In this document: positions 1-64,000 of the stretch, in pieces
How the letters are laid out: every line of letters begins with the position of its first letter
How positions within the stretch are numbered: the first letter of the stretch is position 1
Source: Acidilobaceae archaeon
GTDB lineage: Archaea > Thermoproteota > Thermoprotei_A > Sulfolobales > Acidilobaceae
Reading direction: 5' to 3'
DNA length: 64,000 nt
NCBI GenBank assembly: GCA_025058835.1
Contig: JANXEI010000001.1
Span: 42,311 to 106,310 of the forward strand
Made by a program: the position numbers and the translations under genes
Notes under the pieces: generated by a model
The model's input: only the letters and a program-made list of their open reading frames with translations
What the model was told of the DNA's origin: nothing
Database searches by the model: none

Positions 1-1
1 C

Positions 2-457
2 CTCGAGCCTGAGGCTCTGGATGTGTCCACAGTATACCGCGGCGTGAGGATGCAAGGAGCTAGCCCAGCCTCTAAGTTCCTCCAGGTGGAGCTCATAGAG
101 AAGGCGGCAACGAAGACCATCTTCTTCGAGAACGACGTCCTTCTAGGGAGGCACATAAGGGTAGGGGACGGGAGCAGGATAGACAACTCTGTCATAGACA
201 ACTACACTGTGCTGGAGGAGAACGTGACGGTGAGGGGGAGCGTGGTCATGGACAGGTGCTACATCAGCTCGAGGGCCTCAGTGGAGAACAGCATAATCGG
301 CAGGCACTCGAGGATAGGCAGCGGCGCTCGGGTAGTGAGCAGCTACCTCGGCGATAACGTTACTGTGGAGGAGGAGGCGCAGCTATACGACTGCAAGGTC
401 TGGCCTCACAGGGTAGTCAAGAGAGGTCAGGTGTGCAAGGGAGAGACCATTATCTGA
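2..457 (+). CDS. C-terminal fragment of a sugar-phosphate nucleotidyltransferase (left-handed beta-helix / hexapeptide-repeat domain); the 5' end lies outside the window
   Basis: The frame is open from base 2. It shows a repeated hexapeptide-like pattern (IGRHSRIGSGARVVSSYLGDNVTV) and ends at stop TGA 455-457. Confidence 0.6.
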   Translation, partial: LEPEALDVSTVYRGVRMQGASPASKFLQVELIEKAATKTIFFENDVLLGRHIRVGDGSRIDNSVIDNYTVLEENVTVRGSVVMDRCYISSRASVENSIIGRHSRIGSGARVVSSYLGDNVTVEEEAQLYDCKVWPHRVVKRGQVCKGETII

Positions 458-2333
458 AGGGGAGGCCCTCCCCCTTCCCCCTCTGCCCCCTGAACACGCT
501 CGAGCTCCCCGGCAGCTTGTCCGCTATCTCCTCCGTCCTCACCGCCATTGCTATGTGCTTCCCCTCTATGACCTCCGCTATCCGCTCCCTTGCTTTGGCC
601 GCTGCCTCCTCTATCTTCATGTCTCCAGGGACGACGACAACGTAGGCCAAGCTCAAGCGCTTCACCACCCCCTCGGGCCCTGCGATCGCGAGCGGGTTCC
701 CCTCCTCGTCCAGCGCTATGCCTATCGCAAGCTGGAGCCTAACCCCTCTGATGTAGTTCTTCTCGCCATAGATCATGAAGGCTCCCGTCTTGAGGTACTC
801 CCCTGCCGGCGGGCTCTTGGAGACCTGCGCTCCCCTTACCCAATACACGTCTATGCTGGCCAGCCCCACCTTCCAGGCCTTGCTGTAACATGCAGCCAGG
901 GTGGCTGCATCCAAGAGGTCCTCCTCCCTCTCCTCGCCCTTGCTCATGAGCACCACCGCAGACCCTCCCTGTATGTCCGCGTGGAGGAACGCGTCCTTCT
1001 CCCCGAGCAACTTCTTCACGACGCTCTCGTTCTGACTCGCGTCCCTGCCCCCCACGGCTAGGAAGCCGTTGGTCGTGTAGCTCCACCTGTACTTCTCGAA
1101 CCACTGCACCTTCCTGCTCCTTGCCCTCGCAGCGAGCTCCCGCGCCCTTACCTTGAGCTCGAGCTCCTCCATCCCCCTCAGCGCTTCCCCTATTGCCTCC
1201 CTGGCCCTCCTCGCCTTCCCCTCCAGCTCCCCTGCCTGCCTGTAGAGCCTCACGAGCACCTCCTGCGCCTCCTCTCCCCTGAGGACCCTGAAGGAGAGGT
1301 CTCCCAAGCTTACCTCCAGCGACCCATCTGGGAGCAGCCTTGTCCCCTCGCAAGCCTCCCTCCGCCTAGAGCACTCCACCGCCCTCTCGAGCAGCTCGTA
1401 GTTTGCTGCGAGCCTTGTTGCCAGCTCCCTCAGCCTCCCTGCCTCCTCCAGGTAGGACCTCTCTAACTCCTGCGCTCTCCTGAGGCTCTCCTCCAGCTTC
1501 CTCCTCTCTGCCTCGAGCGCCTCGTCCCTCTGGACCTGCTGGGAGAAGAGCTCGTCGAGGGCCTCGTCGAAGGTGGTCCTCTCCGCTGCCTCGCCCCGAG
1601 TGGGCCTGAAGGGGGTAGCCTCTACTGGCTTTCCCTCCTTCAGCAGCACGTAACCTTTGCCCGTCAGCGACTCCTCGTATACCTTCGCTAGCTCCTCCCT
1701 CAGCCTGGAGAGCTCAGCCCCCCCTACAGAGCTCGGCGCCCTCTCGCCAGGGATGCCCGCCCTGTGGAGGACCTCTTCCGCCACCTCCCCTGCGAGCCCA
1801 AGGCCCCTCACGAGGCCCCTCACAAGATCCTTGCCCGTGCCTACCCTCTTCCCTATCTCCTCTATGCCCAGAGAGAACGGGTTCAGCTGCTGGAGCGGAG
1901 GGGGCCTGTACTCCTCTCCCGGCCTTATGCTCCTGTCCCTAAGGGTCGCGTAGCTGCTAGCCGCCAAGATCTTCCCTCCCCTCGTGAGCACCAGGAAGCC
2001 GCGGGGGAGCAGCTCCACGTACAATGAGTACTCGCCGAGGCTCACCTTCAGAACCCTGTCAAAGCCCAACTGCTCCAGCGCAACTATCTTCTCGTCCCTC
2101 AAGTGCTGCTTCAGCGCCGCCCCCACTCCCCTGGAGGCGACCTCGAGCGCTGCAGTTCTAGAGGTGATGTGAGCCCTCCTCCCCGCCTCGAGCAGGAGGG
2201 CCCCTCCTCCCCGGAGCTTCAGCACTACGGCCTCTCCTGCCACGTATACGTTGTCCACCCGCTGGCCGAGGAGGTCTTGATGGTTCCTGACCCATATATG
2301 GAGGTCCAGGGAGCTCATGGACTCCCTTGCCAT
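450..2333 (-). CDS. NFACT-family RNA-binding protein (Rqc2/FbpA-like, with C-terminal DUF814-like module)
   Basis: 627 aa with an N-terminal NFACT-like region, a central coiled coil and a C-terminal FLHADIQGGSAVVL-type motif. Confidence 0.7.
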   Translation of the reverse strand: MARESMSSLDLHIWVRNHQDLLGQRVDNVYVAGEAVVLKLRGGGALLLEAGRRAHITSRTAALEVASRGVGAALKQHLRDEKIVALEQLGFDRVLKVSLGEYSLYVELLPRGFLVLTRGGKILAASSYATLRDRSIRPGEEYRPPPLQQLNPFSLGIEEIGKRVGTGKDLVRGLVRGLGLAGEVAEEVLHRAGIPGERAPSSVGGAELSRLREELAKVYEESLTGKGYVLLKEGKPVEATPFRPTRGEAAERTTFDEALDELFSQQVQRDEALEAERRKLEESLRRAQELERSYLEEAGRLRELATRLAANYELLERAVECSRRREACEGTRLLPDGSLEVSLGDLSFRVLRGEEAQEVLVRLYRQAGELEGKARRAREAIGEALRGMEELELKVRARELAARARSRKVQWFEKYRWSYTTNGFLAVGGRDASQNESVVKKLLGEKDAFLHADIQGGSAVVLMSKGEEREEDLLDAATLAACYSKAWKVGLASIDVYWVRGAQVSKSPPAGEYLKTGAFMIYGEKNYIRGVRLQLAIGIALDEEGNPLAIAGPEGVVKRLSLAYVVVVPGDMKIEEAAAKARERIAEVIEGKHIAMAVRTEEIADKLPGSSSVFRGQRGKGEGLPFR

Positions 2334-3496
2334 TCAGCCCACCGCGAGAAGGCCTCCTGGTGCTCCCTCAGTATTCGAGAAGCGCTGTACCCATTTCCGT
2401 AGAGCTCGAGGGCCTCGCCTATTGTCTCCTCTATCATCTTCAGCAAGCTCTCCCTATCGTGACCCCCCTCTACCAGCCTCCCCTCCCTCACTGCCGCCTC
2501 TCCGTTCACCACCACGAGGCGCGGGGAGGCCCTGCCTCTCAGCACCTCCTCTAGGCTCTCGTCATAAGCCACATAATCGCCGTCGTGAGGTACGTTGTAG
2601 AGGCGGTAACCGCCTACTGTAGCGCTTCTCAGGATGAGGAGCGGGGAGTCGCGGTACGCCTTGATCATGAGGGGGAGGTGCACGGGCGTGGTGCCTATGA
2701 GCAGGGGCCAATCGCTCCCGAAGGCTGAGATGCCAGAGAGGTCCCTTCGCGTTCTGCCGTATAGCATGACGTTCGTTGCCGGGCAAGCTACGCAGCTCAG
2801 CCCCAGGGAGCTCATGTCGTCGTCTATGCAGTGGACGGGCACGATCCGGAGGGAGTAGGGCGGGTTGCCAAATATCGCCCTGAACCTCTCCCCCTCTGAG
2901 ACGCCCTCCCCCAGGTGGAGCCCCAGCACCGCGCCGCTCCTCGCAGCTATCCTTATTGCTTCCCTCACCGTGCTCTCCCCTGCCAGCCTCAGGCTGTGGA
3001 CAAAGATGCCCATCCTTGCCAGCCCGTCGCTCACGAGGTAGGAGGCCCTGGCGTAGTCCTCCCTCACCTCCTCCAGCGTCCAGCCTGCCCTGTCCATTAC
3101 CGTGGGGAGGAGCACAGCTCGAGGCCTCCGTCGCAGGGAGAGGAGAGCCTTTACGTTGGCCAGGAGCCTGCCGGTGAGGGCCATGAGGGTCGTCCCCTCC
3201 AGGAGCCCCCTGAGGAGGGAGAGGGTCGCCAGCCTCTGCGAGATCGAGAGATCCCTCCTCACCCTTGCCTCATCCACTGCCAGCTCCCTCCTCTCGAGCC
3301 AATCATATGAATCTCTCCAGAGCCTCCCGTCCCTCAGCCCCCCGTCCACCACCTGGGGGTGGGCATGGCCGTCGCTGAAGCCGGGGACGATGAGGGTCTC
3401 GTAATACGCGTCTTCCGCGGAGGGCATTCTGAAGTTCTCCACTAGCTTGCCGTGGACTACGGCTACTCCCGCCTCCAGGAGGCCCATAGGGTCCAC
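2315..3496 (-). CDS. Amidohydrolase-family metal-dependent hydrolase
   Basis: 393 aa with the N-terminal metal-binding signature PGFSDGHAHP and later His/Asp positions typical of the TIM-barrel amidohydrolase fold. Confidence 0.6.
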   Translation of the reverse strand: MDPMGLLEAGVAVVHGKLVENFRMPSAEDAYYETLIVPGFSDGHAHPQVVDGGLRDGRLWRDSYDWLERRELAVDEARVRRDLSISQRLATLSLLRGLLEGTTLMALTGRLLANVKALLSLRRRPRAVLLPTVMDRAGWTLEEVREDYARASYLVSDGLARMGIFVHSLRLAGESTVREAIRIAARSGAVLGLHLGEGVSEGERFRAIFGNPPYSLRIVPVHCIDDDMSSLGLSCVACPATNVMLYGRTRRDLSGISAFGSDWPLLIGTTPVHLPLMIKAYRDSPLLILRSATVGGYRLYNVPHDGDYVAYDESLEEVLRGRASPRLVVVNGEAAVREGRLVEGGHDRESLLKMIEETIGEALELYGNGYSASRILREHQEAFSRWAEWQGSP

Positions 3497-3543
3497 GCTC
3501 TAGCTTTGCTTAGAGGAAGGTTCCCGAAACTTAAAAAGGGGAG

Positions 3544-3711
3544 CTAGTTCTTTTTCTCCTCCTTCTCCTCACCGCTTAGAGACTTCCTGAACTCTCTCAT
3601 GGACTCTCCGAGGGCTCTAGCTAGCTGGGGGAGGCGGGAGGCTCCGAACAGTATGAGGATGATCAACAGTATAATCAGGAGCTCTCCGCTCGTGAAGGGG
3701 CCGAACACCAT
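3544..3711 (-). CDS. tatA: Twin-arginine translocase subunit TatA/E (55 aa; below the ORF-track size cutoff)
   Basis: Hand translation gives [55 protein letters not shown]. This is a single TM followed by FG..LP...G...EFRK, the TatA signature. ATG at 3711-3709, TAG at 3546-3544, AT-rich promoter-like sequence upstream. Confidence 0.75.
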
Positions 3712-3750
3712 ATCTCGTTCCCTGCATATATTGCAGCGAAAAGTTAATAT

Positions 3751-4452
3751 TTACGCGCTTATTCCGATGGCTCTCGCCACGTCCTCTCTCGAAAGCGCTC
3801 CCTCCACGCTACCCTCGTATATGACCTCTCCCCTTTCTATAACGTATACCCTATCTGCCAGGGCCTTCGCCAGGACCGCGTTTGACTCTGCTGCCAGCAC
3901 CCCAACCCCTTCCTTGGCCACCCTCCTCACGACCGTGCTAAGCCTTTGAGCAACCACGGGCGCTAGTCCCTCTAGCAGCTCGTCGAGGAGAAGATACTTG
4001 GGCCTCTGTACTAGAGCTCTAGCCACTGCGACCATCCTCTTCTCCCCTCCGCTCAGATAGAAGCCCTTTCTGTCGAGGAGCTTCTCTAGCTCTGGGAAGG
4101 TAGAGAGCGCTATTTCCATCGCCTCCTTCTCATCGCGACCAGCAACCTTTGCGGCGAGCAGAATGTTCTCCCGTGCCGAGAGCCAAGGGTAGACCCTTAG
4201 GTCCTCTGGCGTATACCCTATCCCTAGCCTTGCCCTCTCGTGAACTGGGAGGAACGTTATGTCTCTCCCCTCCAGCTCTACCCTCCCCTCTTGGGGGGAG
4301 TAAAAGCCAACTACGGTTTTCAGGGTGGTGGTCTTACCGGCGCCGTTTCTTCCCAGAAGGCACACGACCTCGCCTTTCATCACCTGGAGGCTGACGCCTC
4401 TCAGCACCTCTATGCCTTTCAGGTATACCCTGAGGCCCTTTGCGCTAAGCAT
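3751..4452 (-). CDS. livF: Branched-chain amino acid ABC transporter ATP-binding protein (LivF type)
   Basis: Walker A GRNGAGKTT, signature LSGGEKRM, Walker B LLLDE. Start chosen at MLSAKG (ATG 4452), just after the livG stop. Confidence 0.85.
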   Translation of the reverse strand: MLSAKGLRVYLKGIEVLRGVSLQVMKGEVVCLLGRNGAGKTTTLKTVVGFYSPQEGRVELEGRDITFLPVHERARLGIGYTPEDLRVYPWLSARENILLAAKVAGRDEKEAMEIALSTFPELEKLLDRKGFYLSGGEKRMVAVARALVQRPKYLLLDELLEGLAPVVAQRLSTVVRRVAKEGVGVLAAESNAVLAKALADRVYVIERGEVIYEGSVEGALSREDVARAIGISA

Positions 4453-5203
4453 AGATGCCACCCAGCAGCACACTCCTCACGTCCTCCCTGCTCCTTACCT
4501 TCTCGGGGTCGCCGTCTGCTATGAGCTTCCCGTGGTGGAGCACCAGGACCCTCTCCGCGTAGTTGAAGACGACGTCCATGTCGTGCTCCACTATTATGGT
4601 CGCGGCGCCGTAGGACTCGACAGCTGCCAAGATCCTCTCCATTATGGCGAACTTGTCCCTCGTGGCCACGCCGCTTGTGGGCTCGTCCAACAACAGCAGC
4701 CTAGGCCTCAGCGCCAGAGCCATGGCTACGTCCAGAACCTTCCTATCTCCCTGGGAGAGCTCAGTGGGAAGCATGTCCAGGCTCCCCTCTAGTCCAAAGG
4801 CCTTCGCCACCTCCGCTGCCTCCTCGAGCACCTCCCTGTGAGAGCGGAGAGGAGGGAAGGGCTTGAGGGTTATCCCCTTTCGAGAGGCCACCGACATGGC
4901 CAAGTTCTCCTCGACCGTGAGGTTCCAGAATACGTTCACGAGCTGGAAGCTCCTCGCTATGCCCAACCTTGACCTCTCCCTCATGTCGAGGCCGCTTACG
5001 TTCTTCCCCCTGAAGATCACTGCCCCTGAGTCGGGCCGGAGGTAACCGCTGATGAGGTTCACCAGCGTAGTTTTCCCCGCACCGTTAGGGCCTATGAGGA
5101 AGACTCTCCTCTCCGCGTCTATGGCAAAGGAGACTCCGTCTATCGCGCGCACGCCGCCAAAGCTCTTCCTAAGCTCCTTTATCTCCAGCAGCACCTCCCT
5201 CAC
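4445..5203 (-). CDS. livG: Branched-chain amino acid ABC transporter ATP-binding protein (LivG type)
   Basis: Walker A GPNGAGKTT, LSQGDRK signature, LLLLDEP Walker B and a LivG-type C-terminal extension. Confidence 0.85.
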   Translation of the reverse strand: MREVLLEIKELRKSFGGVRAIDGVSFAIDAERRVFLIGPNGAGKTTLVNLISGYLRPDSGAVIFRGKNVSGLDMRERSRLGIARSFQLVNVFWNLTVEENLAMSVASRKGITLKPFPPLRSHREVLEEAAEVAKAFGLEGSLDMLPTELSQGDRKVLDVAMALALRPRLLLLDEPTSGVATRDKFAIMERILAAVESYGAATIIVEHDMDVVFNYAERVLVLHHGKLIADGDPEKVRSREDVRSVLLGGIYA

Positions 5204-6189
5204 CTCAGGCCAAAAGGTAGCTTCGTGAGGCTCCTGAAGGCCCTCCTCCTAGTCAAGCCCAATATCCCTTCTGGCATGAGGACCATGATGAGCACTATCA
5301 TGAGCCCCATCACTAGGAACCAATGGATAGTGATCATCTGGGCTATCGTTTCCAAGTAGGTGTACACGAGGGCGCCAAGTATGGGGCCCAGGAAGTGGCC
5401 GGCGCCGCCGAGGATGGTCATGAACACTATCTTGCCCGAGAAGGTCCAGTAGGCGAGGTCGGGGGTCACGAGCCTGTTAAGGGGCGCATAGAGGGCTCCA
5501 GCTATCCCAACATACGTTGCAGAGATCGCGAGAGCTATCAGCTTGTACCTCCAGCTCTCCACGCCCAGCGACCGGGCCCTGTCTTCAGAATCCCTAATGG
5601 CCCTCAGCGTGTAGCCAAAGGGGGAGTTAACTATGTACCACATGGCTAATGCTAGGATCACGAACCACAGCAGGCTATAGTAGTGGTAGACGAGGTTGAA
5701 GGCGTGATAGGAGAGAGGGGCGGTGTCGTAGATGAGGAGCAGCAGGGGCTTGGGGGCCCTAACGCCGTCCGTGCCTCCCGTTATGGAGTAGAACTTCACG
5801 TAGAACCCCCAAGTTATCTGACCTACCACGAGCATGAGGATGGCGAAGAAGATCCCTCTGTACCTCACCGCTACCGAGCCCACGAGGAAGGCGAAGAGGG
5901 CAGAGAGGAGGGCGGCAATGAGCAGGTGCAGCTCGAGGGACTTTAGCCCGAAGTACTTGGCAGAGAGGCCCACCGTGTAGGCCCCTATGCCGAAGAAGGC
6001 TGCATGGCCGAAGCTCAGCAGGCCCACGTGGTGGAACAGGAGGTTAAAGCCGAGGGCAGCTATGGCGAGCACGGTGCCGTAAGTAAGCATTATCTCCCAG
6101 CCTGGCCTAAGGAAGGAAACGATGGGGTAGAGGAGCGCCACCGCTACTGCTATGCCCACTATAACCCAGGGACCCCCTTCCCTTACCAC
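5200..6189 (-). CDS. livM: Branched-chain amino acid ABC transporter permease (LivM type)
   Basis: 329-aa polytopic membrane protein with a NLLFHHVGLLSFGHAAFFGIGAY motif; 4-nt overlap with livG. Confidence 0.8.
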   Translation of the reverse strand: MVREGGPWVIVGIAVAVALLYPIVSFLRPGWEIMLTYGTVLAIAALGFNLLFHHVGLLSFGHAAFFGIGAYTVGLSAKYFGLKSLELHLLIAALLSALFAFLVGSVAVRYRGIFFAILMLVVGQITWGFYVKFYSITGGTDGVRAPKPLLLLIYDTAPLSYHAFNLVYHYYSLLWFVILALAMWYIVNSPFGYTLRAIRDSEDRARSLGVESWRYKLIALAISATYVGIAGALYAPLNRLVTPDLAYWTFSGKIVFMTILGGAGHFLGPILGALVYTYLETIAQMITIHWFLVMGLMIVLIMVLMPEGILGLTRRRAFRSLTKLPFGLR

Positions 6190-7079
6190 CCCTTCCCACC
6201 TCCTATGCCCTCAGGCCTGAGGAGTAGCACGAGGAGGGCCACGGCAAAGAGGATCACGAGCTCCAGCTCTGGGAAGAAGTAGACCGAGAGGGTCCTGAAG
6301 AGGCTCACGAGGAGGGCCCCTATGGCAGAGCCTATGAAGCTCCCCATGCCCCCTATGACGAGTCCCACAAAGGCCACTATGAGCACCTCTGAGGAGAGGC
6401 CGGGCATGGCTGAGGCTATGGGCAAGTAGAGCGCCCCGCCGAGGCCTGCGAGAAGAGAGGCTAGGACTACCGCAATTATCACGAACCTCATGACGTTTAC
6501 CCCTAAGGCGGAGGTCATCTCAGGATCCATAGAAATTGCCCTGAGCGTTAGGCCGAAGAGGCTCCTATAAGTGATCAGCCAGAAGAGAAGGGCAAGGAGG
6601 GCCGCGAAGGCTATTACGTAGATCTTGTAGAGAGGATAAGGGGAGCCGAAGATCTGGACGCTGCCCATCTCGACGAAGGCGTCCCCTGCCTGCTGCGGCG
6701 CCCTTCCCCAGATTATTAGGAAGAGCTCCTCGAAGATCATGAAGAGGCCGAAGGTGACTATTAGCTGGAAAGCGTCCCCTTTCCCGTAAGAGTACCTCAG
6801 GATGGGCACGACGAGTAGGAGTGAAACTATAGCTGTTATCACTGCAGCCACGATGAGGGGGAAGACGAGGAGGGCGAGAAGGCTCTCGAAGCGCGCCGCC
6901 ACAAAGCTGGCTGTGAACCAGGCCGTGACGTAGGCCCCCAGCGTGAAGAGGGAGGCGTGAGCTAGGTTAACGATGCGGAGGACCCCGTAGACTATGTTCA
7001 GTCCTGCCACCACGAGGAAGAGGAGGGAGGCAAAAAAGAGGGTATCAAGTAAGTAGCGGGCTATGGTATCGAGGCTCAA
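6183..7079 (-). CDS. livH: Branched-chain amino acid ABC transporter permease (LivH type)
   Basis: 298-aa polytopic membrane protein with NLAHASLFTLGAY and a LivH-like C-terminus (LLLRPEGI); overlaps livM. Confidence 0.8.
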   Translation of the reverse strand: MSLDTIARYLLDTLFFASLLFLVVAGLNIVYGVLRIVNLAHASLFTLGAYVTAWFTASFVAARFESLLALLVFPLIVAAVITAIVSLLLVVPILRYSYGKGDAFQLIVTFGLFMIFEELFLIIWGRAPQQAGDAFVEMGSVQIFGSPYPLYKIYVIAFAALLALLFWLITYRSLFGLTLRAISMDPEMTSALGVNVMRFVIIAVVLASLLAGLGGALYLPIASAMPGLSSEVLIVAFVGLVIGGMGSFIGSAIGALLVSLFRTLSVYFFPELELVILFAVALLVLLLRPEGIGGGKGW

Positions 7080-7088
7080 CCTACCTCA

Positions 7089-8504
7089 CTATATGGGCAG
7101 CTGACCCTCCTTCCAGGTCTCCCTTATCCAGTTGTATGCCATCGTGGGCTCAGCAGAACCCTCCCACCCCTCGGGCACAGTTATCCTCTCTATGGGTATC
7201 CTTATGGGATCTGCCAGGACGTTGAAGCCGAGCCTCCTGTCCACTCTGCTTATACCAACTATGGCGTTCTTGTAGCCCTGGTGCTTGTTAGGCCTCCTCG
7301 CCCTTATCGTCAATATGCCTGCAGGGCCATATATGGCTCTTCCCTCCACGAACTTGATCAGCTCATCTGCCTCCGGCCACTTGCCCAGGGCAGCATAGGC
7401 AGCCTCCACTGCGGCCTTGTATAGGTAGACAGCAGTGTATGCGCCCTCGCTGCCGTTAGTGGGAAACTCGCCGTACTTCTGGTTGTACCTCGTGACGAAC
7501 TGGCGGTTTATGGGGAAGCTCTCGTGCTCAGGATAAAGGAAGTAGTAGTTGGCGTGAACGCCTGCCACGAAGCCCTCCGGGTAATCTGCCCCCACCAGGT
7601 GGGGCGCTATGCCGTGACTGATAGTCGAAGCCATCTTTGCGGTCTTGAAGAGGCCGTAGGCGAGGGCTTGCTTGTAGAAGTTTATGAAGTCAGCTGCCCA
7701 GAGGGAGGAGGCTATTATGTCTGCCTTGCTCTCTATCATCCTCGTTATAATTGCTCCGAAGTCTGTGACCGCGAAGAGCCTCGGCCAGAACTCGCCCACT
7801 ACCTCCACCCTGTCCTTCCCGAGCACCTTCTCGAAGACTATTTGCATGTGAGCTTGGGCGTTCCTGCCATATGCATAGTCAGGATGGATGTGGGCTATCC
7901 TCACCTTGTCCTTCTCTAGCAAGTTAAGGAACTTTATGGCCCCTACGGCAGCGGCTATGCCGTCAGCAGACTGGATGTTGGTGATCCTGAAGGAGAACTT
8001 TGGGTCAGGCACGCTCTTCTCGAAGAGCAGGTCGGTGCAACCATCTACGAAGAAGGACGGTATGCCTGCTTCCTCTGCTACCGGCGCTACCGCGGGAGTG
8101 TTGCCAGAGCTAATGAGGCCTACATATGCCTCCATTCCCTCGCCTATCATTGCCTTGTACTCCCTTACCGTCTCGTCGGGGGAGGTCTCGTCCTTTACTA
8201 TGGGCTCTATCTTCCTCCCGAGTATCCCTCCTGCGGCGTTGATCTCTTCTATTGCCAGCATGGCGCCCTTGAAGGTGGGGTCCCCCCACGGAGCCCCGCC
8301 GCCCTTTGTCATGAACTGCACGCCCATCTTGATGGGCTTGGCAGGCACGGGCTCCTTCACGGGCGTGGGCTGCTGCCCCAGATCTCTCCTCAACCAGTCT
8401 GGGGCAGCAATGTAGATCCCGAGCGCTGTAGCAGCGCTCCCCAATAGAACGCCTCCGATCAAGCCCCTTATAAAATCTCTGCGCGAAAGTTGCAAGGAGC
8501 CCAC
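7089..8504 (-). CDS. Liv-type (type I periplasmic-binding fold) substrate-binding protein with a twin-arginine signal peptide
   Basis: The N-terminus contains SRRDFIRGLIGGVLLGSAATALG (Tat consensus S/T-R-R-x-F-L-K plus an h-region). The body has LivJ/K-like motifs (GAMLAIEEINAAGGILGRKIE). It is the first gene of the liv operon. Confidence 0.8.
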   Translation of the reverse strand: MGSLQLSRRDFIRGLIGGVLLGSAATALGIYIAAPDWLRRDLGQQPTPVKEPVPAKPIKMGVQFMTKGGGAPWGDPTFKGAMLAIEEINAAGGILGRKIEPIVKDETSPDETVREYKAMIGEGMEAYVGLISSGNTPAVAPVAEEAGIPSFFVDGCTDLLFEKSVPDPKFSFRITNIQSADGIAAAVGAIKFLNLLEKDKVRIAHIHPDYAYGRNAQAHMQIVFEKVLGKDRVEVVGEFWPRLFAVTDFGAIITRMIESKADIIASSLWAADFINFYKQALAYGLFKTAKMASTISHGIAPHLVGADYPEGFVAGVHANYYFLYPEHESFPINRQFVTRYNQKYGEFPTNGSEGAYTAVYLYKAAVEAAYAALGKWPEADELIKFVEGRAIYGPAGILTIRARRPNKHQGYKNAIVGISRVDRRLGFNVLADPIRIPIERITVPEGWEGSAEPTMAYNWIRETWKEGQLPI

Positions 8505-8547
8505 CGTCGACCTACTAAACCCGAAGAAAAGTTAAATAGTACGCTAC

Positions 8548-9042
8548 TTACGAGGGAGGCTTGACCCTCTCCAAGATCTGGTAGTTCTTCGGCCAGGGGG
8601 AGAGGGTGTACTTCTTCACCCACTCCTTCTTCAACGAGCCGTCCAGGATCGCCTCCCTTGCCGTCTGGATCATCCTGTTCAGCATCTCCTTAGGTATTCT
8701 GCCCTCTGCGGCAGCAGGGCACTCCATGTCGAGCACAATTATGAACTCCTCCCTCTCGAAGTCATAGTATACCATAACGGGCCAGAGCCTGCAGTCGAAG
8801 GGCCTCCTATCGTAAACGCCACAGAAGCCGTTCTCCAAGAGGAAGGGACAGGTCCTCCCCCTAGGTCCTCCGAGAGTCTTCAGCCTCCCTAGCCTGGTCT
8901 TCACTATGCTTGCTTTGCCGTCGAACTCGCTCTCCTCCTCCTCTAGCAGCACTGCGTAGAACCTCTTGCAGCAGTTCACAGGGCAGTTCCTACACACTTC
9001 GCCGAAGTTGACGAAGCTCAGCCTCTGTGCCAGCTTCCCCAT
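8548..9042 (-). CDS. YkgJ/UPF0153-type cysteine-cluster (CxxCxxCC) protein
   Basis: Contains CRNCPVNCCKRF near the N-terminus plus further conserved Cys residues. Confidence 0.55.
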   Translation of the reverse strand: MGKLAQRLSFVNFGEVCRNCPVNCCKRFYAVLLEEEESEFDGKASIVKTRLGRLKTLGGPRGRTCPFLLENGFCGVYDRRPFDCRLWPVMVYYDFEREEFIIVLDMECPAAAEGRIPKEMLNRMIQTAREAILDGSLKKEWVKKYTLSPWPKNYQILERVKPPS

Positions 9043-9208
9043 ATCTCCCAGCTCACGTTAAGCTTTAGTTCGATGTGAGGTATAAGGCATAGTAAACTAG
9101 TATGATATAACGAAAAGCTGCCTGTGAAACTCCCCATCAACGTCTCGTGAAAGGTAACGGGATCTGATTTACAAAAGTGCCCAAGTTCATTTATCAGCTA
9201 CTACCATA

Positions 9209-9922
9209 TTACTTTACCTCCACGCAGAGCTCTCCCTTCTCGCCCAGCCATGCTTCCTCTATGTCCAGCAGGTGCTCGAACTCCCCCCTGCTCCTCCTCC
9301 TCCCCCGCAGGCAGAGCCTCTTCTCCATGAGGGGCGAGTCTATGACCAGGGTCTCTGCCTCCCCTCCCTCGAAAGAGGGGTTGAAGCCGTGCCTGCGGGA
9401 GAGAGCAATGATCCTCTCTGCCTCCTGAGGCCCTATGGGAACGCCGACCATGCTCGGCGGGAGCCCTAACGTGGTGGCGCTGACGATCACGTAGCTGAAG
9501 CCCTCCCTCCCCAACCTCCTGAGGTGCTCCTCCTGATCTGCGCCCCACAGGGGGAGCTCTAGCCCCACCCCCAGCTCCCTGCTCACCCTCTCCAGCCTCT
9601 CCCTCTGGTACCTGCTGGCAATGGCCCCCGCTACTAGGACCTCGAACCTCGCCTCCCTCCTCACCCGCTCTAGCTCTGACAGGAGCTCCTCCACCTCCCT
9701 CTCCTTCTCCCCTGAGACCTCCGCGAAGAAGGCCCTGTCCTCGAGCCTCATGGCCTTGACCTGAAGCCTGACGAGCCCTACGGCTGGGTAGTGGAACATC
9801 CAGCTGTCCTCCCTCCTCGGCATAGCGGTGAAGGTACACGCTATCTCGTAACCCTTCCTCGCGACTAGGTAGAGGGCATAGTTGCTGTCCTTCCCCCCCG
9901 AGAGGAGGGCGCACGCTCTCAT
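9209..9922 (-). CDS. PP-loop ATP pyrophosphatase domain protein (DUF71 / diphthine-ammonia ligase Dph6-like)
   Basis: Starts MRACALLSGGKDS (SGGxDS PP-loop). The start was moved to ATG 9922, which forms an ATGA overlap with the upstream ORF's stop. Confidence 0.65.
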   Translation of the reverse strand: MRACALLSGGKDSNYALYLVARKGYEIACTFTAMPRREDSWMFHYPAVGLVRLQVKAMRLEDRAFFAEVSGEKEREVEELLSELERVRREARFEVLVAGAIASRYQRERLERVSRELGVGLELPLWGADQEEHLRRLGREGFSYVIVSATTLGLPPSMVGVPIGPQEAERIIALSRRHGFNPSFEGGEAETLVIDSPLMEKRLCLRGRRRSRGEFEHLLDIEEAWLGEKGELCVEVK

Positions 9923-10188
9923 AGCAGCTCTGCCTCCTTCAGGCACAGCTCCCTAGCCCTCTCCAGGCTCCCTCCAGCAGGATCTTCTGCCTCCCTCGCG
10001 TAGAGGCGGAGGCTGATGAGCTCTGCCCTATCTTTCACGACTGCTATGACGGCCTCGCACATCCCTAGCCTCTTGAGGCAGAGCCTTACACCCCCCTCCT
10101 CCAGCTCCCTGTCGCAGCTGACCTGGCCCTCTAAGGGCTTGTACGCGTCTATGCTGTAGAGCCTCTCCCCCTTTGCATCTATCCTCAA
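9919..10188 (-). CDS. Hypothetical protein (89 aa), translationally coupled to the Dph6-like gene
   Basis: Its stop overlaps the downstream ATG (tcat at 9919-9922). No recognisable motif. Confidence 0.4.
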   Translation of the reverse strand: MRIDAKGERLYSIDAYKPLEGQVSCDRELEEGGVRLCLKRLGMCEAVIAVVKDRAELISLRLYAREAEDPAGGSLERARELCLKEAELL

Positions 10189-10234
10189 GACCCTGAAGAA
10201 CTGGTCGAAGTATTGGGAGGTGACGGGAATCTGC

Positions 10235-10459
10235 TCACGCCTCCGTTAGGGGCGTGACGAGGACTAGCTTTGTCCCGCAGTAGGGGCAAGTGTACTTAGT
10301 CTTCCTTGCGCAGGCATGACAGAAGTAGCTCTCGTGGAGGTGGGCACAGTTCGGGCAGTAGTATGCTAAAGTCTTCTTCGTCTTCCCCACGCCTCCCGTG
10401 AGGTCTACCCACACTCCGCACACGCGGCACCTCTTGCTTACCCACCCTAGGTGACCCAT
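10235..10459 (-). CDS. Small multi-zinc-ribbon protein (74 aa)
   Basis: Starts at MGHLGW (ATG 10459). It has four CxxC pairs: CRVC, CPNC, CHAC, CPYC. The longer track ORF (to 10651) would overlap the divergent gene. Confidence 0.5.
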   Translation of the reverse strand: MGHLGWVSKRCRVCGVWVDLTGGVGKTKKTLAYYCPNCAHLHESYFCHACARKTKYTCPYCGTKLVLVTPLTEA

Positions 10460-10561
10460 GCTGCTCGCTCCTTTTGCAAGACCTACAGTCACAGGGAGCA
10501 CCTCATGGAGGAGCTCTTCTAAGCTTAAAAGGCATTTCGGGAGGGAGGGGGCGGAGAGGAG

Positions 10562-11311
10562 ATGGTATCGAGGATAGCTGTGGCAATAGCAGTAGCCTTT
10601 GCCCTCACCCTTATCTCCTCGGGGGCAGGGCTGTGGATATTCTACTCCCACATGTCGCCCCTCATGGGGCTTGCAGAGAAGAGGACCATGGGGCAGGTCT
10701 TGGACAGCTTCACCTACTTGAGGTACGAGCTGGTGATAAACGGGGAGAGCTATACGGTGGAGGTAAACAACGATCCCTCTGCAAGGAGGGGGACGGCAAC
10801 GCTCGTCTACCCTAACGGGAGCAGGGTGAGCTTTAGCTACAACTACACCTCTACCCTCGTGTTCCTCAGGAGGGAGGGGAGCAACGTCACCTTGAACCCG
10901 CTGCTCTACACAGAGGCCTTCGCCACCTCTCTTGTTATTGACACTGATCTTGGCAGAGTGGAGCCCTTCCCGGGCATAGCCCCCCTCTTTGCAGTGAACT
11001 TCTTGGGGAACGCTACCAGGATCGACTGGAGGTCTCTTTACGATCCGCGGGCAGAGGTGAGGCCCCAGAACGTAGTCTACGACTTCGAAACAGTGAAGCT
11101 GGGGAAAGAGGAGCGCAGGGGCGTCCTGCTCCAGATAGACGCCTTGTACTCTGGCGAGATGCAGAGGGCCCTGAAGTGGTACAGCGTCAGCTCCCTCGGC
11201 AAGCTGGCCAACAAGGAGGGGCTCGTGGTGGCGGGCGAGCTGACCCTGGAGTTCACTCTGGCAGGGACCCCCTACCTCGTGGAAATAAGGTTCGGGGAGC
11301 TGAGGAGGTAA
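10562..11311 (+). CDS. Hypothetical membrane-anchored/secreted protein
   Basis: 249 aa with an N-terminal hydrophobic segment (IAVAIAVAFALTLISSGAGLWIF) and several N-x-S/T sequons. No family recognised. Confidence 0.5.
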   Translation: MVSRIAVAIAVAFALTLISSGAGLWIFYSHMSPLMGLAEKRTMGQVLDSFTYLRYELVINGESYTVEVNNDPSARRGTATLVYPNGSRVSFSYNYTSTLVFLRREGSNVTLNPLLYTEAFATSLVIDTDLGRVEPFPGIAPLFAVNFLGNATRIDWRSLYDPRAEVRPQNVVYDFETVKLGKEERRGVLLQIDALYSGEMQRALKWYSVSSLGKLANKEGLVVAGELTLEFTLAGTPYLVEIRFGELRR

Positions 11312-11346
11312 AAAATTTAAAGTGAGGAACTCTCCTCCTACTCTGG

Positions 11347-11434
11347 GCCGCCGTAGCTCAGCCGGTAGACTGCGCGGGCCGGGAGCGCTGGCCTTGTAAG
11401 CCAGTGGTCGCGGGTTCGAATCCCGCCGGCGGCT
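11347..11434 (+). tRNA. tRNA-Thr (anticodon TGT) with a 15-nt intron at a non-canonical position in the D-arm
   Basis: Hand fold: acceptor GCCGCCG/CGGCGGC, D-stem GCTC/GAGC only after removing about 15 nt within 11368-11384, anticodon stem CTGGC/GCCAG with loop CTTGTAA, T-arm GCGGG-TTCGAAT-CCCGC. The mature length is 73 nt. Confidence 0.75.
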
Positions 11435-12859
11435 CTAGTCTAGGATCCTCCCTATGGCTGCGCCGAGGAACACGAGGCAGAGCACCATGAAGATCACGTT
11501 GAGGACCACGAGGGCTGGATGGAGCCTCAGCTCCTTTGGCACCACGCGGTAGTTCAGGTAGAGGAGCGCTGGAACGCCTATGAGAGCCCCAGCGTTAGCT
11601 GCGTTGATCGCGACGAGGATGAGCAGGATGGGGGCGTCCACGAGGAACACCAGGGAGGACCAGAGTATGTACACCAGCAAGGTCCCGTAGTAAACGACCC
11701 TCACGTCTCCCCCTGCAAGCCTCCTCACCCCCTCCAGCCTCCACAGCGCATCTACCAGCGCCCTACCTACCGCATCCACCATGCCCAGCTGGACCTTGAG
11801 GAGCACCAGGATAGCTATGAGGGTGCCCGCGACAAAGCCCGCATAGCCCCAGCCGGCCTCCTGGAGCACCAGCCCCAGCCATACGGGGACGCCGTACGGT
11901 GCCTTGATCCCTAGCTCGTTCGCTGCAGCGTACGCAAGGGCCATGGGAATCCACATGCCTATGAGTGCTCCCGAGAAGAAGATGAGCACCTCTTCCCGAG
12001 CTAGGGAGATCCACTTCTCGTATGCCCTCAGGTTCTCAGGGGTGAGGCTGAAGAGCCTGCCGCTCGGGGAGACCGGCGTCTCCTTTGCCCAAAACGTCCC
12101 TGGGATGAACCCCGTCTTGGCACCCATTCCGTAACCCTTGTCCTTGAAGTAATTGGCTAGGATGTAGCTCACGCCGGCTGCATATGCTGTGTAGCCCCAG
12201 AAGGTGCCGAGAGTAGCTAGGTCGACCTTTGGAGGCATGTAGCCGAAGCTCACGATGCCCATTATCAGCTCTCCCCATGTGCTCAGGGGCACTAGCAAGA
12301 TGGCCAGCACTATGAAGGCTGGGAAAATGATGCCTAAACTCGCCCAGTTTAGGACCTCTAGGGTTCGGGCAACCCTGTGGCCTACGTTAAGGGCCAGGAA
12401 GGTGAAGAACAGCAGGGCCATGCCCACCACAGTTGTCAGGTCTGCGTGGGGTGCCGTGGGAACCCCGCCTACTATCAGGCTGGTGAAGGCAGAAGCGCTC
12501 AGGTAGGCCCAGCTCCCCCAGGCGAAGGTCAGCGGGACGAAGAGGGCTCCCAGCACTCCCAGAAGGGCGCTTATCCTGAACATCATAGCTATCGGCGTCT
12601 CTCCATAGGCTATCACAAGCCTCACCCAGGAGTACAAGTACACAGACTGGAGGAAGGCGCCAATGAGAGTGATCCAAGCTATGCCAAGGCCTACTCTGGT
12701 GGCAGCTGCAGGGCCGAGCAAGAACTCCCCGCTCCCTATCGAGGCCCCTAGCGCCACTATGCCGGGGCCCCAGAGGAGGAGGACCTTCTCCCTGAGCCCT
12801 ATGCTCTTCCCCAGGCGTTCCTCAGGGGACTCCAGGCGCTCTGAGGAAGGAGAGGACAT
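11435..12859 (-). CDS. NRAMP-related polytopic membrane transporter
   Basis: 474 aa with about 11 predicted TM segments and a GPGIVALGASIGSGEFLLGP motif reminiscent of the Nramp/MntH-related families. Confidence 0.5.
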   Translation of the reverse strand: MSSPSSERLESPEERLGKSIGLREKVLLLWGPGIVALGASIGSGEFLLGPAAATRVGLGIAWITLIGAFLQSVYLYSWVRLVIAYGETPIAMMFRISALLGVLGALFVPLTFAWGSWAYLSASAFTSLIVGGVPTAPHADLTTVVGMALLFFTFLALNVGHRVARTLEVLNWASLGIIFPAFIVLAILLVPLSTWGELIMGIVSFGYMPPKVDLATLGTFWGYTAYAAGVSYILANYFKDKGYGMGAKTGFIPGTFWAKETPVSPSGRLFSLTPENLRAYEKWISLAREEVLIFFSGALIGMWIPMALAYAAANELGIKAPYGVPVWLGLVLQEAGWGYAGFVAGTLIAILVLLKVQLGMVDAVGRALVDALWRLEGVRRLAGGDVRVVYYGTLLVYILWSSLVFLVDAPILLILVAINAANAGALIGVPALLYLNYRVVPKELRLHPALVVLNVIFMVLCLVFLGAAIGRILD

Positions 12860-12907
12860 GTTCTCACTCTCAAGCCCACATCCTCTAGAAGTCTTTATAT
12901 CTCCTTA

Positions 12908-15856
12908 CTAGATCAGGGTCTCCTCCAGGAGCTTTACGTATACCTGCGCGAGCCAGTCGTGGGCCTCCCTCTCTCCCTCCACGTCCATCCCGAACAACTC
13001 CTTCAGTACCAGCTTGTCCAGCTCGTAGCGAAAGCCCTCGCCCCTCCTGGCAGCCCGCAGCTGCTCCCTGAAAGTGCCGAGGCGTAGACGAGATTTCTCA
13101 TCGAAGAAGCGCAGGAAAGCTGACATAGCTGAGGGAGAGAGCCTCTGCTCGTCCACTAGGAGTAGCTTTGGGAGGGAGCTCTTGACGAAGTGGAGGTAGG
13201 AGCCGCTGCTGTCCTGCCGCAGGGAGAGGAAATGGAGGAGGCCCGGCGTGCTCGTTAGCCAGAGGGCCTGGAGCTTCGCTATCTCTTCGTCTTCCTTCGG
13301 GCTCGGGTGTAGGGGGACGGACCAGGCAAGGGGAGATATTAGGGGCTCCTTGTAGAAGAGGACGACGGTTCCAACGCTCTGCAGCCCCACCCTCCCTAGG
13401 CCAGCTACAAGGAGCCTGCCTGCCCTCCTGAGGCACCTCTCGTTAGTGCTCATGGTCCTTAGAACTCCCTCAGGGAGGGCTAGGCTGGAGAGCGCATCTC
13501 TGTTCAGGTTCCACAGGGACCTTGCCGTCCTGTCTCCCTTCACGCATATCTCCCTAAAGATCCTTGAGTCGTAGCCTGTCACCTCCTCCCACCCCTCGCT
13601 ATGCCGCGCAGATACGTATTGCGATAACGGCACAAGGGGGGCAGGAGGGGAGTGCTGGGGCTGGCTGAGGGAGAGGAGGAGCCTCTTGTTGAAGAAGAGC
13701 TCGAAGGCAGCGGCAGAGAGGAACGAGTCGTGGAAGCCCACTGCCACGTTGAGGTTGCCTGCGACGTGGGCTGCCCTCTCCATTACCTCTCTCTCAACAG
13801 AATATACGTACACAGCTGGCACCGGCTGCCCCCTCTCCTTGATCGCTATCGCCTCCGTGCGAGAGAAGCCGAGGGGGGCAGGCTCCAGCGATTGGGCAAC
13901 GCTCTTTATTGCCTTTGCGTACATCTCTGCCGCCGTCGAAGACTTCGGGAACTTCCTCACGTAAGCTACGGCAGTTCTATCCCTCTCTCGTGCCTTCTTG
14001 TACACCAGCAAGACCTCGCTGAGCCCCGTGTTCTCGCTCCACGCCCACTTGGCTGCGGGGTCGTCTGAGATAATCAAGTAGGGGAGGCTGCCTCTCCTCA
14101 TCAAAAACTCCCTTACGGGCGCCCAATCGGTGCCGCTGAGAAAGGTCCGCGGGAGCACTAGCGCAGCTACGCCCTCCTCCCTTAGCACCTTGTAGGCTAG
14201 AAGGGTGAAGTAAGTGCCTAGCCCCGCGCTCCCGAAGCCCGTAGAGAGGCCAAGGGAGAGCCGCATGGATCTCCCTAGCCTCGCCAGCTTCTCGAGGACC
14301 TCCCTCCTCTGAGCTTCGGGCAGGTGGCCGAAGAGGACGCCGCGGCCCGCATGGCCGCTCCTCACAAAGGGAGGGTTCATTATCACGAGGTCGAAGGGGT
14401 CCATAACGAGGCCCTCCGCCGAGGCCCTCTGCGCGGTAGCCTTAGTTGCTGATACGCTGTCCTCCCCGAAAGGGGTCTTCACGCGCGGGAACTTTACCTT
14501 CCCTTGCGAGACCTCTAGGCTGAGGGAGCCCAAGAAAGCCTCGCCCTCTACGACCCCCAGAGGCACCACGTACGTGTTAGTGTGGCTGACAGCTACGCTC
14601 GGCCTCCTCATGACGAGGGAAGCGGCGGTGAGGTGGACGGCGTGTTCTAGCACGTCGAAGCCGTACAGGACCTCCTCGAGCAGGGCCCTGTGGAGCTCGC
14701 CCAGCTGCTGTCCAGCGTGCTGGGGGGCACTAGCTATGAACCTGCTCATAACATCGCCGTAAACGGCCGACAGCAGCGTTCCGGAGCCGCATGCTAGATC
14801 GCCCACCCTGAGCTTCCTCACCTCCTCTACGCTCCCCCACTCCACTTTCAGCAGGTCCAGGGCGAGGGAGGAGAGGATCACGGAAGCGGGGATTGAGGTG
14901 TAGAAGGTGCCTAGCCCTTTGGCCAATTTCCTGAGCAGCAGCCGATGATAGAGCCTGCCCGCCAGGTCGTGCCTGAAAATGGCCTTCTTTGCAACTGCCT
15001 GGCTTGCCCTCCTAGAGAGCTCAAGCAAAATGGAGGAGACGGCATGGTGGGGAGGGAGGACCTTCACCGCCTTCCTCACGATCTCGAAGACTTGCTCGTA
15101 GTTCACCTCCCGGATCCTCTCCCACTGCTCCGCGAGCCAGCCTGCAGGATCTCCCCTGTCTATGGCGCGAAGTGGGGGGAGGCCGGGGACCGCGCCGGTG
15201 CTAGCCAGGGCCTCGTGGACTATCATGGCGTTGGTTATCATGAAGAGAAGGGACTTGGCCTTCGCCTCATCGCTCGTGCCCTCTTCTCGAAGCTCCAGCG
15301 CCTCCTCTGCTATCTTAGCAAGGCTCTCCAGTAGCCTTCCGTCCAGGTCGGAAACCAGTTGCAGGACCTTCATGATCTCCTTCGCTATCTCCTCCACGAC
15401 CTCCCTCTCCAGCAGGCTCTCGTATATGCTCCTCTTCTCTAGGATCTGAGCTAGGTCGGGAAGCTTCAGCCTCCCCAGATCCAAGGTCTCCAGGGGGGCC
15501 ACTATGCTCACAACGTGCTCTAGCTCCTTCAGCTTCTCCTCTGCTTCGCTCAGAGAGCGTGCAGCCCTCACCTCCTTGTGGTACGCTATGGCAATGCAGA
15601 GATCTGCAATCCCCTCCTCCAGCCTCTTGTTGCAATCTCTCTTAACCTCCTCCCCCTTCTCATGGCCCACCTTTGCTTCCACTATTACAGTGATCCCCAT
15701 AGCATCTATGAACATCCCATCAGGCCTGGCCCTAATGCCTCCCCTCGTGACCAGAGACTCGCCAAGCTTCGTGCGGAAATAGTCTGAGAGGAGGTCCTCC
15801 AGGATCCTCATCGTTATCGAGTTAATGCTCTGCTCGGCGGGAGTGCTCATCCGCAA
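12908..15856 (-). CDS. Type IIG-like restriction-modification fusion: N-terminal PD-(D/E)xK nuclease motif, gamma-class N6-adenine DNA methyltransferase, C-terminal putative specificity region
   Basis: 982 aa with RPDGMFIDAMGITVIVEAKVG (D...ExK), GTFYTSIPASV, motif I GDLACGSGTLL and motif IV VIMNPPF. About 450 aa lie after motif IV. Confidence 0.7.
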   Translation of the reverse strand: MRMSTPAEQSINSITMRILEDLLSDYFRTKLGESLVTRGGIRARPDGMFIDAMGITVIVEAKVGHEKGEEVKRDCNKRLEEGIADLCIAIAYHKEVRAARSLSEAEEKLKELEHVVSIVAPLETLDLGRLKLPDLAQILEKRSIYESLLEREVVEEIAKEIMKVLQLVSDLDGRLLESLAKIAEEALELREEGTSDEAKAKSLLFMITNAMIVHEALASTGAVPGLPPLRAIDRGDPAGWLAEQWERIREVNYEQVFEIVRKAVKVLPPHHAVSSILLELSRRASQAVAKKAIFRHDLAGRLYHRLLLRKLAKGLGTFYTSIPASVILSSLALDLLKVEWGSVEEVRKLRVGDLACGSGTLLSAVYGDVMSRFIASAPQHAGQQLGELHRALLEEVLYGFDVLEHAVHLTAASLVMRRPSVAVSHTNTYVVPLGVVEGEAFLGSLSLEVSQGKVKFPRVKTPFGEDSVSATKATAQRASAEGLVMDPFDLVIMNPPFVRSGHAGRGVLFGHLPEAQRREVLEKLARLGRSMRLSLGLSTGFGSAGLGTYFTLLAYKVLREEGVAALVLPRTFLSGTDWAPVREFLMRRGSLPYLIISDDPAAKWAWSENTGLSEVLLVYKKARERDRTAVAYVRKFPKSSTAAEMYAKAIKSVAQSLEPAPLGFSRTEAIAIKERGQPVPAVYVYSVEREVMERAAHVAGNLNVAVGFHDSFLSAAAFELFFNKRLLLSLSQPQHSPPAPLVPLSQYVSARHSEGWEEVTGYDSRIFREICVKGDRTARSLWNLNRDALSSLALPEGVLRTMSTNERCLRRAGRLLVAGLGRVGLQSVGTVVLFYKEPLISPLAWSVPLHPSPKEDEEIAKLQALWLTSTPGLLHFLSLRQDSSGSYLHFVKSSLPKLLLVDEQRLSPSAMSAFLRFFDEKSRLRLGTFREQLRAARRGEGFRYELDKLVLKELFGMDVEGEREAHDWLAQVYVKLLEETLI

Positions 15857-15948
15857 GGAAGCGTCCCGCCGAAACGCGGGGGCCCATGGATATATGCGCT
15901 GATGCGATGAGGGGGAAGGTAGGGCCTTGTGTCAGGACCTCTGGAATA

Positions 15949-16545
15949 TTACCTTTTGATCCTCTCCACGAAGTACTGGTGGAGCCTTCGCTCTCCTGTG
16001 ATCTCCGGATGGAAGGTCACAGCGATCATGTTGCCCTGCTCTGCGGCAGCCCCCACCCTACCGAGCTCCGGGTGATCAACGTAGCCCGTTATCCTGCTCC
16101 TCCCCCAAGCTTCAGCTATCGCAGGAGCCCTGATGAAGGCCACTTTCAGCCTCCCCACCCTCTCCACCTCGAGCTCTGCTATGAAGGACTCCCTCTGCCT
16201 GCCGAAGGCGTTCCTAACTACTGCTATGTCCATCAAGCCCAGGAGGGGCTGTGAGGTCTCCCCCACGACCCTGTCCTTGACCCTGCTGGCCAGCAGGATA
16301 GCCCCTGCACAAGTCCCTAGGATGGGCACCCCCTTCTCTGCCAGCTCCCTTATGGGCTCCACGAGCCCAGAGGCGATCAAGAGCCCTCCAATGGTAGTGG
16401 ACTCCCCCCCGGGGATCACGAGCCCCTCCACGCCAGCCAGATCTCTGGGCCTCTTCACCGCCTTAGCCCTGACGCCCAGCTCCTCCAGCAACTGGAGGTG
16501 CTCCAGCACGTCCCCCTGGAGCGCCAGCACCCCAACTGTTACCAT
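15949..16545 (-). CDS. pdxT: Pyridoxal 5'-phosphate synthase glutaminase subunit PdxT
   Basis: [17 protein letters not shown], catalytic GTCAG, 198 aa; 1-nt overlap with pdxS. Confidence 0.9.
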   Translation of the reverse strand: MVTVGVLALQGDVLEHLQLLEELGVRAKAVKRPRDLAGVEGLVIPGGESTTIGGLLIASGLVEPIRELAEKGVPILGTCAGAILLASRVKDRVVGETSQPLLGLMDIAVVRNAFGRQRESFIAELEVERVGRLKVAFIRAPAIAEAWGRSRITGYVDHPELGRVGAAAEQGNMIAVTFHPEITGERRLHQYFVERIKR

Positions 16546-17552
16546 TACTCTCCCCTCACCTGCATCAGCTGCTCGGGCTTGAGGGTCCTGATGTCTATGC
16601 CCATCATGGAGGCCTTCTCCGAGATCATCTTCTGCGCCTCAGCCACGGTCTCTGGATCGTCGTAGTGAGTCGTTGCCAGCACTATTGCCCTAGCCCTCCC
16701 CTCAGGATCTTGGCTCTTGAATATGCCGGAGCCCACGAAGATCCCATCTGAGCCCAGCCACATCATGAGGGCCGCGTCTGCCGGAGTAGCTATGCCCCCT
16801 GCCGCAAAGTTCACCACGGGGAGCCTCCCTAGCCTCGCTGTGAGCAGGGCGAGCTCGTAGGGCACCTTGTTCTCCTTTGCATAAACCCATATGGCCTCGT
16901 AGTCCCCAGCGAGGTAGTAGCCCCTGAGGGTGGCTATGTCCCTGTTAACCAGCTTCATGTGCTTCACTGCCTCAGCAACGTTCCCTGTGCCGGGCTCGCC
17001 CTTTGTCCTGATCATGGCGGCCCCCTCGTAAATTCTCCTCAGCGCCTCCGGCAGGTTCCTTGCCCCGTTAACGAATGGCGTCTTGAAGTCCCACTTGTTT
17101 ATGTGGCTCCTCTCGTCCACTGGTGTTAGCACCTCGCTCTCATCTATCAGATCCACCCCCAGCTCCTCCAGGAGCCTTGCCTCCTCCCTGTGGCCTATCC
17201 TGCACTTTGCAGAGATGGGTATCGTGACGGCGTTAGCTATCGCAGCGATCACGTTCGCATCAGCTGTCCTAGCCACCCCCCCTGCCATCCTCACGTCGTA
17301 AGGCAGCTTGTCCAGGATCATTACCCCCACTGCCCCGGCGTCCTCAGCTATCTCTGCCTGCTTCTCGTTAGTTACGTCCATTATGACCCCGCCCTTGAAC
17401 ATGGAGACGAAGCCGAGCTTGACGAGGGGGGTCGCCTGCCTGATCCCCAGCCCCTCCTCCCTCCTCCTGTCCCTCTCCTCCAGCAGCTCGTAGATGAGCT
17501 CCTTCAGCCTCTCCACGTAAGCGTAACCGTCTACCAGTTTCACTCCCTTCAC
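16545..17552 (-). CDS. pdxS: Pyridoxal 5'-phosphate synthase lyase subunit PdxS
   Basis: 335 aa with [32 protein letters not shown] and [17 protein letters not shown] motifs. Confidence 0.9.
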
Positions 17553-17596
17553 CCCTTCCTCCTTAGCTAGGAGAAGATTAAGGCTTTATTGAACGT

Positions 17597-18661
17597 TCAA
17601 CAGAGCCTGTACATCTTCACCTCCCTCTCCCCCTTCCGGACTATGTCGTAACAGATCTCCCCCCTCTCCTCCAGCTCCCTTGCAGCCTTGTAAACAGCCC
17701 TCAGGGTGAAGACAGGCCTCTCCTTCCAGATCTCGTAAGCGGTCTTCCTGCCCCCCTCAAGGGCTGAGAGCACCAGCCTCTTCACAGAGCTCCTCCCAGG
17801 CCTGAGAGCGGGCCTTACTGCCACAGTCACCACTGCTATCGCGTCGCCGAGGGAGGAGGCTACCGCGTAACCTATGGCCGCGAGGGGCTTCACGCGGAAC
17901 CCCTTGGCGGAGAGCTTGGTCAAGGTCTCGTACACCTCTTCCTCCCCCACCTTCTCCACCCTTACCGGCAAGCCCTCCAGGAGGGGCGGATCCCTCCCAC
18001 GGAGGCTCGCCCCCACCACCTGGTAAGGGCACTCCGCCCCTGCCCTCTCCAGGTCCCTCAGCCCTTTTAGGAGCGAGAGGGCCAGGAGGCCGCTCTTGGA
18101 GGGGGCTACGATGAAGCTCTCCCTCGCCCTCTGCTCGCAGATCTCCAGCGCTATTGTCTTCAGCCCCTCCACGCTCCAAGGGCTAGCATAATCTACACTT
18201 GGGGCCTGGCTCCTTGTGACAAGGCGGGCACGGGAGGTGAGGACAGCTAGGTCCTCTGCCTCGAGGGCAAGGGGGTCGGGGGCAATTACCTCCACCTCCG
18301 CTCCCTCCAGATACCTCACCAGCGACCGGGAGAAGTCGGGCTCGTAAAGGCTAGAGACCCTCTCCCAGCCCCTGCTGGCGACGTAGGAGGAGATGAGGGC
18401 AGATGCCCTATCTGCATAGGAGCCCGTGGGGTTGAACCTCTCGTTCTTCACCCTCACCCCGTCTACGGAGGTGAGGGGGGTAAGGCCCTCGCCGAGGGAG
18501 CGCCTTACGGGCAGGGAGGGGAGCATGCTCCAATAGCGCCATATGCCTTTCTCCTTCCTCTCTACTCTGAAGGCCACTTCCTCGAGGAGGACTGTGGCCA
18601 CAGCGCCGCACTTGGGGCACCTCTCCTCCTCTGTGGGGCCGTGCCTCAGGCACTCGTACAA
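17597..18661 (-). CDS. Threonine-synthase-like (fold-type II PLP) domain lacking the Schiff-base lysine, fused to a C-terminal winged-helix-like segment
   Basis: An N-terminal Cys pair (CPKC) is followed by GIWRYWSMLP, SLGEGLTPL and NPTGSYADR. The family signature is NPTGSFKDR; codon 18413-18415 is GCA = Ala. C-terminal tail: RLVLSALEGGRKTAYEIWKE...ELEERGEICYDIVRKGEREVKMYRL. Confidence 0.6.
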   Translation of the reverse strand: MYECLRHGPTEEERCPKCGAVATVLLEEVAFRVERKEKGIWRYWSMLPSLPVRRSLGEGLTPLTSVDGVRVKNERFNPTGSYADRASALISSYVASRGWERVSSLYEPDFSRSLVRYLEGAEVEVIAPDPLALEAEDLAVLTSRARLVTRSQAPSVDYASPWSVEGLKTIALEICEQRARESFIVAPSKSGLLALSLLKGLRDLERAGAECPYQVVGASLRGRDPPLLEGLPVRVEKVGEEEVYETLTKLSAKGFRVKPLAAIGYAVASSLGDAIAVVTVAVRPALRPGRSSVKRLVLSALEGGRKTAYEIWKERPVFTLRAVYKAARELEERGEICYDIVRKGEREVKMYRLC

Positions 18662-18710
18662 AGGTCCTCCAAATATATTTCCTCGCTAGAAAATATATAT
18701 TGGTGATAGG

Positions 18711-19124
18711 TTGCTCGTCTCAGAGCTCTTGAGGAGGGAGCCCGTTAAGGTAAGCCCCCTTCACTCGATCGCCGAGGCCTCGCGGGTCATGGTAGAGAAC
18801 AAGGTCGGGAGCGTGCTTGTGGTAGAGGGCGAGAGGCTGGTGGGCATATTCACCGAGAGGGACCTGCTCAGGGCCGTGGCGGCCGGCGCTCCCCTTGACT
18901 CGCCCGTGCAGGCATTCATGAGCAGGAACCTGATCACTGTATCGCCGAGGGACACAGTGTACAGGGCGATAGAGCTCATGACAACGCATAACATCCGCCA
19001 CCTGCCGGTAGTGGAGGGGGACAAGCTAGTTGGGGTGATATCGATAAGGGACGTGGCTGAGTGGATCAGGAGGTCCATGGCTGAGAGGATGGCAGAGGCT
19101 GAGATGGGTCACTTCGTGGGCTAA
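18711..19124 (+). CDS. CBS-domain pair protein
   Basis: 137 aa with two CBS repeats (VGSVLVVEGERLVGIFTERDLL ... HLPVVEGDKLVGVISIRDV). Confidence 0.85.
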   Translation: MLVSELLRREPVKVSPLHSIAEASRVMVENKVGSVLVVEGERLVGIFTERDLLRAVAAGAPLDSPVQAFMSRNLITVSPRDTVYRAIELMTTHNIRHLPVVEGDKLVGVISIRDVAEWIRRSMAERMAEAEMGHFVG

Positions 19125-19288
19125 CCTCGCGAGAGCCCACAGGTCGCAGAGCTGCTCCAGCTTTTCTCCGCCTCAGAGCCGTGAGGAAACTCAGACAGCT
19201 CGACCGAGTCTGTGCGCCCATCTGTGATCCTGAGCGCTGTATCGAACGGGAGGGCGCTGCAGGTAATATTTGCTGGAAGGAGGGCTAG

Positions 19289-19380
19289 TGCCGCCGCCGG
19301 GATTCGAACCCGGGACCTCCGGATTTCCCAGGCTGAGGCCGTATGAGTCCGGCGCTCTACCAAGGCTGAGCTACGGCGGC
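19289..19380 (-). tRNA. tRNA with CAT anticodon (elongator Met or Ile2) and a 17-nt canonical-position intron
   Basis: The reverse complement folds as GCCGCCG-TA-GCTC-AGCCTTGGTA-GAGC-G-CCGGA-CTCATA[intron]A-TCCGG-AGGTC-CCGGG-TTCGAAT-CCCGG-CGGCGGC-A. Confidence 0.85.
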
Positions 19381-19412
19381 CCCTAAGCTGAGGAGGAGGG
19401 GATCCTTATATT

Positions 19413-20504
19413 TTAGAAGGGCTCGTCCAGCCTGGGCTCTGCCCGCTCCCCCAGCCTCTCCAGCCCAGCGTAGAGCATCCTCAGCGCCTCCATCTCGCTC
19501 CTCGCCTGCCTAGGCGGGTGCTTGAAGTAGAAGGCAGAGGCCCAGTCCAGGCTCCCCCTGAGGCCGTGATCCATTGCCACCTTTGCCACCCTTATCGCAT
19601 CTACCAGCACTGCGGATGCCATGGCCTTGTCGTCTACCTTCAGCCTCACCTCCACCTCCACCTCGCTCCCTGCAAAGGCAAGGGCCTTCAGGTAGATGTG
19701 GGAGACCTTGGTGTTCCCCAGGAAGGGCACATAGCCGCTTGGGCCTGCATAGACCCTCTCCTCCCTCACCACCTCCTCGGGCCTCTCCTGCGTGCTCGCC
19801 ACAGCCATGGTTTTGCTCTCCTTCTTGCTAGCCAGCCTCTCCCAGGCCAGCATGTTCTTGAAGTCCGTGTTCCCCCCCACGTTCAGCTGGTAGGTCTCGA
19901 GGAGCCTAGCTCCTCTCCAGCGCACCAGGCTTGCCAGGGCCCTGTGGACTGCAGTGGCGCCCAGCTGGCCCTTTATGTCGTCCCCGAGCACTGGGGCGGG
20001 GGAGGGGAAGCCCTTGCTGGCTATGAAGACCGGGATGGCGTTCACCAGCGCTGCTCCAGCCTGCGCTGCTGCAGCAGCGTAAAACCTGGAGGCCTCCTCG
20101 CTCCCCACGGGGAGGAGGTTGAGCAGCACCTCCACCCCTGCGTCCTGCATCTCCCTAGCCAGCTGGGAGAGGGTGGGCTCCTCTGCCCTTGCGGGCCTGA
20201 AGTCCTCTACCATGTGGGGGGCCACGCCGTCCAGCACCTTCCCCATCCTCACCGTCACGCCCCTCGCTACGGGCGCGAACTTCCTCACGCTGTTAGGGAA
20301 GGCGAAGATGGCCTCTGAGAGGTCCCTCCCCACCTTCTCCCTGGAAACGTCCACGGCATAGACGAACCTGATGTGAGCAACCTCGTACTTGCCTATCTTC
20401 TCGTGTATCAAGCCCTCTGAGCTCCCCAGGCTCCTGTAATACTCTACGCTCTGCACAAGCATGGCAGCAACGTTCCCTACCCCCACTATGCCCACGTTGA
20501 TCAA
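19413..20504 (-). CDS. myo-Inositol-1-phosphate synthase (archaeal type)
   Basis: 363 aa with an N-terminal Rossmann motif MINVGIVGVGNVA and a GGNTDFKNM motif. Length and layout fit archaeal MIPS. Confidence 0.65.
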   Translation of the reverse strand: MINVGIVGVGNVAAMLVQSVEYYRSLGSSEGLIHEKIGKYEVAHIRFVYAVDVSREKVGRDLSEAIFAFPNSVRKFAPVARGVTVRMGKVLDGVAPHMVEDFRPARAEEPTLSQLAREMQDAGVEVLLNLLPVGSEEASRFYAAAAAQAGAALVNAIPVFIASKGFPSPAPVLGDDIKGQLGATAVHRALASLVRWRGARLLETYQLNVGGNTDFKNMLAWERLASKKESKTMAVASTQERPEEVVREERVYAGPSGYVPFLGNTKVSHIYLKALAFAGSEVEVEVRLKVDDKAMASAVLVDAIRVAKVAMDHGLRGSLDWASAFYFKHPPRQARSEMEALRMLYAGLERLGERAEPRLDEPF

Positions 20505-20574
20505 GGCTCTCTCCTATTTACGGCCGTGAATATTAAGCCTTTTAGCTTTTTATGGCTGTAAACATCGGGGCGCT

Positions 20575-20886
20575 ATGGAGACGAAGGCTCTGGAGAGGCT
20601 GAGGAGGAAGATCACGCTGGAGAACCTCTGGATGTACGTGGTGAAGATACTTGCAGAGGAGGGGCCGCTCAGGGGGTACGAGGTGAAGAAGAGGCTGGAG
20701 GAGCGCTACGGCATAAGGCCCGCCACGGTAACGGCTTACGTGGTGCTCTACAAGATGAGCAGGGAGGGGCTGATAGAGGCCGTGAGCCTCGGGGGGGACA
20801 CCCTCTATAGGCCCACGGAGAAGGGGCTCAGGGCCCTGGAGGAGGCGAGGAAGATACTGGAGTGGGCTAGCAAGAGCATCTCATGA
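20575..20886 (+). CDS. PadR-family winged-helix transcriptional regulator
   Basis: 103 aa with LWMYVVKILAEEGPLRGYEVKKRLEERYGIRPATVTAYVVLYKMSREGLIE, which is a typical PadR core. Confidence 0.75.
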   Translation: METKALERLRRKITLENLWMYVVKILAEEGPLRGYEVKKRLEERYGIRPATVTAYVVLYKMSREGLIEAVSLGGDTLYRPTEKGLRALEEARKILEWASKSIS

Positions 20887-20892
20887 AGCTTG

Positions 20893-20911
20893 TTTATAAA
20901 TATCTGTAGCA
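20893..20911 (+). promoter_or_regulatory. Promoter: TATA box TTTATAAA + 5 nt + GTAGCA (copy 1, upstream of the wHTH gene)
   Basis: Exact string tttataaa-tatct-gtagca at 20893-20911. The same architecture recurs at 21324 and 22042. Confidence 0.6.
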
Positions 20912-20968
20912 GATTATACATGAATTTATTACCACTGGAGGTGGGTGTAATCGGCGGGTGCACATTAT

Positions 20969-21316
20969 GTGACTTCCCGAAGTCAGGAAGGTCCTGTGAA
21001 AACATCAACCCGCGAGTGCGAGAACGACTCTCCGGAGAGGAGCCTCCTCCGCAGCCTGTTCCTCAGCCTGGAGGACGACCTCCGCATGTCGGTGCTGAGG
21101 GTCCTGACAGAGAATAGCGGCGACGGCCTCTCCTTGAGGGGACTGCAGCGAAGGCTCAGGGTGAACCACCAGCGCTTGGCGAGGGCTCTCGCAGCCCTCG
21201 AGATGGGTTCCCTGGTGGAGGTGTCGCCGATGAAGGTGGAGAGCAGGGTATACAGGATGTACAAGCTGAGCGATAACACGAGGGAGGTCCTCGAAAGCCT
21301 CTTCCGCTGCCGCTGA
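20969..21316 (+). CDS. Small winged-helix (ArsR/TrmB-like) DNA-binding protein
   Basis: 115 aa with MSVLRVLTENSGDGLSLRGLQRRLRVNHQRLARALAALEMGSLVEV, an HTH plus wing pattern. The true start may be an internal Met. Confidence 0.55.
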   Translation: MTSRSQEGPVKTSTRECENDSPERSLLRSLFLSLEDDLRMSVLRVLTENSGDGLSLRGLQRRLRVNHQRLARALAALEMGSLVEVSPMKVESRVYRMYKLSDNTREVLESLFRCR

Positions 21317-21323
21317 ACGCCTG

Positions 21324-21342
21324 TTTATAAACTTTTGTAGCA
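21324..21342 (+). promoter_or_regulatory. Promoter: TTTATAAA + 5 nt + GTAGCA (copy 2, upstream of secreted paralog 1)
   Basis: Exact string tttataaa-ctttt-gtagca at 21324-21342. Confidence 0.6.
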
Positions 21343-21425
21343 AGCGCTAATTCTCTTTCTTCTCTTCCCGTTACCCCTACTCACAAAAGGAAAAACGTAA
21401 CGGCTGCTCCCTTTCTCGTGAAGCG

Positions 21426-21965
21426 GTGAGAGCGTTGAGAAGGCTCACAGCAGACAGGAGAGTCCTTGCTGCCATAGCTCTGCTAGGCCTCCTGCTGGTA
21501 GGGCTGGGAGCATACGCCATCTTCCGCGAGGTTCTCAGGGCGCCCATCCAGGTGGAGACGGGTAGATTTGACTTCGACATTCAAAATGTAGAGATAGAGG
21601 AATTCGCTGGAAACCAGCCTGAGAACCCAAACATTGCCGAGTGTACCTACTCCATAGCGCCGAACGGCAAGATCGTGCAGATCAGCATATCCAACGCTTA
21701 CCCAGGGTACCGGTGCGAGATCACCCTAGTCTTCATCAACGACCCTGCGGAGAGCAGCATCCCTGGTAGGTTCGAGGCGAGGCAAGTCATAGGGAGCCCG
21801 GCTGACTGGCTAAGCATTACCTATCAAGACCCCGATCCAAACGTCATGATTGTCGAGGGTGGCACGGCCCAGGCAAAGATTATAATAGAGGTTACGGCTC
21901 AAGCTCCGGAAAACGGGAGCAGCAGCTTCACGGTTGATTACACGTTCCGCCAGTACCTGCCCTAA
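21426..21965 (+). CDS. Secreted protein, paralog 1, with TasA/camelysin-like (SipW-type signal plus beta-sandwich) features
   Basis: Signal anchor LLGLLLVGLGAYA then IFREVLRAPIQVETGRFDF, followed by NAYPGYRCEITLVFIND and C-terminal FRQYLP. Clearly paralogous to 22095..22661. Confidence 0.6.
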   Translation: MRALRRLTADRRVLAAIALLGLLLVGLGAYAIFREVLRAPIQVETGRFDFDIQNVEIEEFAGNQPENPNIAECTYSIAPNGKIVQISISNAYPGYRCEITLVFINDPAESSIPGRFEARQVIGSPADWLSITYQDPDPNVMIVEGGTAQAKIIIEVTAQAPENGSSSFTVDYTFRQYLP

Positions 21966-21996
21966 AGCCCTCCTCTAACGTCCCCCAAGCCCCTCC

Positions 21997-22004
21997 TTTT
22001 TCTT
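21997..22004 (+). terminator. Oligo-T stretch downstream of paralog 1 (archaeal-type terminator candidate)
   Basis: tttttctt lies 32 nt after the stop codon and before the next promoter copy. Confidence 0.35.
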
Positions 22005-22041
22005 GCATCTCCTTCAGCAACTCCCGAGAGCCCTCCAGCTC

Positions 22042-22060
22042 TTTATAAAGGCCCGTAGCA
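22042..22060 (+). promoter_or_regulatory. Promoter: TTTATAAA + 5 nt + GTAGCA (copy 3, upstream of secreted paralog 2)
   Basis: Exact string tttataaa-ggccc-gtagca at 22042-22060. Confidence 0.6.
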
Positions 22061-22094
22061 CCAGCTCCCAGAAGGATATATTAAAGTGTAGTGT

Positions 22095-22661
22095 ATGAGC
22101 GCAAAGACACTTCCCTATCTTCCTCCCCTTACTATGCGACCAGCCATGAAAGAGGTAAGAAACAAGAGGCTAGTCCTGGCAGGCCTGGTGGTGCTGGCCC
22201 TGCTCCTGGCAGGCACGGCAGCCATCGCCATTTTCCAAGAGACACTCAGGGCATTAATAAACGCGCAGACGGGTAACTTCGACATAGTGCTCGCGGGCTT
22301 CACAATGACGGTTGACAACGAGCCTCCAGATGGCCCAAACATCGCTAGCTGTTCAGCCTCGCTCAACAACAACAACCCTAGGGAGGTCTCAGTTCTGATA
22401 CAAAACGCATACCCAGGATACAGTTGTAAGGTCAGCATATTTGTGGTAAACACAGGTACCATTCATGCAAGGTTCGAGAATTACAATGTTGATCCCAGCA
22501 GTCCTGCCCTGTCAGTTGAGATTTTGCAAGCCCCTGCCGGTCCAATAGCTCCAAATAACCAGGCCCCGGTAGATTTTAAAATCACCGTAACGAACCAGGC
22601 GGTGGAGAACGCTCAGTACAGCGTCACCCTAAATCTCGTCTTCAGGCAGGCCCTACCATAG
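22095..22661 (+). CDS. Secreted protein, paralog 2, TasA/camelysin-like
   Basis: LALLLAGTAAIA then IFQETLRALINAQTGNFD, followed by NAYPGYSCKVSIFVVNTG and C-terminal FRQALP. The start may be an internal Met (MRPAMKEV). Confidence 0.6.
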   Translation: MSAKTLPYLPPLTMRPAMKEVRNKRLVLAGLVVLALLLAGTAAIAIFQETLRALINAQTGNFDIVLAGFTMTVDNEPPDGPNIASCSASLNNNNPREVSVLIQNAYPGYSCKVSIFVVNTGTIHARFENYNVDPSSPALSVEILQAPAGPIAPNNQAPVDFKITVTNQAVENAQYSVTLNLVFRQALP

Positions 22662-22688
22662 CAGCCTTAGCGGCATCTATAACCTCTC

Positions 22689-22694
22689 TTTTTT
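22689..22694 (+). terminator. Oligo-T stretch downstream of paralog 2
   Basis: tttttt lies 28 nt after the stop codon. Confidence 0.35.
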
Positions 22695-22784
22695 CCCTCC
22701 TCTTCTGCTTGTACTTATACCTCCTGTCGCGCTTGTCGCAGCTCCTTTTTACCATTGGAGCGTGAGCTTAGCTTGTGAGGAGAA

Positions 22785-23225
22785 ATGTCCCCCCCGAGAT
22801 TTGCGTTGGTACTGGCAGCAATGGCCCTCCTCTCCCTCCTCTCTGCCTCCCTCTTCCACGAGACCCTCTCAGCCTCCTTACAGGCCAGCATAGGCTACAT
22901 CAACGTTAGACTACAGAACGCCGTGGTGGTGGAGGGAGTAAACGTGTGCACCGTAACCGAGGTGAGCGACGAAATAGTCTATGTGGACGTGAACGGGCAG
23001 AGCGGTGATGAGTGCGTCATTGAAGTAGTCGCGCAAAACAGCGGCACCGTGCCTGCCCGGCTGAGCGGAGTGGATTCGGGCGTTGAAGAAGTTCAGGGCG
23101 AGAATGTGGAAGATGGGACTGTGCTCCCCGGTAGCTCTGGAACGGTGAAGTTCCGCCTGAAGTTCCTTCAAAACTATCAGGGTACAGTTGAGGCATTCCC
23201 CCAATTTGTCATGGGACCGCCGTAA
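22785..23225 (+). CDS. Secreted protein, divergent paralog 3 of the same family
   Basis: The signal LLSLLSA then SLFHETLSASLQASIGYINV parallels IF(R/Q)E(V/T)LRA...TG.F of paralogs 1 and 2. It also has DECVIEVVAQNSGTVPARL. Confidence 0.5.
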   Translation: MSPPRFALVLAAMALLSLLSASLFHETLSASLQASIGYINVRLQNAVVVEGVNVCTVTEVSDEIVYVDVNGQSGDECVIEVVAQNSGTVPARLSGVDSGVEEVQGENVEDGTVLPGSSGTVKFRLKFLQNYQGTVEAFPQFVMGPP

Positions 23226-23258
23226 GCATATAGGAGCTCCCCCTCTAACTTCAGCTGG

Positions 23259-23306
23259 ATGATGTGAGCCACAGCCCCGAGCGGTGAGGAGGGCTCGTGT
23301 TCCTGA
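23259..23306 (+). ncRNA. Candidate C/D-box sRNA
   Basis: ATGATGT (C) + 12 nt + CGAG (weak D') + 2 nt + GTGAGGA (weak C') + 12 nt + CTGA (D). Both guide spacers are 12 nt. The D' and C' boxes are imperfect and no terminal stem was seen. Confidence 0.25.
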
Positions 23307-23370
23307 CAATAATACTTTCGTAAGACTGCCTCCTCCCTTGCTTAGTGCCCCCAGCCCCTAGCTCCTGCCG

Positions 23371-26300
23371 GTGGCCCCCGTGATCCAGGCCATATACAAA
23401 GGCCTCTGCCCCAACTGCGGAGGTCCCATAAGCTATGGGAGGCTCCAGAAGGGCCTCCCCTGCGAGGCCTGCCTGCCGGAGGAGGACAGCAACTACCTGG
23501 CAGCCCTCGAGAGGAGGGGGAAGCTGGAGGGCCTCTCCTGGCTGAAGCTGCTCAAGAAGGAGCACGAGGAGTTCCTCTCCTTCTTCCGCTCCTCCCTCGG
23601 CTTCGAGCCCTGGGGAGCTCAGGAGAGCTGGGCCAAGAGGCTCCTCATGCTGGAGAGCTTTGCCATAATAGCCCCCACGGGCGTGGGGAAGAGCACGCTG
23701 CTCATTGCTTACGCAGCCTTCAGGGCTAGGCGCGGCTGGAGGGTCCTCTACCTCGTGCCCACCGAGAACCTTGCCAGGCAGGTGCAGGAGAGGCTGAGGA
23801 AGATGTGCCCGGGGGCCCTGGCTTACTACTCGAGCCTCCCCAAGAGGGAGAGGGAGGAGGCCCTCTCGAGGATAAGGAGGGGGGAGCTGAAGGCCCTCGT
23901 GACCACCACGAGCTTCCTGGAGAGGAGGGCGCACGAGCTCCCCCTCTTCGATCTGGTGATCGTGGACGACGTGGACAGCCTGGTGAGGGACAGCAAGAAC
24001 GTGGACAGGGTGCTCAAGGCCATGGGCTTCAGGGAGGAAACCATAGCAACGGCAACGGAGCTGGTGAAGGCCAGGATCAGGCTGAGGAGGGCGAGGGCTG
24101 CAGGGAGCAGGGAGGAGAGGCTGGAGCTCCTCGTGACTGAGCTGGAGGGGAGGCTGAGGAGGCTCCTGGAGGGGGAGAGGGGCGGCCAGCTGGTGGTTGC
24201 CTCAGCCACCGGCAGGCCCAAGGGCTACAGGCACCTGGTCTTCAGGGAGCTCCTGAACTTCGAGGTGGGGGGAGGGGGGGACTACATCAGGAACGTGATA
24301 GACAGCTACTCCCCTGCCGGAGATGTTGTGAGCATAGTGAAGCAGCTGGGCAAGGGGGGAATAGTGTTCGTGAGCCAATATCTGGGCAAAGGAGCCATGG
24401 AGCAGATCTTGTCGCGCCTGGAGAGGGAGGGGGTTAGGGCGGCAAAGGCCCTGGCGGGTTCCTGGAGGGGCGTGCTCCAGCTGGAGAGGGGGGAGGTGGA
24501 TGTGCTAGTAACCGTAGCCAGCAGGTACGGCGTTGCCGTGAGGGGCCTCGACGCGCCGAAGAGGGTGAGGTACGTGCTGTTCCTGGGCGCCCCTGCCAGG
24601 AGGCTCCGGCTGGAGGAGGCCCTCTCCTCCCCCATGCGCCTCCTGCGGCTCCTCCTGCAGGCAAAGGAGGAGGGGAGCCAGGAGGGCACAGAGCTCGCAA
24701 GGGAGCTCGTGAAGCTGCTAGAGAGGGTGGAGCCTGAGGCCCTCTCGGCAGCGCTGAGGGAGGGGAGCGCAGAGGGGGCCCTCGGGAGGGCCGTGGAGCT
24801 GCTCAGGAGGGCAAAGGCCTGGGCAGTAGGCTGGGCAAGGGAGAGGTTGGGGGAGAGGGGGGAGATGAGGGTGGGCACCATGCTCATAGCGCGGGAGGGG
24901 GAGCTCTACGTTTACGTGCCAGACGCGCTGACCTACCTCCAGGCCAGCGGGAGGGCCAGCAGGCTCCTCGAGGGGAGGATGACGCTGGGGCTGAGCGTGG
25001 TGGTGGAGCCGCGGGAGGAGCTGGTGAAGGGCCTGGAGGCAAAGCTCAGGGCCTTTGCTGACGTGAAGTTCTCCAGGCTGGAGGAGCTGGATCTGGAGGA
25101 GGTGAAGAGGGGGCTGGAGGAGAGCAGGCAGGGCAGGGGGAGGGAGCTGAGGGTCAAGACCTGCCTGCTCGTGGTGGAGTCCCCCACCAAGGCGAGGACC
25201 ATAGGCTGGTTCTGGGGGAGGCCTGGGAAGAGGAGGGTGGGGAGGCTCACCGTCTACGAGACCTCCTACCTGGACGGGGAGAGCATAACCATCCTCCAGG
25301 TAGCTGCCACGCGGGGCCACCTCTTCGACCTCGTGGAGGACGAGGAGGGCACCAGATATGGGATAATAGTGAGGGAGGACTCCTACTTGCCGATATATGG
25401 CAGCATAAAGAGGTGCCTCTCCTGCGGAGCCCAGTTCATCTCAGCCCCCCGCTGCCCCCGCTGCTCCTCTGCTGAAGCTACAGACTCCATGGCTACAGTG
25501 GAGGCTCTCAGGAGGCTTGCGCTAACCGTGGACGAGGTGGTCGTAGCTACCGATCCAGACAGGGAGGGGGAGAAGATAGCTATGGACGTGGCCCTCTCCC
25601 TCAAGCCATATGCTAAGGCAGTGAGGAGGGCCCGCTTCTACGAGGTGTCGCGGAGGGAGATCATGAGGGCCATCAGGGAAGCAGGGGAGATAGACGGCAA
25701 GCTGGTGGAGTCGCAGATGGCGAGGAGGATAGCAGATAGGTGGATAGGCTACTACCTCAGCTCCTACCTCAAGGAGGCCTACGGGAAGGAGTGGCTGGGG
25801 GCTGGGAGGGTGCAGACGCCGGTGCTGGGCTGGGTAGTGGAGAGGTACAAGGAGTGGGGGAGCAGCCAGCTCTACCGCGCATGCCTGAAGCTGTCCACCG
25901 GCTACAGGTTCTGCCTCCCCTTCCAAGAGAAGAGGGAGGCAGAGAGGGCAGCCCTCTCGCCATATGTGCTGCTAGAGGAGGTGAGGAGGGAGGAGGTAAC
26001 GTTGAGCCCTCCCGCGCCCTACTCCACCGATTCCCTCCTCTACGATGCCTCGGCAAAGCTAGCCCTCAGGGTGGAGCTGGCAATGAGGCTAGCTCAAGAC
26101 CTCTTCGAGGCCGGGCTGATCACCTACCACAGGACTGACTCCGTGAGGGTTTCCCCGCAGGGGATAGAGATAGCAAGAGCATACCTCTCCCAGAGGGGCA
26201 TGGAAGAACTGTTTAGGCCGAGGGGGTGGAGCGAGGAGGGGGCTCACGAGGCAATAAGGCCCACCAGGCCTCTGGATGCAGAGTCCCTGGACAAGGCTGT

Positions 26301-26895
26301 GGCTGAGGGGGCCCTTAGGCTGAACCTGAGGCTCACCGAGAGGCACAGGGCGCTCTACGACCTCATATTCCGGCGCTTCGTGGCGAGCCAGATGGCAGAG
26401 GCTAAGGCAATCAGGGCAACGCTCGTGGTTGATGTAGAGGGCACAAAGGCGAGGCTGGAGGTCCTCGCAGCCCTCCCCCAGCCGGGCTTTGCCTCAGTGC
26501 TGGGCATGAGGCTCGAGCCCTGGGCCCTCCAGCTGAGGGGAGGGGAGAGCCTGGAGGTGGCAGAATCTAGCGTGAGGAGGGGGAGCTCTGCTCACCTCTA
26601 CACGAGCGGGGAGGTGGTGAGGCTCATGAAGGAGAGGGGCATAGGGAGGCCCAGCACCTACTACAAGGCCATAGAGGCGAACAAGAGGCACGGCTATGTG
26701 GTGGAGAGCAAGAGGAGGGGAGCCCTGGTGCCAACCAAGATGGGGGTGCAGGCTTACGAGCTCCTGAGGAGCAGGTTCCCCCACCTCACCTCGGAAGCCT
26801 TCACCAGCAAGCTGGAGGAGAAGCTGGACCTCGTGGAGGGGAACGGGCTGAGCGCTAAGGACGTGCTGAGGGAGCTGTGGGACTCCCTAGCCTAG
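23371..26895 (+). CDS. rgy: Reverse gyrase
   Basis: 1174 aa with an N-terminal Zn finger CPNCGG...CEAC, helicase motifs APTGVGKST and VIVDDVDS, TOPRIM LLVVESPTKARTIG, an inserted CLSCG...CPRC finger and a type IA topoisomerase domain. Confidence 0.95.
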   Translation: MAPVIQAIYKGLCPNCGGPISYGRLQKGLPCEACLPEEDSNYLAALERRGKLEGLSWLKLLKKEHEEFLSFFRSSLGFEPWGAQESWAKRLLMLESFAIIAPTGVGKSTLLIAYAAFRARRGWRVLYLVPTENLARQVQERLRKMCPGALAYYSSLPKREREEALSRIRRGELKALVTTTSFLERRAHELPLFDLVIVDDVDSLVRDSKNVDRVLKAMGFREETIATATELVKARIRLRRARAAGSREERLELLVTELEGRLRRLLEGERGGQLVVASATGRPKGYRHLVFRELLNFEVGGGGDYIRNVIDSYSPAGDVVSIVKQLGKGGIVFVSQYLGKGAMEQILSRLEREGVRAAKALAGSWRGVLQLERGEVDVLVTVASRYGVAVRGLDAPKRVRYVLFLGAPARRLRLEEALSSPMRLLRLLLQAKEEGSQEGTELARELVKLLERVEPEALSAALREGSAEGALGRAVELLRRAKAWAVGWARERLGERGEMRVGTMLIAREGELYVYVPDALTYLQASGRASRLLEGRMTLGLSVVVEPREELVKGLEAKLRAFADVKFSRLEELDLEEVKRGLEESRQGRGRELRVKTCLLVVESPTKARTIGWFWGRPGKRRVGRLTVYETSYLDGESITILQVAATRGHLFDLVEDEEGTRYGIIVREDSYLPIYGSIKRCLSCGAQFISAPRCPRCSSAEATDSMATVEALRRLALTVDEVVVATDPDREGEKIAMDVALSLKPYAKAVRRARFYEVSRREIMRAIREAGEIDGKLVESQMARRIADRWIGYYLSSYLKEAYGKEWLGAGRVQTPVLGWVVERYKEWGSSQLYRACLKLSTGYRFCLPFQEKREAERAALSPYVLLEEVRREEVTLSPPAPYSTDSLLYDASAKLALRVELAMRLAQDLFEAGLITYHRTDSVRVSPQGIEIARAYLSQRGMEELFRPRGWSEEGAHEAIRPTRPLDAESLDKAVAEGALRLNLRLTERHRALYDLIFRRFVASQMAEAKAIRATLVVDVEGTKARLEVLAALPQPGFASVLGMRLEPWALQLRGGESLEVAESSVRRGSSAHLYTSGEVVRLMKERGIGRPSTYYKAIEANKRHGYVVESKRRGALVPTKMGVQAYELLRSRFPHLTSEAFTSKLEEKLDLVEGNGLSAKDVLRELWDSLA

Positions 26896-29193
26896 CTCTA
26901 CCACGCTCCTCGTGCCGGCCTTGGAGACCCTGATCACCCTATCTGCCCTCTCCTCCACCTCCTCGTCGTGAGTGATAACGATTATCTGCTGGAGGGAGCC
27001 GGCGAGCCTCGGGATGATCTCGAAGATCTTTTCCCTCGCCTCCTCGTCCAGGAACTCTGTGGGCTCGTCCAATATCATGGCGTCTATGGGCACCCTCAGC
27101 GCCCTCGCCAGCCCTAGCCTTATGGCTATGGCTAGCATAGTCCTCTCCCCTCCGCTGAGGGACCTCACGTCCAGCTTCACATCTCCGCCCCTCGCCCCGC
27201 TCCTGATCACCACTATGTCGAACTCCTCGCTCACGCTCACCCAGAAGTCCCTGCCCAGCACCCTCAGTATCTCGTTCACGTGGCTCTCCAGAGCGCCTCG
27301 GAGCTCCCTCGTAAGCTCCCTCGCCAGGAGGCCGTCCTTTCCCAGCACATCGTCCACAAGCACAGAGACGACCTTGAGGAGCTCCCTCTTCCCCTCTGCC
27401 GCAAGTATCTCTGCCTCCATCTGCGAGATCTCCGCGCTCAAGGCCTTCACCCTCTCCCTGAGCCTCTCCACGCTCCCCCTCAGCTTGCCTGCCTCCTTTG
27501 CGGTCTCCAGGACCCTCTTCTCCGCCTCCCCCTTCCTCGCCCTCTCCTCCTTCAGCTCCTTCTCCAGCTCCGCGAGGCTCCTCGAGGGCTCCTCCGGCAG
27601 CGCTAGCTCCCTTAGCCTCTTCTCCAGCTCCTCCCTCTTCACCTCCAGCTTTTCCCTCTCCTTCAGCTCCCCCTTTGCCCTCTCCAGCGGGCAGTCGCTT
27701 GCCCTTGCCAGCTCTAGCCCGTAAAGCGCGGCCAGCTCGCTGCAGGAGCTCATGAAGGCGGCAAGCTTCTCCCTTGCCCTCTCCCGCTCCTCCCTCGCCC
27801 TCGCCAGCTTCCTCGCTATTTCCTCCCTCTCTGCCCTCTTCTCCTTCTCCGCAGAGATCCTCTTCAGCTCCCTCTCGAGCGCCGCCATCTCCTCCTCGAT
27901 CTTCCTCACCCTCTCCCTCTTCTCCTCAGCTATGCGGTGAGCCCTCTCTGGCGAGAGGGGGCTGCCGCAGAGGGGACACCTATCTGTCAGGACCGCCGGC
28001 GTGAGGGCAGAGAGGAGCTTCTTCTCTGCTGAGAGCTCGCCGAGCCTCCTGGAGAGGTCCTTCTCCACCTCTGCTAGTGCGTCTTGCTGCAGGCGCTGCA
28101 GGGCCTCCTCTACCCTCCTCGCCCCCTCCAGCCAGGCGCTCTCCCAGCCCCTGTCGTCCTCTAGCCAAAGGGCCCTCAGGAGCTCCCGCAGTCCCAAAGA
28201 CTTCCCTCTCCCCAGCACCTGCTGGAGCAGCTCTTCCCTCACGATCCCCTTGCCGCGGAGGGCCTCTGCTGCCTCCTTCTCTGCCTTCTGGAGGAGCCCG
28301 AGGGAGAACTCCAGCTCGTTCCTAGCCCTCTCTACCTTCTCCACGAGCTCTTTGTGCTCTGGCCCGAGGGGGATGCTAGAGATCTTTGCTAGGACCTCCC
28401 CCAGCTCCCTCTCTACGCTTCGCTTCTCCTCCCGCTTCCTCGCTAGCTCCACCGCCCTCTCAAGCTCCTCCACCCTCTTCCTGAGCTCCTCCAGCTCCTG
28501 CTGTGCCCTCCTGGCCTCCTCCTCGAGCAGGTGCAGCCTCTGCTCCTCCTCCTTCAGCCTCTTCTCCTCTTCTGCCATCTCCCTCTTCTTCTTTGCCATC
28601 TCCTTTGCCCTCTCCTCCGCCCTATTCACAGCGGACTCGAGATCATTGAGCTCCTTCCTCAGGCTCTCCCTCAGCTCCTCTAGCCTCCGAAGGCCTGCGA
28701 GCTCCAGCACCACCTCCTTCCGCTTGGAGGGGGCGAGCTCTACTATGTCAGCCAGATGACCCTGCCTAGAGATCATGGTAGCTGTGAGCACTGCCATGTT
28801 GTCCTTCCTTATGCCCAGCAGCTGGGTGAGCCTGTTGCAAACCTCCTCCTCCCCCTCCGCGACCAGCTTGCCGTCCTCGTAAAGCTTGGCCTTCGGCTGG
28901 AGGGAGCGGGAGGTGTCGAGCACCCTCTCCACCCTGTACTCCTTCCCCCTCATCTCCAGCCATACCCTGACCTCGCCCCTGCTCTCCCCTGCCCTGATCA
29001 TGCTGGCCAGGGTGTTCCTAACGACCTCCTCTCCCTTCTTGCAGGTGCCAATGGTGGCGAGGAGGAGCGCGTCCACTATGGTGCTCTTCCCGCTCCCGTT
29101 AGCCCCCACTATGGCGTTGATGCCCTTCGTGAACTCCACAGCCCCCCTGTCGTAGGACATAACGTTGTAGAGCTCCACCCTCTTCACGATCAC
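26887..29193 (-). CDS. rad50: DNA double-strand break repair ATPase Rad50
   Basis: Walker A GANGSGKST, a long coiled coil, zinc hook CPLCGSPL, signature LSGGERTM and Walker B ILDEPT. Confidence 0.9.
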   Translation of the reverse strand: MIVKRVELYNVMSYDRGAVEFTKGINAIVGANGSGKSTIVDALLLATIGTCKKGEEVVRNTLASMIRAGESRGEVRVWLEMRGKEYRVERVLDTSRSLQPKAKLYEDGKLVAEGEEEVCNRLTQLLGIRKDNMAVLTATMISRQGHLADIVELAPSKRKEVVLELAGLRRLEELRESLRKELNDLESAVNRAEERAKEMAKKKREMAEEEKRLKEEEQRLHLLEEEARRAQQELEELRKRVEELERAVELARKREEKRSVERELGEVLAKISSIPLGPEHKELVEKVERARNELEFSLGLLQKAEKEAAEALRGKGIVREELLQQVLGRGKSLGLRELLRALWLEDDRGWESAWLEGARRVEEALQRLQQDALAEVEKDLSRRLGELSAEKKLLSALTPAVLTDRCPLCGSPLSPERAHRIAEEKRERVRKIEEEMAALERELKRISAEKEKRAEREEIARKLARAREERERAREKLAAFMSSCSELAALYGLELARASDCPLERAKGELKEREKLEVKREELEKRLRELALPEEPSRSLAELEKELKEERARKGEAEKRVLETAKEAGKLRGSVERLRERVKALSAEISQMEAEILAAEGKRELLKVVSVLVDDVLGKDGLLARELTRELRGALESHVNEILRVLGRDFWVSVSEEFDIVVIRSGARGGDVKLDVRSLSGGERTMLAIAIRLGLARALRVPIDAMILDEPTEFLDEEAREKIFEIIPRLAGSLQQIIVITHDEEVEERADRVIRVSKAGTRSVVELG

Positions 29194-30332
29194 CTGCCCT
29201 TCGCCTCCAAAGCCTTCCCGAGCCGGAGCAGCAGAGCCCTGTCCCTCTCCAGCTCTCCCAGGAACTCCTTCGCCCTCTCAGGCTCCTCCAGGAGGGCCAT
29301 CATTGCCTTCACAAGCCTCTCCTCCTTGAGGAGCCTCCTCACGACCTCCTCTAGGGAGAGCCGCTCGCCCCATGACCTCTCCACCTTTAGCTGGACCGTC
29401 GGCTGCTGCTCGTATCTATAGGTGAGCACCTTCTTCCCCTTCAGCAAGGAGCTCAAGAGATCCTCTATCCTCCTCCTCCCCACCGAGGTGCCAGAGGTTA
29501 TCTCCACGTACACTATGGGAGGGTCGCCCTCCCGCTGCCGGAGCCCCTCGAGCTGCCTCACTATTTCCTCCTCCTTCCCCTTCAGGTAGACCCAAGGCCT
29601 TGCCCCCTTCAGCTTCACCCACTGCACCTCCACCTCTCCCCCTCTCACCTCCCCGAGAACCGCGTACCTGTTGCTCTCCTCCAGGTACTCGCTCACAGAG
29701 GAGAACTCTGTGGCGCCCGGGTACACTACCTTCATCCCCCCTATCGTTCTCTCCCAACGGGCGTGGAGGTCTCCTAGGGCAACGTAGGCGTAGCCTCGCG
29801 GTATCCTCTCTGCCCACCACCCGCTCTCGCATCTAGCCGGAGCTCCCGTCACATCGCAGAGGAGCAGGTGGGCCAGCGCTATCTTAACTCTCCCCCCTGC
29901 AGCCCTCAGCTGATCCTCTATGAACAGGTTTCCCGAGGCCCAGCTGGAGTATACCAGGAGGGAGACGTCGCCGAGCGTGAAGACGGAGGGCTTCCAATAG
30001 TCTTCGGGAGACTTGAGGAGCTCAATCTCATGCAGCACCCTCACGGGCGAGCCCTTTGACTCGCTCTTCGGCAGCTCGTGGTTGCCGGGAGCGATGAAGA
30101 ACTTGATGCCCTTCTCCTTCAGCCGCTTAAGCTGCACAATGGCTTCCCTGTAAGCCTTCGGCGATGGGTTGGAGGAGTGGAACAAGTCTCCCCCGTGGAG
30201 CACCGCGTCCACCCTCTCTTCCAAGGCTATGTCTATTACCTCCTTGAACGCCTTGTAGAAGTCCTGCTCCCTCTCCAGGAGGCCGTAGTGCCTATAGCCG
30301 AGATGCGTGTCTGAAACGTGAAGGAACCTCAA
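29190..30332 (-). CDS. mre11: DNA double-strand break repair nuclease Mre11
   Basis: MRFLHVSDTHLG, GGDLFH and GNHE phosphoesterase motifs; 4-nt overlap with rad50. Confidence 0.9.
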   Translation of the reverse strand: MRFLHVSDTHLGYRHYGLLEREQDFYKAFKEVIDIALEERVDAVLHGGDLFHSSNPSPKAYREAIVQLKRLKEKGIKFFIAPGNHELPKSESKGSPVRVLHEIELLKSPEDYWKPSVFTLGDVSLLVYSSWASGNLFIEDQLRAAGGRVKIALAHLLLCDVTGAPARCESGWWAERIPRGYAYVALGDLHARWERTIGGMKVVYPGATEFSSVSEYLEESNRYAVLGEVRGGEVEVQWVKLKGARPWVYLKGKEEEIVRQLEGLRQREGDPPIVYVEITSGTSVGRRRIEDLLSSLLKGKKVLTYRYEQQPTVQLKVERSWGERLSLEEVVRRLLKEERLVKAMMALLEEPERAKEFLGELERDRALLLRLGKALEAKGR

Positions 30333-31447
30333 GAAGAGCCCCCTCGAGGACTTGCTCCACCGCTCCTTATTAACAGAAACGATATTAAGGAGAGCAGTAA
30401 CATGATCAGGAGACCCCTCCCCAAACTTTCCTCCTCGAGGACCGGATATGCTATTAGGTTAGCCACGGAGGAGAGGCTGTAGATCATGGTGAGGATCCCT
30501 GCTGCCGTTGCCTGGAGCTCCATGGGGAGGCGGCGGCTAACGTAGACTGCCTGGGCCACGTCCTTGAAGGGGTAGAAGGGCAGGAGCCAGAGGAGGGCTA
30601 GGAGGAAGCCCCCTGCCAGGTAGAGCGATATGCCGTAGAGCGAGTAGGCTATCACGACCAGCAGGAGCGCCCTCTCCTCCCCCACCTTCTCCACCACCAG
30701 CCCCGCTAGAGGCCTTGCCAGCGCCGAGAGGAGGGAGGTGAGGCTCACCCCCACGAAGCCGAAGAGGAGGAGGTCGTTCCCCAGCTCCCGGTAGAGCTTC
30801 ACGGCTATCATGCTGAAGAAGAGGGTGAGGCCTGCGGAGAAGAGGGCAAGGCCGAGGAGGGGCCTCAGGGGGAGCGCGCGAAGGGCTGCCCCCACCTTGC
30901 CGTTGCCAAAGGAGTTCTCTGCAAAGAGAGCGCCCAGGAGGGAGGAGAGGGAGTAGAGGGCTCCCATGAGGAGGAAGAGCTGGGGGTAGCCGAACCTCTC
31001 CACCACCGGCGCAGGGATCAGCCCCCCTACGGCCCAGGCTATGGGGAAGAGAATCGAGAGCTTGGCGTACCTGGCAGCAGAGCCCCCGCTGGCCCTCAGG
31101 AGGGAGCCCACTGCTGCTGCGCTGAAGAGAGTGGAGAGGAGGCCCACGAGGGCCACCAGCCCAACGGCTCCCATGCTAGGAGTGTAGACTATGAGGGGCA
31201 GCAGGAAGCCCCGCAGGGAGGAGAGGAGCAGCAAGGTCCTCGCCCCCCTCACGTCCCCCAGGAGGCCCAGGAGGGGCCCGGCTATGCCCGGCAGGGCCTC
31301 GGCTGCGGAGAGGAGGAGCATGAACCTATAGCTCTCCTCCCCCAGCCTGTCGCTGAAGTAGGCCCGGCTGGCAGCGTAGTACATAGCTGCCGCAGCCTGG
31401 TCTATGGCTATGGAGGCAGAGATCCCCCAAGCCTGCCAGCCCTTCAT
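30329..31447 (-). CDS. MFS-type membrane transporter
   Basis: 372 aa with about 10-12 TM segments of MFS-like organisation. Its stop overlaps the mre11 start by 4 nt. Confidence 0.55.
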   Translation of the reverse strand: MKGWQAWGISASIAIDQAAAAMYYAASRAYFSDRLGEESYRFMLLLSAAEALPGIAGPLLGLLGDVRGARTLLLLSSLRGFLLPLIVYTPSMGAVGLVALVGLLSTLFSAAAVGSLLRASGGSAARYAKLSILFPIAWAVGGLIPAPVVERFGYPQLFLLMGALYSLSSLLGALFAENSFGNGKVGAALRALPLRPLLGLALFSAGLTLFFSMIAVKLYRELGNDLLLFGFVGVSLTSLLSALARPLAGLVVEKVGEERALLLVVIAYSLYGISLYLAGGFLLALLWLLPFYPFKDVAQAVYVSRRLPMELQATAAGILTMIYSLSSVANLIAYPVLEEESLGRGLLIMLLLSLISFLLIRSGGASPRGGSS

Positions 31448-31485
31448 CTCTCCCCAGCTAGCTTAGCCAGAGCTCTTAGGAAAGG

Positions 31486-31560
31486 TGGGCCCGCGGGGAT
31501 TTGAACCCCGGACCTCCGCCGTGTGAGGGCGGCGTCCTATCCAGGCTAGACGACGGGCCC
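31486..31560 (-). tRNA. tRNA-Val (anticodon CAC)
   Basis: The reverse complement reads GGGCCCG-TC-GTCT-AGCCTGGATA-GGAC-G-CCGCC-CTCACAC-GGCGG-AGGTC-CGGGG-TTCAAAT-CCCCG-CGGGCCC-A. Confidence 0.9.
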
Positions 31561-34500
31561 TACAGATAGTGAGCTAATGCTAGCTCTAATAAGTCTTTGG
31601 CCGCCGGCCTCTCGAGCACTAAGCACCCCGTCGCTGCTCCTGTGGTTCATCATCAGGAAGCTCCTCGACTAGATCCATTCCACTCGATGTGTCATGCGCT
31701 GAAGGCTGGGAAGCTATACGGCACGAGCGAACTAGGCGGAGTTCGGGCCGCGTGGGTGTCGAGCAGACCGCCCAGCCTATGCGTGAGGACTAGGGCATTG
31801 CATAGCTAGTAACGCTGTTCCCGACACTTTATTTATACCTGATTACACTAGCAGTCTCGGGGTATCTAAATGAGTTCAGCACCTCACGAGAACGTTAGGC
31901 TTCTCGTTTCGCAGGCCGTTCTCAATATATTGAATGGTCTAATTTCGAAGAAAATTAGGGCTGAAGGTTACAATGCTAGGCTAGCCGTTCTGAAGAAGTT
32001 CATCGAGTCGCATAAGGGCAGCCCTGAGAGCATCATCATGCTAATGCCTCAAGAGGTTAGGGTAGGAGGCGAAGAGAGGTTCCGCGTCGACATGGTGATC
32101 GGCAGCAAGATCGCGTTTGACTTTAAGTCTAGCAAGAGCGAGTTCGACGCAGCCGTAGACGCGGCTAAAACCAAGTACTTACCTCACCTCCCCAGGGTCA
32201 GCTACTATGTCATAACAAACTGGAGCTCTTGGAGGTTTTACAGGGTCATCCGCAGGGGTGATAGTACTGATTTGCGGCTGGTTGTAGAAGGCGAAAAGGA
32301 TGCAGCCATTGCAGAGCTGGAGAAGGTGCTTGCTAGGGAGATCGAGGAGCTGAAGGTCCCGCCGCACCCAGATGTCATAGCGACTCTCTACTCCATAGAC
32401 ATCGATGAGTCGAGGAGGGGCATGATGAGCGTGCTGAACTCGGTGTTAAAAGATAGAGATGTTGCTCCTCTCTTCGAGGCATACAAGAAGGTCATGGAGA
32501 CCCTGTACCCCCAGAGAAGCCCGGACTTCGTGAAAGAGCTTTACGTTAACCACACGCTGATGCACATGATGGTTATGGCCAGCCTTTCTGCGGTTTTGAA
32601 CAGGAGTGGCACCGAGATTGACATATGCAGTGGCAGCGCTCTCCCACCTGGCCTCGATGTCGCCTTGCCGTACCTGAACTGGTGGAAGATCGCGCTCGAC
32701 AAGATGTCTAAGGAGCACCAGGAGATGATCAGGAGAATAGCTAATGACATTGTCGTAAAAGCCTACATGGTCGATTGGGATTTGGACAGCAGCGAGGACG
32801 TGTTTAGAGTGCTCTACGAGCTTTTAGTCGAGCCCCACGTGAGGAGGAGCATTGGTGAGTACTACACGCCGATCTGGTTGGTCGACAGGATACTTTCAGA
32901 GTTCACGCTGAAGGATAAGCTAGTCATGGATCCGTTCTGCGGCTCTGGCACTTTCCTGGTCAGAGCCTTCCATAAGAAGGTCATGGAGGGCGAGGATGCT
33001 GATAGTGCATATGAAGAGGTGGTCGGCTTCGACATAAATCCGCTTGCAGTTGCCGTTGCCAGAGCTGAGCTTGTTATATCATATGTGAGGGCTATGTCCA
33101 AGGAGCCCAAGACATCTCTGCGCTTACCTAGCACGCCCCCACGCGTGTACCACACAGACACGCTTGCTGCATGGTTTGGCGGGGGCTCTTTCGCCTTGTC
33201 AGATCCTAATTACTCTAGGATCGTAGAGTCGTTGGAAGCACATATATCTGCAAAGGTTAAGTTAGAAATTGCTAATAAACTAGCCAATATTAAGCCCAAG
33301 GACGCTTTGAGCGCGGTGTCTAGCTTTGAGCATCTACTAGCTGTTGGTATTCCGATATATATGCGCGATGAAGATTTTGAAAATAAACTAGCCGACCATA
33401 TACTCAATGGTTTAAGGGAGGATAACCCGATCGAGTCAATTTTGAGAGAGGCCGTCTTGAAAAATAGTAATAGTTTCATGAGTAACCTGGCGGCGCTAGT
33501 GAAGCGGTACGGCGACGGTGTTTGGGCTGCTGTTCTCTCTTCTGCAGCGTCACTCGCTCTGCTGAACGCTATAAGGCCGCACGTGATAGTTACGAATCCG
33601 CCATGGATTAATATGACGGAGTACAAGACTGGATACGCCGGGAAATTCTGGGAAGTTCTTAGTAGGAAGATCTTGGTAAATTCTTTGAAAATCATCCCAA
33701 AGAAGGCCTCAGGCATAGTGACAGGCTCCGACGTCGCTATCGCGGCTCTCTATAAGGCACTGTCGATCGCTAGAGATGGCGTAGGCTTTGTGATGAGCAG
33801 AAAGCAGGCCTTTTATAGCAAGGCCTCCGTCAATGCTGGAATTGTCGCAACGTATGCCGTGTTGAAAAGCACGTGTGCAGATTGTTTAGTGAAGTTAATC
33901 GATGTCGATTACGATGCGTTCGGCCACGGCGTATATCCGGCTCTGGTCATTGCTCTGAAGGGGAAGGAGAAGAAGGTCGAGCTATACGTTCTTAAAGTTG
34001 AAGACGGGTCAATACCAAAAGAGTACGACATCACTAAGGTTAAGCCGAGAGAGGTAAAGCTGAATATGTCGTACGAGGACTACATGCGACCTGCCGTACT
34101 ATGGGCCACTGAAGACGCCAAAAGCTTAGCTAAGGCCTTAGACGTGGTGAGGGTCGCCACAGGAGATTATGTAAGGGGTTTGTTCGGCGGAGAAAAGAAG
34201 AGCGGTAGTGAACTATATGCGGGGTTGGTTGTGAGTGACTTAAAGCCTGCAAATAGAGGGTTCTACATCAGGCTGTTCAACACGGACAAGGAGTACATGG
34301 TGCCATCGGAGTTAATGAGGAGGTATGGTATCGGCATCTATAAGATATACTATAGGGGGAGGATAAATCCATTCAAGTGTTCTACGCTTGACGTGATCCT
34401 CTCATCGATTGGCGAGGATAAGTTGAAGGCGTTCATAGGTGAAGTTATCCGAATAAACAGGAAGACCATGACCGAGGGCGATGAAAGGAGGTTGAGGAGA

Positions 34501-35045
34501 CTCTCTGAGGAGGTGAAAGCGCGGGTGAAGGTGTTAAGTGACAATTCACACTATGTGATATACAGGGGTAAGGGAGTTTTCACTGCTTGTGTTCCAGAAG
34601 ATCTTAGTAAGTCCATCACTGAGTCCGCTACGACTCATTTAGAGTGCTGGAATGCAGAACAGGCGCATTACTATTCCGCGATCTTAAACTATATGGCCTA
34701 TAAAGTCGTCAGCAAAGGAAGAGAGTTCATAAGGGACCAATACACTAAGCCCTCACTTGCTATAGTCGTCGCCAACCTAACGTGGAAAGACCTACCCCCC
34801 CAGCTAAAGGGCGAAATAGCTATGCTCTCGCACGCGCTATCGAAGAAGCTTACATGGATAGACTACCCCAACCAGAGAAAAGCAATTCTCGAAACAGCTA
34901 AGATGCCCGAGTTCGCTCAAATAATCGAGCTAGTAGATAAACATATAGAGAGTGCAGGCAAACAGAGTAGGTTAGAGGAGGCCCTGGAACTAGTATCAGG
35001 CGTCAAAGAAGAAAATGATGAAGACGACTAAAGCAATTAATTCTA
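31561..35045. other. AT-richer insertion (putative horizontally acquired island) abutting tRNA-Val
   Basis: There is a visible shift to A/T-rich codons (AAA, AAT, ATA, TTA) compared with both flanks. It carries one large defense-type gene. No integrase or att duplication was seen. Confidence 0.5.
31870..35031 (+). CDS. Type IIG-like restriction-modification fusion (PD-(D/E)xK nuclease + gamma-class N6-adenine methyltransferase + C-terminal specificity region)
   Basis: 1053 aa with RFRVDMVIGSKIAFDFKS (D...DxK), YYVITNWSSWRFY, GEYYTPIWLV, motif I VMDPFCGSGTFLV and motif IV VIVTNPPW. The promoter-like sequence ctttatttata lies about 35 nt upstream. Confidence 0.75.
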   Translation: MSSAPHENVRLLVSQAVLNILNGLISKKIRAEGYNARLAVLKKFIESHKGSPESIIMLMPQEVRVGGEERFRVDMVIGSKIAFDFKSSKSEFDAAVDAAKTKYLPHLPRVSYYVITNWSSWRFYRVIRRGDSTDLRLVVEGEKDAAIAELEKVLAREIEELKVPPHPDVIATLYSIDIDESRRGMMSVLNSVLKDRDVAPLFEAYKKVMETLYPQRSPDFVKELYVNHTLMHMMVMASLSAVLNRSGTEIDICSGSALPPGLDVALPYLNWWKIALDKMSKEHQEMIRRIANDIVVKAYMVDWDLDSSEDVFRVLYELLVEPHVRRSIGEYYTPIWLVDRILSEFTLKDKLVMDPFCGSGTFLVRAFHKKVMEGEDADSAYEEVVGFDINPLAVAVARAELVISYVRAMSKEPKTSLRLPSTPPRVYHTDTLAAWFGGGSFALSDPNYSRIVESLEAHISAKVKLEIANKLANIKPKDALSAVSSFEHLLAVGIPIYMRDEDFENKLADHILNGLREDNPIESILREAVLKNSNSFMSNLAALVKRYGDGVWAAVLSSAASLALLNAIRPHVIVTNPPWINMTEYKTGYAGKFWEVLSRKILVNSLKIIPKKASGIVTGSDVAIAALYKALSIARDGVGFVMSRKQAFYSKASVNAGIVATYAVLKSTCADCLVKLIDVDYDAFGHGVYPALVIALKGKEKKVELYVLKVEDGSIPKEYDITKVKPREVKLNMSYEDYMRPAVLWATEDAKSLAKALDVVRVATGDYVRGLFGGEKKSGSELYAGLVVSDLKPANRGFYIRLFNTDKEYMVPSELMRRYGIGIYKIYYRGRINPFKCSTLDVILSSIGEDKLKAFIGEVIRINRKTMTEGDERRLRRLSEEVKARVKVLSDNSHYVIYRGKGVFTACVPEDLSKSITESATTHLECWNAEQAHYYSAILNYMAYKVVSKGREFIRDQYTKPSLAIVVANLTWKDLPPQLKGEIAMLSHALSKKLTWIDYPNQRKAILETAKMPEFAQIIELVDKHIESAGKQSRLEEALELVSGVKEENDEDD

Positions 35046-35421
35046 ACTTTGCGCCTCTCCAGCACGTCCCTGAGCACCTCCCTTAGCACCATCTGCTCGT
35101 CATGACGCTCCTCGGGGCCCAGCCTTGCATATGCTTCACTATTAGAACACAGGTACCCGTCTCCCAACCCTATCGCTAAGGCTCCTAGCTCTCTTGCTGC
35201 AGGACTCGTTGGCCCGCCTAACTTCTTACCTCAGCCTCATCTATACCGTAGTCCTCCCCTCTCCCGACTCGGCCCAGCCTCCCCTCGTGCTCGGCATCCT
35301 CCAGCCTCAGGGCCTTCAGAGCTCCCCAGTCTCGAGCCTCTGCCAGCTCATTAGACCTCTCGCGGAGGGCGGGCTTCTCAAGAACTAACGAGTCCACGAG
35401 CAGGCTGGACGGGCAAGCGTT

Positions 35422-35715
35422 TCAGCAGCCGATCCTTGCACCGGTAAATTCGTCCAGCACGAGCACCTCCTCGAAGTCCTCCTTGAGAGCCTCCTTGATC
35501 TGGGCCACCACAGAGTCTATGAGGGCTCCAGCTATCACCTTCCTGAAGCCGCAGCGGGGGTTCCTGGAGCTGTAGTCTAGGAACACCGCCACCTTCTTCC
35601 CATCCCTCGAGATCCTGAAGCGGGTGACGAGGCCAGAGCTGACTATGTCAATGTCGTAACCCGGCAGGAGGATGCGGGAGAGCTTCCTCTCCACCGCTGC
35701 AGCCTTCGCCTCCAC
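35422..35715 (-). CDS. DUF59 (MIP18/SufT-like) Fe-S assembly-related protein
   Basis: 97 aa with YDIDIVSSGLVTRFRISRDGKKVAVFLDYS, which matches the DUF59 core pattern. Confidence 0.5.
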   Translation of the reverse strand: MEAKAAAVERKLSRILLPGYDIDIVSSGLVTRFRISRDGKKVAVFLDYSSRNPRCGFRKVIAGALIDSVVAQIKEALKEDFEEVLVLDEFTGARIGC

Positions 35716-35777
35716 AGAGCCCCCCGACGATCATCTCCTTCAAAGATTATAACCCTAGTTCTGGTCAAGATATCCGG

Positions 35778-35861
35778 GCGGGGGTGCCCGAGCCTGGCAA
35801 AGGGGGCGGGCTCAAGACCCGTTGGCGTAGGCCGTCGTGGGTTCAAATCCCACCCCCCGCA
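35778..35861 (+). tRNA. tRNA-Leu (anticodon CAA), long variable arm
   Basis: GCGGGGG-TG-CCC-GAGCCTGGCAAA-GGG-G-GCGGG-CTCAAGA-CCCGT-TGGCGTAGGCCGTC-GTGGG-TTCAAAT-CCCAC-CCCCCGC-A. Confidence 0.9.
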
Positions 35862-36403
35862 CTCATGCTGAGCAGCCGGCTCATGTCAGAGGCAAGCATG
35901 TGGGCTAGCCTGAGCGGCTCAGGGACCCTTGCATGAATCTGGAGGCCCTCCACCAGGGACTTCGCCTCCCCCAGCGACAGCCCCCAGGCGTAAACGTAAA
36001 GCTCCCCCCTCGCCGTTAAGGTCCTCTGGGCCTTGTCCACCTCCTTGAGAACCCTCAGCCTGAGCTCCCAGTCCAGCAGGTGCTTCTCCATGGCTGCCCT
36101 CAGCCTCTCGCTCGAGGGCTCGTAGGTGTAAACTGCTACTGTGGGCAGCCCTGTCACCCTCTCCACAGTGGAGGGGGAGATGGGGTTGAAGCCTGCAGAG
36201 GTGAGGGAGTCGAGGAGGAGAGCCTCCCCCCTCCCTAACTGGAGGGCCAGGGCGGCCACGATAGAGGAGGCCTCGAGCCCGTCTATCCTGACGAGGGAGA
36301 ACCTGGCACGCTGAGGCCCTGCGTTCCAGAGGAGGCAGGCTAGGACTGTGAACTGCGCCCCCTTCCTCACCCTCCCGTCGTCACATGCCACCACGCTTGC
36401 CAA
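35843..36403 (-). CDS. DUF99/UPF0215 family protein (endonuclease V-like fold)
   Basis: 186 aa with VVACDDGRV... and VRIDGLEASS matching the GvDDG / vDG.daT pattern of DUF99. Its 3' end overlaps tRNA-Leu on the opposite strand. Confidence 0.5.
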   Translation of the reverse strand: MASVVACDDGRVRKGAQFTVLACLLWNAGPQRARFSLVRIDGLEASSIVAALALQLGRGEALLLDSLTSAGFNPISPSTVERVTGLPTVAVYTYEPSSERLRAAMEKHLLDWELRLRVLKEVDKAQRTLTARGELYVYAWGLSLGEAKSLVEGLQIHARVPEPLRLAHMLASDMSRLLSMSAGGGI

Positions 36404-37616
36404 GGGCTTCCCTTTTCACCTCCTCCACCAGCTCCCCTAAAGCTATGTCCTCCGAGAGCGCCCTGAGGAGGGCAGCTAGGTCTGCGGAGAGCTCCAGCAC
36501 CCTCGTCTTCCCGTACCTCCCCTTGCTGATCACCCTGCCCGAGATCACGCCGAGCATGTCGAGCTCTGCTAGGATGCCGCTCACCCTCCTCAGCGTTACT
36601 GTTTCCAGGCTCAGCCTGCGGGTGAGGGACTTGTACTTTTCGTATACCTCGCCCGTGGTGCTGTGGCTCCTCCCGCCCGCTGTGGTGGAGATGACTGCAA
36701 GCAGCACCAGCTTGCCGTGGAGGGGGAGGGTGCGGATCACCTCCACTACCCTGTCCCTCTCTATCTCCTCCCTAGCCCTCATGACGTGCTCCCTCCTCAC
36801 CCTCTCGCCCCCCTCCCTCTCTGCCATCTCCCCAGCGACCCTGAGGAGGTCGAGAGCTCTCCGGGCATCGCCGTGCTCCCGGGCAGCGAGGGCTGAGCAG
36901 AGGGGGATGACCTCGTCCTCCAGGGCGTTGGGCTGGAAGGCCTCGGCTGCCCTAGCAGAGAGGATGTCCCTCAGCTGCTCTGCGTTGTAAGGGGGGAAGA
37001 CCAGCTCCACCTCGCCCAGGCTGCTCTTCACCCTCGGGTCAAGGCTCTCTATGAAGTCCACGCTGTTCGTGATGCCCACGAGCGAGACCCTCGAGCTCTT
37101 GAGCTCGCTGTTGATGCGAGTAAGCTTGTAGAGCACGTCGTCCCCCCTCCTCTTCACCAGGAAGTCCACCTCGTCCAGCACCACTATGTAGAGGGTGGAG
37201 CTGTCGGCTGCCCTCCTCACTATCCTCCCAAATATCTCGCCCGTGGAGAGCCCTGTGAAGGGCACGCTCACCCCCATCCCCTCGCCTATGTCTGCGAGCA
37301 CCCTGTAGGGCGTGTCCCTGTAGCGGGCGTTCACGTAGATCGCCTTCACCCTCTGGCCGTGCTCCTTTGCCGATGCCTCTAGCCTGGAGAGCACGTACCT
37401 TACTGCCGCCGTCTTCCCCGTGCCTGTCAAGCCGTATATGAAGAGGTTGCTGGGCTTCTCCCCGCGGAGGGAGGGGGCTAGCACTGCGGCTATTCTCCTG
37501 ATCTCCTCCTCTCTATGCGGCAGCGCCTCTGGCACGTAGTCCGGCAGGAGCTTCTCCCTGTTCTTGAATATCCTGGACTTCAGCGCCCTCTTGAATATGT
37601 CCCCCAGCGGGTCCAA
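36381..37616 (-). CDS. cdc6: Orc1/Cdc6 replication initiator
   Basis: 411 aa with LPHREEEIRRIAAVL, Walker A GLTGTGKTA, Walker B VVLDEVD and a C-terminal winged helix. Confidence 0.9.
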   Translation of the reverse strand: MDPLGDIFKRALKSRIFKNREKLLPDYVPEALPHREEEIRRIAAVLAPSLRGEKPSNLFIYGLTGTGKTAAVRYVLSRLEASAKEHGQRVKAIYVNARYRDTPYRVLADIGEGMGVSVPFTGLSTGEIFGRIVRRAADSSTLYIVVLDEVDFLVKRRGDDVLYKLTRINSELKSSRVSLVGITNSVDFIESLDPRVKSSLGEVELVFPPYNAEQLRDILSARAAEAFQPNALEDEVIPLCSALAAREHGDARRALDLLRVAGEMAEREGGERVRREHVMRAREEIERDRVVEVIRTLPLHGKLVLLAVISTTAGGRSHSTTGEVYEKYKSLTRRLSLETVTLRRVSGILAELDMLGVISGRVISKGRYGKTRVLELSADLAALLRALSEDIALGELVEEVKREALGKRGGM

Positions 37617-37630
37617 AAGAAACTATCACC

Positions 37631-37647
37631 CCATAGGAAACTGAGGG
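37631..37647. promoter_or_regulatory. Single ORB-like element upstream of orc1/cdc6
   Basis: ccataggaaactgaggg resembles, from memory, crenarchaeal origin-recognition-box cores (CCA-N-N-GGAAAC followed by a G-run). Only one copy was seen. Confidence 0.3.
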
Positions 37648-37737
37648 CTACAGTGCTAGAGGGAGGTCGCAGGCGATAGGTCTGGGATAACACTGGGAGC
37701 TCATTGCTTTTAACCCCCTGCTCCTCCCCTTTCCTAG

Positions 37738-37837
37738 GGGCCCGTAGCTCAGCCAGGACAGAGCGCCGGCCTTCTAAGCGCTCTGATCCCTGCGCGGGGA
37801 AAGCCGGTGGTCGGGGGTTCAAATCCCCCCGGGCCCG
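37738..37837 (+). tRNA. tRNA-Arg (anticodon TCT) with a ~25-nt canonical-position intron
   Basis: GGGCCCG-TA-GCTC-AGCCAGGACA-GAGC-G-CCGGC-CTTCTA[intron 37777-37801]A-GCCGG-TGGTC-GGGGG-TTCAAAT-CCCCC-CGGGCCC-G. Confidence 0.85.
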
Positions 37838-37898
37838 CTTGCTGGGCTCGAGGTTCTCTCTTATAACCTCTCTTCCACGTTACGGAGGCCGATAGGCT

Positions 37899-38186
37899 AT
37901 GATGCCCCATCCAACTAACGCGGTGCTGGTGGGGAAGAAGAAGACGGCGAGCTATGTCATGGCAGTGCTGAGGATGTTCACCCAGGAGGGGCTGGAGGAG
38001 GTGGTGGTGAAAGCAAGGGGAGCAAACGTGTACAAGGCAGTAGAGGTGGCAACTAGGGTCGTGGGGACCCTCGAGAGCGTAAAGGTGGAGAACGTGAAGG
38101 TGGGGAGCGAGAGGCTGAAGGACAAGAACGGTGCAGTGAGGAGGGTGTCCAGCATAGAGGTCTCCCTCAGGAAGCAGAAATACTAG
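37899..38186 (+). CDS. albA: Chromatin/RNA-binding protein Alba (Sac10b family)
   Basis: 95 aa with NAVLVGKKKTASYVMAVL...VVVKARGANVYKAVEVA... Confidence 0.9.
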   Translation: MMPHPTNAVLVGKKKTASYVMAVLRMFTQEGLEEVVVKARGANVYKAVEVATRVVGTLESVKVENVKVGSERLKDKNGAVRRVSSIEVSLRKQKY

Positions 38187-38956
38187 AGGGCGACCCTCGA
38201 GGAGGAGCCGTCAAAGAGTATAGTTGCGCCGCTTAGGTACTCGGGCGACTTGAGGAGGGAGATGAGGAAGCGGACGAGCTCCTCCTTCCTGCCTGCCCTC
38301 TTGAGGGGGCTGAGGCCCTCCACCTCCTCCTCCCAGACCTTCTGAGGGTCTGCTCCCCTCGCCCTAGCCAGCCTCTCTATGGTCCTCCTAGCCCCAGGCG
38401 TGTCAAAGCTGCCGATCAGCAGCAGGAGAGGCCTGATCTTGCTGGGATACTCCCTCGCTGCTATCCTCACCAGCCTGCTGAGGCCTGCCCTAGCCACATC
38501 TGCCAGCACCAGCGGGGGCATGGGCTCGAGGGTTGTGAAGCTGGAGATCACGACCAGGGAGGCCTTTGCCCTGTTCTTGAGCAGGAGCTCCCTCATGATG
38601 GTGGCGGTGGAGGCAGTGTACAAGGCAAAGGCTTCCATCCAGTCCTCCCACGCGGCCTCGTGGAGCAGGAGGGGCTCCCTGCTGGGGTTGCCGAAGCTGA
38701 GCACCACATACTCTAGCTTGCCGAAGAGCCCAAGGGCCCTCCCCACGAGGGCCTCCGCGTCCTCCTTCCTCCTTAGGTCGCAGGGCATGTACCTTACGTC
38801 CACGCCATACCTCTCCCGCAGCTCCCCCGCAGCCCTTGCCAGCCTCCCCTCCTCGCGAGCGCACGTGAGGAGGTTGCAGCCGAGGGACGCTACTGCCTCT
38901 GCCGCGTAGTAGCCTATCCCGCTGCTCGCCCCCGTAACTAGCCCAGCGCAGGCCAA
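38183..38956 (-). CDS. Short-chain dehydrogenase/reductase (SDR)
   Basis: N-terminal GLVTGASSGIGYY cofactor motif; 257 aa. Confidence 0.7.
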   Translation of the reverse strand: MACAGLVTGASSGIGYYAAEAVASLGCNLLTCAREEGRLARAAGELRERYGVDVRYMPCDLRRKEDAEALVGRALGLFGKLEYVVLSFGNPSREPLLLHEAAWEDWMEAFALYTASTATIMRELLLKNRAKASLVVISSFTTLEPMPPLVLADVARAGLSRLVRIAAREYPSKIRPLLLLIGSFDTPGARRTIERLARARGADPQKVWEEEVEGLSPLKRAGRKEELVRFLISLLKSPEYLSGATILFDGSSSRVAL

Positions 38957-38993
38957 CGCTCTCCCCCTCTGTTATTAACCGTCAAATGCGCAT

Positions 38994-40181
38994 ATGTCTT
39001 GGGCTCATATGAGCTCTGCCCTCTCGGCCATCTCGAAGATAGCCCAGGCGCTCAGGAGGCAAGGCCGCCCGCCGGCTAGGAGCACGCTGAGGCTCGAGGA
39101 CACCTTCCGCTTCCGCGAGCCAATGGAGGACGCGGGCGGCTTCCTAGCTAAGGTCTACGAGTCCTCCAGCAAGCTCCTCCTCCCGAGAAGGTTGAGGAGG
39201 GAGGGCACGGTCATGGCCGTTGGCCTTGACTCCACTACTCGCCGAGTAGAGGCGGGGGCGGCTGACGTTGTGGTCGGGAGCGCAGTTTCCTACTGCTCCC
39301 GCAACGGCCTCAGCTACGAGTGGCCCTCCCTCTCCGCTCCCCCTCCCCCCATCCCTCCCCACCCAGTTTACGTCCTCCTCCCTAACGGCGAGATCTCTGA
39401 GCTCGACGACCCCATCGTCTCCCTCCTCAACCCTGCAGGCGAGAGGTACGACATCGATTACAGCGCTGACCTGGCAGAGGACGAGGTGAGGAGCAGCATG
39501 GAGAGCTGGATGCTGAGCTCCCTCTCCATCCCCGGCTGCGCCGTGCTCCTCGACGGCCCCGTCTACCAGTTCCCTAGGGCCTTCGCGACCGAGTCTGCTC
39601 CTGTGAGGGTGAGGAGGACGCTCCTGGCGCTCCTGAGAAGGAGGTTAGAGGCCATCTCTGCGCTCGAGTCTCGCGGAGTCCCAGTGATCGGGGTGGTGAA
39701 GAGGGTGGAGAGGAGCACCATCCTCAGTAACGCGATGGGCATGGAGCAGTGGGTAGCGAGGAGGGAGGGAGATGCGAGCGTCCTCGAGAGGGCCTTCCTC
39801 TCCTCCGAGCGGGAGCCCGGGAGGGTCTACGTTACCCCCAAGGTGGGGCTCAGCTTCCCCTCCCTCGGCGACCTCTCGCCTCCCCCCAAGCTGATCCAGT
39901 ACGTGGTGGTCCCTGCCGGCAAGTACCAGAGCGACCCACTGCGGATCTACAGGCTAGAGTTCACCTTCACAACTCTGAGGCTGCTCGAGGAGAGGAGGAG
40001 CGACCCCCTCGCCGTCTTCCTCGGCGACAGCCTGCTGCTGGGGAGCCAAGAGCCTGTGTCCATAAGGGCGAGCGACAGGAGGGCCTCGGAGATCGCTGAA
40101 GCTCTAAAGAGGGTCCTCGCTGCAAGCCTCGTGAGGGAGGGAGCTCTCCTCTCCTACTGGGGCTGGAGGGAGGTGACGTGA
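38994..40181 (+). CDS. nurA: NurA-like 5'-3' nuclease
   Basis: 395 aa with MAVGLDSTTRRVE and AVLLDGPVY matching NurA catalytic Asp motifs. It overlaps the start of the HerA-like gene. Confidence 0.55.
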   Translation: MSWAHMSSALSAISKIAQALRRQGRPPARSTLRLEDTFRFREPMEDAGGFLAKVYESSSKLLLPRRLRREGTVMAVGLDSTTRRVEAGAADVVVGSAVSYCSRNGLSYEWPSLSAPPPPIPPHPVYVLLPNGEISELDDPIVSLLNPAGERYDIDYSADLAEDEVRSSMESWMLSSLSIPGCAVLLDGPVYQFPRAFATESAPVRVRRTLLALLRRRLEAISALESRGVPVIGVVKRVERSTILSNAMGMEQWVARREGDASVLERAFLSSEREPGRVYVTPKVGLSFPSLGDLSPPPKLIQYVVVPAGKYQSDPLRIYRLEFTFTTLRLLEERRSDPLAVFLGDSLLLGSQEPVSIRASDRRASEIAEALKRVLAASLVREGALLSYWGWREVT

Positions 40182-42259
40182 TGGAGAGGAGGGAGGAGGT
40201 GGAGAACGTTGGCAGGATGCTCGAGGAGGCGATGAAGAGGGCAGCGCAGCACGGCAAGCTGGTGGGGAGGGTATCTCGGTACTCTGCTGTGATAGTGGGG
40301 AAGGGGGAGGAGGTGGAGATCCTGGTGGAGCCTGAGGTGTACTTCTCCTCCCCCGCAGTGCAGAGGGTGGGAGAGTACCTAGCGGTGGTAGACCCGAAGA
40401 CCAAGAGGCTGGTCCTGCTCAGGATCACTGCCATCGAGAGGGCGGACCAGCTCGCCCTGCTGAACATTAGCATTCCCCCCTCCAGCTTTGACAGCAGCCT
40501 CCAGCCCGCGGGCCTCCTGACCACCACAAAGATCAGGGCGCAGATGGTTGCGGAGGTCGGGATGGAGGGGAACGAGGAGCCCGTGCCAGCTACCCTGAGC
40601 ATAGAGCCCCAGAGCCCCGTCATAGACCCTAGCCCAGAGGTGATCAGGAAGGCCCTGGCCCTCAGCTCCGAGCCCGGCCCCATCATGGGCTCCCTCGCCA
40701 CCCCCTCAGGCCTCCTCAAGGAGGGGAAGATAGAGGTAAGGCTGCCATACAGGGCGCTCCTGCAGCACGTCCTCCTCGTGGGCACTACTGGCAGCGGAAA
40801 GACGACGTTCCTCAAGAACATGGTGGTCTCTGCGATGAGCGAGAAGAGCCCCGCCACCCCCCTCTTCGTCATAGTCGACATGAACCAAGACTTCATACAG
40901 CTGGTGGTGGAGAGCGCTAGGCCTCAAGACCCCGTGGCGCAGGCCGTGTATCAGAAGGCCTCCCCGCCGAAGAACGTCGTGGTCCTCTCACCCGTGCCAG
41001 CCAGTCTCTTGCTCTCCGAGCTGGAGAAGGATAAGGGGGAGATGGCGCTCTTCTCTCGCATTGCGAGCGTTTACTACGAGGACTCCTTGAAGCCCCTCCT
41101 CAAGGCCCCGCTGGCCGGGAAGCCCATATGTTTTAAGAGGGAGGGGGAGAGCATAATGTGCGAGATGAAGGCAAAGGCCTCTGCCGTTTACTTCGTCCCC
41201 TTCTTCATCTCCACGGCCGCCCTCACAGACGACAAGGTGGCCTCCCTAATGCCGGGGCTCACGGAGTGGGGGAGAGAGCTCCTGGAGAAGCTAAGGAGGG
41301 AGTTCAGGAGGTCCCTCAGAACCAGCTACGGACCGCCCCTCCAGGCGCTACTAGCTGCGCTCAGGGCTTACGAAGTGGGGGAGGAGCGGCTGGAGGGTAT
41401 AGCCGCAGACCTTGTGTCCAGGAGGCTCATCGCAAAGACCGAGAGGGTCAGGACGGCCGTCTCAGACATAGTGCTCCCCATAGGTCTCCCCTTCTTCGAG
41501 ATAGTAGAGAAGTGCTACAACGCACTGGAGGAGGCGGAGCCGCACAAGGAGACCCTAAGGGCCCTCTCTAGGAGGCTGACGGCGCTGCTCGACTCTGAGT
41601 TCGTGGACGTCATGATGGCAAGGGAGGATTCGGTAAAGGGCGGCACAATCTCCTTGCTGCCGGAGCCGAGGTGGGAGGACATAGCTCGGGGGGCAGAAGA
41701 GCTGGGGGCGCCGGTAGTCCTGGACCTGAGGTGGCCCGTAGTGAAGGGCATGGAGGGCGCGGAGGAGCCGCGGCTAGCAGCCTATAGAGCCCTCCAGTCG
41801 CTGCTGGAGTGGAAACACTCTCAGTGGGCGAGCAGGCAGGCGGAGAGAGGGGCTAGGGGGGTGGTGGTGATCATAGACGAGGCCCACCAATTCTTCCCGC
41901 AGGAGAGGGGCGCCAGGGAGGAGCAGGAGGCCAGCAGGCAGGTGGCCTCCATGATCTCGAAGGTAGCCAGGCTGGGGAGGGCGAGGGGGATAGGGCTCAT
42001 CTTTAGCACCCACAGCCCAAAGGACCTTCACGACATCATCCTCCAGCTTGCCAACACGAAGGTAGTGCTGAGGGCGGAGCCCCACCACCTGGAGAGGATG
42101 AACGTGCCCCCAGAGGTGGTCCAGAGCGCCCCCTACTTGCCTGACAGGACTGCTGCAGTGGTGAGCCACGTGTTCAGGGGGGGCTACGTCTATGTCAAGA
42201 CCTCCCCTCCGCTCGCGGCCCACTTCGACCTCTCCTACCAGATGTTCAGATCCTCCTGA
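40178..42259 (+). CDS. herA: HerA-family (FtsK/HerA-class) hexameric ATPase/helicase, unusually long
   Basis: 693 aa with an N-terminal HAS-barrel-like region, Walker A VGTTGSGKTT, Walker B VVVIIDEAHQFF and ARGIGLIFSTHSPKDL...NTKVVLR. A large insert lies between Walker A and Walker B. Confidence 0.7.
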   Translation: MMERREEVENVGRMLEEAMKRAAQHGKLVGRVSRYSAVIVGKGEEVEILVEPEVYFSSPAVQRVGEYLAVVDPKTKRLVLLRITAIERADQLALLNISIPPSSFDSSLQPAGLLTTTKIRAQMVAEVGMEGNEEPVPATLSIEPQSPVIDPSPEVIRKALALSSEPGPIMGSLATPSGLLKEGKIEVRLPYRALLQHVLLVGTTGSGKTTFLKNMVVSAMSEKSPATPLFVIVDMNQDFIQLVVESARPQDPVAQAVYQKASPPKNVVVLSPVPASLLLSELEKDKGEMALFSRIASVYYEDSLKPLLKAPLAGKPICFKREGESIMCEMKAKASAVYFVPFFISTAALTDDKVASLMPGLTEWGRELLEKLRREFRRSLRTSYGPPLQALLAALRAYEVGEERLEGIAADLVSRRLIAKTERVRTAVSDIVLPIGLPFFEIVEKCYNALEEAEPHKETLRALSRRLTALLDSEFVDVMMAREDSVKGGTISLLPEPRWEDIARGAEELGAPVVLDLRWPVVKGMEGAEEPRLAAYRALQSLLEWKHSQWASRQAERGARGVVVIIDEAHQFFPQERGAREEQEASRQVASMISKVARLGRARGIGLIFSTHSPKDLHDIILQLANTKVVLRAEPHHLERMNVPPEVVQSAPYLPDRTAAVVSHVFRGGYVYVKTSPPLAAHFDLSYQMFRSS

Positions 42260-42325
42260 AGCCCGAGGGCGTAGCTTGTCAACAAAAAATATATGCTATT
42301 GTGATACTCATTTAGAGGATATGAG

Positions 42326-42769
42326 ATGGAGCTGGTAATCGGAGGCCCTTACGGTATGGCGCTGGTCATAGCCTCCCTTCTCGTAGGGCTAGCTGCCTCC
42401 CTCCTCAGCTACCTTGAGTTCAGGTACGGGATCGGCACGCCCCTCTGCAAGCCAGGCTCAAAGGTAGACTGCTACCGCGTTTACAGCATGCCCCAAGCCT
42501 GGCTCTTGGGCTACCACCTCTCGCAGCTCGCCCCCTATTACTTTACCTTCCTCCTCTCCCTCTCCCTTGCATGGGCCTTCATGGGCAACGGGCTGGCGCT
42601 CAAGACCCTCTCCTTCATAGCTCTAGAGAGCACCTTCCTGGCAGTCTACCTCATCTACCTGATGATAAAAGAGGCCAGAGCCCTCTGCCTCTACTGCCTC
42701 ACCATGCACGCAGCCATAGTGCTCGTAGCAGTCCTCACTCACAGGGCCTTCCTCTATGCAGGCATGTAG
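42326..42769 (+). CDS. VKOR-family (vitamin K epoxide reductase-like) membrane thiol oxidoreductase
   Basis: 147 aa with four TM segments, a loop Cys pair (CKPGSKVDC) and a CLYC motif in the last TM. Confidence 0.5.
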   Translation: MELVIGGPYGMALVIASLLVGLAASLLSYLEFRYGIGTPLCKPGSKVDCYRVYSMPQAWLLGYHLSQLAPYYFTFLLSLSLAWAFMGNGLALKTLSFIALESTFLAVYLIYLMIKEARALCLYCLTMHAAIVLVAVLTHRAFLYAGM

Positions 42770-43644
42770 GCCGGGTTGCTGAGGGTAGAGACCCTCCTCT
42801 CGCCCTCTATCATAGCCCTGAGGTGCTTCGGCACGCTGAACATGTTGAGGTGCGTCGTAGCGTCATAGAACCTCGTCTCTATCCTCCTCTCCTCCAGCCT
42901 CCTGCCAACTAGCTCGGCCGTGAGGCTCCTAGGGTCCAGCTCGTTTGAGGCAATGACGAAGCCCCAAAGGCCGCTGAAGCTGTTCATGAAGACGTGGTAG
43001 TAGGAGACGTGCTTGAAGGCGTTCCTGATCGTGTTGTAAATTATTGAGTGGGTCTGGGGAGTGTTAGAGGGGCTCGTGGCCTGGGTGACGAACACGCCCC
43101 CCTCCACCAGCTCCCCTATCTTGCGATAAGTTTCCAGGGTGTACAGCTTGTAAGCAGGCCCCCCCTCCAGCGGGTCGGAGAGGTCGGCAATGATAACGTC
43201 GAACTTCCCGGGGGAGCTCTCGATGTACTCCAGCGCATCCCCTATGATGAGCTTAGCCCTCCTGTCCTCGAAAGCCCCTGCGCTGAGCTCCCCCCACAGC
43301 TCCCTCGAGACCCTCACCACCTCCTCGTCTATGTCGACCATGACTGCCTCCTCCACGCTCCTGTGCTTCAGCACCTCCCTCAGCGTGGCGCCCTCTCCCC
43401 CTCCCAGGATCAGCACCCTCCTGGGGTTGGGGTGGAGCAGCATGGCAGGCTGAACTAGGGCTTCGTGGTAGACGAACTCATCGTGCTCAGATGACTGGCT
43501 CTTGCCGTCGAGGAGCAAGAGCTTGCCGAACTCGTAGCTCTCCACCAGCACTATCTCCTGGTACCTCGACCTCCCCTTGTAGAGGACCCTCTTCACCCCC
43601 TTCAGGTGACCATAGGTGGGGGTGTCCCATTCTATTATCCACAT
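42754..43644 (-). CDS. speE: Polyamine aminopropyltransferase (spermidine synthase family)
   Basis: YQEIVLVES, LLLDGKSQSSEHDEFVYHEAL, VLILGGGEGATLREVLKH and IIADLSDP motifs. Confidence 0.85.
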   Translation of the reverse strand: MWIIEWDTPTYGHLKGVKRVLYKGRSRYQEIVLVESYEFGKLLLLDGKSQSSEHDEFVYHEALVQPAMLLHPNPRRVLILGGGEGATLREVLKHRSVEEAVMVDIDEEVVRVSRELWGELSAGAFEDRRAKLIIGDALEYIESSPGKFDVIIADLSDPLEGGPAYKLYTLETYRKIGELVEGGVFVTQATSPSNTPQTHSIIYNTIRNAFKHVSYYHVFMNSFSGLWGFVIASNELDPRSLTAELVGRRLEERRIETRFYDATTHLNMFSVPKHLRAMIEGERRVSTLSNPAYMPA

Positions 43645-43681
43645 GGCGCATCGGGAGAGGGCTTCCTTCCGGGGCTAAAAG

Positions 43682-44749
43682 CTAGAGGCGTAGCAGGGTG
43701 ATGTATAGCGTGAGGAGCGCCAGCAGGCTCGTGATGCCGGTGAGGAGCGTGATCACCGCTACGAGCTCTGGCTCAGAGAGAGGTATCCTTGAGGTGATGA
43801 GGACAGGGAGGCTGAGGGCCCCCTCTGAGCTCTTGGGCCTGATGAACCACCTCTCCAGCACTACCGGCCTCTCGAAGCTCCTCCTCTCCTTGAAGCCCAC
43901 GGAAGTGATCTTGAGGAGCCCGTTCAAGAGGATGGGCAAGGCTGCCAGCACCGTCACTGCCTCCACCCTCCCGAGCACTGCCGCTGCAGCTATAGCAGCG
44001 CCCAAGGAGAAGCTGCCCACGTCCCCGTTGAAGGCCCTCGCTGGGTAAAGGTTGAGCGCGAGGGCGCCAGCGCTAGCCCCTGCAATGGCTAGGGAGAGGA
44101 GGAGGGCATATCGCCCCTCTGCTACCCCAGCTGCCCCCATCATGAGGCCGGCCGCCGCCATGGTCACGGCTATTATGAGGGCGGAGGAGAGCATGGAGCC
44201 GTTGTGGGTGTCGAACATGTTCAGCCCGTTCGTAGCTACGGTGAAGGCGAGGGGGAGGAGGATGGGGTAGACTATGGTGAGGCGGGCGAAGCCGTCGAGG
44301 GGGACGAGGGGGGAGGGGCTGTAGGCCCCCAGGGCAAGGAGGGGGAGGGAGGGGAGCGTGCCTAGCACTATCTTTTGCCAAGCCTTCAGCACTATGAAGT
44401 CGTCAAGGAGCCCGATGGCTGCCCCTATTGCCACGGAGGAGGAGAAGGCAAGGGCTACCCGCTCCTCTCCCGAGGCATAGAGGAGGGCAGATGAGGCTAG
44501 GAGCGCGAGGGACAAAGAGATGCCCACGCTCTCTGGCACCTCTACCTTGCAGGGCTTGTGAACGTCCACCCCCACGTGACGGAGCCTCCTGAAGAGCCAA
44601 GAGAAGAGGAGGGAAGATGCGAGAGCAATGGCCAGCGAGGTCAGCAGCACGTATAGCTCCAACTTCTTTCCCTCCCCTCCTCCCCCGGCTCCCCTTTTAT
44701 TGATTAGCCTCCGCCCTCTCGGGCCTCTTGGTGGGATGAGGTGACGCAA
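43682..44749 (-). CDS. Glycosyltransferase family 4 (MraY/WecA/AglH-like polyprenyl-phosphate HexNAc-1-P transferase)
   Basis: Polytopic membrane protein with LLDDF, NGLNMFDTHNGS and NAFNGDVGS motifs. The true start is probably downstream of the annotated Met. Confidence 0.7.
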   Translation of the reverse strand: MRHLIPPRGPRGRRLINKRGAGGGGEGKKLELYVLLTSLAIALASSLLFSWLFRRLRHVGVDVHKPCKVEVPESVGISLSLALLASSALLYASGEERVALAFSSSVAIGAAIGLLDDFIVLKAWQKIVLGTLPSLPLLALGAYSPSPLVPLDGFARLTIVYPILLPLAFTVATNGLNMFDTHNGSMLSSALIIAVTMAAAGLMMGAAGVAEGRYALLLSLAIAGASAGALALNLYPARAFNGDVGSFSLGAAIAAAAVLGRVEAVTVLAALPILLNGLLKITSVGFKERRSFERPVVLERWFIRPKSSEGALSLPVLITSRIPLSEPELVAVITLLTGITSLLALLTLYITLLRL

Positions 44750-44799
44750 ACCGGGAGAGAGGTGATCGGAGACTCTCGCTCGACCACCGGAGGGGCGAA

Positions 44800-45006
44800 A
44801 TGGCAGAGAGGGTCCTAAGGGAGCTCTTCTCCCTGCTCACCGTTATAGCGCTGGTGTTGGTAGCGCTTATACTCGTGAGGGTGGCAGCCTTCTCCCCGAG
44901 GCTGGCGCTGGCGGTGCTCCTAATCTTGATAGCTGTTGCAGCGCTGATGGCCCTGAGCTTCCTCCTCCGCCTCCTCAGGGGGCTCACGCGCGGATGGAAG
45001 CCTTGA
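44800..45006 (+). CDS. Small two-TM membrane protein (hypothetical)
   Basis: 68 aa with two hydrophobic helices and basic termini. The evidence is weak. Confidence 0.3.
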   Translation: MAERVLRELFSLLTVIALVLVALILVRVAAFSPRLALAVLLILIAVAALMALSFLLRLLRGLTRGWKP

Positions 45007-46492
45007 GCTCCTCCGCCAGCTCCTCCTGGAACAGCTCCCTCACGCTCCTCCTCTCCTTGTAGAGCCTCCTCTGCACCTCCTCGTTCTCAGAGAAGGCGTA
45101 GACGAAGACCATGGGCGCCGAGGCAACGTCTATCAGGGACTTGACGTAGAGGGAGGAGAAGGCAGCCTCCTTGAACGCCTCCCTGTCGTATATCCTCTGC
45201 ACATCTCCATCTGCCTTTACCTCCTCTGTCGAGAACCCTGCCCTCTTGGCTGCCCTCTCCCAGACGCCGTTGAACCTCTCTCCCAAGATTATCCTCTCCA
45301 GCTCCTCCTCCATGCTCACCTCCCACTTCCCCAGCCTGTTGAAGAGCTCCTCAGGCCTCTTGATCAGCGAGACCGGGAGGAGGGACCTCTCGTGCAGGAG
45401 AGCTGAAGCCCACCTCCTCCCCCCTTCGCTCCTGCTCCTCCTGAGGGCCTTTATCATGCTCATAGCATCGCTGTCGTCAAAGAAGAACCTCCCCTCTGCA
45501 ATCAGCTCTGCCAGCTTCTCTGCCCTGAGCACCTCGGCGAGAGAGAGGTCCAGGCCGCGCGGCCTCACCTCCTCCCACTCTTCCCTTATGTAGTCAAAGG
45601 CCCTCTTCACTGCCAGCTTTATGGCCCCGAGCTTGTGGTGGAAGTAGAGGGTCCTGTACATCTTGTAACGGGCATCGAACATGTCCTCCACTGCCTGGGA
45701 GGCCTTGGGGTTGAACTCCATGAGCAGCCTCCCCCCCTTTACTCTCACCTCCAGGCTCTCCACCATTCTGTCTATGTCTATGAACCCATACACCACTCCC
45801 GTGAAGGTGGCGTCCCTCACAAGGTAGTCAAGCCTGTCCGCGTCAACGATGTAGTTCGACATGATCCTCTTAACCAGCCCCAACGCCTCCTCCTTGAGGC
45901 CTATGTCGCGGGCTATCCCCCGCCCTCGCCCGTCCCTCCCGAACAAGGCCTCCCTGGTCGCCTGCAAGTAGAGCTCTAGGTCCTCGTGCTCATCCCCCAG
46001 AATATTTGCCAGCTTCGAGATGAAGGTCTGAGTGTACAGCTCGTGGAGCTTCTCGTACTCGCCTCCCGGGCTCAGCTCTGAGTAGCTGAGGATTGCCTCC
46101 ACGGCCTCCTCGCTCATGTGGCTGAAGGGGAGGTGGCCTATGTCGTGCAGGATGCCAGCTAACCTCACCACCTGGAGGAAGGAGGCAAAGGAGCTCTGGT
46201 CGCAGCGCTCAAATATGGCAGCGCATACGTCGGAGCTCCTCATGCTGGCCTCCACGGCCCTCCTCCCCATCCTCCAAGCTATGTGCATCACCCCCAGCGA
46301 GTGCTCCAGCCTGCTGTGGGTGGCTGAGGGGAAGACCAGGTTGGCGAGGCCGAGCTGCTTTATGTCATGGATCCTGCGGAGGAAGGGGGTCTGCAGGATC
46401 TCGTACTCGGCAACGTTCAGGGGGATCACTCCGTGGATGCTGTCCTGCACTATGGTGCGGTGCTCGTAAGCGCCCAGGAGCTCCTGCGTCAA
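44984..46492 (-). CDS. HD-domain phosphohydrolase (dNTP triphosphohydrolase/SAMHD1-like family)
   Basis: HSRLEHSLGVMHIA and ILHDIGHLPFSH motifs; DADRLDY; 502 aa. Confidence 0.7.
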   Translation of the reverse strand: MTQELLGAYEHRTIVQDSIHGVIPLNVAEYEILQTPFLRRIHDIKQLGLANLVFPSATHSRLEHSLGVMHIAWRMGRRAVEASMRSSDVCAAIFERCDQSSFASFLQVVRLAGILHDIGHLPFSHMSEEAVEAILSYSELSPGGEYEKLHELYTQTFISKLANILGDEHEDLELYLQATREALFGRDGRGRGIARDIGLKEEALGLVKRIMSNYIVDADRLDYLVRDATFTGVVYGFIDIDRMVESLEVRVKGGRLLMEFNPKASQAVEDMFDARYKMYRTLYFHHKLGAIKLAVKRAFDYIREEWEEVRPRGLDLSLAEVLRAEKLAELIAEGRFFFDDSDAMSMIKALRRSRSEGGRRWASALLHERSLLPVSLIKRPEELFNRLGKWEVSMEEELERIILGERFNGVWERAAKRAGFSTEEVKADGDVQRIYDREAFKEAAFSSLYVKSLIDVASAPMVFVYAFSENEEVQRRLYKERRSVRELFQEELAEELKASIRA

Positions 46493-46641
46493 AGGTCCCC
46501 CTGCGGAGGGCCTCTGGCCGCCCTAATATAGTAATACCCATCTCCGTCAGCCCTATTTAGGGAGCTGCACTTCCATTTACGCTTCTCTTACTCCCCCTCC
46601 TCCCCCAACTCTTAAGCCCCTACAGTAATTGGGGGAGGCAA

Positions 46642-46905
46642 GTGAGCACTACCTTCGAGACCCACTGGGCCATGCCCGCTGCTGTGTACGTGGCCGCGAA
46701 GAGGTGGGGAGAGCAGAGGGGGAAGGGGCTGGAGGAGGCCCTGGCAGAGGCCACTAGGGCGAACAGCTGGGTGAGGGGCGCGGCGCTGCTCCTCATCCAC
46801 AACAGGGGGCTGAGGGAGAGCATAGCAAAGAGGGTGGAGAGAGGGGTGCTGCCGCCTCACAAGTACTTGAAGGAGGCAGAGGAGGCGCTGAGGTCAGTTG
46901 GGTAA
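46642..46905 (+). CDS. Hypothetical protein
   Basis: 87-aa ORF in an otherwise empty interval. No motif recognised. Confidence 0.3.
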   Translation: MSTTFETHWAMPAAVYVAAKRWGEQRGKGLEEALAEATRANSWVRGAALLLIHNRGLRESIAKRVERGVLPPHKYLKEAEEALRSVG

Positions 46906-46979
46906 GTTGATCTCACCCCTCGAGCCGGGAGTATCTCTTCATCCCCCTCCTTACCATTTGCTATAAACTTTACTTTAAA

Positions 46980-48047
46980 ATGAAGATGGGAGATGGGATG
47001 GAGGCCTACGTGGTAGGTGGTGGCATGGCCGGAGCTGGAGCAGCCTTTGCTCTAGCCAGGGCAGGCCTGAGGACTACCGTCCTGGAGGCACAGCCGAAGT
47101 TAGGCCTGAAGCCATGCGGAAGGGGGATCCCGCAGGTGGGCGACCTGCCGTTCTCCGTGCCCAAGGAGGCGATACTGAACGAGATCCGCGCCGTTGCCAC
47201 CTGGCTCGACGGGGAGCCGCTCTTCAGGTACTCTGGGGGCCTAAATGGCTACATAGTGGACAAGGGAGGGCTTCTGGAGCACATCTTTGCCGAGGCAGGG
47301 GCGGAGGTGGTGTACAACGCGAAGTACAACGTTAGGACGGGGACGGCAAGGGTTAACGGTGAGCAGGTAGAGGTCAAGAAGGGAGTCTTCGCGGCAGGCT
47401 TTGCCTTCTATGAAGGGGAGCGGATACCTGTGGTTCAGTATATCATGAAAGGCCCCCTTAAGGACGTTAGCTATGACACCATAGAGGTCCACTTCAACAC
47501 GGAGATCATGGGCTACTACTACGTGTTCCCCCACGGGGAGGACGTAGAGGTGGGGGTGGGAGGCTTTGCTGCTCCGCGGGAGCTCTGGGCAATACTCGAC
47601 AAGTTCATAGAGAAGGACAGCAGGCTGAGAGGGCGCATCCTAGCCAAGGAGTCCTCGGCCGTCTCGGTGGGCGGGGTGAAGCTAGGCTACGTCAACGGCC
47701 TCCCTAAGGCTGGGGAGGCTGCAGGTTACGTGATGCCCCTCACGGGAGAGGGCAACAGGCCTTCTACCATCTCGGGCTATTTGGCAGGGAAGGCTGTGGC
47801 AGAGGGGAAGGACCCGCTGGAGGCGCAGAGGAGGTCACATGTTACGAGGGGCGTGGAGTTGCAGAGGAGGCTGCTGGAGTGGACGAAGAGCATGGAGGTG
47901 AGGGAGAGGAGGGAGGTGATCAGATCCCTCCCGCCCGAGGTCCATGCAGAGGTGGCCCTCGCCACCTTCCGAATACCGAAGATGATGATGAGGTTAGCTC
48001 ATAAGCCTCTCTTCATGCTCAAGGTAGCTGCAAAGTTGGTGAGGTGA
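46980..48047 (+). CDS. FAD-dependent oxidoreductase, geranylgeranyl-reductase family
   Basis: N-terminal dinucleotide fold AYVVGGGMAGAGAAFALARAGLRTTVLE and a GEAAGYVMPLTGEG motif. Confidence 0.6.
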   Translation: MKMGDGMEAYVVGGGMAGAGAAFALARAGLRTTVLEAQPKLGLKPCGRGIPQVGDLPFSVPKEAILNEIRAVATWLDGEPLFRYSGGLNGYIVDKGGLLEHIFAEAGAEVVYNAKYNVRTGTARVNGEQVEVKKGVFAAGFAFYEGERIPVVQYIMKGPLKDVSYDTIEVHFNTEIMGYYYVFPHGEDVEVGVGGFAAPRELWAILDKFIEKDSRLRGRILAKESSAVSVGGVKLGYVNGLPKAGEAAGYVMPLTGEGNRPSTISGYLAGKAVAEGKDPLEAQRRSHVTRGVELQRRLLEWTKSMEVRERREVIRSLPPEVHAEVALATFRIPKMMMRLAHKPLFMLKVAAKLVR

Positions 48048-48048
48048 G

Positions 48049-48294
48049 GTGGGCTCAGCTCCCTTCAGGGCAAGGGCTGTGCTGACAGCGCTTAGGCAAC
48101 CGCTGCTCCTCATGCTCGTAGGCTGGTCGGGCTCTGTTGCGCTAGCGTATCTCCTCACCCTCCCAGCCTCCCAGCGCCTCCCCCTCTCCTGGAGCGCGCT
48201 GCTGACGGCAGCAGCCCTGATCCTAGCTGTCCTCTGGCTCGCCTCCTGGAGAGCCCTAGCCCTCTCCCTCACGCGAAGGAACCTCAGGCGCTGA
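48049..48294 (+). CDS. Hypothetical small membrane protein
   Basis: 81 aa with two hydrophobic stretches, starting directly after the preceding gene. The evidence is weak. Confidence 0.25.
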   Translation: MGSAPFRARAVLTALRQPLLLMLVGWSGSVALAYLLTLPASQRLPLSWSALLTAAALILAVLWLASWRALALSLTRRNLRR

Positions 48295-49237
48295 GCGCCC
48301 TCTTCAGCCTCTGCTTGTAATCGCTTATGAACGGCGTGGCCTCAGGCGCCGTTCTCCTCCTCTTTGCCGCTAGCACAGAGGCAACGCCGCCTACCTGCGC
48401 TCCCTTCAGGAGGCTTGCAAGTGTCGCCCTCCCCAGCTCGAGCTCCAGCACCTTGCCGTGGAGGGAGTACTTCTCCTTCACCAACTCCATCACCTCCCTG
48501 CACACTCCCTCCCCCTTCACCGCCACAAAGCCTACCTTCGCTGCCCTCCCCGCCTGCCACGCCACTATGTCGTTGTGGGCTGACTCAGGGTAGACCTCGC
48601 TCTTCACCAGCACCTTCGCGTTCTCGCTGAACTCCTGCCTCCACCTCTCTGCTATAACGCCAAGCTCTCCGCAGGCCCCCACGACCAGCACGTCCACCTC
48701 TGCTGCCAACTCAGCGAAGGGCTCTGCCTCGTCAGCCATGAAGGTCCTCATGGAATTATATGCAGCAAGCAGGTCGTCCTCAGAGATATAACCGCTCGCT
48801 GTCGAGCCGAGCAGGATGCCCAGCATGGAGGGGAGGGCAGCCCTGGGGAGGAGCCCCTTCCTCACGCCCAGCCAAGGGGTTCCGCCTCTCCTCGCCTCCT
48901 CCTGCAGCGCTCCCCCGCTGCTAACTGCTACTACTCTGCTCCCGCTCGCCAGCGCTTCCCTGAAACAGCTGAGGGTCTCCAGCGTCTCGCCGGAGTAGCT
49001 GAGGGCGAAGACAGGCTTGCCCCTCGCCCAGAGGGGCAGGCCGAAGCCCTTGTGGACCCTCACCGAGAGGTCGAGACGGTGAGCAGACGCGACTGCGGAG
49101 AGGAAGTCCCCGGCAGCCCCGCTGCCGCCGAGGCCGCAGATCACGACCTCTCTCTCCTCTAACGGCAGGGAGCGCCCTGTCTCGAACCCCTCGAGGAGCA
49201 GCTCTGGCCACAGGGAGTACTGCTCTAGGAGGTCCAA
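48284..49237 (-). CDS. Bifunctional phosphoglucose/phosphomannose isomerase (SIS domain, crenarchaeal type)
   Basis: VVICGLGGSGAAGDFL and ALSYSGETLETL motifs; 317 aa. Confidence 0.7.
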   Translation of the reverse strand: MDLLEQYSLWPELLLEGFETGRSLPLEEREVVICGLGGSGAAGDFLSAVASAHRLDLSVRVHKGFGLPLWARGKPVFALSYSGETLETLSCFREALASGSRVVAVSSGGALQEEARRGGTPWLGVRKGLLPRAALPSMLGILLGSTASGYISEDDLLAAYNSMRTFMADEAEPFAELAAEVDVLVVGACGELGVIAERWRQEFSENAKVLVKSEVYPESAHNDIVAWQAGRAAKVGFVAVKGEGVCREVMELVKEKYSLHGKVLELELGRATLASLLKGAQVGGVASVLAAKRRRTAPEATPFISDYKQRLKRALSA

Positions 49238-49288
49238 TCTACCTCCCCGCTCTATCGTTTCCCTTTTATTTATATTCCCCTTCTCCTA

Positions 49289-50323
49289 TTGGGGGGAGAA
49301 GTGAAGCTCCACATAGTATACGACGAGATCCACAGGCTCCACGCAGATCCCTCGGGCAGGCATCCCTCAGATCCCTGGAGGCTCGAGAGGGCCCTCTCAG
49401 CCCTCAAGGCCTCCCGCGTGTGGGAGCTGGCAGAGCTCCACAGGGCTCCGGCGCCCAGCGATGAGGCCCTCCTGCTCGCTCACGAGCCGGAATACTTGAG
49501 GATGCTGGAGGAGGAGAGCAGGCACGGCTTCCATTACATAGACAGGGACACCTACATAACGGAGCACAGCCTCACTGCTGGGAAAGCCTTTGCAAGCGCA
49601 ACGCTCCAGGCAGTGCAGAGCTCTCTCGAGAGCCGCGAGCCCTGGTTCGTCATGCCCCGCCCAGGCGGCCATCATGCGGGGAGGAAGGGGTGGGCCATGG
49701 GAGCTCCTACCCTCGGCTTCTGCCTCGTGAACTACGCCGGGATAGCTGCAAAGGCCTTCCTCAGGCGGGGCTTGCGGGTGCTAGCTCTGGACTTCGATGC
49801 CCACCACGGCAACGGGACGCAGGACATCCTCTGGCAGGACGCGAGGGCAGTGCACATAGACATTCACGAGGACGGCATATACCCGGGCTCTGGGGAGGTG
49901 GGCGATTGGGGAGGGGAGGGGGCTGAGGGCACAAAGGTGAACGTCCCCCTCCCCCCCTTCAGCGGGGACAGAGAGATGAGGTGGGCCGTGAGGAACGTGG
50001 TAGAGCCCATCATAGAGGCCTTCAGGCCTGAGGCTTTCGTCATCTCAGCAGGGTTCGATGCCTTCGTGGGAGACCCGCTCACCCACATGAGGGCGACGGA
50101 GAGCAGCTTCGAGCTCTTCGGGGAGCTCCTCAGGCCCTTCGTCGGCTCAAGGCCCCTGGTGATAGTGCTAGAGGGAGGCTATGGCCAGGGGCTCCAGAAG
50201 GGCCTCGCGGCCTTCTTCGAGAGCCTCATGGGCTTGAGGGAGGGAGGCGAGGGGGAGGAGAGGGAGCCCCCTCACGGGAGAGACGTGCGGGAGCTGTTGG
50301 CGAGGTTCTGGGGGATAGGGTGA
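49289..50323 (+). CDS. Histone deacetylase-family (AcuC/acetylpolyamine amidohydrolase-like) enzyme
   Basis: PGGHHAG, GFCLVNYAGIAA and DFDAHHGNGTQDI motifs. Confidence 0.8.
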   Translation: MGGEVKLHIVYDEIHRLHADPSGRHPSDPWRLERALSALKASRVWELAELHRAPAPSDEALLLAHEPEYLRMLEEESRHGFHYIDRDTYITEHSLTAGKAFASATLQAVQSSLESREPWFVMPRPGGHHAGRKGWAMGAPTLGFCLVNYAGIAAKAFLRRGLRVLALDFDAHHGNGTQDILWQDARAVHIDIHEDGIYPGSGEVGDWGGEGAEGTKVNVPLPPFSGDREMRWAVRNVVEPIIEAFRPEAFVISAGFDAFVGDPLTHMRATESSFELFGELLRPFVGSRPLVIVLEGGYGQGLQKGLAAFFESLMGLREGGEGEEREPPHGRDVRELLARFWGIG

Positions 50324-51654
50324 TGCTCGAGGGGCTAAGGGATGCGGTGAGGAAGTTCCTGGGGAGCGGTCACTACGAGAGGGCAGTGGAGGACTTCGTG
50401 AAGGACCTGCAGAAGGAGCTCATCAGGGCTGACGTTAACGTGAAGCTGGTGCTGGAGCTCAGCAAGAGGATAAAGGAGAGGGCCTTGAAGGAGGAGCCGC
50501 CGCTGGGGGTCTCGAGGAAGGACTGGTTCGTTAAGGCAGTCTATGAGGAGCTCTCCCAGCTCTTCGGGGGCGACAGGGAGCCCAGCGTGGAGCCCAAGGG
50601 CAGGCCCTGGATAATCTTGCTCGTAGGCGTGCAGGGCTCGGGGAAGACCACAACTGCAGGGAAGCTAGCCCTCTTCTACGCGAGACGCGGCTACAAGGTG
50701 GGGTTAGTGTCTACAGACACTCATAGGCCCGGCGCATACCAGCAGCTCAAGACCCTAGCAGAGAGGGCTGGGGCTATGTTCTACGGGGAGGAGCAGGGAG
50801 ATCCGGTCAAGATAGCGGCCAGGGGCGTGGCAGAGCTGAGGGAGAGGGGGGCAGAGGTGATTATAGTGGACACGGCAGGCAGGCACGGCTACGGGGAGGA
50901 GGAGGGCCTCCTGCAGGAGATGAGGAGAATAGCAGAGGCCGTTTCGCCCAACGAGGTCATGCTGGTGATAGATGCAGCCATCGGGCAGAAGGCCTACGAT
51001 CTGGCCTCCCGCTTCCACAAGAGCGTCCCCGTGGGCTCCATCATAGTTTCCAAGGCCGACGGAACTGCCAGGGGCGGAGGCGTGCTCTCTGCCGCTGCTG
51101 CTACGGGCGCAACAGTGAAGTTCCTGGGCACCGGGGAGGCCCTAGAGGAGCTGGAGGTCTTCAGGCCAAAGAGGTTCGTGGGGAGGGTGCTGGGGCTCGG
51201 CGACATAGAGGGCCTGCTGGAGAGACTCAAGGCCGTGGAGGAAGCTAAGGAGGTGGAGGAGGCCACGAAGGAGATCATCAAGGGGAAGATCACCATGCGC
51301 CTCCTCTACAGGCAGCTGAAGTCCCTCAGGAAGATGGGACCTCTGGGGAAGGTGCTCCAGATGTTCCCCCTGCCCATAGCCTCCGAGGCCCTGAAAGATG
51401 CATCAAAGATGGGGGAGGAGAAGATAGATCGTTGGCTGGCCATAATGGAGAGCATGACCTACGAGGAGCTGGACAAGCCGAGCATAATAGACAGGAGCAG
51501 GATGAGGAGGATCGCAATAGGCAGCGGCACCTCGGTAGAGGAGGTGAAGGAGCTGCTCAAGTATTACGAGAACATGGTGAACCTCTCGAAGAGGCTGAGG
51601 AGGGACAGGGGGCTGCTGCGCAGGCTGGGCATGGAGCTGCCCGAGGAGGGTTGA
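50320..51654 (+). CDS. srp54: Signal recognition particle protein SRP54
   Basis: GVQGSGKTTTAGKLA, DTAGRH, SKADGTARGG and a Met-rich M domain. Confidence 0.9.
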   Translation: MMLEGLRDAVRKFLGSGHYERAVEDFVKDLQKELIRADVNVKLVLELSKRIKERALKEEPPLGVSRKDWFVKAVYEELSQLFGGDREPSVEPKGRPWIILLVGVQGSGKTTTAGKLALFYARRGYKVGLVSTDTHRPGAYQQLKTLAERAGAMFYGEEQGDPVKIAARGVAELRERGAEVIIVDTAGRHGYGEEEGLLQEMRRIAEAVSPNEVMLVIDAAIGQKAYDLASRFHKSVPVGSIIVSKADGTARGGGVLSAAAATGATVKFLGTGEALEELEVFRPKRFVGRVLGLGDIEGLLERLKAVEEAKEVEEATKEIIKGKITMRLLYRQLKSLRKMGPLGKVLQMFPLPIASEALKDASKMGEEKIDRWLAIMESMTYEELDKPSIIDRSRMRRIAIGSGTSVEEVKELLKYYENMVNLSKRLRRDRGLLRRLGMELPEEG

Positions 51655-52112
51655 GGGTCCACATCCTCCCCCGCCCTAGGGACTGGAGGGAAGCTGGTCG
51701 CTTCATAGCCAACGCCCTCCTTCTCTCCCACGGGGTGAGGAGGGACGCAGAGGCCTTCGTAGGCCTGGAGGGGGGTTGGCTGAGGGCGAGGGGAGACAGG
51801 GTAAGGCACCTGAGGCCTGACGAGGAGAGCTTGAGGGGCTGGCTTGCCGCTGCGGTGAGGGGCTCAAGGGTAGGGGCAGAGGTAGTGCCCCAGCCTCCCT
51901 ACTCTCAGGCAATATGCGTGGGGCCAGAGGGGGAGGAGCCCCTCTCCGTGCTAAGGAGATATCCCCCCGTCCTCTCCTACGGCGAGGGGCTAGAGTGCCT
52001 TGCAAGGGCCCGCATAGCCCTCCCCCCTGTCTATGCAGTGATCGTGGCAAACGTGCTCATGGACAACCTAGAAGATAATAGGGTAGGAGGAGACCCTCTA
52101 TCTGGACTATGA
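51651..52112 (+). CDS. SPOUT-class methyltransferase-like protein (TrmY/DUF358-like)
   Basis: A TTG start at 51651 overlaps the SRP54 stop (TTGA). GRFIANALLLSHGVRRDAEAFVGL and HLRPDEESLRGWL resemble the TrmY core (from memory). The track ORF start at 51432 lies inside srp54. Confidence 0.4.
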   Translation: MRVHILPRPRDWREAGRFIANALLLSHGVRRDAEAFVGLEGGWLRARGDRVRHLRPDEESLRGWLAAAVRGSRVGAEVVPQPPYSQAICVGPEGEEPLSVLRRYPPVLSYGEGLECLARARIALPPVYAVIVANVLMDNLEDNRVGGDPLSGL

Positions 52113-52164
52113 GGAGGGTGGAGCGACTCCGAGGGGTGAGGAACGACTTTCCCCTGAGTCCCAG

Positions 52165-52684
<520 letters not shown>

Positions 52685-52742
52685 ATATAGAGCTCCCGAG
52701 AAAAAGGTTATTAAGCGTATCTAGCCCCGCCCCGAGGGGGCC

Positions 52743-53915
52743 TTGCTTCTCCGCATGCCGCCGAGGCTAGAGAGGTTCGGCGCTGTGACCATCTACGACG
52801 TGGCAGAGGTCATAGCTCTTGACAGCATGGGGCTGGTGAGCAACGAGGCCGTCTACGGCATCCCGCCGCAGCAGCTGGCGGAGCAGGCCAGCAGGACCTT
52901 TATAGTTATACCCACGAGGGACGAGGACCCCCTCCTGCTAGAGGGCGTGATCTCCTCCGTCCCCCTCCCCTCTCCTGTGGTGCTTGTCTCCGCCTCCTCC
53001 CTCGAGCCGCTTGACTTCTACAGCCATGAGCTAGAGGTGATCAGGACTCACGCAAGGCTCACGGGCAGGAGAGCTCTGGCCGTTCACCAGCACGACCCGG
53101 CCTGGAGGGAGGCATTGGAGGGCACGCCCCTGAAGGCCATGCTGGAGGGCGACGCTGTGAGGAGGGGGAAGGGGGAGGGAATGGTGCTCGGGGTGCTCGT
53201 TGCGAGCTGGCTTGGGGCTCAGTTCGTGGGCTTCATAGATGCAGATAACTACGTGCCTGGCGCTGTCCATGAGTACGCTCTAGCATACTACACGGGCTTC
53301 TCCCTCCTGAACAGCCGCTTCTCCATGGTGAGGGTGGCGTGGTATTACAAGGGCAAGCCAGACTCTTCTCATATGCTGTTCAGGAAGTGGGGCAGAGTCT
53401 CCTACCACGCGAACTCCCTTCTTAACCTCAGCGTCTCGCTATGTAGGCGAGTAGAGACGAACGTCATAAAGACCACTAACAGCGGCGAGCACGCCCTGAG
53501 CATGGAACTGGCGCTCAGCTTGCCATGGGCTGGCGGCTATGCCGTGGAGGCCTTTCAGCTGGTCTACCTGCTGGAGGCGTGCTATGTGCAGCTCGAGGGG
53601 GGAGGTAAGAGGTGCCCCTTCCTGCCGGCTGGGGTGAAGGTGCTCCAGGCGGAGACGAGGAACCCGCATATCCACAGCGAGAAAGGGGAGGCCCACCTGG
53701 CGCGCATGGCGGCAGAGAGCCTGGGCGCCCTGTACCACTCTGCCCTTGCCTTAGAGAAGGTGAGGGCAAAGGTGAGGGGCGTGCTGTCTGAGAACTACTA
53801 CGAGGAGGAGCCGCCCGCGCCCCGCATATACGAGCTGGAGGGGATCAACGCAAAAAAGGCGGTCTCAACGTACCTCGAGAGGAGCCTGCTGGCCTTCGAC
53901 AGCAGGAGGGGGTAG
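52743..53915 (+). CDS. mpgS: Mannosyl-3-phosphoglycerate synthase
   Basis: 390 aa with FGAVTIYDV, RRGKGEGMVLG, FVGFIDADNYVPGAV, WGRVS and NPHIHSEKGEAH. These closely parallel Pyrococcus MPGS as I recall it. Confidence 0.85.
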   Translation: MLLRMPPRLERFGAVTIYDVAEVIALDSMGLVSNEAVYGIPPQQLAEQASRTFIVIPTRDEDPLLLEGVISSVPLPSPVVLVSASSLEPLDFYSHELEVIRTHARLTGRRALAVHQHDPAWREALEGTPLKAMLEGDAVRRGKGEGMVLGVLVASWLGAQFVGFIDADNYVPGAVHEYALAYYTGFSLLNSRFSMVRVAWYYKGKPDSSHMLFRKWGRVSYHANSLLNLSVSLCRRVETNVIKTTNSGEHALSMELALSLPWAGGYAVEAFQLVYLLEACYVQLEGGGKRCPFLPAGVKVLQAETRNPHIHSEKGEAHLARMAAESLGALYHSALALEKVRAKVRGVLSENYYEEEPPAPRIYELEGINAKKAVSTYLERSLLAFDSRRG

Positions 53916-53917
53916 CA

Positions 53918-54691
53918 GTGATCGCTGTCATAAGCGACGTGGACGGCAGCATGATCGACGAGAAGGGGAGGGACGAAGGGGTAAAGGAGTCCTTGGAGCT
54001 GCTCTCCTCCCTGGGCATAAAGGTGGCCCTAGCTACCACGAAAACGGCAGCAGAGACGAAGGAGCTGTGGCGCAGGGTGGGAGCGGGGGAGCTGCTGGCA
54101 GCGGTAGAGCTGGGAGGAGCCCTTTGCTCTAGCTCCCCTCTCCCATACTCAGACTTCGAGGAAGGAGGCCTGGAGTGCCTCCTGCTCGGCTCGCCCATAG
54201 CTGAGTTCGAGGAGGAGATGGAGAGGGCCCTCGAGGGCTGCAGCTACGTGAGGCTCTCCAAGGCCACCCCTGCCCAAGCCTCAGAGATACTCGGCTTCCC
54301 CGAGGAGCTTGCGGCGCTCGCCGTTAGGAGGCAGCTCGTGGAGGTGATATGGAGCAGAGATCTCTCGTGCCTCCTCTCGCGGGTTGGGGAGCTCGAGAAG
54401 AGGGGGCTCAGGGCGATAGCCGGCTACCGCTTCCTGCACGTAGGGAGGCATGAGGGGAAGGGGAGGGCTATGGAGCTCATGAAGGCGCTGCTGCGTGCGA
54501 GGAAGTACATAGCTATAGGGGACTCGCCGCTGGATCGGGACATGCTGGAGATGGCTGACGTAGCCATAGTGATCCCGCGGGACGGCATGATAGACGTGAG
54601 GCCCAGGCGGGCTGACTACATAGTAGCCCCATACCCGGCGCCGCAGGGCTGGGTCTGGGCGAGCAGGCAAATAGCGCTCTCCCTCATCTAA
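53918..54691 (+). CDS. mpgP: Mannosyl-3-phosphoglycerate phosphatase (HAD superfamily)
   Basis: HAD motif I VISDVDGSM and a later GDSPLDRDM; immediately downstream of mpgS. Confidence 0.75.
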   Translation: MIAVISDVDGSMIDEKGRDEGVKESLELLSSLGIKVALATTKTAAETKELWRRVGAGELLAAVELGGALCSSSPLPYSDFEEGGLECLLLGSPIAEFEEEMERALEGCSYVRLSKATPAQASEILGFPEELAALAVRRQLVEVIWSRDLSCLLSRVGELEKRGLRAIAGYRFLHVGRHEGKGRAMELMKALLRARKYIAIGDSPLDRDMLEMADVAIVIPRDGMIDVRPRRADYIVAPYPAPQGWVWASRQIALSLI

Positions 54692-54721
54692 CCTCTTAAG
54701 TGTTCGCTAACTAGGGACTGC

Positions 54722-54795
54722 GGGCCCGTAGCTCAGCTTGGTGGAGCGCCCGGCTGATAACCGGGAGGTCGGGGGTTCAAATCCCCCCGGGCCCA
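54722..54795 (+). tRNA. tRNA-Ile (anticodon GAT)
   Basis: GGGCCCG-TA-GCTC-AGCTTGGTG-GAGC-G-CCCGG-CTGATAA-CCGGG-AGGTC-GGGGG-TTCAAAT-CCCCC-CGGGCCC-A. Confidence 0.9.
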
Positions 54796-55731
54796 CTGCA
54801 GCACTCCCTCACAGAGCACCTCGGTTATGTCCACGTATTGAACCCTGGGATCTTTGGGCGGCAGGGTGTTGGATGCAACGATTCTGTCGGCCACCTCCAG
54901 CACCCTGTCCACGGAGCCCTCCAGGCCGAGGTGGTGCACCACCATCACCTCCACCCTCCTCGCCCCCCTCTCCTTGAGGGCCCTCGCCACCTTTGCCACC
55001 GTTCCCCCGGTGCTGAGCACGTCGTCTACCACCAGCGCTGCTCTACCCTCTAGAGAGCCAGGGGGAACCCCCACCTCTATCTCCCCCGTGTACCTATCTC
55101 TCCTCTTCTCCACGCACCAGAGGGGCGCCCCGAGGACCTCTGCGACCTGTTTAGCTCTATCAACGCCCCCTGCATCCGGCGATATAACAGCCACGTCCCT
55201 CCACTCCCCTCTCTTCGCCATGAACCGGAGGGGCTTGAGGTGGATCACGTTGCCGGGGAAGTAGGAGAGGGCCCTCTCGCTGTGGGCCTCCGCAACTATG
55301 AGGGTCTCTGCGCCGAGGGAGGAGAAGGCCTTCAGGAGTGCCCTTATGCTCACTGCCTCCCCCGGGAGGAACTCCCTGTCCTGGCGCGCGTAGGGCAAGT
55401 AGGGGAGCAGCAGCGCAACTCTATCTGCTCTGCTCACAGCATCGAGCAGGAGGAGTATCTCCGTCAAGGCCTCGGCCTGGGGCGGCTCTGCTGACTGCAC
55501 TATCAGCACCCTCTGCCCCCTCACGTCCTCCTCCAGCTTTACGTACCTCTCCCCGTCGGGGAAGACCCTCCACCTGGGGAGGGAGACTTTTCCCTCCCCA
55601 CACTTTGCAACCCTCTCTGCAGTTACTAGCGCGTGCTGCCGCGAGCCGGGCACAACTAGCAAGCAGACCCCTCGCTCTCTATCCCCGCAAGCCCTTAAAG
55701 GTGAGGAAGACGAGAGGGTTGTACCAAGCAA
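54733..55731 (-). CDS. prs: Ribose-phosphate pyrophosphokinase (PRPP synthetase)
   Basis: RVFPDGERYVKLEEDVRGQRVLIVQS and the PRPP loop LVVDDVLSTGGTV. The annotated start overlaps the upstream gene and may be too long. The last ~20 codons run antisense through tRNA-Ile. Confidence 0.8.
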   Translation of the reverse strand: MLGTTLSSSSPLRACGDRERGVCLLVVPGSRQHALVTAERVAKCGEGKVSLPRWRVFPDGERYVKLEEDVRGQRVLIVQSAEPPQAEALTEILLLLDAVSRADRVALLLPYLPYARQDREFLPGEAVSIRALLKAFSSLGAETLIVAEAHSERALSYFPGNVIHLKPLRFMAKRGEWRDVAVISPDAGGVDRAKQVAEVLGAPLWCVEKRRDRYTGEIEVGVPPGSLEGRAALVVDDVLSTGGTVAKVARALKERGARRVEVMVVHHLGLEGSVDRVLEVADRIVASNTLPPKDPRVQYVDITEVLCEGVLQWARGDLNPRPPGYQPGAPPS

Positions 55732-56533
55732 CCCCCTCCCTAGCTAGCCGCAGGAGGGTCCTGCTGCTCCTCTCCCTCGCGGTGCCGAACAGCGGGAGCT
55801 CCCTTCCGCACCTCTTACAAGCCCTCCCCTCAACATAGCTCCCCCTGAGCGACCTGTCGTCTCGGGCCAGCACTATGGTGCTGCACTGGGGACAATAGGT
55901 GTCTAGCTCGGAGAAGAGGTCTGCGTGGAGGTAAACAAATGGGAGCTTCCTCCTCAGCCTCTCGTACAGGGCCCTCTCCGCGCCTCCCTTGGGGTCGAGG
56001 GAGACGTGGAGGGCTCTGGCCTTCTCTGCCACCTCCAGGAGTTCCCCGAGGGCCTCCTCTCGGGCCTCGGGCAAGTGAACGAGGAGCTCAAAGGGAACCC
56101 CGCTAGAGTGGAGGTGCTCTGCAGTGCTGATCACCTCCTTGCGCAAGTTCTCCCCAACCAGCCAGCTAACGTCCTCGAGCAGCACGTAATCTGCTTCAGG
56201 CCTCGAGAAGCCGTGGGCTCTGGTCGCTACGGTGAGATCGCGGGCTGCCTCCCTCAGGGCTCTCCCGTGCTCCCACGGCTCAAAGCCGTCGAGGAAGAGG
56301 ACATCTGCCCGCCAACGCTTTGACAGATTGACTATGGTTTCAGCTGGCAGAGATATAGGGGAGAAAGCCTCTGGGCCCCTCATCCACTCGCATATCTCCC
56401 GCTTCGACTCCCTACACTGCATGGTTCGAGCAGGCCTAGCAACGACGCGGGCAGCTGAGCCGCCAGGGAAGAGGTGGTACAGGGGGATGGACTCGAGGGT
56501 GGAGAGGCCTATCAGTATTACCTCAACGTTCAT
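55679..56533 (-). CDS. PflA/AmmeMemoRadiSam-type radical-SAM homolog with a degenerate Fe-S cluster motif
   Basis: IPLYHLFPGGS is followed by ARTMQCRESKREICEW where the family has GCNxxCxxCQNW. The C-terminal CPQC...CKRCG ribbon is retained. Confidence 0.4.
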   Translation of the reverse strand: MNVEVILIGLSTLESIPLYHLFPGGSAARVVARPARTMQCRESKREICEWMRGPEAFSPISLPAETIVNLSKRWRADVLFLDGFEPWEHGRALREAARDLTVATRAHGFSRPEADYVLLEDVSWLVGENLRKEVISTAEHLHSSGVPFELLVHLPEAREEALGELLEVAEKARALHVSLDPKGGAERALYERLRRKLPFVYLHADLFSELDTYCPQCSTIVLARDDRSLRGSYVEGRACKRCGRELPLFGTARERSSRTLLRLAREGVAWYNPLVFLTFKGLRG

Positions 56534-56570
56534 TGCAAGCTTTTCTAGCAGGGCCTCGCCTTATTACCTC

Positions 56571-56960
56571 ATGCGGGAGGAGAAGGGAGAGATGAGTTAC
56601 CGGGACCCAGAGATCGTGAAGAAGATGACGAGGCTAGTGGCTGAAGGGGCTGTGATGCTTGCAGAAATGTGCCCTCTCGACGGCCTACCCCTCTTCAAGC
56701 TAAAGAGCGGGGAAGTTGTCTGCCCCTCCCACGGCAAGGTTCACATAGTGAAGAGCGAAGAGGAAGCGGTGGAGGTGGAGGTAGAGTACTTGCTTAGGGA
56801 CATCTTGAGGGCCGCGGTGAGGAGGGCGAAGGAGGCTGTGGAAGAAGAGGACGCGGAAGAGGCGCTCCGCTGGCTCTCGGTAGCAGAGGCTGCAGGCAGG
56901 ATCAGGGCCCGGCAGGAGAAGGGGGAGGAGAAGGCGCGAGAGGGGACAAAGCAAAGTTAA
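56571..56960 (+). CDS. UPF0148 / Sjogren's-scleroderma autoantigen-1-like zinc-ribbon protein
   Basis: Starts at ATG 56571 (MREEKGEMS). LAEMCPLDGLPLFKLKSGEVVCPSHG is followed by an acidic coiled-coil tail. The upstream part of the track ORF is antisense to the previous gene. Confidence 0.5.
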   Translation: MREEKGEMSYRDPEIVKKMTRLVAEGAVMLAEMCPLDGLPLFKLKSGEVVCPSHGKVHIVKSEEEAVEVEVEYLLRDILRAAVRRAKEAVEEEDAEEALRWLSVAEAAGRIRARQEKGEEKAREGTKQS

Positions 56961-57001
56961 CGGGAAGCGAAAATAATAAGGGCATACCTATTTTTATCCC
57001 G

Positions 57002-57655
57002 GTGCACAAAATGTCCCAGATCTCCCTGAGCAAGGAGCAGGCAAGGAGCAGGGTTAGAGGAGAGCTAGTAGGAATAGCAGTTTACGTAGTGCTATACATC
57101 ATCGTAGGAGCCCTCCTCTCGCTGCTGCTCTCCAACGTGTCAGCCTACTTTGAGGAGTTATCGCCGACAGTGGCTGCTGTAGAGCCTTACGTAGGGATCC
57201 TGCTCATCCTCATCTTCGGTTACCTAATCGTAGGGAGGGCTGCGAACGCCGCCTTTTACTCCATCTACGCTAGGAGCGAGGACGTAGCTGTCGCAGCAGC
57301 AGTGAAGAACGCCATCTTCCTTCTGGGGCTCGGAGCCCTCGTGGTCATAATAATTGGCGGCGCTGTGGGCGGCAGTGCAGCCCTAGCCCTCGCTGGCTTC
57401 CTCGCAGTCGCGATAGGCTTTGCTACCCAGCAGGTGCTCTCCCAGGTCTTGGCTGGCTTCTTCCTCGTGATCGTTAGGCCCTTCAAGCTGCTGGTCGACA
57501 GGGTCATAGTGGCGGGAGAGGAGGGCTATGTGCAAGAGATAAACGTGGTCTACACTAGGCTCACTAAGGACGACAAAACCATAGTGCTGATACCCAACTC
57601 GGCTCTATTGGGGAACAAGGTATACATACTGACGGAGAAAGAAAGGAAGGGCTAG
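57002..57655 (+). CDS. Small-conductance mechanosensitive channel (MscS family)
   Basis: Three TM segments followed by [23 protein letters not shown]...G.V.EI......L...D...V.IPNS. Confidence 0.75.
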
Positions 57656-58641
57656 TACTTCTCCCTAGCCCTCTGAGCTGCCAAAACCATGTTTTTCATC
57701 TTCTCCCTCGCTATCTCCCTCGGCAACCTCTTCATCCCGCAGTCAGGCTTCACATAGGCCTTCTCGGGACCTACCACATCTGCTCTCATGACCCTGTCAA
57801 TGGCTGCCTCCACCTCCTCCACGCTCTCCACCTGGAGCTTGTGAACGTCCACCGCCCCGAAGGCAAGCTCCTTGTTGTAACCGTACTCCTTTAGGTAGGG
57901 CAGCAGCCTGAAGTCGCTGTTCACCATCTCCAGGTCGAACTGATCTACGGGGTAATCGAGTATGTAGGGCAGTATCTTCTCCAGCTTCCCATAGCATATG
58001 TGAACTATCCTCTTCGCCCCTATGCCCCTGAATATGATGTCCAGCGCCTCCTTCAGCAGCTCTGCGTCCTCCCTCCAAGGCCTGGTGGAGAGGGCAGGCT
58101 CATCCACCTGGATGTACTGAGCCCCTGCCCTGACCAGCTCCTCCACCTCCCGCCGGATGGCCTTGGCGAGGTCAAGGATGAGCTCCCTCCTGTCCTTGTA
58201 ATGGAGGTCGAAGCTCCACTCCATCATGGTGTAAGGGCCTGTCAGGATGCCCTTCACAGGCCTCCCCTGCGAGATGCTTGAGGCGAACCTCCAGTGATCT
58301 ACTGTCATGGGCGCGACCCACTCCAGCCTGCTCGATATGATGGGCTTCCTGAAGTACTCGTTGTCGAAGATCCTGACCCAGTCCCCTACCGCGTAACCTC
58401 TCATCCTCTCAGCAAAGTATACTACCATGTCCTCCCTTGCCTGCTCCCCGTCGCTGATTATGTCCACGCCAGCCCACAGGTGATCTTCAACGGCCTCCCT
58501 TATGGCAGGCTTCACGAGCTCTCTGAACTCCTCCTCACTCACCTCCCCCGCCTTCCTCCTCCTGATGGCCTCCTGGGCTGCTGAAAACTTAGGGTAGCTC
58601 CCTACGATGGTGGTGGGGAACTTCTTGGGCACGCTGTACAC
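57652..58641 (-). CDS. metE: Cobalamin-independent methionine synthase, catalytic (MetE C-terminal-like) protein
   Basis: 329 aa with IVHICYG and VKPDCGMK zinc-ligand motifs. Confidence 0.75.
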
Positions 58642-59616
58642 CTACCTCACCCCCAACCTCTGGGCAAGCAGGCCCAATATGCGGGCCTTCCTGATGCCGT
58701 ACTCGTAGGGCAGGAGGTCTAGCCAGGTGCTGGTGGTAACGCCGGGCTCCCCCTCGTAACCTTTCGTCAGGGAGAGGAAGAGCTCCTCCAGCTTGCCCAG
58801 ATCGTCGTCGTAAACGTTCCTAGCGTTTATGAGCCCGAGCGCTGCGCAGCCCTCCTTTAGCCCCTTGCTGGCTATTAGCTTTGCAGCCCTCTCTGGAGCA
58901 TCTATTACGTCAAGGGAGAGGCAGCTGACCTTTGCCTCAAGCAGCGCCTCGTACACCTCAGCCTTTGGCACATCGAAGTAGACAGCTAGGATGGTCTTGG
59001 CCTCCCCTGCCTCCTTGGCAACTTTGCTAGCTAGCTCTGCTGCAAGGACCGCCTCGTCCCTCTCTGCCTCCTGGTCCGAGAGGAGGGGCTCGTCTATCTG
59101 CACTGCCCTAGCTCCCGCCTCTACCGCTGCCCTCACCTCGCTCCCCATCAGCTTTGCTATTGCCTCCGCCAGCTCCTCCCTCTCCAGCCCCCTCACCTCT
59201 GACATAGCGGCAAAGGTGTAAGGGCCGGGGAGCACCACCTTGAGGCCTGCCGGCTCGGCAAGCTTTGCAAACCTCCTAACCCTCGGGGCTAGCACGAGGC
59301 CCTTCGGCTCTGGCTTGCCAGTGAAGAGTGGGATCCGGTAGAAGTAGTTGTTGTCGAAGTACCTCAGGAGCCCCGTTGGCGTGACGTTCCTCCAAGACTC
59401 CACGAAAGGCCTGAAGATGTCGTGCCAGTCCACCATCCCATCCGTCACGTAGGTGAGGCCCGCTGCCAGTTGAGCTCCGATGAGAAGGGCGGAGGCCTCT
59501 GCCACCGCGGCCTCCAGCTCTCCATGCGTCACGCTCCCCCTCTCGTAATCCCTCAGGACCTTCCTCACATGCCTGCTCCGCGGGAAACCCCCGAGCACAG
59601 AGCTCCAGGCTCCCAC
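58642..59616 (-). CDS. MetE N-terminal-domain-like protein (split methionine synthase partner)
   Basis: 324 aa with a UROD/MetE-like barrel and no zinc-ligand Cys motif. It directly abuts the catalytic homolog. Confidence 0.6.
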   Translation of the reverse strand: MGAWSSVLGGFPRSRHVRKVLRDYERGSVTHGELEAAVAEASALLIGAQLAAGLTYVTDGMVDWHDIFRPFVESWRNVTPTGLLRYFDNNYFYRIPLFTGKPEPKGLVLAPRVRRFAKLAEPAGLKVVLPGPYTFAAMSEVRGLEREELAEAIAKLMGSEVRAAVEAGARAVQIDEPLLSDQEAERDEAVLAAELASKVAKEAGEAKTILAVYFDVPKAEVYEALLEAKVSCLSLDVIDAPERAAKLIASKGLKEGCAALGLINARNVYDDDLGKLEELFLSLTKGYEGEPGVTTSTWLDLLPYEYGIRKARILGLLAQRLGVR

Positions 59617-59812
59617 GAGTACCGCCGAGAGGGCAGGGTCAGGTCTGCGGCTTTAAGCATGGGCTCGCCCGGTCCGCGAACTCTTCACGCTTCAGCCAAC
59701 CTAGCGGAGCTCATCGCCGCGTTCGCCTAGAGCAGGAGAGCCTAAAACTCCGCGATAAAGCTTAATTACCTCCATTGTTACTCCGGAAAGTAGCTAAAGA
59801 GGTGGTAAGGAG

Positions 59813-61237
59813 GTGGTCCAAGAATTCAAGAAAGTTGTAGGGCTGTTGTTGTTGATTTTGATGATCGGTTCTCTCGCTGCTCAGGCACAGCAGCTGAAGC
59901 CTGAGGAGATAGCCATCAACATCATGGGCTTCGACGAGGTCACCGACTTCCTCGTCGAGGCTGCAGCCTACCCAGAGTTAGAGAAGGTGAAGTGGTACGG
60001 GAGCGACGGCAGCGCCCTGTCCCCGAAAGTTACCGGCACCCCCGCTGCGGCTAGGCTAGCGGCAAAGGGAGTGTGGAAGAACCCCACCTTCTTCAGCCTC
60101 TCCGACCTGGGCATAAGAGTTTACTGGCTCGTAAGGGACAAGGTGGGCTACTCGCCCGACGCGTACATCTTCCCCAGCTATGACGCTGTATGGGTAATGG
60201 GCCTAGCCATAGTCGCTGCCGGCGATCCGAGGAACGTGGACGCTGTGGCAGAGCTGGTGCCGACGATAGCTCAGGAGATATATGTGGGCGCCTCTGGCAA
60301 GATAGTGCTTAACGCTAATGGAGACAGGGCCGGCGGCGACTACGCCACCTTCGTCGTGAGAGAGGTGAGCCCCAACAAGTTCGAGTGGAAGATCGTATCG
60401 ATCTACGACTTCGCCAAGAACGCCATTTCAGAGGTGAAGGAAGATCCGCTGGCTCAGAAGCCCGCCCAGCTCCCAGCAGCTCTGCCCTCTGTCGACCTGG
60501 CTAAGTTCAGAGGCTTGATCCGTGCAACCCCCGCTGCGGCACAGGAGGTCACCATTGCTGTGTTGTACCCGATAAGCGGTGATCTCAGCGGCATGGGCAG
60601 GGCCAACTCTGAGGCTGTGAGGATAGCTGTGGAGGACCTGAACAAGTGGCTCAGGGACAACGGCTTCCGCTTCAGCTTCAGGCTAGACATAAGGGACAGC
60701 GAGACTAAGCCGGAGACCGCAGAGAGCCTGTTCAGGACCCTCCACGCGGCGGGCATAAGGTACTTCCTAGGCCCCATGACCAGTGGGGAGCTCGGCAGGA
60801 TCATGGGAACCATGGAGGGCGCTGGCCTCAAGGCGGTCATAATTAGCCCCTCCAGCACCTCTCCGGCTCTTGCAAAGAGGGACAGCGTCTACAGGCTCCC
60901 GCCGCCAGACGACTTCCAGGGCAAGGTGCTCGCGCAGCTCTACAAGGCTGACGGAGTGAAGAGCGTCATCATAGTCTACAGGAGCGACGACTGGGGCAAG
61001 GCTCTAGCAGAGCTCACGAAGAAGGAGGCAGAGGCCCTGGGCATAAAGGTGGAGCAGATGATAGGTTACGACCCCAAGAGCCCCAACTTCAAGCCCATCG
61101 TTGAGCAAGTAAGGAGCACCGTCAACAGGCTTGCGCCGCAGGAGGCAGCCATATCGCCGCTCCTCATCGGAGCAGCCATAGTTGCGATCATAGTTATAGC
61201 AGCCGCTGCCTACTTCCTGTTCCTGAGGAGGAAGTAA
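59813..61237 (+). CDS. Liv-type substrate-binding protein, apparently circularly permuted, with Sec signal and C-terminal TM anchor
   Basis: Residues ~250-440 carry the motifs normally found at the N-terminus of LivJ/K (VTIAVLYPISGDLSGMGRANSEAVRIAVEDLN, GPMTSGE, ISPSSTS, VYRLPP). Residues ~40-215 carry the normally C-terminal ones (KWYGSDG, YDAVWVMGLAIVAAG, GASGKIVLNANGDR). The C-terminal helix is LLIGAAIVAIIVIAAAAYFLFLRRK. Confidence 0.7.
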   Translation: MVQEFKKVVGLLLLILMIGSLAAQAQQLKPEEIAINIMGFDEVTDFLVEAAAYPELEKVKWYGSDGSALSPKVTGTPAAARLAAKGVWKNPTFFSLSDLGIRVYWLVRDKVGYSPDAYIFPSYDAVWVMGLAIVAAGDPRNVDAVAELVPTIAQEIYVGASGKIVLNANGDRAGGDYATFVVREVSPNKFEWKIVSIYDFAKNAISEVKEDPLAQKPAQLPAALPSVDLAKFRGLIRATPAAAQEVTIAVLYPISGDLSGMGRANSEAVRIAVEDLNKWLRDNGFRFSFRLDIRDSETKPETAESLFRTLHAAGIRYFLGPMTSGELGRIMGTMEGAGLKAVIISPSSTSPALAKRDSVYRLPPPDDFQGKVLAQLYKADGVKSVIIVYRSDDWGKALAELTKKEAEALGIKVEQMIGYDPKSPNFKPIVEQVRSTVNRLAPQEAAISPLLIGAAIVAIIVIAAAAYFLFLRRK

Positions 61238-61288
61238 ACCAAATCTTTTTTAGCCCCATTTCCAAATACCTTTTGGTGTCCAAATAAG

Positions 61289-62068
61289 GTGGGAGTGGTA
61301 AATCTAGAGAACCCTATATTAAGGGTCACAGGAGTCTCGAAGTACTTCGGCAAGCTTAAGGCGCTCGACAACGTGAGCGTGGAGATCCCGAGGGGGGCAG
61401 TGACCCTGCTCATAGGCCCTAACGGGAGCGGGAAGACGACGCTTGTCAACGTAATAAGCGGCGCCCTCATGCCCGACAGCGGCACCGTAGAGTTTGAGGG
61501 CAGGGACATAACGAGGCTCCCGCCTCACGAGAGGTTCAAGCTGGGCATAGTGAGGAGCTACCAGATCCCGAGGCTGTTCCCAGGGTTGAGCGTGTTGGAG
61601 AACGTGCTGATAGGCCGCGACGGCAACCCGGGGGAGGGGATGGTCTCAGGCATCTTGAAGGGGAGGTGGGAAGAGTACGAGACCAGGGCTACTGAGGATG
61701 CGTTGGCAAAGCTCAAGTTCCTGGGCTTGCTGGGTGTGGCAGAGAAGAAGACCAGCGAGCTCAGCGGGGGTCAGCTGAAGCTGCTAGAGATGGCGAGGAG
61801 CACCATGTCCTTGAAGCCAAAGCTCATCTTGCTGGACGAGCCCACAGCGGGAGTGGTGCCCTCCCTAGCTCACGAGATGCTTGCCCTGGTGAAGAAGATG
61901 AGCGTAGAGCTTGGGATAACTTTCCTAGTAGTGGAGCACAGGCTTGACATAGCTGCGAACTATGCTGACTATGCCTACGCTTTACACCTAGGCAGCGTTG
62001 TTGCGAGAGGGAGGCCCAAGGAGGTCATGAGCGATCCTAAGCTAGTGGAGATTTACATCGGTGATTGA
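61289..62068 (+). CDS. livG: Branched-chain amino acid ABC transporter ATP-binding protein (LivG type)
   Basis: GPNGSGKTT, LSGGQLKLLEMA and LLDEPTAG motifs. Confidence 0.85.
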   Translation: MGVVNLENPILRVTGVSKYFGKLKALDNVSVEIPRGAVTLLIGPNGSGKTTLVNVISGALMPDSGTVEFEGRDITRLPPHERFKLGIVRSYQIPRLFPGLSVLENVLIGRDGNPGEGMVSGILKGRWEEYETRATEDALAKLKFLGLLGVAEKKTSELSGGQLKLLEMARSTMSLKPKLILLDEPTAGVVPSLAHEMLALVKKMSVELGITFLVVEHRLDIAANYADYAYALHLGSVVARGRPKEVMSDPKLVEIYIGD

Positions 62069-62777
62069 GTTGTTGAGAGTAGAGTCTCTTAACGTGGGCT
62101 ATGGGAAGTTCCACATAATCTTCGACGTAAGCTTCGAGGTCAAGGAGAGGACCATATTTACAATAGTGGGGCCTAACGGTGGGGGCAAGAGCACCCTCCT
62201 TAACGGCATAATGGGGATAGCTACAGTGTTCTCAGGCCGCGTGCTCTACAAGGGACAAGACATAACTCGCGTCCCCCCTCATGAGAAGTCGAAGTACGGC
62301 ATAGGCTACACTCCCCAGACCGACAATATCTTCCCAGGCCTCACCGTTATGGAGAACCTCATGATGGCCGCATATGGCCTGGGGGAGAGCATGGCTAGGG
62401 ACAGGATCGAGAAGGTGTTGGCTTATTACCCAGCGCTCAGGAGGAGGATAGACGCGAAGGCCAGGAACCTCAGCGGCGGGGAGAGGCAGATGCTGGCAAT
62501 AAGCATGAACCTGATGAGGGATCCGGAGTTCATAATCCTGGACGAGCCCACCTCCGGCCTCGCGCCCATAATAGCGAAGGACTTGCTCAAGAGGATCGTG
62601 GGAATGAGGGACGAGCTGAAGAAGACCATCCTGCTCGTGGAGCAGAACGCCAAGGCAGCCCTAGAGGTCAGCGACGATGCCATGCTCCTCGTGAGCGGGA
62701 GGAGCGAGTTCATAGGGAAGGCTCAGGCGCTCCTGAAGGACGAGGAGCTCGGCAGGAAGTACCTGGGGGTGAAGTGA
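62061..62777 (+). CDS. livF: Branched-chain amino acid ABC transporter ATP-binding protein (LivF type)
   Basis: GPNGGGKST, LSGGERQMLA and ILDEPTSG motifs. Confidence 0.85.
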   Translation: MIELLRVESLNVGYGKFHIIFDVSFEVKERTIFTIVGPNGGGKSTLLNGIMGIATVFSGRVLYKGQDITRVPPHEKSKYGIGYTPQTDNIFPGLTVMENLMMAAYGLGESMARDRIEKVLAYYPALRRRIDAKARNLSGGERQMLAISMNLMRDPEFIILDEPTSGLAPIIAKDLLKRIVGMRDELKKTILLVEQNAKAALEVSDDAMLLVSGRSEFIGKAQALLKDEELGRKYLGVK

Positions 62778-62778
62778 C

Positions 62779-63765
62779 TTGGTCCTCCCCAGCCTAGAGT
62801 TCCTGCTCTCCAGCGCTGCAGCAGGCGCTGCGCTAGCCCTCCTCAGCATGGGAATAACTCTCACCTACATGACCACCAGGGTCTCCAACTTTGCCCACGC
62901 CACTATGGCAATAATCGGAGCTGTGACCACCCTGCTGCTCCTCGACAGGTTCTTTGCCGGCCTTCGGGACTCTCCCCTCTACTACACCCTCTTCCTCGTC
63001 TCCCCGCTCCTTGCTGCCGTCGTAACTGGCGCCGTGGCCGTGATCATGTACGTTACGACCATAAGGCCTCTCATAAAGAAGGGCACAGGCCTCATAGGCC
63101 TCATGATAGCCACCCTCGCCTTCGACATAATCCTGAACAACCTCCTCACCCTCTTCCTGCAACTCACCCCAGCCCAAACTGTGGGCAGGTTGCTAGAGGC
63201 CAACGTGAAGGGGTATCTTGTGCCCGTGAGCATCCCACTCGTTGGCTACATGTACCCCCACAGGCTGTTCCTCCCCATCTTAGCCCTGCTAGTTGGCATA
63301 GGCCTTCACCTCTTCCTCACCAGGACTCAGTTCGGCATCTCGATGAGGGCCTCTATCGAGAACCCGCAACTAGCCCGGATCATAGGGATCAACGTTGAGC
63401 GCGTTTACCTCGTCTCCTGGTTCCTCTCAGGAGCTACTGCAGGGATGGCAGGCAGCTTGCTTGCCTTCGAGATGCCTGGCATAAGCCCCGCAGCAGCTTA
63501 CCTCTACATAGTTAGCATCTTTGCCGGCAGCATAGTCGGGGGGCTCAACAGCATTTACGGGGCGTTGGCAGGAGGCTTCCTGGTGGGGAGCATGGAGGCA
63601 ATAGTGCCCGTCTTCATAAGCGATGTGTACCAACTCGTGACGGGAGAGTACATAGACCTCCTCAGATATCAGAGGATGTTCAGCTTCCTCCTCCTCATCT
63701 TAGTGCTGCTCGTGGCCCCAGAGGGCCTTGCAGGTATAAAGTGGAGGGGGATCAGGCGTGGTTGA
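62779..63765 (+). CDS. livH: Branched-chain amino acid ABC transporter permease (LivH type)
   Basis: 328-aa polytopic protein with NFAHATMAIIGA and a C-terminal LLVAPEGLAG. Confidence 0.8.
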   Translation: MVLPSLEFLLSSAAAGAALALLSMGITLTYMTTRVSNFAHATMAIIGAVTTLLLLDRFFAGLRDSPLYYTLFLVSPLLAAVVTGAVAVIMYVTTIRPLIKKGTGLIGLMIATLAFDIILNNLLTLFLQLTPAQTVGRLLEANVKGYLVPVSIPLVGYMYPHRLFLPILALLVGIGLHLFLTRTQFGISMRASIENPQLARIIGINVERVYLVSWFLSGATAGMAGSLLAFEMPGISPAAAYLYIVSIFAGSIVGGLNSIYGALAGGFLVGSMEAIVPVFISDVYQLVTGEYIDLLRYQRMFSFLLLILVLLVAPEGLAGIKWRGIRRG

Positions 63766-64000
63766 GCTCTCAGCCCTCATGATAGAGTTAGGCAACATAA
63801 TTACGTTCGTGATGGTGGTCCTAGCGCTGAACCTCATGGCAGGCTTCGCCGGAATACCGAACTTCGGCATGGCAGTGTTTGTGTACACAGGGGCCTTCGT
63901 GGTGGGGGCGCTCAGCGTTAGGTTCGCGCTCCTCCTGTTGGCAGTGCTAGATCCAGCTACCCTAGAGGCACTCTTGAACAAGCCCTCCTACAAGCCCTAC
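63758..64000 (+). CDS. livM: Branched-chain amino acid ABC transporter permease (LivM type), 5' fragment running off the window
   Basis: GTG at 63758 overlaps the livH stop. Hand translation gives VVELSALMIELGNIITFVMVVLALNLMAGFAGIPNFGMAVFVYTGAF..., which is open to the window end. It is not in the ORF track. Confidence 0.7.
   Translation, partial: MVELSALMIELGNIITFVMVVLALNLMAGFAGIPNFGMAVFVYTGAFVVGALSVRFALLLLAVLDPATLEALLNKPSYKPY

Follow-up and report, generated by a model that had tools for sequence, protein, structure and literature searches.

Why does a gene resembling threonine synthase (ThrC) stand directly upstream of pdxS and pdxT, the genes of PLP synthase, in an Acidilobaceae archaeon? 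The window, i.e. the whole stretch of DNA that was analyzed, has a length of 64,000 nucleotides. A first-pass annotation proposed that the gene encodes a vitamin B6 sensor and regulator, built from a ThrC-like pseudoenzyme and a winged helix-turn-helix (wHTH). The fold, the loss of the catalytic lysine, the wHTH, the synteny and a conserved palindrome were all observed computationally, and this comparative genomic evidence supports the interpretation; all computational checks that had been suggested gave results in its favor. Judged from sequence, the 354-aa protein probably acts in vitamin B6 homeostasis as a one-component transcription factor. According to PMC5320631, Archaea lack the bacterial PdxR/MocR family, and archaeal B6 transporters were called poorly studied by a survey from 2023 (PMC9997740). 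A literature search found no description of such a B6 regulator in the searchable literature, a coverage outside which many subscription-journal papers lie; this agrees with the earlier statement that no description of an archaeal B6 regulator of this kind was known.

Genes of the locus

Three genes on the same strand are central to the question:

17597..18661, minus strand: regulator gene, ThrC-like pseudoenzyme plus winged helix; 354 aa, TTG start; candidate B6-responsive transcription factor
16545..17543, minus strand: pdxS, PLP synthase lyase subunit
15949..16545, minus strand: pdxT, PLP synthase glutaminase subunit

The downstream, co-directional position of pdxS and pdxT had been read from the sequence and was confirmed by matches above cut-off. 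PdxS matched PF01680 with 307 bits and NCBIfam PRK04180 (PdxS) with 457 bits (cut-off 395); PdxT matched PF01174 with 169 bits and TIGR03800 with 189 bits (cut-off 105.55). The start of pdxT overlaps the stop of pdxS by 1 nt (TAATG). The longest form of pdxS from the ORF finder starts at 17552 (335 aa), and the spacing of 44 nt between regulator gene and pdxS that had been reported holds for this start. Translation probably begins at the next GTG, the second, at position 17543, which yields 332 aa as in the database protein P0073. Orthologues of pdxS begin with M-K-L-V-D, preceded by a GGTGA Shine-Dalgarno-like motif, and the corresponding element in the window is:

17549..17555, minus strand: Shine-Dalgarno-like GGGGTGA before the probable pdxS start; orthologous loci have a conserved GGTG(A) a few nt upstream of M-K-L-V-D

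Domain organization of the regulator protein

Translation of 17597..18661 on the minus strand yielded the 354-aa ORF described earlier, including its three ThrC signatures GIWRYWSMLP, SLGEGLTPL and NPTGSYADR. An identical protein is present in the database (P0001, Acidilobaceae MAG). The ORF was matched by Pfam PALP (E 5.6e-13). The NCBIfam threonine synthase models scored the protein far below their cut-offs; the best was PRK05638 with 79 vs 421 bits, in three fragments of the 442-position model, followed by PRK06450 with 58 bits (cut-off 301), and TIGR00260 gave no match in the NCBIfam search. A sequence-only search of the PDB with the whole protein gave only weak ThrC matches (E 1.4e-3), so structure prediction was needed. 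The AF2 model (pLDDT 91.5) consists of a ThrC-like core, a disordered linker and a wHTH. Together with the N-terminal segment, the parts of the protein are:

18587..18661, minus strand: zinc-ribbon-like N-terminal segment, residues 1-25 (C4, H7, C15, C18)
17816..18586, minus strand: fold-type II PLP-enzyme-like (threonine-synthase-like) core, residues 26-282; presumed ligand-sensing domain
17792..17815, minus strand: flexible linker, residues 283-290 (8 residues); the sole segment with pLDDT < 50
17600..17791, minus strand: C-terminal winged helix-turn-helix, residues 291-354; H1-H2-H3 plus beta-hairpin wing; putative recognition helix TLRAVYKAAREL

In alignment A1, C15 and C18 of the ribbon are invariant, and C4 and C7 nearly so; C4, C15 and C18 are invariant in alignment A3. 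The window protein has His in place of C7 of this zinc-ribbon-like segment. Archaeal ThrC paralogues carry the same N-terminal ribbon, as seen by alignment. When the core was compared with the PDB using Foldseek, the top 19 matches were threonine synthases (E 1e-13 to 1e-10), the best being 6nmx (E 1.4e-13). The model and these matches bear out the ThrC-like core that had been claimed.

The last ~65 residues had been read as a wHTH, and structure prediction agrees. Folded alone, the tail reached a pLDDT of 91.3 and, in Foldseek, TM scores of 0.85-0.89 to YodB, Phr and DNA-bound PadR (0.87-0.89 for PadR-DNA). The DSSP elements of the tail in the AF2 model are H292-301, H308-314, H320-332, E336-343 and E346-353. 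The profile of the family tails matches PadR (5dym, E 9e-4) and also FUR regulators. Among 24 family tails searched against Pfam, TrmB was matched by 11 and PadR (PF03551) by eight. The window tail alone gave nothing significant against Pfam, so the assignment of its wHTH is based on the family profile and the predicted structure. By position the wHTH is C-terminal and its nearest types are PadR, MarR and TrmB, not the N-terminal GntR type. The putative recognition helix is the best-conserved stretch of the tail. A C-terminal dimerization helix or domain of the PadR type is absent; the chain ends directly after the wing (E346-353 of 354 aa), and dimerization would need the ThrC-like core.

Loss of active-site residues

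The residue on which the pseudoenzyme reading hinges is located as follows:

18413..18415, minus strand: Ala83, where enzymes have the lysine of the PLP Schiff base (NPTGSF-K-DR); codon GCA, aligned with the Lys of ThrC

Codon 83 (18415..18413, minus strand) is GCA, as the first-pass annotation had it. Alignment to ThrC, by which the loss of catalytic residues was to be checked, extended the finding to the whole family: at the Schiff-base position, 54 of the 74 family clusters have A, 14 have S, three T, two V and one M. Because K is absent from all 74, its replacement is not a matter of chance. Relative to ThrC paralogues, the S-x-G-N substrate loop has become x-x-D-F and the large domain has lost about 40 residues. 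The glycine-rich cofactor loops had been described as degenerate; this stands for the lost S-x-G-N loop and the deleted segment, but the phosphate-binding loop is degenerate only in part, with (S/T)-G kept and G191 invariant.

Family distribution and gene neighborhood

The ThrC-like/wHTH (TSL) family was found in Thermoproteota. Directly adjacent and co-directional pdxS-pdxT genes were seen in about 38 TSL-anchored loci and, counted by genome, in about 40, a co-occurrence which, like that of the motif below, is partly built in, as the loci were gathered by anchoring on the regulator gene. Two gene orders occur, TSL-pdxS-pdxT and pdxS-pdxT-TSL, and the linked loci include that of the cultured Hyperthermus butylicus. 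The order pdxS-pdxT-TSL was also met in four of six look-ups anchored on pdxS. The expected conservation of linkage across genomes thus persists through rearrangement of the gene order.

Other neighbors of TSL are transporter genes: a PF07155 ECF S component with EcfAA' and EcfT (L004, L009), an MFS transporter (L033, L040, L042), and an ABC transporter with a family-5 solute-binding protein (SBP_bac_5; L005, L054, L055). The linkage to transporters was seen in loci without pdxST. About one third of the family genes have no B6-related neighbor and no nearby palindrome. PF07155 is the family of PdxU and PdxU2 (PMC9997740). As a family, PF07155 is not B6-specific.

Candidate operator and local promoters

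Between the regulator gene and pdxS, and upstream of the regulator gene, the following elements were recognized:

17589..17600: perfect palindrome TTGAACGTTCAA, candidate operator; overlaps the regulator stop codon (17597..17599)
17583..17588: TAAAGC, the 6 nt between palindrome and TATA-like box, at the putative BRE position
17575..17582, minus strand: TATA-like box CTTAATCT of the putative internal pdxS promoter; conserved 'tTAa' from 7 nt after the palindrome in a 46-site alignment
18662..18710: region of divergent promoters, shared by the regulator gene and a CBS-pair gene; A/T-rich boxes at 18691..18700 and 18671..18680

The center of the palindrome lies about 51 nt upstream of the pdxS start at 17543 and 42 nt upstream of the ORF-finder start at 17552. 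It is the sole match to TTGAACGTTCAA in the 64-kb window with up to two mismatches, where 0.0013 exact matches are expected. In 40+ genomes the same palindrome was found upstream of pdxS or of transporter genes. Across 878 kb of loci there are 23 exact copies of the 12-mer (0.06 expected) and 35 of the 10-mer core (0.9 expected). In every locus that covers the pdxS upstream region the site is centered 34-54 nt before the pdxS start, and 70 nt before it in H. butylicus, with the start extrapolated from the tblastn alignment to the 335-aa ORF form of the window; distances to the homology-supported M-K-L-V-D start are about 9 nt more. This placement holds for either gene order, and the palindrome also precedes adjacent MFS and ECF-S genes. 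Extended to 16 bp, (Ta)TTGAACGTTCAA(tA), it touches the BRE position. The TATA and BRE elements of the pdxS promoter are putative assignments made from archaeal promoter geometry. In view of the palindrome, the protein is likely to be an archaeal regulator of B6 genes that had not been described before.

The region 18662..18710, upstream of the regulator gene, had been nominated as a binding region and was not upheld; TTGAACGTTCAA is absent from it with up to two mismatches searched, and the candidate site lies instead at 17589..17600, upstream of pdxS. Both A/T-rich boxes of the region are conserved in L001 and L002. A ATATATTT-N10-AAATATAT inverted repeat (18671..18700) was considered as an operator and rejected. 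Each of its boxes lies about 30-40 nt from the start of its own gene, and both are found again, differing in sequence, in L001 and L002. The boxes are better read as two TATA boxes, one for each of the divergent promoters of the regulator and CBS genes. When 15500..19600 was scanned with Rfam, no riboswitch was detected, the only hits being a tRNA and a sub-threshold snoRNA-like match.

Distant subfamilies

Two distant ThrC-like/wHTH subfamilies also adjoin PF07155 (PdxU-family) genes. Their palindromes, TTCTTAAAGAA and ATAGTTnnAACTAT, are each restricted to the loci of the respective subfamily, and the recognition helices differ between these two subfamilies and the window family. NCBIfam PRK05638 gives one of the two distant subfamilies the name "threonine synthase". 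The PRK05638 / NF004170 proteins (~435 aa, archaeal) likewise have a zinc ribbon, a ThrC-like core and a C-terminal PadR-like wHTH, and the members examined also lack the Lys (NPTGSFRDR); they adjoin PF07155 ECF transporter genes, with a palindrome in between. The window protein is about 80 aa shorter, its active site is much more degenerate, and its recognition helix and candidate operator differ from theirs; its subfamily is the pdxST-linked one. The L068 protein, a true PRK05638 member, scored 513 bits with that model (window protein 79).

As a tentative proposal, all archaeal ThrC-like proteins with a C-terminal winged helix, PRK05638 included, may form one unrecognized superfamily of B6-sensing transcription factors. 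The evolutionary series would run from a Lys-containing, possibly still catalytic 'trigger enzyme' (Bathyarchaeia) through a K-to-R form (Desulfurococcales) to the stripped-down K-to-A pseudoenzyme of the window. Each subfamily would control PLP synthesis and/or uptake from its own palindromic operator, and would sense PLP by reversible non-covalent binding in a pocket that evolved for covalent catalysis.

Proposed regulation and alternative explanations

In the scheme that follows we infer DNA binding by the protein, the identity of its ligand and the sign of regulation. The sensor would be a pseudoenzyme derived from threonine synthase that retains the fold along with some of the phosphate loop for the cofactor. 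Because the Schiff-base lysine and the substrate loop are lost, a B6 vitamer could bind only reversibly, with no turnover of substrate; the most likely ligand would be PLP, the product of PdxST. The sensor would be joined by the flexible linker to the PadR/MarR-like C-terminal winged helix. The protein, probably dimeric, is predicted to bind the extended palindrome where it abuts the BRE/TATA of the pdxS promoter and, in other genomes, of PdxU-family ECF or MFS transporter genes. Free of ligand it would occupy the site and help to recruit TFB/TBP; PLP, once accumulated, would bind the sensor and release the protein, and synthesis and uptake would be switched off. Given the position of the site, immediately upstream of the core promoter, we favor the activation-deactivation mode that was proposed for the archaeal RbkR. 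Nearly as likely, and with the same feedback as its result, is a PLP-dependent repressor that occludes the BRE. In the window, the regulator gene would have its own palindrome-free promoter, and pdxS-pdxT would be transcribed from the internal, regulated promoter whose operator overlaps the regulator stop codon.

The effector could be something other than a B6 vitamer. The Asn that contacts PLP O3' in enzymes is lost alongside the Lys, as seen by alignment with ThrC paralogues, and PLP binding is therefore not guaranteed. A transcription factor acting at the palindrome might instead sense an amino acid or phospho-amino acid (O-phosphohomoserine, threonine) or a substrate of PdxST, and so tune the B6 supply to amino-acid metabolism; the core descends from an amino-acid-metabolizing enzyme, and a few loci have a PLP-dependent Cys/Met enzyme or a true ThrC paralogue nearby (L037, L041, L047). 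This is unlikely, however, given that the substrate loop is the most degenerate one while the cofactor phosphate loop is partly kept, that the targets are B6 synthesis and vitamin-type transporters rather than amino-acid genes, and that end-product sensing is the rule among the cited vitamin regulators (PMC5320631, PMC5397151).

TSL often shares an operon with pdxS-pdxT, with gaps of 4-30 nt, and PLP could be bound reversibly by a pocket that has no Lys; the means by which free PLP is kept low in cells are not settled (PMC9997740). These points would suit an accessory protein of PLP synthase, i.e. a non-covalent PLP acceptor, carrier or chaperone with no transcriptional role, whose winged helix makes protein-protein contacts. 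Such a role is quite improbable for a gene that is also linked to transporter operons without pdxST and, in the Thermoproteales examples P0194 and L066, is unlinked to pdxST. In addition, each subfamily is accompanied by its own palindrome, and the tail most resembles DNA-bound regulators, with its conservation highest in the putative recognition helix.

A relaxed motif search of 26 family loci without B6-type neighbors found no palindrome, so autoregulation at these loci is not supported. Conversely, where no regulator gene adjoins pdxS (L082 and L088), the site or a symmetric variant of it is present all the same: L088 has the palindrome upstream of pdxS, and a Vulcanisaeta pdxS locus the variant TTAAACGTTTAA. 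Both observations would fit a palindrome that serves another regulator of B6 genes, with the ThrC-like protein as a merely co-regulated member. We consider this very improbable, as it would require three regulators for three palindromes, each tracking one ThrC-like/wHTH subfamily, whereas the ThrC-like protein itself has a well-formed wHTH and unlinked family members in Thermoproteales could act in trans. An enzyme that has diverged but still works with PLP, through another residue or an external aldimine, is scarcely credible, despite the preserved fold and partial phosphate loop and the labels 'threonine synthase' or 'PLP-dependent enzyme' given to relatives by their sources, as no member has the active-site Lys, the replacing residue varies (A, S, T, V, M), the substrate loop and about 40 aa are gone, and all ThrC models score far under cut-off.

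If the preferred reading of a B6-responsive transcription factor is true, this would be the first archaeal B6 regulator and a new class of transcription factor with a fold-type II PLP pseudoenzyme as sensor, which would have evolved convergently with the bacterial PdxR (fold-type I). The predicted regulon with the candidate operator TTGAACGTTCAA comprises pdxST, PdxU-family ECF transporters and an MFS transporter, and would provide functional leads for archaeal B6 transporters. The reading would also correct 'threonine synthase' and 'PLP-dependent enzyme' annotations that mislead the reconstruction of amino-acid pathways in Thermoproteota. Such a factor, thermostable, responsive to PLP and with a compact operator, could be used as a biosensor part.

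Comparison with known systems

With ThrC (EC 4.2.3.1; PDB 6nmx, 2zsj, 1uim) the window protein shares the fold and the motifs GIWRY, GEGxTP, NPTGS-x-x-DR and EGxKT; it lacks the Schiff-base Lys and the S-x-G-N loop, is shortened by an internal deletion and has a wHTH in addition.

PdxR, of the MocR/GabR subfamily of GntR regulators in Bacteria, is a one-component regulator of pdxST and in some species also of pdxK and pdxU; it consists of a wHTH and a PLP-enzyme-like sensor domain, and its sensing of PLP closes a feedback loop (PMC5320631). The candidate architecture of the window protein is alike, a wHTH and a PLP-enzyme-like domain encoded beside pdxST. In PdxR the wHTH is N-terminal and of the GntR type, and the second domain is a fold-type I aminotransferase-like one. 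The latter retains its lysine and binds PLP as an aldimine. The window protein, in contrast, has a C-terminal PadR/MarR-like wHTH and a fold-type II ThrC-like sensor from which the Lys is gone, and its candidate site is a compact palindrome of 12-16 bp.

ThiR, a ThiN-domain thiamine regulator of Crenarchaeota, reportedly also combines an enzyme-related domain with a wHTH. RbkR, the archaeal riboflavin kinase/regulator, senses the end product through an enzyme domain related to the pathway, to which a wHTH is fused (PMC5397151). Its regulon includes biosynthesis and transporter genes, and its operators precede the promoter elements by a few nt; the model proposed for it is 'activation-deactivation', and sites positioned similarly were read as activating (PMC5397151). 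The window protein has the features of this RbkR/ThiR type, namely an enzyme-like domain with a wHTH, clustering with synthesis and transport genes, and a conserved candidate operator, the grouping being a functional class and not a homologous family. It differs from RbkR and ThiR in the vitamin and in the enzyme fold, and also in its parent enzyme, since ThrC, unlike theirs, is a user of PLP and not an enzyme of the B6 pathway.

Genes of the locus

The candidate regulator gene, pdxS and pdxT follow one another in this order as three co-directional genes on the minus strand of the window (15949-18661). The features of the locus and of its surroundings are as follows.

12908..15856, minus strand, 982-aa ORF with weak Eco57I / N6 DNA-methylase signatures and an NPPF motif
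directly after pdxS, minus strand, pdxT (TIGR03800, 189 bits)
directly after the regulator gene, minus strand, pdxS (PF01680, 307 bits; NCBIfam PdxS, 457 bits, above cut-off)
17589..17600, palindrome TTGAACGTTCAA, at the 3' end of the regulator gene, whose TGA stop it overlaps
17597..18661, minus strand, candidate regulator, 354 aa, TTG start
18711..19124, plus strand, CBS-pair protein of 137 aa, divergent to the regulator gene
19288..19380, minus strand, tRNA gene of about 92 nt (Rfam, 62.9 bits)
19413..20504, minus strand, myo-inositol-1-phosphate synthase-like gene, just upstream of the locus
20575..20886, plus strand, small stand-alone PadR-family regulator gene, just upstream of the locus

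All sequence motifs quoted in the first-pass annotation are present in the 354-aa ORF, and the replacement of the catalytic lysine was read correctly: codon 83 (18415..18413) is GCA, coding for Ala, where NPTGSF-K-DR has the Schiff-base lysine. The protein matches the Pfam PALP domain (E 5.6e-13). Curated threonine synthase (ThrC) models all score far under their own cut-offs; the best, PRK05638, reaches 79 vs 421 bits, which rules out membership of PRK05638. An identical copy of the protein is found on a 1.1-Mb contig of an Acidilobaceae metagenome-assembled genome.

Alignment of orthologues and the database protein P0073 (332 aa) place the start of pdxS (region 17541..17552) at the second GTG (17543), preceded by GGGGTGA, and not at the GTG chosen by the ORF finder (17552). 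At its N-terminus PdxS is extended by about 40 aa of charged, helical-looking sequence (17430..17543, residues ~1-40), which is conserved across related Thermoproteota loci; the Pfam SOR_SNZ domain begins after it, at residue 43. The promoter of the regulator gene, which is without the palindrome, is divergently shared with the CBS-pair gene; the latter keeps its place solely in L001 and L002, the two closest loci from Acidilobaceae. No oligo-T run was seen in the window sequence after the regulator stop codon, and read-through from the regulator gene probably provides basal expression of pdxST. Judged from its signatures, the 982-aa ORF may encode a type IIG/IIL restriction-modification enzyme. 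The tRNA gene is over-long for a plain tRNA and so probably contains an intron, which makes the ARAGORN call (Tyr, anticodon 'ata') doubtful.

The pseudoenzyme family

Homologues of the regulator number 72 at cluster level, every one from Thermoproteota. They include members from Acidilobaceae, Desulfurococcaceae, Ignisphaera, Thermosphaera, Thermofilum, Hyperthermus butylicus, Conexivisphaera, Methanomethylicia and a Thermoproteales branch, beyond which the score of the profile search drops sharply. Complete genomes with the gene are those of H. butylicus, Thermosphaera aggregans, Ignisphaera aggregans and Thermofilum; Sulfolobaceae and Thermococcales are examples of archaea without it. None of 74 clusters has K at the lysine position; the residue there is A in 54, S in 14, T in 3, V in 2 and M in 1, so that the replacement is ancient and the position free to vary among non-nucleophilic residues. 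When the family was aligned with Lys-retaining archaeal ThrC paralogues, their S-x-G-N loop was found replaced by x-x-D-F, and the large domain was about 40 residues shorter by deletion, while the phosphate-binding loop (S/T)-G was retained and G191 was invariant in the family. The loss of catalytic residues expected from the first reading of the sequence is thereby confirmed for the whole family. By its lost lysine, lost substrate loop and model scores below cut-off, the protein does not class as a threonine synthase.

An AlphaFold2 model of the regulator, built from a 30-sequence alignment, has a pLDDT of 91.5, with residues 283-290 as the sole low-confidence stretch. The closest PDB structures to residues 1-282 are threonine synthases (6nmx best, E 1.4e-13, then 2zsj, 1uim and others), followed by other fold-type II enzymes. 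The tail, residues 291-354, folds into three helices plus a beta-hairpin; modelled by itself, it has a pLDDT of 91.3 and superposes on Bacillus subtilis YodB (TM 0.85), Pyrococcus furiosus Phr (0.83) and operator-bound B. subtilis PadR (0.86-0.89). A profile of 24 tails matched PadR and FUR regulators in the PDB (best E 9e-4), and single tails matched Pfam TrmB (11 of 24) and PadR (8 of 24). Model, structural matches and profile matches agree with the domain reading of the first-pass annotation, a ThrC-like core with a C-terminal winged helix-turn-helix (wHTH). The putative recognition-helix motif (T/S)-L-R-(G/A)-x-Y-K is kept in 72 of the 74 clusters. Two tails look frameshifted, those of the Thermoproteus sp. 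AZ2 protein (locus L066, 5983..6987) and of the Ignisphaera aggregans protein P0056; either assembly error or decay could be the cause.

Gene neighborhoods

A scan of one genome per GTDB species, with the family alignment as query, confirmed 144 loci, and the 80 best of these were used; most loci were gathered by anchoring on the regulator gene. Among these best 80 of 144, pdxS-pdxT are immediately adjacent on the same strand in about 38 of the roughly 67 true family loci. Six of the 38 have the order of the window, regulator-pdxS-pdxT, and the remainder have pdxS-pdxT-regulator, with gaps often of just 4-30 nt. The linkage to pdxST on which the first reading relied is thus conserved and, as both gene orders are found, has outlived rearrangement. 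Cultured H. butylicus (CP000493.1) shows the order pdxS-pdxT-regulator, with the orthologue of strain DSM 5456 at about 1,046,681..1,047,841, and look-ups anchored on PdxS gave this order in four of six cases. Two pdxST-regulator clusters of opposite order are present in one Desulfurococcus sp. metagenome-assembled genome (L007 and L035, both NZ_JAVZPN01), which may reflect true duplication or mixed binning.

Transporters are recurrent neighbors at family loci that lack adjacent pdxST:

L004, L009: PF07155 ECF S component, fused EcfA-A' ATPase and EcfT
L033, L040, L042: MFS transporter
L005, L054, L055: family-5 solute-binding-protein (SBP_bac_5) ABC system

The B6 transporters PdxU and PdxU2/HmpT belong to PF07155/COG4720 (PMC9997740), a family that is not specific to B6. 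About a third of the family genes have no informative neighbors. In Acidilobus and 'Hestiella' genomes a ThermoDBP-related (PF10015) gene with no obvious link to B6 follows the family gene; loci of this type (L044, L050, L051, L058, L059, L061, L063, L065 and L075) have neither B6 genes nor a nearby palindrome.

A conserved palindrome at the promoters

The principal new finding is a perfect 12-bp palindrome, TTGAACGTTCAA, which alignment of the regions upstream of the first operon gene revealed before pdxS in essentially every locus. Its center in the window lies about 51 nt upstream of the GTG at 17543, the probable start of pdxS, and 42 nt from the ORF-finder start at 17552; the palindrome is unique within the 64 kb even with up to two mismatches (about 0.0013 exact matches expected). 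With at most one mismatch the site occurs in 41 family loci.

Occurrence of the palindrome in 878 kb of loci
Exact 12-mer: 23 observed, 0.06 expected
10-mer core: 35 observed, 0.9 expected

The site center is 34-54 nt upstream of pdxS in either gene order, measured to a start extrapolated by tblastn alignment to the 335-aa ORF form of the window; distances to the homology-supported M-K-L-V-D start are about 9 nt more. In H. butylicus the distance is 70 nt (site TTGAACGTTCAG, about 1,044,975). Further copies of the palindrome stand 40-48 nt ahead of the MFS genes, in the interval separating regulator and ECF-S genes (L004 and L009) and, once (L055), ahead of the regulator gene. Family loci lacking such neighbors, 26 in all, serve as an internal negative control, since even the 8-bp core is absent from them, bar one stray match containing GAACGT. 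The consensus of 46 aligned sites is tcTaTTGAACGTTCAAtAA.g.tTAa, and the palindrome may extend to 16 bp. It is followed by 6 nt at the BRE position and a TATA-like box, the site ending about 7 nt before the box; 25-35 nt further on come a Shine-Dalgarno-like GGTG block and the start M-K-L-V-D.

Sites also occur away from a regulator gene. The exact palindrome is found at a pdxS-pdxT locus without an adjacent regulator gene (L088), and in Vulcanisaeta sp. JCM 14467 (L082, 4947..4958), likewise without one, the symmetric variant TTAAACGTTTAA, with both half-sites altered, takes the same position before pdxS. Unlinked family members exist in Thermoproteales, namely P0194 (Met at the lysine position) and the L066 protein, and make action in trans at pdxS sites plausible.

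Remoter relatives (L068-L080, 26-31% identity) share the zinc ribbon, the ThrC-like core and the C-terminal PadR-like wHTH.

Subfamilies with their own palindromes
Desulfurococcales/Staphylothermus group (L068-L072): about 435 aa; Arg at the lysine position (NPTGSFRDR); PRK05638 ('threonine synthase') 513 bits, above the cut-off of 421; neighbors PF07155 ECF S, EcfAA' and EcfT; palindrome TTCTTAAAGAA
Bathyarchaeia group (L074, L077, L079, L080): 471 aa; Lys retained (NPTNSFKDR); PRK05638 376 bits, below the cut-off of 421; neighbor PF07155 ECF S; palindrome ATAGTTnnAACTAT

Each palindrome lies immediately upstream of the PF07155 ECF S gene and is exclusive to its group, with four matches in 89 loci for TTCTTAAAGAA and three for ATAGTTnnAACTAT. 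The putative recognition helices differ as well: TLR(G/A)VYKA in the family of the window, SVQAVYQHL in the Desulfurococcales group and TIGAVYQHI in the Bathyarchaeia group. Three subfamilies with three operators and one class of target are the pattern expected of DNA-binding factors. The name 'threonine synthase' is probably wrong for the proteins with Arg in place of Lys (PRK05638).

Proposed mechanism

The computation establishes a Lys-less ThrC fold, a wHTH, linkage to genes for B6 synthesis and for vitamin-type transporters, a conserved palindrome at their promoters and co-variation of operator and subfamily. The interpretation as a B6 regulator put forward in the first-pass annotation is supported by this comparative genomics and sharpened by a candidate operator and a predicted regulon. 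From these sequence patterns it appears likely that the regulator is a transcription factor that acts at the palindrome and serves a B6 regulon. It would bind there, probably as a dimer, and set the transcription of pdxST and, in other genomes, of uptake genes according to a B6 vitamer reversibly held in the former active site. That the ligand is a B6 vitamer is fairly probable; most likely it would be PLP, the product of PdxST. In the window, a regulated internal promoter would drive pdxST, with a separate promoter for the regulator gene.

The sign of regulation is more finely balanced. Sites of archaeal RbkR lying 1-12 nt upstream of promoter elements are read as activating, and the end product FMN releases the factor (PMC5397151). 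By analogy, a site ending some 7 nt short of the TATA-like box leans slightly to 'activation-deactivation'. A PLP-dependent repressor occluding the BRE is nearly as likely; an activator is thus preferred by a little.

Comparison with known systems

Neither the regulator protein, the palindrome nor any archaeal B6 regulator was found described in the literature searched, in which subscription journals are incompletely covered; it is apparently the first candidate for B6 regulation put forward in Archaea. Functionally the nearest system is the bacterial MocR-type PdxR, none of whose defining features the regulator shares: the N-terminal GntR wHTH and the fold-type I domain of PdxR are both absent here. 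The fold-type I domain of PdxR keeps its lysine. According to PMC5320631, Archaea lack the MocR/PdxR subfamily. In design logic the regulator resembles the archaeal vitamin regulator RbkR (PMC5397151), from which it differs in vitamin, fold and pseudoenzyme status. Enzyme-derived, end-product-sensing transcription factors are a kind already known, which the regulator would join. A like design logic is found in the archaeal vitamin regulator ThiR, which serves another vitamin with another fold and is no pseudoenzyme.

Follow-up and report, generated by a model that had tools for sequence, protein, structure and literature searches.

Three tandem AbpX-like proteins in an Acidilobaceae archaeon as likely donor-strand fibre subunits of the TasA superfamily

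Three consecutive plus-strand genes on contig JANXEI010000001.1 of a thermophilic Acidilobaceae archaeon (21426-21965, 22095/22146-22661 and 22785-23225; all positions are those of the window, the whole 64-kb stretch that was analysed) are true paralogs, here termed par1, par2 and par3. Their products, labelled 'hypothetical' in the public record, are in our estimate quite probably secreted members of the AbpX clade of the TasA superfamily, which would be exported, cleaved and polymerised as subunits of donor-strand fibres. AbpX itself is a TasA-superfamily protein whose subunits join end to end in biofilm fibres and whose donor-strand fibril (PDB 9SJ2) and self-complemented monomer (9RHP) have been solved (bioRxiv 10.64898/2026.01.04.697558). 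As the AbpX family was already described in that January 2026 preprint, the three proteins extend its membership and are not a new kind of system. They form a five-gene block in the order PadR regulator (reg1), winged-helix regulator (reg2), par1, par2 and par3, all recovered as open reading frames where the initial annotation had placed them. The features of the block are:

20575..20886, plus strand: reg1, PadR-family winged-helix regulator, 103 aa, PF03551 match
20888..20911, plus strand: promoter repeat copy 1 (repeat family D1), GCTTGTTTATAAATATCTGTAGCA, upstream of reg2
20969..21316, plus strand: reg2, small winged-helix (ArsR/MarR-like) regulator, weak MarR_2/HTH_20/ArsR matches
21319..21342, plus strand: promoter repeat copy 2 (D1), upstream of par1
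21426..21965, plus strand: par1, AbpX-like subunit, 179 aa, profile matches to AbpX
21426-21518, plus strand: par1 signal peptide, read from the sequence
21519-21563, plus strand: par1 predicted donor strand I-F-R-E-V-L-R-A-P-I-Q-V-E-T-G, followed by the beta-sandwich core
21997..22001, plus strand: oligo-T run after par1, archaeal terminator-like, read from the sequence
22037..22060, plus strand: promoter repeat copy 3 (D1), upstream of par2
22076-22091: second TATA-like box, ATATATTAAA-GTGTAG, upstream of par2, conserved in loci L002 and L003
22146..22661, plus strand: par2, AbpX-like subunit, 171 aa, 37% identity to par1
22689..22694, plus strand: oligo-T run after par2, read from the sequence
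22785..23225, plus strand: par3, shorter divergent AbpX-like subunit, 146 aa, profile match to the family

Sequence and structural affinities of the three paralogs

BLASTP aligned par1 and par2 with an E-value of 2e-22 at 37% identity; par3 gave a weak pairwise match (E 0.013) and was retrieved by a profile built without it with an hhalign probability of 92% (E 6e-7), which bears out the three-gene paralogy proposed earlier. Each protein carries the conserved stretch x-F-x-E-(T/V)-L... after its signal peptide, and the columns invariant among the three include F, E, L and G of this N-terminal stretch, two cysteines and the N...G of the NAYPGY block. The divergent par3, which has an ortholog in L002 at 48% identity, retains F2, E4 and the amphipathic strand, and shows NGQSGDEC for NAYPGYxC, N for D18 and Q for the E of the EN motif. 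Its ATG is preceded by a GAGGAG Shine-Dalgarno-like site. The par1 product may instead start at TTG 21435 (176 aa), behind a GGTGA Shine-Dalgarno-like site. The par2 open frame reaches upstream to ATG 22095 (188 aa); however, since the MAG annotation and the orthologs begin at ATG 22146, the latter is most likely the start, to judge from these gene models. The mature par2 protein opens I-F-Q-E-T-L, and no other protein of the window scores as high with the family HMM as par2 does (154.8 bits).

Scans of the three proteins against Pfam and NCBIfam returned no match at E<=1, and hence neither Peptidase_M73 nor TIGR04088. When only the three paralogs were used to build a profile, comparison with the PDB sequences recovered Pyrodictium abyssi AbpX (9SJ2_C) at E 3e-6 and no TasA at E<10. 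The Acidilobaceae subfamily profile aligned with AbpX at an hhalign probability of 94% (E 1.4e-7, 117 columns, about 21% identity), and with a 72-member family profile the E-values were 1.4e-19 for AbpX, 7e-14 for sc-AbpX and about 1e-3 for TasA (5OF1/8AUR), full-length TasA reaching an hhalign probability of 93%. The hhalign alignment pairs A↓xFxD of TasA with A↓xWxE (the arrow marks the end of the signal peptide) and NLKPGD...NNGS with NAYPGY...NxGT, and so reproduces the two motif correspondences on which the initial annotation had based its TasA/camelysin-like assignment. An exhaustive HMMER search gathered 589 cluster representatives at E<=1e-3, with the consensus YA↓xWxETL..TG..DV...NAYPGY...NxGTIP...EN...FxQ. 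Curated models matched a minority of the family, namely TIGR04088, the model of the SipW-dependent-type signal (19/72), Peptidase_M73 (14/72), TIGR04090 (7/72) and TasA (3/72), the matches of distant members to TIGR04088 and Peptidase_M73 being weak. The earlier assignment therefore holds at the level of the superfamily, supported by these profile matches, but the nearest family is the AbpX clade and not TasA or camelysin proper. Nor is the Pyrobaculum AbpA pilin the nearest described family.

The AlphaFold2 model of par1 (pLDDT 92.4 for the full-length protein, 94.8 for the mature form) is all-beta in the mature form, with mature residues 1-18 lacking secondary structure and eight strands following them; the AbpX monomer shows the same free N-terminus followed by strands (bioRxiv 10.64898/2026.01.04.697558). 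In Foldseek searches the top matches were mostly donor-strand pilins and their like, including CfaB, the Saci_0406 thread (probability 0.96), FimA/G/I, Caf1 and the Hyper2 cannula-like tube, with weak support for the donor-strand pilins (E 5e-3 to 0.2, TM at most about 0.4). No match fell below E 1e-3, and both TasA and AbpX were absent among the top 50. The structural check put forward with the initial annotation returned a confident all-beta model with donor-strand pilins on top, but neither a match at E<1e-3 nor TasA within the top 50, so that the jelly-roll/beta-sandwich core with an open acceptor groove, a trait of the AbpX clade, is confirmed only weakly at the level of the fold. Appendage and Ig-like sandwiches also figure in the list.

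Locus layout, promoter repeats and regulators

GC content across 20500-23000 is 0.51-0.58, as against 0.59-0.69 in the flanks, in keeping with the AT-richer composition described before. Synteny of the five-gene block extends to three more Acidilobaceae MAGs, i.e., to four Acidilobaceae genomes with the source, and the family HMM detects only the three members in the 64 kb. Canonical abpX loci are more elaborate: this type, represented here by L004 (a Desulfurococcales MAG) and L005 (a Thermoproteota MAG) and in the preprint by Zestosphaera tikiterensis (bioRxiv 10.64898/2026.01.04.697558), shares with the present locus tandem AbpX-like paralogs and a winged-helix regulator homologous to reg2 (35-39%), but additionally encodes a tip-like subunit (373-438 aa), a multi-TM Peptidase_S26 protein (407-414 aa), a DUF5305 accessory protein and a conserved 121-147 aa protein, all of which lack homologs in the window. 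Neither the locus nor the 64-kb window yielded an abpX-linked multi-TM signal peptidase I, a DUF5305 protein or a tip-like subunit; tblastn with the L004 and L005 peptidase, DUF5305 and small-protein queries gave only matches of E>0.4 in the window, and Pfam scans detected no S24/S26 domain among its multi-TM ORFs. The lack of an adjacent signal peptidase gene, previously remarked upon, therefore extends to the abpX-linked peptidase across the entire window. Paralogs of the minor-subunit kind, par2 and par3, are present in it.

The 64 kb contain the motif TTTATAAA-N5-GTAGCA at three positions, each of them within the cluster (20893, 21324 and 22042), against an expectation of 0.07; the motif corresponds to a 24-nt TATA-containing repeat family (D1) of three copies identified by a repeat finder, lying upstream of reg2, par1 and par2. 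Copy 2 is followed by a par1 leader of ~95 nt, and its TATA-N5-(G/A)TAGC element, along with a leader block CACAAA(A/G)GGA(A/G)AA, is kept in L002 and L003. The separate promoter copies that the initial annotation had ascribed to the first two paralogs are therefore real repeats, and the oligo-T stretches were located after par1 (21997-22001) and par2 (22689-22694). As reg2, par1 and par2 each have one TATA-plus-GTAGCA promoter module, these genes probably form separate transcription units under common control.

The prediction of two small upstream regulators proved correct, at different strengths. The reg1 protein matches PF03551 (PadR) at E 2e-7 with 31.3 bits, above the curated gathering cutoff of 27, whereas reg2 (115 aa from GTG 20969; 106 aa from GTG 20996 in the MAG annotation) matches only MarR_2, HTH_20 and ArsR weakly (E 1e-3 to 7e-3, all under cutoffs). 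Homologs of reg2 (BLASTP 35-39% identity, E 1e-10 to 1e-13) are nevertheless found inside the canonical abpX loci of the Desulfurococcales and Thermoproteota MAGs, which also hold Peptidase_S26 and DUF5305 genes; one of them matches HTH_24/HTH_5 at E 4e-9. This winged-helix regulator is the only gene besides the fibre genes that the present and the canonical loci have in common, and reg2 is likely the dedicated transcription factor of the fibre genes. The link of the PadR regulator to the fibre genes is uncertain: its gene opens the syntenic block but is absent from L004 and L005, and its identity to the counterparts in two other Acidilobaceae species is 93-95%, while the fibre genes of these species reach only 41-55%. 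Its functional partner may rather be the divergent inositol-1-phosphate synthase gene. That gene occupies 19413-20504 on the minus strand.

Predicted export, strand exchange and alternative readings

The signal peptides as read from the sequence consist of a basic n-region and a hydrophobic stretch of ~18 aa, ending in AYA↓IF, AIA↓IF and SA(S)↓LF, and are predicted to be of the type I (Sec/SPase I) kind; in the full-length AlphaFold2 model residues 11-32 form a helix. Of the AxA-like sites suggested earlier, AYA and AIA stand for par1 and par2, but the LSA of par3 probably does not, as its register with the family favours cleavage after SAS. F2 and E4 are present in all three mature proteins, and the hydrophobic positions 6, 8, 10 and 12 are in register with L6, L8, A10 and I12 of AbpX, which are buried there together with W2. 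On the proposed mechanism, Sec would export each precursor and a type I signal peptidase would cleave it after the small-x-small site (AYA, AIA, SAS), exposing at the N-terminus an amphipathic strand that bears F2, E4 and the hydrophobic residues 6, 8, 10 and 12. The freed strand would then enter the open beta-sandwich groove of the next subunit by donor-strand complementation, giving thin extracellular fibres whose bundles might make up the matrix of a biofilm or of the cell surface. Both par1 and par2 appear to be complete subunits; par3 is a reduced variant, probably with the role of a minor subunit.

P. abyssi AbpX, the best sequence match among all solved structures, resembles these proteins in mature size (about 145-165 aa), acidic pI, the register of the amphipathic donor strand and the TGxxD, (N/K)AYPG, NxGTIP and EN motifs. 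A pI of about 4 and about 15% Asp/Glu are traits of the AbpX clade (bioRxiv 10.64898/2026.01.04.697558); the mature pI values here are similarly low, as in the family (4.24, 4.53 and 4.12 for par1-3), with D+E at 13.5%, 7.7% and 12.9%, par2 being clearly less acidic. Both have a cysteine pair, predicted to be disulfide-competent in AbpX (bioRxiv 10.64898/2026.01.04.697558), but the conserved pair of par1-3 does not line up with that of AbpX. Both loci also lack dedicated peptidase, DUF5305 or tip genes, that of AbpX being minimal (bioRxiv 10.64898/2026.01.04.697558). The two differ in that identity is only about 21%, the aromatic clamp is F rather than W (F occupies this position in 15/103 aligned family sequences, the Acidilobaceae paralogs and orthologs among them), the C-terminus reads FRQxLP rather than FxQWN, three tandem paralogs and two regulators replace a single gene, and the hosts are Acidilobaceae and Pyrodictiaceae, respectively. 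A further difference concerns the calcium-binding residues at the strand/groove interface of P. abyssi AbpX, D18, D46, D48, E52, E4 and E142, a coordination that is not universal (bioRxiv 10.64898/2026.01.04.697558). Here par1 and par2 keep E4, D18 and E142 (of the EN motif) and par3 only E4, while at positions 46, 48 and 52 par1 has S/A/K and par2 has L/N/R instead of D46, D48 and E52; across the family these three positions are variable, the commonest residue at 52 being K.

More distant comparisons fall within the same superfamily. Bacillus subtilis TasA (5OF1, 8AUR), whose fibres form by donor-strand insertion (bioRxiv 10.64898/2026.01.04.697558), aligns at the signal-peptide end, A↓xFxD with A↓x(W/F)xE, and in the PGD...NNG strands, but exceeds the window proteins in length by about 100 aa, with additional insertions, and its tapA-sipW-tasA operon supplies a dedicated peptidase and assembly factor that the present locus lacks. 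The archaeal donor-strand fibre 7PNB was the best superfamily match in Foldseek (rank 4, probability 0.96, TM 0.39), but neither the paralog nor the family profiles matched fibres of this type in sequence, and in the preprint's cluster map these fall into clusters of their own, more distant from TasA than is AbpX (bioRxiv 10.64898/2026.01.04.697558).

How such subunits would be deployed admits more than one reading. A fully specified model, which we regard as unlikely, is an Acidilobaceae-specific self-sufficient fibre, in which three separately transcribed subunits join one heteropolymer without peptidase, DUF5305 or tip protein, with a Phe clamp in place of Trp, a Lys/Arg at position E52 pairing with the incoming E4 in calcium-independent fashion, which might reflect adaptation to acidic hot springs, and a conserved winged-helix switch acting through the shared TATA-proximal GTAGCA box. 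It is likewise improbable, in our judgement, that par1-3 are a satellite set of minor subunits processed and incorporated by the products of a canonical abpX locus in another part of the genome, which would supply the major subunit, the tip, the 10-TM signal peptidase and DUF5305. That most archaeal loci are of the canonical type (bioRxiv 10.64898/2026.01.04.697558), that L004 and L005 combine two or three AbpX-like genes with a longer tip-like protein, Peptidase_S26 and DUF5305, and that several paralogs with a divergent par3 suit minor subunits would all be accommodated by it. The reduced five-gene block is, however, kept in four Acidilobaceae genomes, the 64 kb hold only three family members, a word-based search of limited sensitivity with the L005 peptidase gave no Acidilobaceae-labelled match, and P. 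abyssi AbpX forms fibres alone from a minimal locus (bioRxiv 10.64898/2026.01.04.697558).

Departing further from strand exchange, the proteins could be non-polymerising secreted or surface beta-sandwiches (S-layer-associated, adhesins or CARDB-like) whose N-terminal stretch would only belong to the fold or direct sorting; weak family matches to CARDB (9/72), choice-of-anchor D and DUF11-type Ig-like domains, and the appendage and Ig-like sandwiches returned by Foldseek, point this way. We think this quite improbable, as the closest solved relative polymerises through the very strand conserved at the N-terminus, the window proteins have F2, E4 and the alternation of hydrophobic residues in register, and the 18 N-terminal residues lie outside the sandwich in the monomer model. 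A helix followed by a beta-sandwich in the full-length model, and weak matches of 9/72 family members to the UpsA pilin model, recall type IV pilins, which keep the hydrophobic N-terminus as the pilus core helix after class III processing by a prepilin peptidase. This is very improbable: the hydrophobic stretch is not preceded by a [KR]-[GAS] prepilin motif and ends in a small-x-small site, directly after which the solved AbpX begins, and no pilus ATPase, platform or prepilin peptidase genes lie near the cluster. A role as camelysin-type (Peptidase_M73) secreted metalloproteases borders on the implausible: 14/72 family members match PF12389 weakly (best E 1.5e-4), but the window proteins themselves do not match this model, and the alignment shows neither HExxH nor a similar metal site. 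PF12389 represents the TasA family, for which a structural role is by now established.

Implications for archaeal matrix fibres

Placement of these proteins in the AbpX clade, as probable strand-exchanging subunits, extends to Acidilobaceae a family of thermostable biofilm fibres that self-assemble and were described only recently; heat-stable hydrogel materials have been suggested as a use of AbpX-type proteins (bioRxiv 10.64898/2026.01.04.697558). With its conserved, probably dedicated regulator and repeated promoter element, the compact five-gene module is usable for studying the regulation of archaeal matrix fibres, and could serve to ask whether assembly requires calcium or a dedicated signal peptidase.

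Three paralogs of predicted secreted proteins and their family

The cluster comprises the following genes, of which par1, par2 and par3 are the three AbpX-like paralogs (the fibre genes) and reg2 is the second of two small regulators.

20575-20886, + strand: PadR gene
20969-21316, + strand: small winged-helix regulator gene, reg2
21426-21965, + strand: AbpX-like paralog par1; start possibly TTG 21435
22095/22146-22661, + strand: AbpX-like paralog par2; start likely to be corrected to ATG 22146
22785-23225, + strand: AbpX-like paralog par3

The three reading frames lie where the initial annotation had placed them, and all the elements that it listed for the cluster are present. The proposed paralogy is clear for par1 and par2 (37% identity, E 2e-22); that of par3 is weak in pairwise comparison (E 0.013) and was recovered by hhalign (probability 92%, E 6e-7) against a profile of par1, par2 and two orthologs, from which par3 itself was left out. 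All three proteins show a basic N-terminus, a hydrophobic stretch and a small-x-small site, followed by the conserved stretch x-F-x-E-(T/V)-L-x-A-x-(I/L)-x-(V/A)-x-(T/I)-G, and have a mature pI of 4.1-4.5. A Tat signal was considered for par1, which contains an RR, and was dropped because neither par2 nor par3 nor the orthologs share this RR. The window also encodes, at 42326-42769, a disulfide-forming oxidoreductase of the VKOR family (PF07884, E 6e-14), in keeping with the Cys pair conserved among the predicted secreted subunits.

The par1, par2 and par3 proteins are recorded as "hypothetical" in public databases, and Pfam and NCBIfam scans of them returned no match. A word-based homolog search with par1 recovered only a 98%-identical MAG ortholog and was insufficient to reveal the family, which required an exhaustive profile search; a single-sequence search of the PDB with par1 gave a chance match only. 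Against PDB sequences a profile of the three paralogs matched "AbpX" (9SJ2_C, E 3e-6) and "Archaeal bundling protein X" (9RHP_A), and in an exhaustive HMMER search it recovered 589 cluster representatives at E<=1e-3; within the window the family has three members only. The consensus of 72 aligned representatives reads ...YA, then xWxETLxIxGxVxTGxxDV...NAYPGY...NxGTIPVK...AxEN..Y.F...FxQxN. The profile of these 72 matched AbpX at 1.4e-19 and Bacillus subtilis TasA (5OF1, 8AUR) at ~1e-3, while hhalign gave 94% for the Acidilobaceae subfamily against AbpX and 93% for the family against full-length TasA (the TasA sequence used agrees with the fragments in the PDB). Both motif correspondences to TasA that had been suggested are borne out by the latter alignment, namely the aromatic-x-acidic mature start and the pairing of NLKPGD...NNGS with NAYPGY...NxGT; it also pairs the end of the signal peptide. 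Among the 72 members, 19 match TIGR04088 (SipW-dependent-type signal), 14 Peptidase_M73, seven TIGR04090 and three the TasA model.

Predicted donor strand, calcium-ligand positions and modelled fold

AbpX is a biomatrix protein of Pyrodictium abyssi described in a January 2026 preprint, which reports that the mature protein polymerises chaperone-free via N-terminal donor-strand complementation, strengthened through the binding of three Ca2+ ions, and that the fibrils pack into a lattice (10.64898/2026.01.04.697558). It also defines an AbpX clade within the TasA superfamily, with members in Thermoproteota, Bacillota and Chloroflexota, and names as its hallmarks an aromatic second residue and an acidic fourth residue of the mature protein, together with a low pI (10.64898/2026.01.04.697558). 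All three window proteins possess F2 and E4, and are hydrophobic at positions 6, 8, 10 and 12, a register equivalent to the buried W2, L6, L8, A10 and I12 of AbpX. Of the six AbpX calcium ligands, three are retained in par1 and par2 (E4, D18 and E142, the last being the glutamate of the conserved EN motif) and three are not (D46, D48 and E52). Positions 46, 48 and 52 are variable family-wide, the commonest residue at 52 being K, and therefore calcium dependence is not readable from sequence; the same variability weakens the idea that ligand loss is a speciality of this lineage.

AlphaFold2 models built with the family alignment are confident. The full-length one (pLDDT 92.4) starts with a helix spanning residues 11-32 and continues with eight strands, and its Foldseek matches were uninformative because the model contains the signal-peptide helix. 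In the mature model (pLDDT 94.8, pTM 0.85) the first 18 residues are without secondary structure, as is reported for the AbpX monomer in the preprint (10.64898/2026.01.04.697558). Foldseek comparison of the mature model to the PDB gave weak matches, none at E<1e-3 and with TM-scores of at most ~0.4. The top of the list was rich in donor-strand pilins (CfaB, CS17, FimA/G/I, Caf1) and included the Sulfolobus 0406 thread (probability 0.96) and the Hyper2 cannula-like tube; TasA and AbpX were absent from it. The family assignment therefore rests on profile homology, and on the profile matches to AbpX and TasA we judge the TasA/camelysin-like interpretation of the initial annotation to be good.

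Regulators and repeated promoters

The first regulator is a PadR protein, exceeding the Pfam cutoff. The second is a small winged-helix protein, its MarR/ArsR-type matches all being sub-threshold. Homologs of reg2 occur in the more distant, canonical abpX loci of a Desulfurococcales MAG (L004) and a Thermoproteota MAG (L005), and reg2 is thus the regulator that accompanies abpX genes from one order to another. PadR is peculiar to the arrangement seen in Acidilobaceae, and may serve the divergent inositol-1-phosphate synthase (compatible-solute) gene on the - strand, not the fibre genes. The intergenic region between these two genes (20505-20574) is nearly invariant across two further species, whose PadR proteins are 93-95% identical. 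A near-perfect palindrome, TATTTACGGCCGTGAATA, lies in this region at 20515-20532.

The proposed promoter copies are confirmed: the 64 kb hold three instances of TTTATAAA-N5-GTAGCA, every one inside the cluster, against an expectation of 0.07, and the element was also returned as a 24-nt repeat family. Oligo-T runs are found after par1 and after par2, and the low GC of the cluster was confirmed (0.51-0.58 vs 0.59-0.69 in the background). The par1 leader is unusually long, at ~95 nt (21343-21425; counterparts at 9880-10000 in L002 and 9815-9916 in L003, two syntenic Acidilobaceae MAG loci), with a conserved block, CTCACAAA(A/G)GGA(A/G)AAAC, and a GGTGA Shine-Dalgarno-like site. In canonical abpX promoters GCTACA, the reverse complement of the TGTAGC box of the window, is situated just downstream of the TATA box. 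This box may be an operator common to reg2-type regulators, or may be due to chance.

L004, ~9890-9930 and 16870-16920: GCTACA promoter sites, followed by CTGCACAT or CAGCACAT
L005, ~840-870: GCTACA promoter site, followed by CTGCACAT or CAGCACAT

Locus comparison and proposed assembly

The window is archaeal chromosome, encoding reverse gyrase (23371-26895), Rad50/Mre11, NurA/HerA and Orc1/Cdc6, along with inositol-1-phosphate synthase and mannosyl-3-phosphoglycerate synthase. The cluster region shares ~98% protein identity with a contig of Acidilobaceae archaeon MAG GCA_026414065.1. The order PadR - wHTH - par1 - par2 - par3, with the inositol-1-phosphate synthase gene on one side and reverse gyrase on the other, recurs in three further MAGs of Acidilobaceae (L001, L002 and L003), found by a search with a 4-sequence subfamily alignment. 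Other features of the window are as follows.

10562-11311, + strand: 249-aa protein, TM segment at the N-terminus, no Pfam match
11435-12859, - strand: 474-aa protein with 10 TM segments, no Pfam match
12908-15856, - strand: large methylase-type protein, 982 aa
19289-19380, - strand: long tRNA, Rfam match, 92 nt
31870-35031, + strand: large methylase-type protein, 1053 aa
37738-37837, + strand: long tRNA, Rfam match, 100 nt

The two methylase-type genes, one Eco57I-like and one N6_Mtase, flank the cluster region on either side and possibly encode fused restriction-modification enzymes. Both tRNAs probably contain introns; ARAGORN called the first as tRNA-Tyr (anticodon ATA) and missed the second. 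In the stretches 26887-30332 and 36381-42259, the Rad50-Mre11 and NurA-HerA genes are ~9 kb apart, separated by an MFS transporter, a methylase, tRNAs and Orc1/Cdc6 (36381-37616), beside which a search for origin-like repeats gave nothing convincing.

Between L002 and the window the flanking genes are 75-86% identical, PadR 95%, reg2 55% and the fibre genes 43-55%, and the subunits thus evolve fast, as is common among surface proteins. The par1 and par2 orthologs of L002 (9998-10522, 10734-11231) are 76% identical to each other over their first 118 residues, compared to 37% for the window pair, which suggests gene conversion between the paralogs over the N-terminal two-thirds. L003 has a fourth, divergent AbpX-like gene (7152-7685, - strand) between a CBS-domain gene and the inositol-1-phosphate synthase gene, with none at the corresponding window position.

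The window locus has a character of its own: its three paralogs carry no accessory genes with them, its promoters are repeated, and its proteins show a Phe clamp and the C-terminus FRQxLP. The canonical loci combine two or three AbpX-like genes with a longer tip-like gene, a multi-TM Peptidase_S26, DUF5305 and reg2 homologs. They also keep a small Pfam-negative protein (121-147 aa, motif GWAW(I/V)G; L004 15782-16147, - strand; L005 3361-3804), of which no mention was found in the available part of the AbpX preprint (10.64898/2026.01.04.697558). A tblastn search of the window with the L004 and L005 peptidase, DUF5305 and small protein detected no homolog. The 474-aa and 249-aa proteins were considered as a peptidase/accessory pair and rejected, as they lack S24/S26 or DUF5305 signal and are dissimilar to L004 and L005 proteins; the gene pair is kept in L002 at 71-73% identity.

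It is conceivable, if unlikely, that the cluster is a satellite serviced by a canonical abpX locus elsewhere in the genome; a public protein search for the abpX-type peptidase, itself not conclusive, found no entry labelled Acidilobaceae. That these are surface beta-sandwiches that do not polymerise appears more improbable still. A type IV pilin-like nature is very hard to sustain, as the prepilin motif is absent and pilus machinery is absent nearby, and we give scarcely any credence to a camelysin-type protease.

For the AbpX-like fibre that we favor, we infer that the subunits would be exported by Sec and cleaved by a general type I signal peptidase. Cleavage would bare the F2/E4 strand, which would insert into the next subunit to generate fibres, possibly bundling; par1 and par2 would supply the full subunits, and par3 a minor one of reduced form. 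A single promoter module, present in separate copies, would drive transcription of reg2, par1 and par2, with reg2 as its probable controller. By the homology and anatomy of its proteins, the locus adds another member to the AbpX clade, and its traits all fall within what the AbpX preprint allows because the locus of P. abyssi is likewise minimal.

Follow-up and report, generated by a model that had tools for sequence, protein, structure and literature searches.

The same promoter-like string, a TATA box followed by five variable nucleotides and GTAGCA, recurs within one small gene cluster of an archaeon of the Acidilobaceae, in front of a regulator gene and of genes for secreted proteins, which raises the question of what this string is and which factor reads it. 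The source organism is known from metagenome-assembled genomes only. In the window, i.e., the complete 64 kb stretch of DNA analysed here, TTTATAAANNNNNGTAGCA occurs exactly at 20893-20911, 21324-21342 and 22042-22060, always on the plus strand, as the initial annotation had reported, and the three copies lie, relative to the genes, where that annotation had put them. The repetition was said to be non-random and it is, with three exact matches in the real sequence against 0.00 in 100 dinucleotide-preserving shuffles. TTTATAAA is present in three copies in the window (60% GC), all of them inside the three modules, and GTAGCA is found nine times per strand. The proposed restriction of the combined motif to the cluster holds within the window even if up to three mismatches to TTTATAAANNNNNGTAGCA are allowed; the sole extra match, at 22031-22049 on the reverse strand, is an artefact that arises because the TATA box is palindromic. 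A relaxed module was defined as an 8-mer with at least seven A/T, then N5, then GTAG; scanning 128 kb of both strands gave five matches, four of which fall within about 370 nt of intergenic DNA of the cluster; beyond the cluster the 64 kb window yields a single match, on the minus strand at 9214. Read by eye, the 35 other upstream regions listed for the window, tRNA-adjacent promoters included, are devoid of the module, and it is confined to the cluster across the window, a 3.7 kb extension and about 30 kb of sequence from relatives. The likeliest reading of the shared signal is a regulator binding site of an ordinary type that overlaps the promoters and is specific to this one gene cluster.

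The genes are arranged in the order PadR, wHTH, three paralogs and then reverse gyrase. The PadR-family regulator gene (20575..20886, plus strand, 103 aa; Pfam PF03551, E 2.1e-07) is divergent from a myo-inositol-1-phosphate synthase gene; the promoters of these two genes show GTAAAC and GTAAAT, 11 nt 5' of the start codons. The wHTH gene (20969..21316, plus strand, 115 aa) starts with a GTG at 20969 that is aligned in three species, i.e., the window and the relatives L021 and L022, all Acidilobaceae. An overlapping leaderless ORF from ATG 20920 was dropped because it is the wHTH frame that the three species conserve. Paralog 1 (21435..21965, plus strand, 176 aa) is read from a TTG at 21435, with an alternative GTG at 21426. 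Paralog 2 (22146..22661, plus strand, 171 aa) shares 40% identity with paralog 1 and is read from an ATG at 22146; its longest ORF extends from 22095, and the 171-aa form is the one annotated in a near-identical MAG. Paralog 3 (22785..23225, plus strand, 146 aa) has 26% identity to paralog 1 and is not preceded by an intact module. A HMMER profile built from the paralogs, paralog 3 included, collected 606 relatives, and the family profile matched AbpX (9sj2_C, E 9.6e-20; 9rhp_A, 5.5e-14) and TasA (5of1, 2.5e-3) in the PDB. The predicted structure of paralog 1 (pLDDT 92.9) consists of an N-terminal helix (8-29) and a beta sandwich of eight strands, for which Foldseek returned generic beta-sandwich matches only in the PDB. 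The sequence profiles identify the secreted paralogs as AbpX/TasA-like subunits of matrix fibres. A dedicated signal peptidase I / DUF5305 accessory gene is absent between the cluster genes; this feature is common, not universal, in the family and is present at two distant AbpX-like loci, which show neither wHTH linkage nor the motif.

Module P1 (20893..20911, plus strand; TTTATAAA-tatct-GTAGCA) starts 7 nt past the stop codon of the PadR gene and is an exact match, which confirms that one copy lies upstream of the wHTH gene. Module P2 (21324..21342, plus strand; TTTATAAA-ctttt-GTAGCA), upstream of paralog 1, and module P3-distal (22042..22060, plus strand; TTTATAAA-ggccc-GTAGCA), upstream of paralog 2, are exact as well and start 8 nt past the wHTH stop codon and 77 nt past the paralog 1 stop codon, respectively. 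The count of three thus stands for exact copies, but a fourth, degenerate module, P3-proximal (22075..22093, plus strand; GATATATT-aaagt-GTAGTG), emerged from the relaxed scan and had been overlooked. The degenerate version described before paralog 3 is real and is read here from the sequence as ACTTATAC-ctcct-GTCGCG (22713..22731, plus strand), whereas in the form first given, cttatacc-tcct-gtcgcg, its spacer would measure 4 nt. Paralog 3 has a nearer AT-rich box, CTTTTTAC at 22745-22752, 40 nt 5' of its ATG, and at the place matching the remnant L021 carries CTTTTATT-ttcct-GTTGCA.

TTTATAAA, which had been called a near-ideal archaeal TATA box, is indeed a good archaeal TATA sequence; no other box in the window comes closer to the TATA consensus, and at P2 and P3-distal three species have conserved it. 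Archaeal transcription usually starts about 22-27 bp downstream of the box, and by this textbook distance the hexamer would lie at about -17 to -12, between TATA and start, as had been proposed. The module boxes are located 76, about 100 and 53-104 nt from the start codons of wHTH, paralog 1 and paralog 2, and for the other window genes the nearest AT-rich box lies a median of 35 nt upstream. Shine-Dalgarno-like GGTG motifs are positioned 5-9 nt 5' of the wHTH and paralog 1 starts (GGGTG at 20956-20960 and GGTGA at 21425-21429), as is expected for leadered mRNAs. Rfam gave 0 matches on modules or leaders, and the predicted leaders fold no better than shuffled sequence (z-scores -0.4 to +0.6). 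The tetramer AGCT stands immediately 5' of the box at P1 and P3-distal, not at P2, and is gone in strain L032; the same AGCT-box arrangement is found at several other window promoters, e.g., AGCTTAAAA and AGCTTTTTAT. A general 'GTA at -17' promoter feature was considered and rejected, as other window promoters do not have it.

The loci of L021 and L022 are syntenic with that of the window, and at the intergenic positions of P1, P2, P3-distal and P3-proximal they show an AT box, N5 and a GTAG-like core, with degenerate hexamers at P3-distal and at P1 of L022. The orthologs of P1 read TTAATAAA-gcttt-GTAGTC (L021) and ATTTAAAG-ccgct-TGAGTA (L022), those of P2 TTTATAAG-ctttt-ATAGCG and TTTAAAAG-ctcct-GTAGCT, and those of P3-distal TTTATAAA-gcgcc-GTTGTG and TTTATAAC-ctgtc-GTAACT. 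At P3-proximal all three species share ATATATT and TGTAG, and the hexamer of the relatives reads GTAGCA there. The spacing between AT box and GTAG is 5 nt in the four window modules and in nine or ten modules of the relatives. The wHTH proteins of L021 and L022 are 55% identical to that of the window and identity at third codon positions is 0.63-0.75; the footprint is weak because only three moderately diverged species are compared and about 46% of the columns of the P2 alignment do not vary in any case. Among strains, the box and GTAGC are constant at P2 and P3-distal, and the spacer and hexamer position 6 vary. For 21316-21348, which contains P2, no variation is listed, compared with 16 variable sites in the 251 nt examined; P3-distal varies at 22053 in the spacer and at 22060, i.e., hexamer position 6 (A/G), and P3-proximal varies at 22087 only, within the spacer. 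The 95%-identical strain L032 has a P1 box that is short of 9 nt (TGAATAAA) and retains tatctGTAGCAgat. The description of GTAGCA as invariant could not be upheld, because position 6 is strain-variable and the orthologous hexamers differ as given above; on the sequence level, the constrained core is (T)GTAGC rather than GTAGCA.

An imperfect 16-bp palindrome, TGTAGC-N4-GCTACA, has this core as its better half. The candidate operator dyad at P1 (20905..20920, plus strand; TGTAGC-agat-TATACA) agrees with GCTACA at four of six positions of its right half, only at N4, and is central in a longer imperfect inverted repeat (20891-20908 / 20917-20934). The candidate dyad at P2 (21336..21351, plus strand; TGTAGC-aagc-GCTAAT) likewise has four of six at N4, and TAGC and GCT are invariant in the three-species alignment. 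The same holds for the right half of the candidate dyad at P3-distal (22054..22069, plus strand; CGTAGC-acca-GCTCCC), where the three species have AGCT at 22063-22066 in common and L022 carries GTAAC-tgga-GCTAC. A right half with four of six matches, only at N4, is thus seen at 3/3 exact modules, compared with 5/127 control GTAGC sites, a pattern that was recognized post hoc. P3-proximal, the best conserved GTAG site, is without the right half of the palindrome. In the window as a whole GTAGC-N4-GCTAC with up to two mismatches is not enriched (48 found, 35 expected); with at most one mismatch it occurs at 56880, without a TATA box 5' of it, and at 54023. The dyad symmetry that would be expected of an operator for a dimeric winged-helix protein is hence present in a weak form, with four of six matches per right half and P3-proximal excepted.

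The wHTH gene encodes a candidate for such a protein. Its AlphaFold2 model (pLDDT 81) shows four helices, a beta wing and a further helix, and the best fold matches by Foldseek are ArsR 6j05, AbfR 5hli and YodB 5hs7 (E 2e-4 to 5e-4, prob 1.00), described as ArsR, MarR and YodB repressors. A profile search matched ArsR 2oqg (E 4.5e-4), and membership of the ArsR/MarR group is at the superfamily level only, because in Pfam MarR_2 and HTH_20 match with scores that fail the curated cut-offs. As modelled, the 115-aa protein is an ArsR/MarR-like winged helix whose flanking helices could serve in dimerisation. Residues 52-74, the helix-turn-helix stretch, are almost wholly invariant in three species. 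The gene adjoins the paralogs in 3/3 species and is found nowhere else among the species-representative genomes: a search of genome contigs with the single sequence gave 0 matches and with an alignment as query only the same two relatives. Other relatives are two distant metagenome proteins with 33-35% identity, which are unlinked to fibre genes and whose loci show neither the linkage nor the motif.

Put together, the repeated string would be the promoter-plus-operator module of a small, lineage-specific regulon, made up of the regulator's own gene (wHTH) and those for the secreted AbpX/TasA-like subunits of matrix fibres. TTTATAAA would serve as the TATA box of an active promoter and be bound by TBP and TFB; 5 bp 3' of the box the 16-bp palindrome would begin, covering about -18 to -3 relative to the presumed start. 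A dimeric winged-helix protein, the likeliest being the 115-aa ArsR/MarR-like protein encoded between P1 and P2, would occupy the palindrome and stop RNA polymerase from joining the TBP-TFB-DNA complex. With the polymerase kept out, the wHTH gene and the fibre genes would therefore be repressed together until a signal releases the regulator, repression being the presumed sign of the regulation. The wHTH protein is most likely the binder, and what singles it out over PadR or another factor is its adjacency. That small winged-helix regulators recur at archaeal TasA-like fibre loci was counted in favour of this reading. Counted against it were the long distances from the boxes to the start codons, with other AT-rich boxes nearer to each gene, the weakness of the palindrome and its lack of enrichment in the window, P3-proximal with no right half, the degenerate orthologous hexamers and the weak footprint. 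We put the chances at about even that the modules are strong core promoters combined with an operator at about -18 to -3 that is bound by a dimeric winged-helix regulator, most likely the adjacent, autoregulated wHTH.

GTAGC might instead belong to the core promoter, as a TATA-proximal element of fixed spacing to which the basal machinery (a TFB paralog, TFE or RNA polymerase) responds or which sets promoter strength, and mark a few leadered genes of strong expression. The 5-nt spacing, unchanged in all instances, is in keeping with a geometric coupling to TBP and TFB, P3-proximal retains TGTAG without a palindromic partner, and where the element is conserved best it shows no symmetry. The Sulfolobus proximal promoter element (-12 to -1) and the eukaryotic downstream BRE are likewise short and located at a fixed distance 3' of TATA; the Sulfolobus element, however, is A/T-rich and generic, whereas GTAGC contains G/C, would lie further upstream (-17 to -13) and, in the DNA examined, belongs to one cluster. 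Against a basal element, it is absent from the 35 other upstream regions read by eye, including the tRNA-adjacent ones, the cluster contains a dedicated regulator gene, and chance is an unlikely source of the right-half matches at N4. We know of no such archaeal core promoter element at -17 to -12. This explanation is improbable, albeit the foremost of the alternatives.

Nearly as high, and still improbable, we rate the possibility that the three-fold identity is mainly due to copying, with the promoter duplicated or gene-converted together with the tandem paralogs and GTAGCA hitch-hiking with the TATA box without a function. The paralogs are tandem duplicates, P1 and P2 share 20/24 nt including 5 nt 5' of the box, the sequence 3' of the P2 hexamer resembles that 3' of P3-proximal, and contigs of three metagenomes join 22019 to about 21305, i.e., a tandem duplication of the unit of P2 plus paralog 1. 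In part, the exact identity of the three copies does reflect promoter copying. As the main cause it is opposed by P1, which precedes a non-paralogous gene, and by P3-distal, which shares only the motif with P1 and P2 (67% over 24 nt, spacers unrelated). Moreover, box, N5 and GTAG are kept in the three species while flanks, spacer and position 6 drift, and L032, with its partly lost P1 box, retains the GTAGC segment.

The operator might also be real but bound by the upstream PadR-family regulator or by an unlinked factor, not by wHTH, which we regard as quite unlikely. PadR proteins are dimeric winged-helix repressors that bind palindromes, which together with the proximity of the PadR stop codon, 7 nt before P1, speaks for PadR. 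The protein, however, retains 90% identity or more among the three Acidilobaceae species, and the cluster evolves fast by comparison. PadR homologs were found at 19 loci in metagenome contigs (38-59% identity), with wHTH, paralogs or motif at 0/19 of them, and on one distant contig the homolog again adjoins an inositol-phosphate synthase gene; conservation and homologs without the cluster together suggest a different target of PadR. The PadR consensus ATGT-N8-ACAT is also absent from the modules, P1 offering cTGT-N10-ACAt and P2 and P3 nothing similar.

More speculatively, the modules could constitute a dedicated promoter class and not simple repressor sites. GTAGC would be recognised jointly with TBP and TFB, at a fixed spacing, by wHTH acting as activator or recruiter, or by a specialised TFB; AbpX production would be switched on as a unit, with the distal and proximal modules before paralog 2 forming a two-state switch. 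We consider this a long shot; if true, archaeal biofilm-matrix genes would have their first defined cis-regulatory code.

It is very improbable that the TTTATAAA boxes are inactive as promoters, closer AT-rich boxes being used and TTTATAAA-GTAGC representing upstream regulator sites, decoys or nothing. In favour of this are the nearby boxes (AATTTATTA at 20923, conserved in L021 and L032; GATATATT at 22075; the A-rich CACAAAAGGAAAAAC at 21381), the short median box distance of other window genes and the damage to the P1 box that strains tolerate. Against it are the TATA consensus of TTTATAAA, the best in the window, with its conservation at P2 and P3-distal, the leadered-type GGTG motifs of wHTH and paralog 1 and the lack of any AT-rich 8-mer (at least 7/8 A/T) between P2 and the paralog 1 start codon.

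For the preferred reading, an operator overlapping the core promoter and bound by the neighbouring wHTH, precedents exist. Repressors with operators between TATA and start include MDR1 (Archaeoglobus), Phr and LrpA (Pyrococcus), TrmB/TrmBL1 (Thermococcales glycolytic motif) and SurR. As in these systems, the proposed operator lies just 3' of TATA, in overlap with the region bound by the polymerase; a dimeric winged-helix protein is the candidate for binding it, its sequence is a (pseudo-)palindrome of about 16 bp and autoregulation is proposed. An operator overlapping the core promoter beside its regulator gene is an arrangement that is familiar in kind. In contrast to those regulators, the window wHTH is not a member of any of them at the sequence level and shares a fold similarity at the ArsR/MarR level only, and to our knowledge TGTAGC-N4-GCTACA matches none of their published sites. 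A functional analogy can also be drawn to the SinR operators at the tapA-sipW-tasA promoter of Bacillus subtilis, where a small DNA-binding repressor is encoded near TasA-family fibre genes and controls them; SinR is an Xre-type HTH protein without homology to wHTH, and the two differ in domain of life, promoter machinery, protein fold and operator sequence.

Among archaea, a small winged-helix regulator, Pcal_0905, is part of the Pyrobaculum ABP operon (PMC9245690), and TafB is such a regulator in the tat-fimbriae loci (PMC11821415). For abpX loci 'occasional transcription factors' are mentioned (bioRxiv 10.64898/2026.01.04.697558). As in these cases, the winged-helix regulator gene of the window adjoins genes for AbpX/AbpA/TasA-type subunits. 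Searched by term, these three papers yielded neither a description of a cis-element nor a statement on the control of the fibre genes (PMC9245690; PMC11821415; bioRxiv 10.64898/2026.01.04.697558).

AbpX/TasA-like fibres have been recognised only recently as archaeal biofilm matrix material. With one small regulator gene, four close modules and a 16-bp candidate site, the cluster is a compact and testable case, and natural strain and species variants already reveal which bases can vary. Should wHTH bind TGTAGC-N4-GCTACA, this sequence could guide a search for the remaining regulon in Acidilobaceae genomes, and matrix production in hyperthermophilic Crenarchaeota would gain a first regulatory handle.

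The motif TTTATAAA-N5-GTAGCA is present in three exact copies on the plus strand, at 20893, 21324 and 22042, as the initial annotation had claimed, and its view that a chance origin is very unlikely agrees with the absence of the motif from 100 dinucleotide-preserving shuffles. The octamer TTTATAAA occurs only three times in the window (60% G+C), each time within one of these sites, and GTAGCA by itself occurs nine times per strand, about the composition expectation. The motif had been described as lacking elsewhere in the window, which holds for the exact form and for up to three mismatches, where the only addition was the palindromic box at 22031 read on the reverse strand, but not for a degenerate fourth copy. 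A relaxed scan of both window strands (8-mer with at least seven A/T, then 5 nt, then GTAG) gave five matches, four of them inside about 370 nt of the intergenic DNA of the cluster, including the fourth module GATATATT-aaagt-GTAGTG (22075-22093), 33 nt downstream of the third exact site; the only one lying elsewhere is the minus-strand match at 9214. Forty upstream regions longer than 35 nt were surveyed, including five from this cluster; GTAGC at the module offset was absent from the other 35, read by eye. Judged from its sequence distribution, the motif is a real cis-element, specific to the cluster within the window and the relatives' loci examined.

The gene order is myo-inositol-1-phosphate synthase (minus strand), a PadR-family gene (20575-20886), the gene of a 115-aa winged-helix protein, wHTH (20969-21316), three paralogous genes whose products carry an N-terminal hydrophobic helix (21435-21965, 22146-22661 and 22785-23225) and reverse gyrase. 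One module (P1, 20893) lies upstream of the wHTH gene, as had been noted, P2 precedes paralog 1, and P3-distal (22042) and P3-proximal (22075) precede paralog 2. Searched against 1.84 billion representative proteins, a profile of the three paralogs found 606 relatives. A 61-sequence profile matched the AbpX structure of Pyrodictium abyssi (PDB 9sj2_C, E 9.6e-20), 9rhp_A (E 5.5e-14) and, weakly, TasA (5of1, 2.5e-3), and paralog 1 was modeled confidently (pLDDT 92.9) as a helix followed by a beta sandwich. By these profile matches and this model, the three paralogs are assigned to the AbpX/TasA-like biomatrix-fibre subunits; bioRxiv 10.64898/2026.01.04.697558 describes this family. The wHTH model (pLDDT 81) has ArsR, MarR and YodB repressors as best matches. 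Small wHTH genes are reported to adjoin archaeal TasA-like fibre genes (PMC9245690; PMC11821415); term searches of these papers gave no description of a cis-element at such genes. The AbpX-like genes (21426-23225) have a third-position G+C of 0.58-0.67 versus 0.75-0.88 in nearly all neighbours, which suggests that the structural genes differ in codon usage or history; PadR (0.88) and wHTH (0.82) are native in style. The spacer before reverse gyrase contains a candidate C/D-box sRNA (23256-23307, plus strand), which scores below the Rfam threshold (sR5, 29.2 bits versus a gathering score of 40, E 3.9e-4; sR23, 23.6 bits).

The window is 100% identical over the 7.3 kb compared to contig JAVQRX010000001.1 of GCA_033582155.1 and 99.8% identical to GCA_026414065.1, labelled Acidilobaceae archaeon metagenome-assembled genome. 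A syntenic cluster is also found in two other Acidilobaceae genomes, L021 (GCA_026413755.1) and L022 (GCA_039630105.1), whose PadR is at least 90% identical to that of the window and whose wHTH is only 55% identical; third codon positions of the PadR and synthase genes are 63-75% identical. P1 reads TTAATAAA-gcttt-GTAGTC in L021 and ATTTAAAG-ccgct-TGAGTA in L022, P2 TTTATAAG-ctttt-ATAGCG and TTTAAAAG-ctcct-GTAGCT, P3-distal TTTATAAA-gcgcc-GTTGTG and TTTATAAC-ctgtc-GTAACT, and P3-proximal TATATATT-aagct-GTAGCA and ATATATTT-gagtt-GTAGCA, respectively. In L021, an additional copy, AAATATAC-actac-GTAGCG, precedes the wHTH start codon by 36 nt. Conservation thus extends to the AT box, the spacer length of 5 nt and the GTAG core, but not to the spacer sequence or the last two hexamer positions (5 and 6). 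As the three species are moderately diverged and about 46% of the P2 alignment columns are invariant anyway, this footprint is weak on its own; the stronger argument is that three genomes each show the architecture at four positions that are not homologous to one another. A basal-machinery element held at fixed geometry, instead of an operator of a regulator, is a main rival reading of the modules. L022 has no paralog-2 equivalent, so its P3-type promoter precedes, and would drive, a paralog-3-like gene. An extra divergent AbpX-like gene of L022 (3230-3763, minus strand; profile E 7e-11) lies between a tRNA gene and a CBS-domain gene, and upstream of it is TATTTAAT-tatgg-GAGCTC, without a GTAGC element. 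The candidate sRNA is nearly identical in L022 (~7322-7375) and conserved in L021 (~7083-7135).

The TTTATAAA boxes lie 76, ~100 and 53-104 nt before the start codons, whereas the AT-rich box nearest to the start codon of other genes in the window is at a median of 35 nt upstream. A second main rival is that the boxes are not the active promoters. mRNAs starting from them would be leadered, which fits the presence of GGTG-type Shine-Dalgarno motifs 5-9 nt upstream of the start codons of paralog 1 and of the wHTH gene, in the latter case conserved in four genomes. Neither modules nor leaders overlap an Rfam family, the predicted leaders fold no better than shuffled sequences, and none of the RNA sequencing runs searched covers the locus. 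The paralog-gene leaders share a conserved A-rich element CACAAAAGGAAAAAC (window 21381-21395 and 22100-22107; L021 5213-5227 and 5953-5960), reading CACAAAAA or CGCAAAGA before paralog 2 and always 6 nt past a GTAGC-like hexamer, which may mark a start-site region or act as a leader element.

Diverged strains of the window's population were sampled as contigs from four hot-spring metagenomes. Around P2, 16 variable sites were listed in 251 nt, none of them within 21316-21348. Around P3, strains vary at 22053 and 22087 (spacer), 22068 and 22060, and not in the boxes, GTAGC, GCT or GTAGTG. The A/G variant at 22060, hexamer position 6, forms the majority in two runs and, with the differences at positions 5 and 6 in relatives, contradicts the proposed invariance of GTAGCA. 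A 95%-identical strain contig (L032; ENA ERZ17861333, 993 nt, matching window 20884-20900) carries a 9-nt deletion at P1, where the box reads TGAATAAA and is fused to the PadR stop codon, with tatctGTAGCAgat intact; its wHTH start codon is ATG in place of GTG. Another P1 variant reads TTACAAA-tattt-GTAGCA-gat, and both indicate stronger preservation of the GTAGC segment than of the box at P1. Contigs of three metagenomes (X3, X4 and X5) join 22019, downstream of paralog 1, to ~21305, with the last wHTH codons and P2, indicating a tandem duplication of the P2-paralog 1 unit in some strains and a variable paralog copy number. Module and paralogs move together, and common descent or conversion therefore accounts for part of the exact motif identity. 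That GTAGC only hitch-hikes with duplicated promoters is a main rival favored by this duplication and by the 20 of 24 nt that P1 and P2 have in common; however, copying cannot explain a module before the unrelated wHTH gene or the same bases being kept while the flanks drift.

The hexamer may form the left half of an imperfect palindrome, TGTAGC-N4-GCTACA. On the 3' side of each exact hexamer, 4 of 6 positions match the reverse complement of TGTAGC at a spacer of 4 nt only (spacers 0-10 tried), summing over the three sites to 12/18 versus 2-7 at other spacers; among the 127 other GTAGC sites of the window, only 5 have a right half with at least 4/6. The candidate operators are TGTAGC-agat-TATACA (P1, 20905-20920), TGTAGC-aagc-GCTAAT (P2, 21336-21351) and CGTAGC-acca-GCTCCC (P3-distal, 22054-22069), and the right-half GCT is invariant at P2 and P3-distal in three species. 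The proximal module (22075) has no right half, and as a search pattern in the window the dyad is not specific. It was noticed post hoc, after data inspection, and the evidence for it is only moderate. P1 sits within a 44-bp imperfect palindrome (20891-20934; TGTTTATAAATATCTGTA / TACATGAATTTATTACCA) and the minus strand therefore carries a mirror-image module, GTAATAAA-ttcat-GTATAA, facing into the PadR gene; L021 and L032 both retain the right-hand box of the palindrome, ATTTATTA.

Among species-representative genomes, wHTH is found in these three species only, always between P1 and P2, and across them residues 52-74, its helix-turn-helix stretch (DGLS.RGLQRRL.VNH.RL.RAL), hardly vary. Two distant relatives (33-35% identity) occur in other contexts, without AbpX-like genes and without the motif. 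The remaining main rival, that PadR or another factor binds the modules, is weakened for PadR, which shows far higher conservation than the cluster and has homologs without it, one of them (38% identity, distant contig L020) again adjoining an inositol-phosphate synthase gene, all pointing to another target. By adjacency and distribution, wHTH therefore appears the better candidate binder. In the divergent PadR and synthase promoters (20505-20574), GTAAAC or GTAAAT follows each AT-rich box and lies exactly 11 nt upstream of the start codon, and the synthesis of inositol-phosphate (a compatible solute) may be under PadR control.

The best reading, with wHTH as binder and to which we give an even chance, is that the modules are strong TATA boxes, each with an adjoining candidate operator that would lie at about -18 to -3, of a small regulon comprising the wHTH gene and the AbpX-like fibre genes, in which wHTH probably autoregulates and would repress by blocking polymerase recruitment. 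For archaeal matrix-fibre genes, whose control is so far without description in the papers searched, this would provide a candidate site that is immediately testable.
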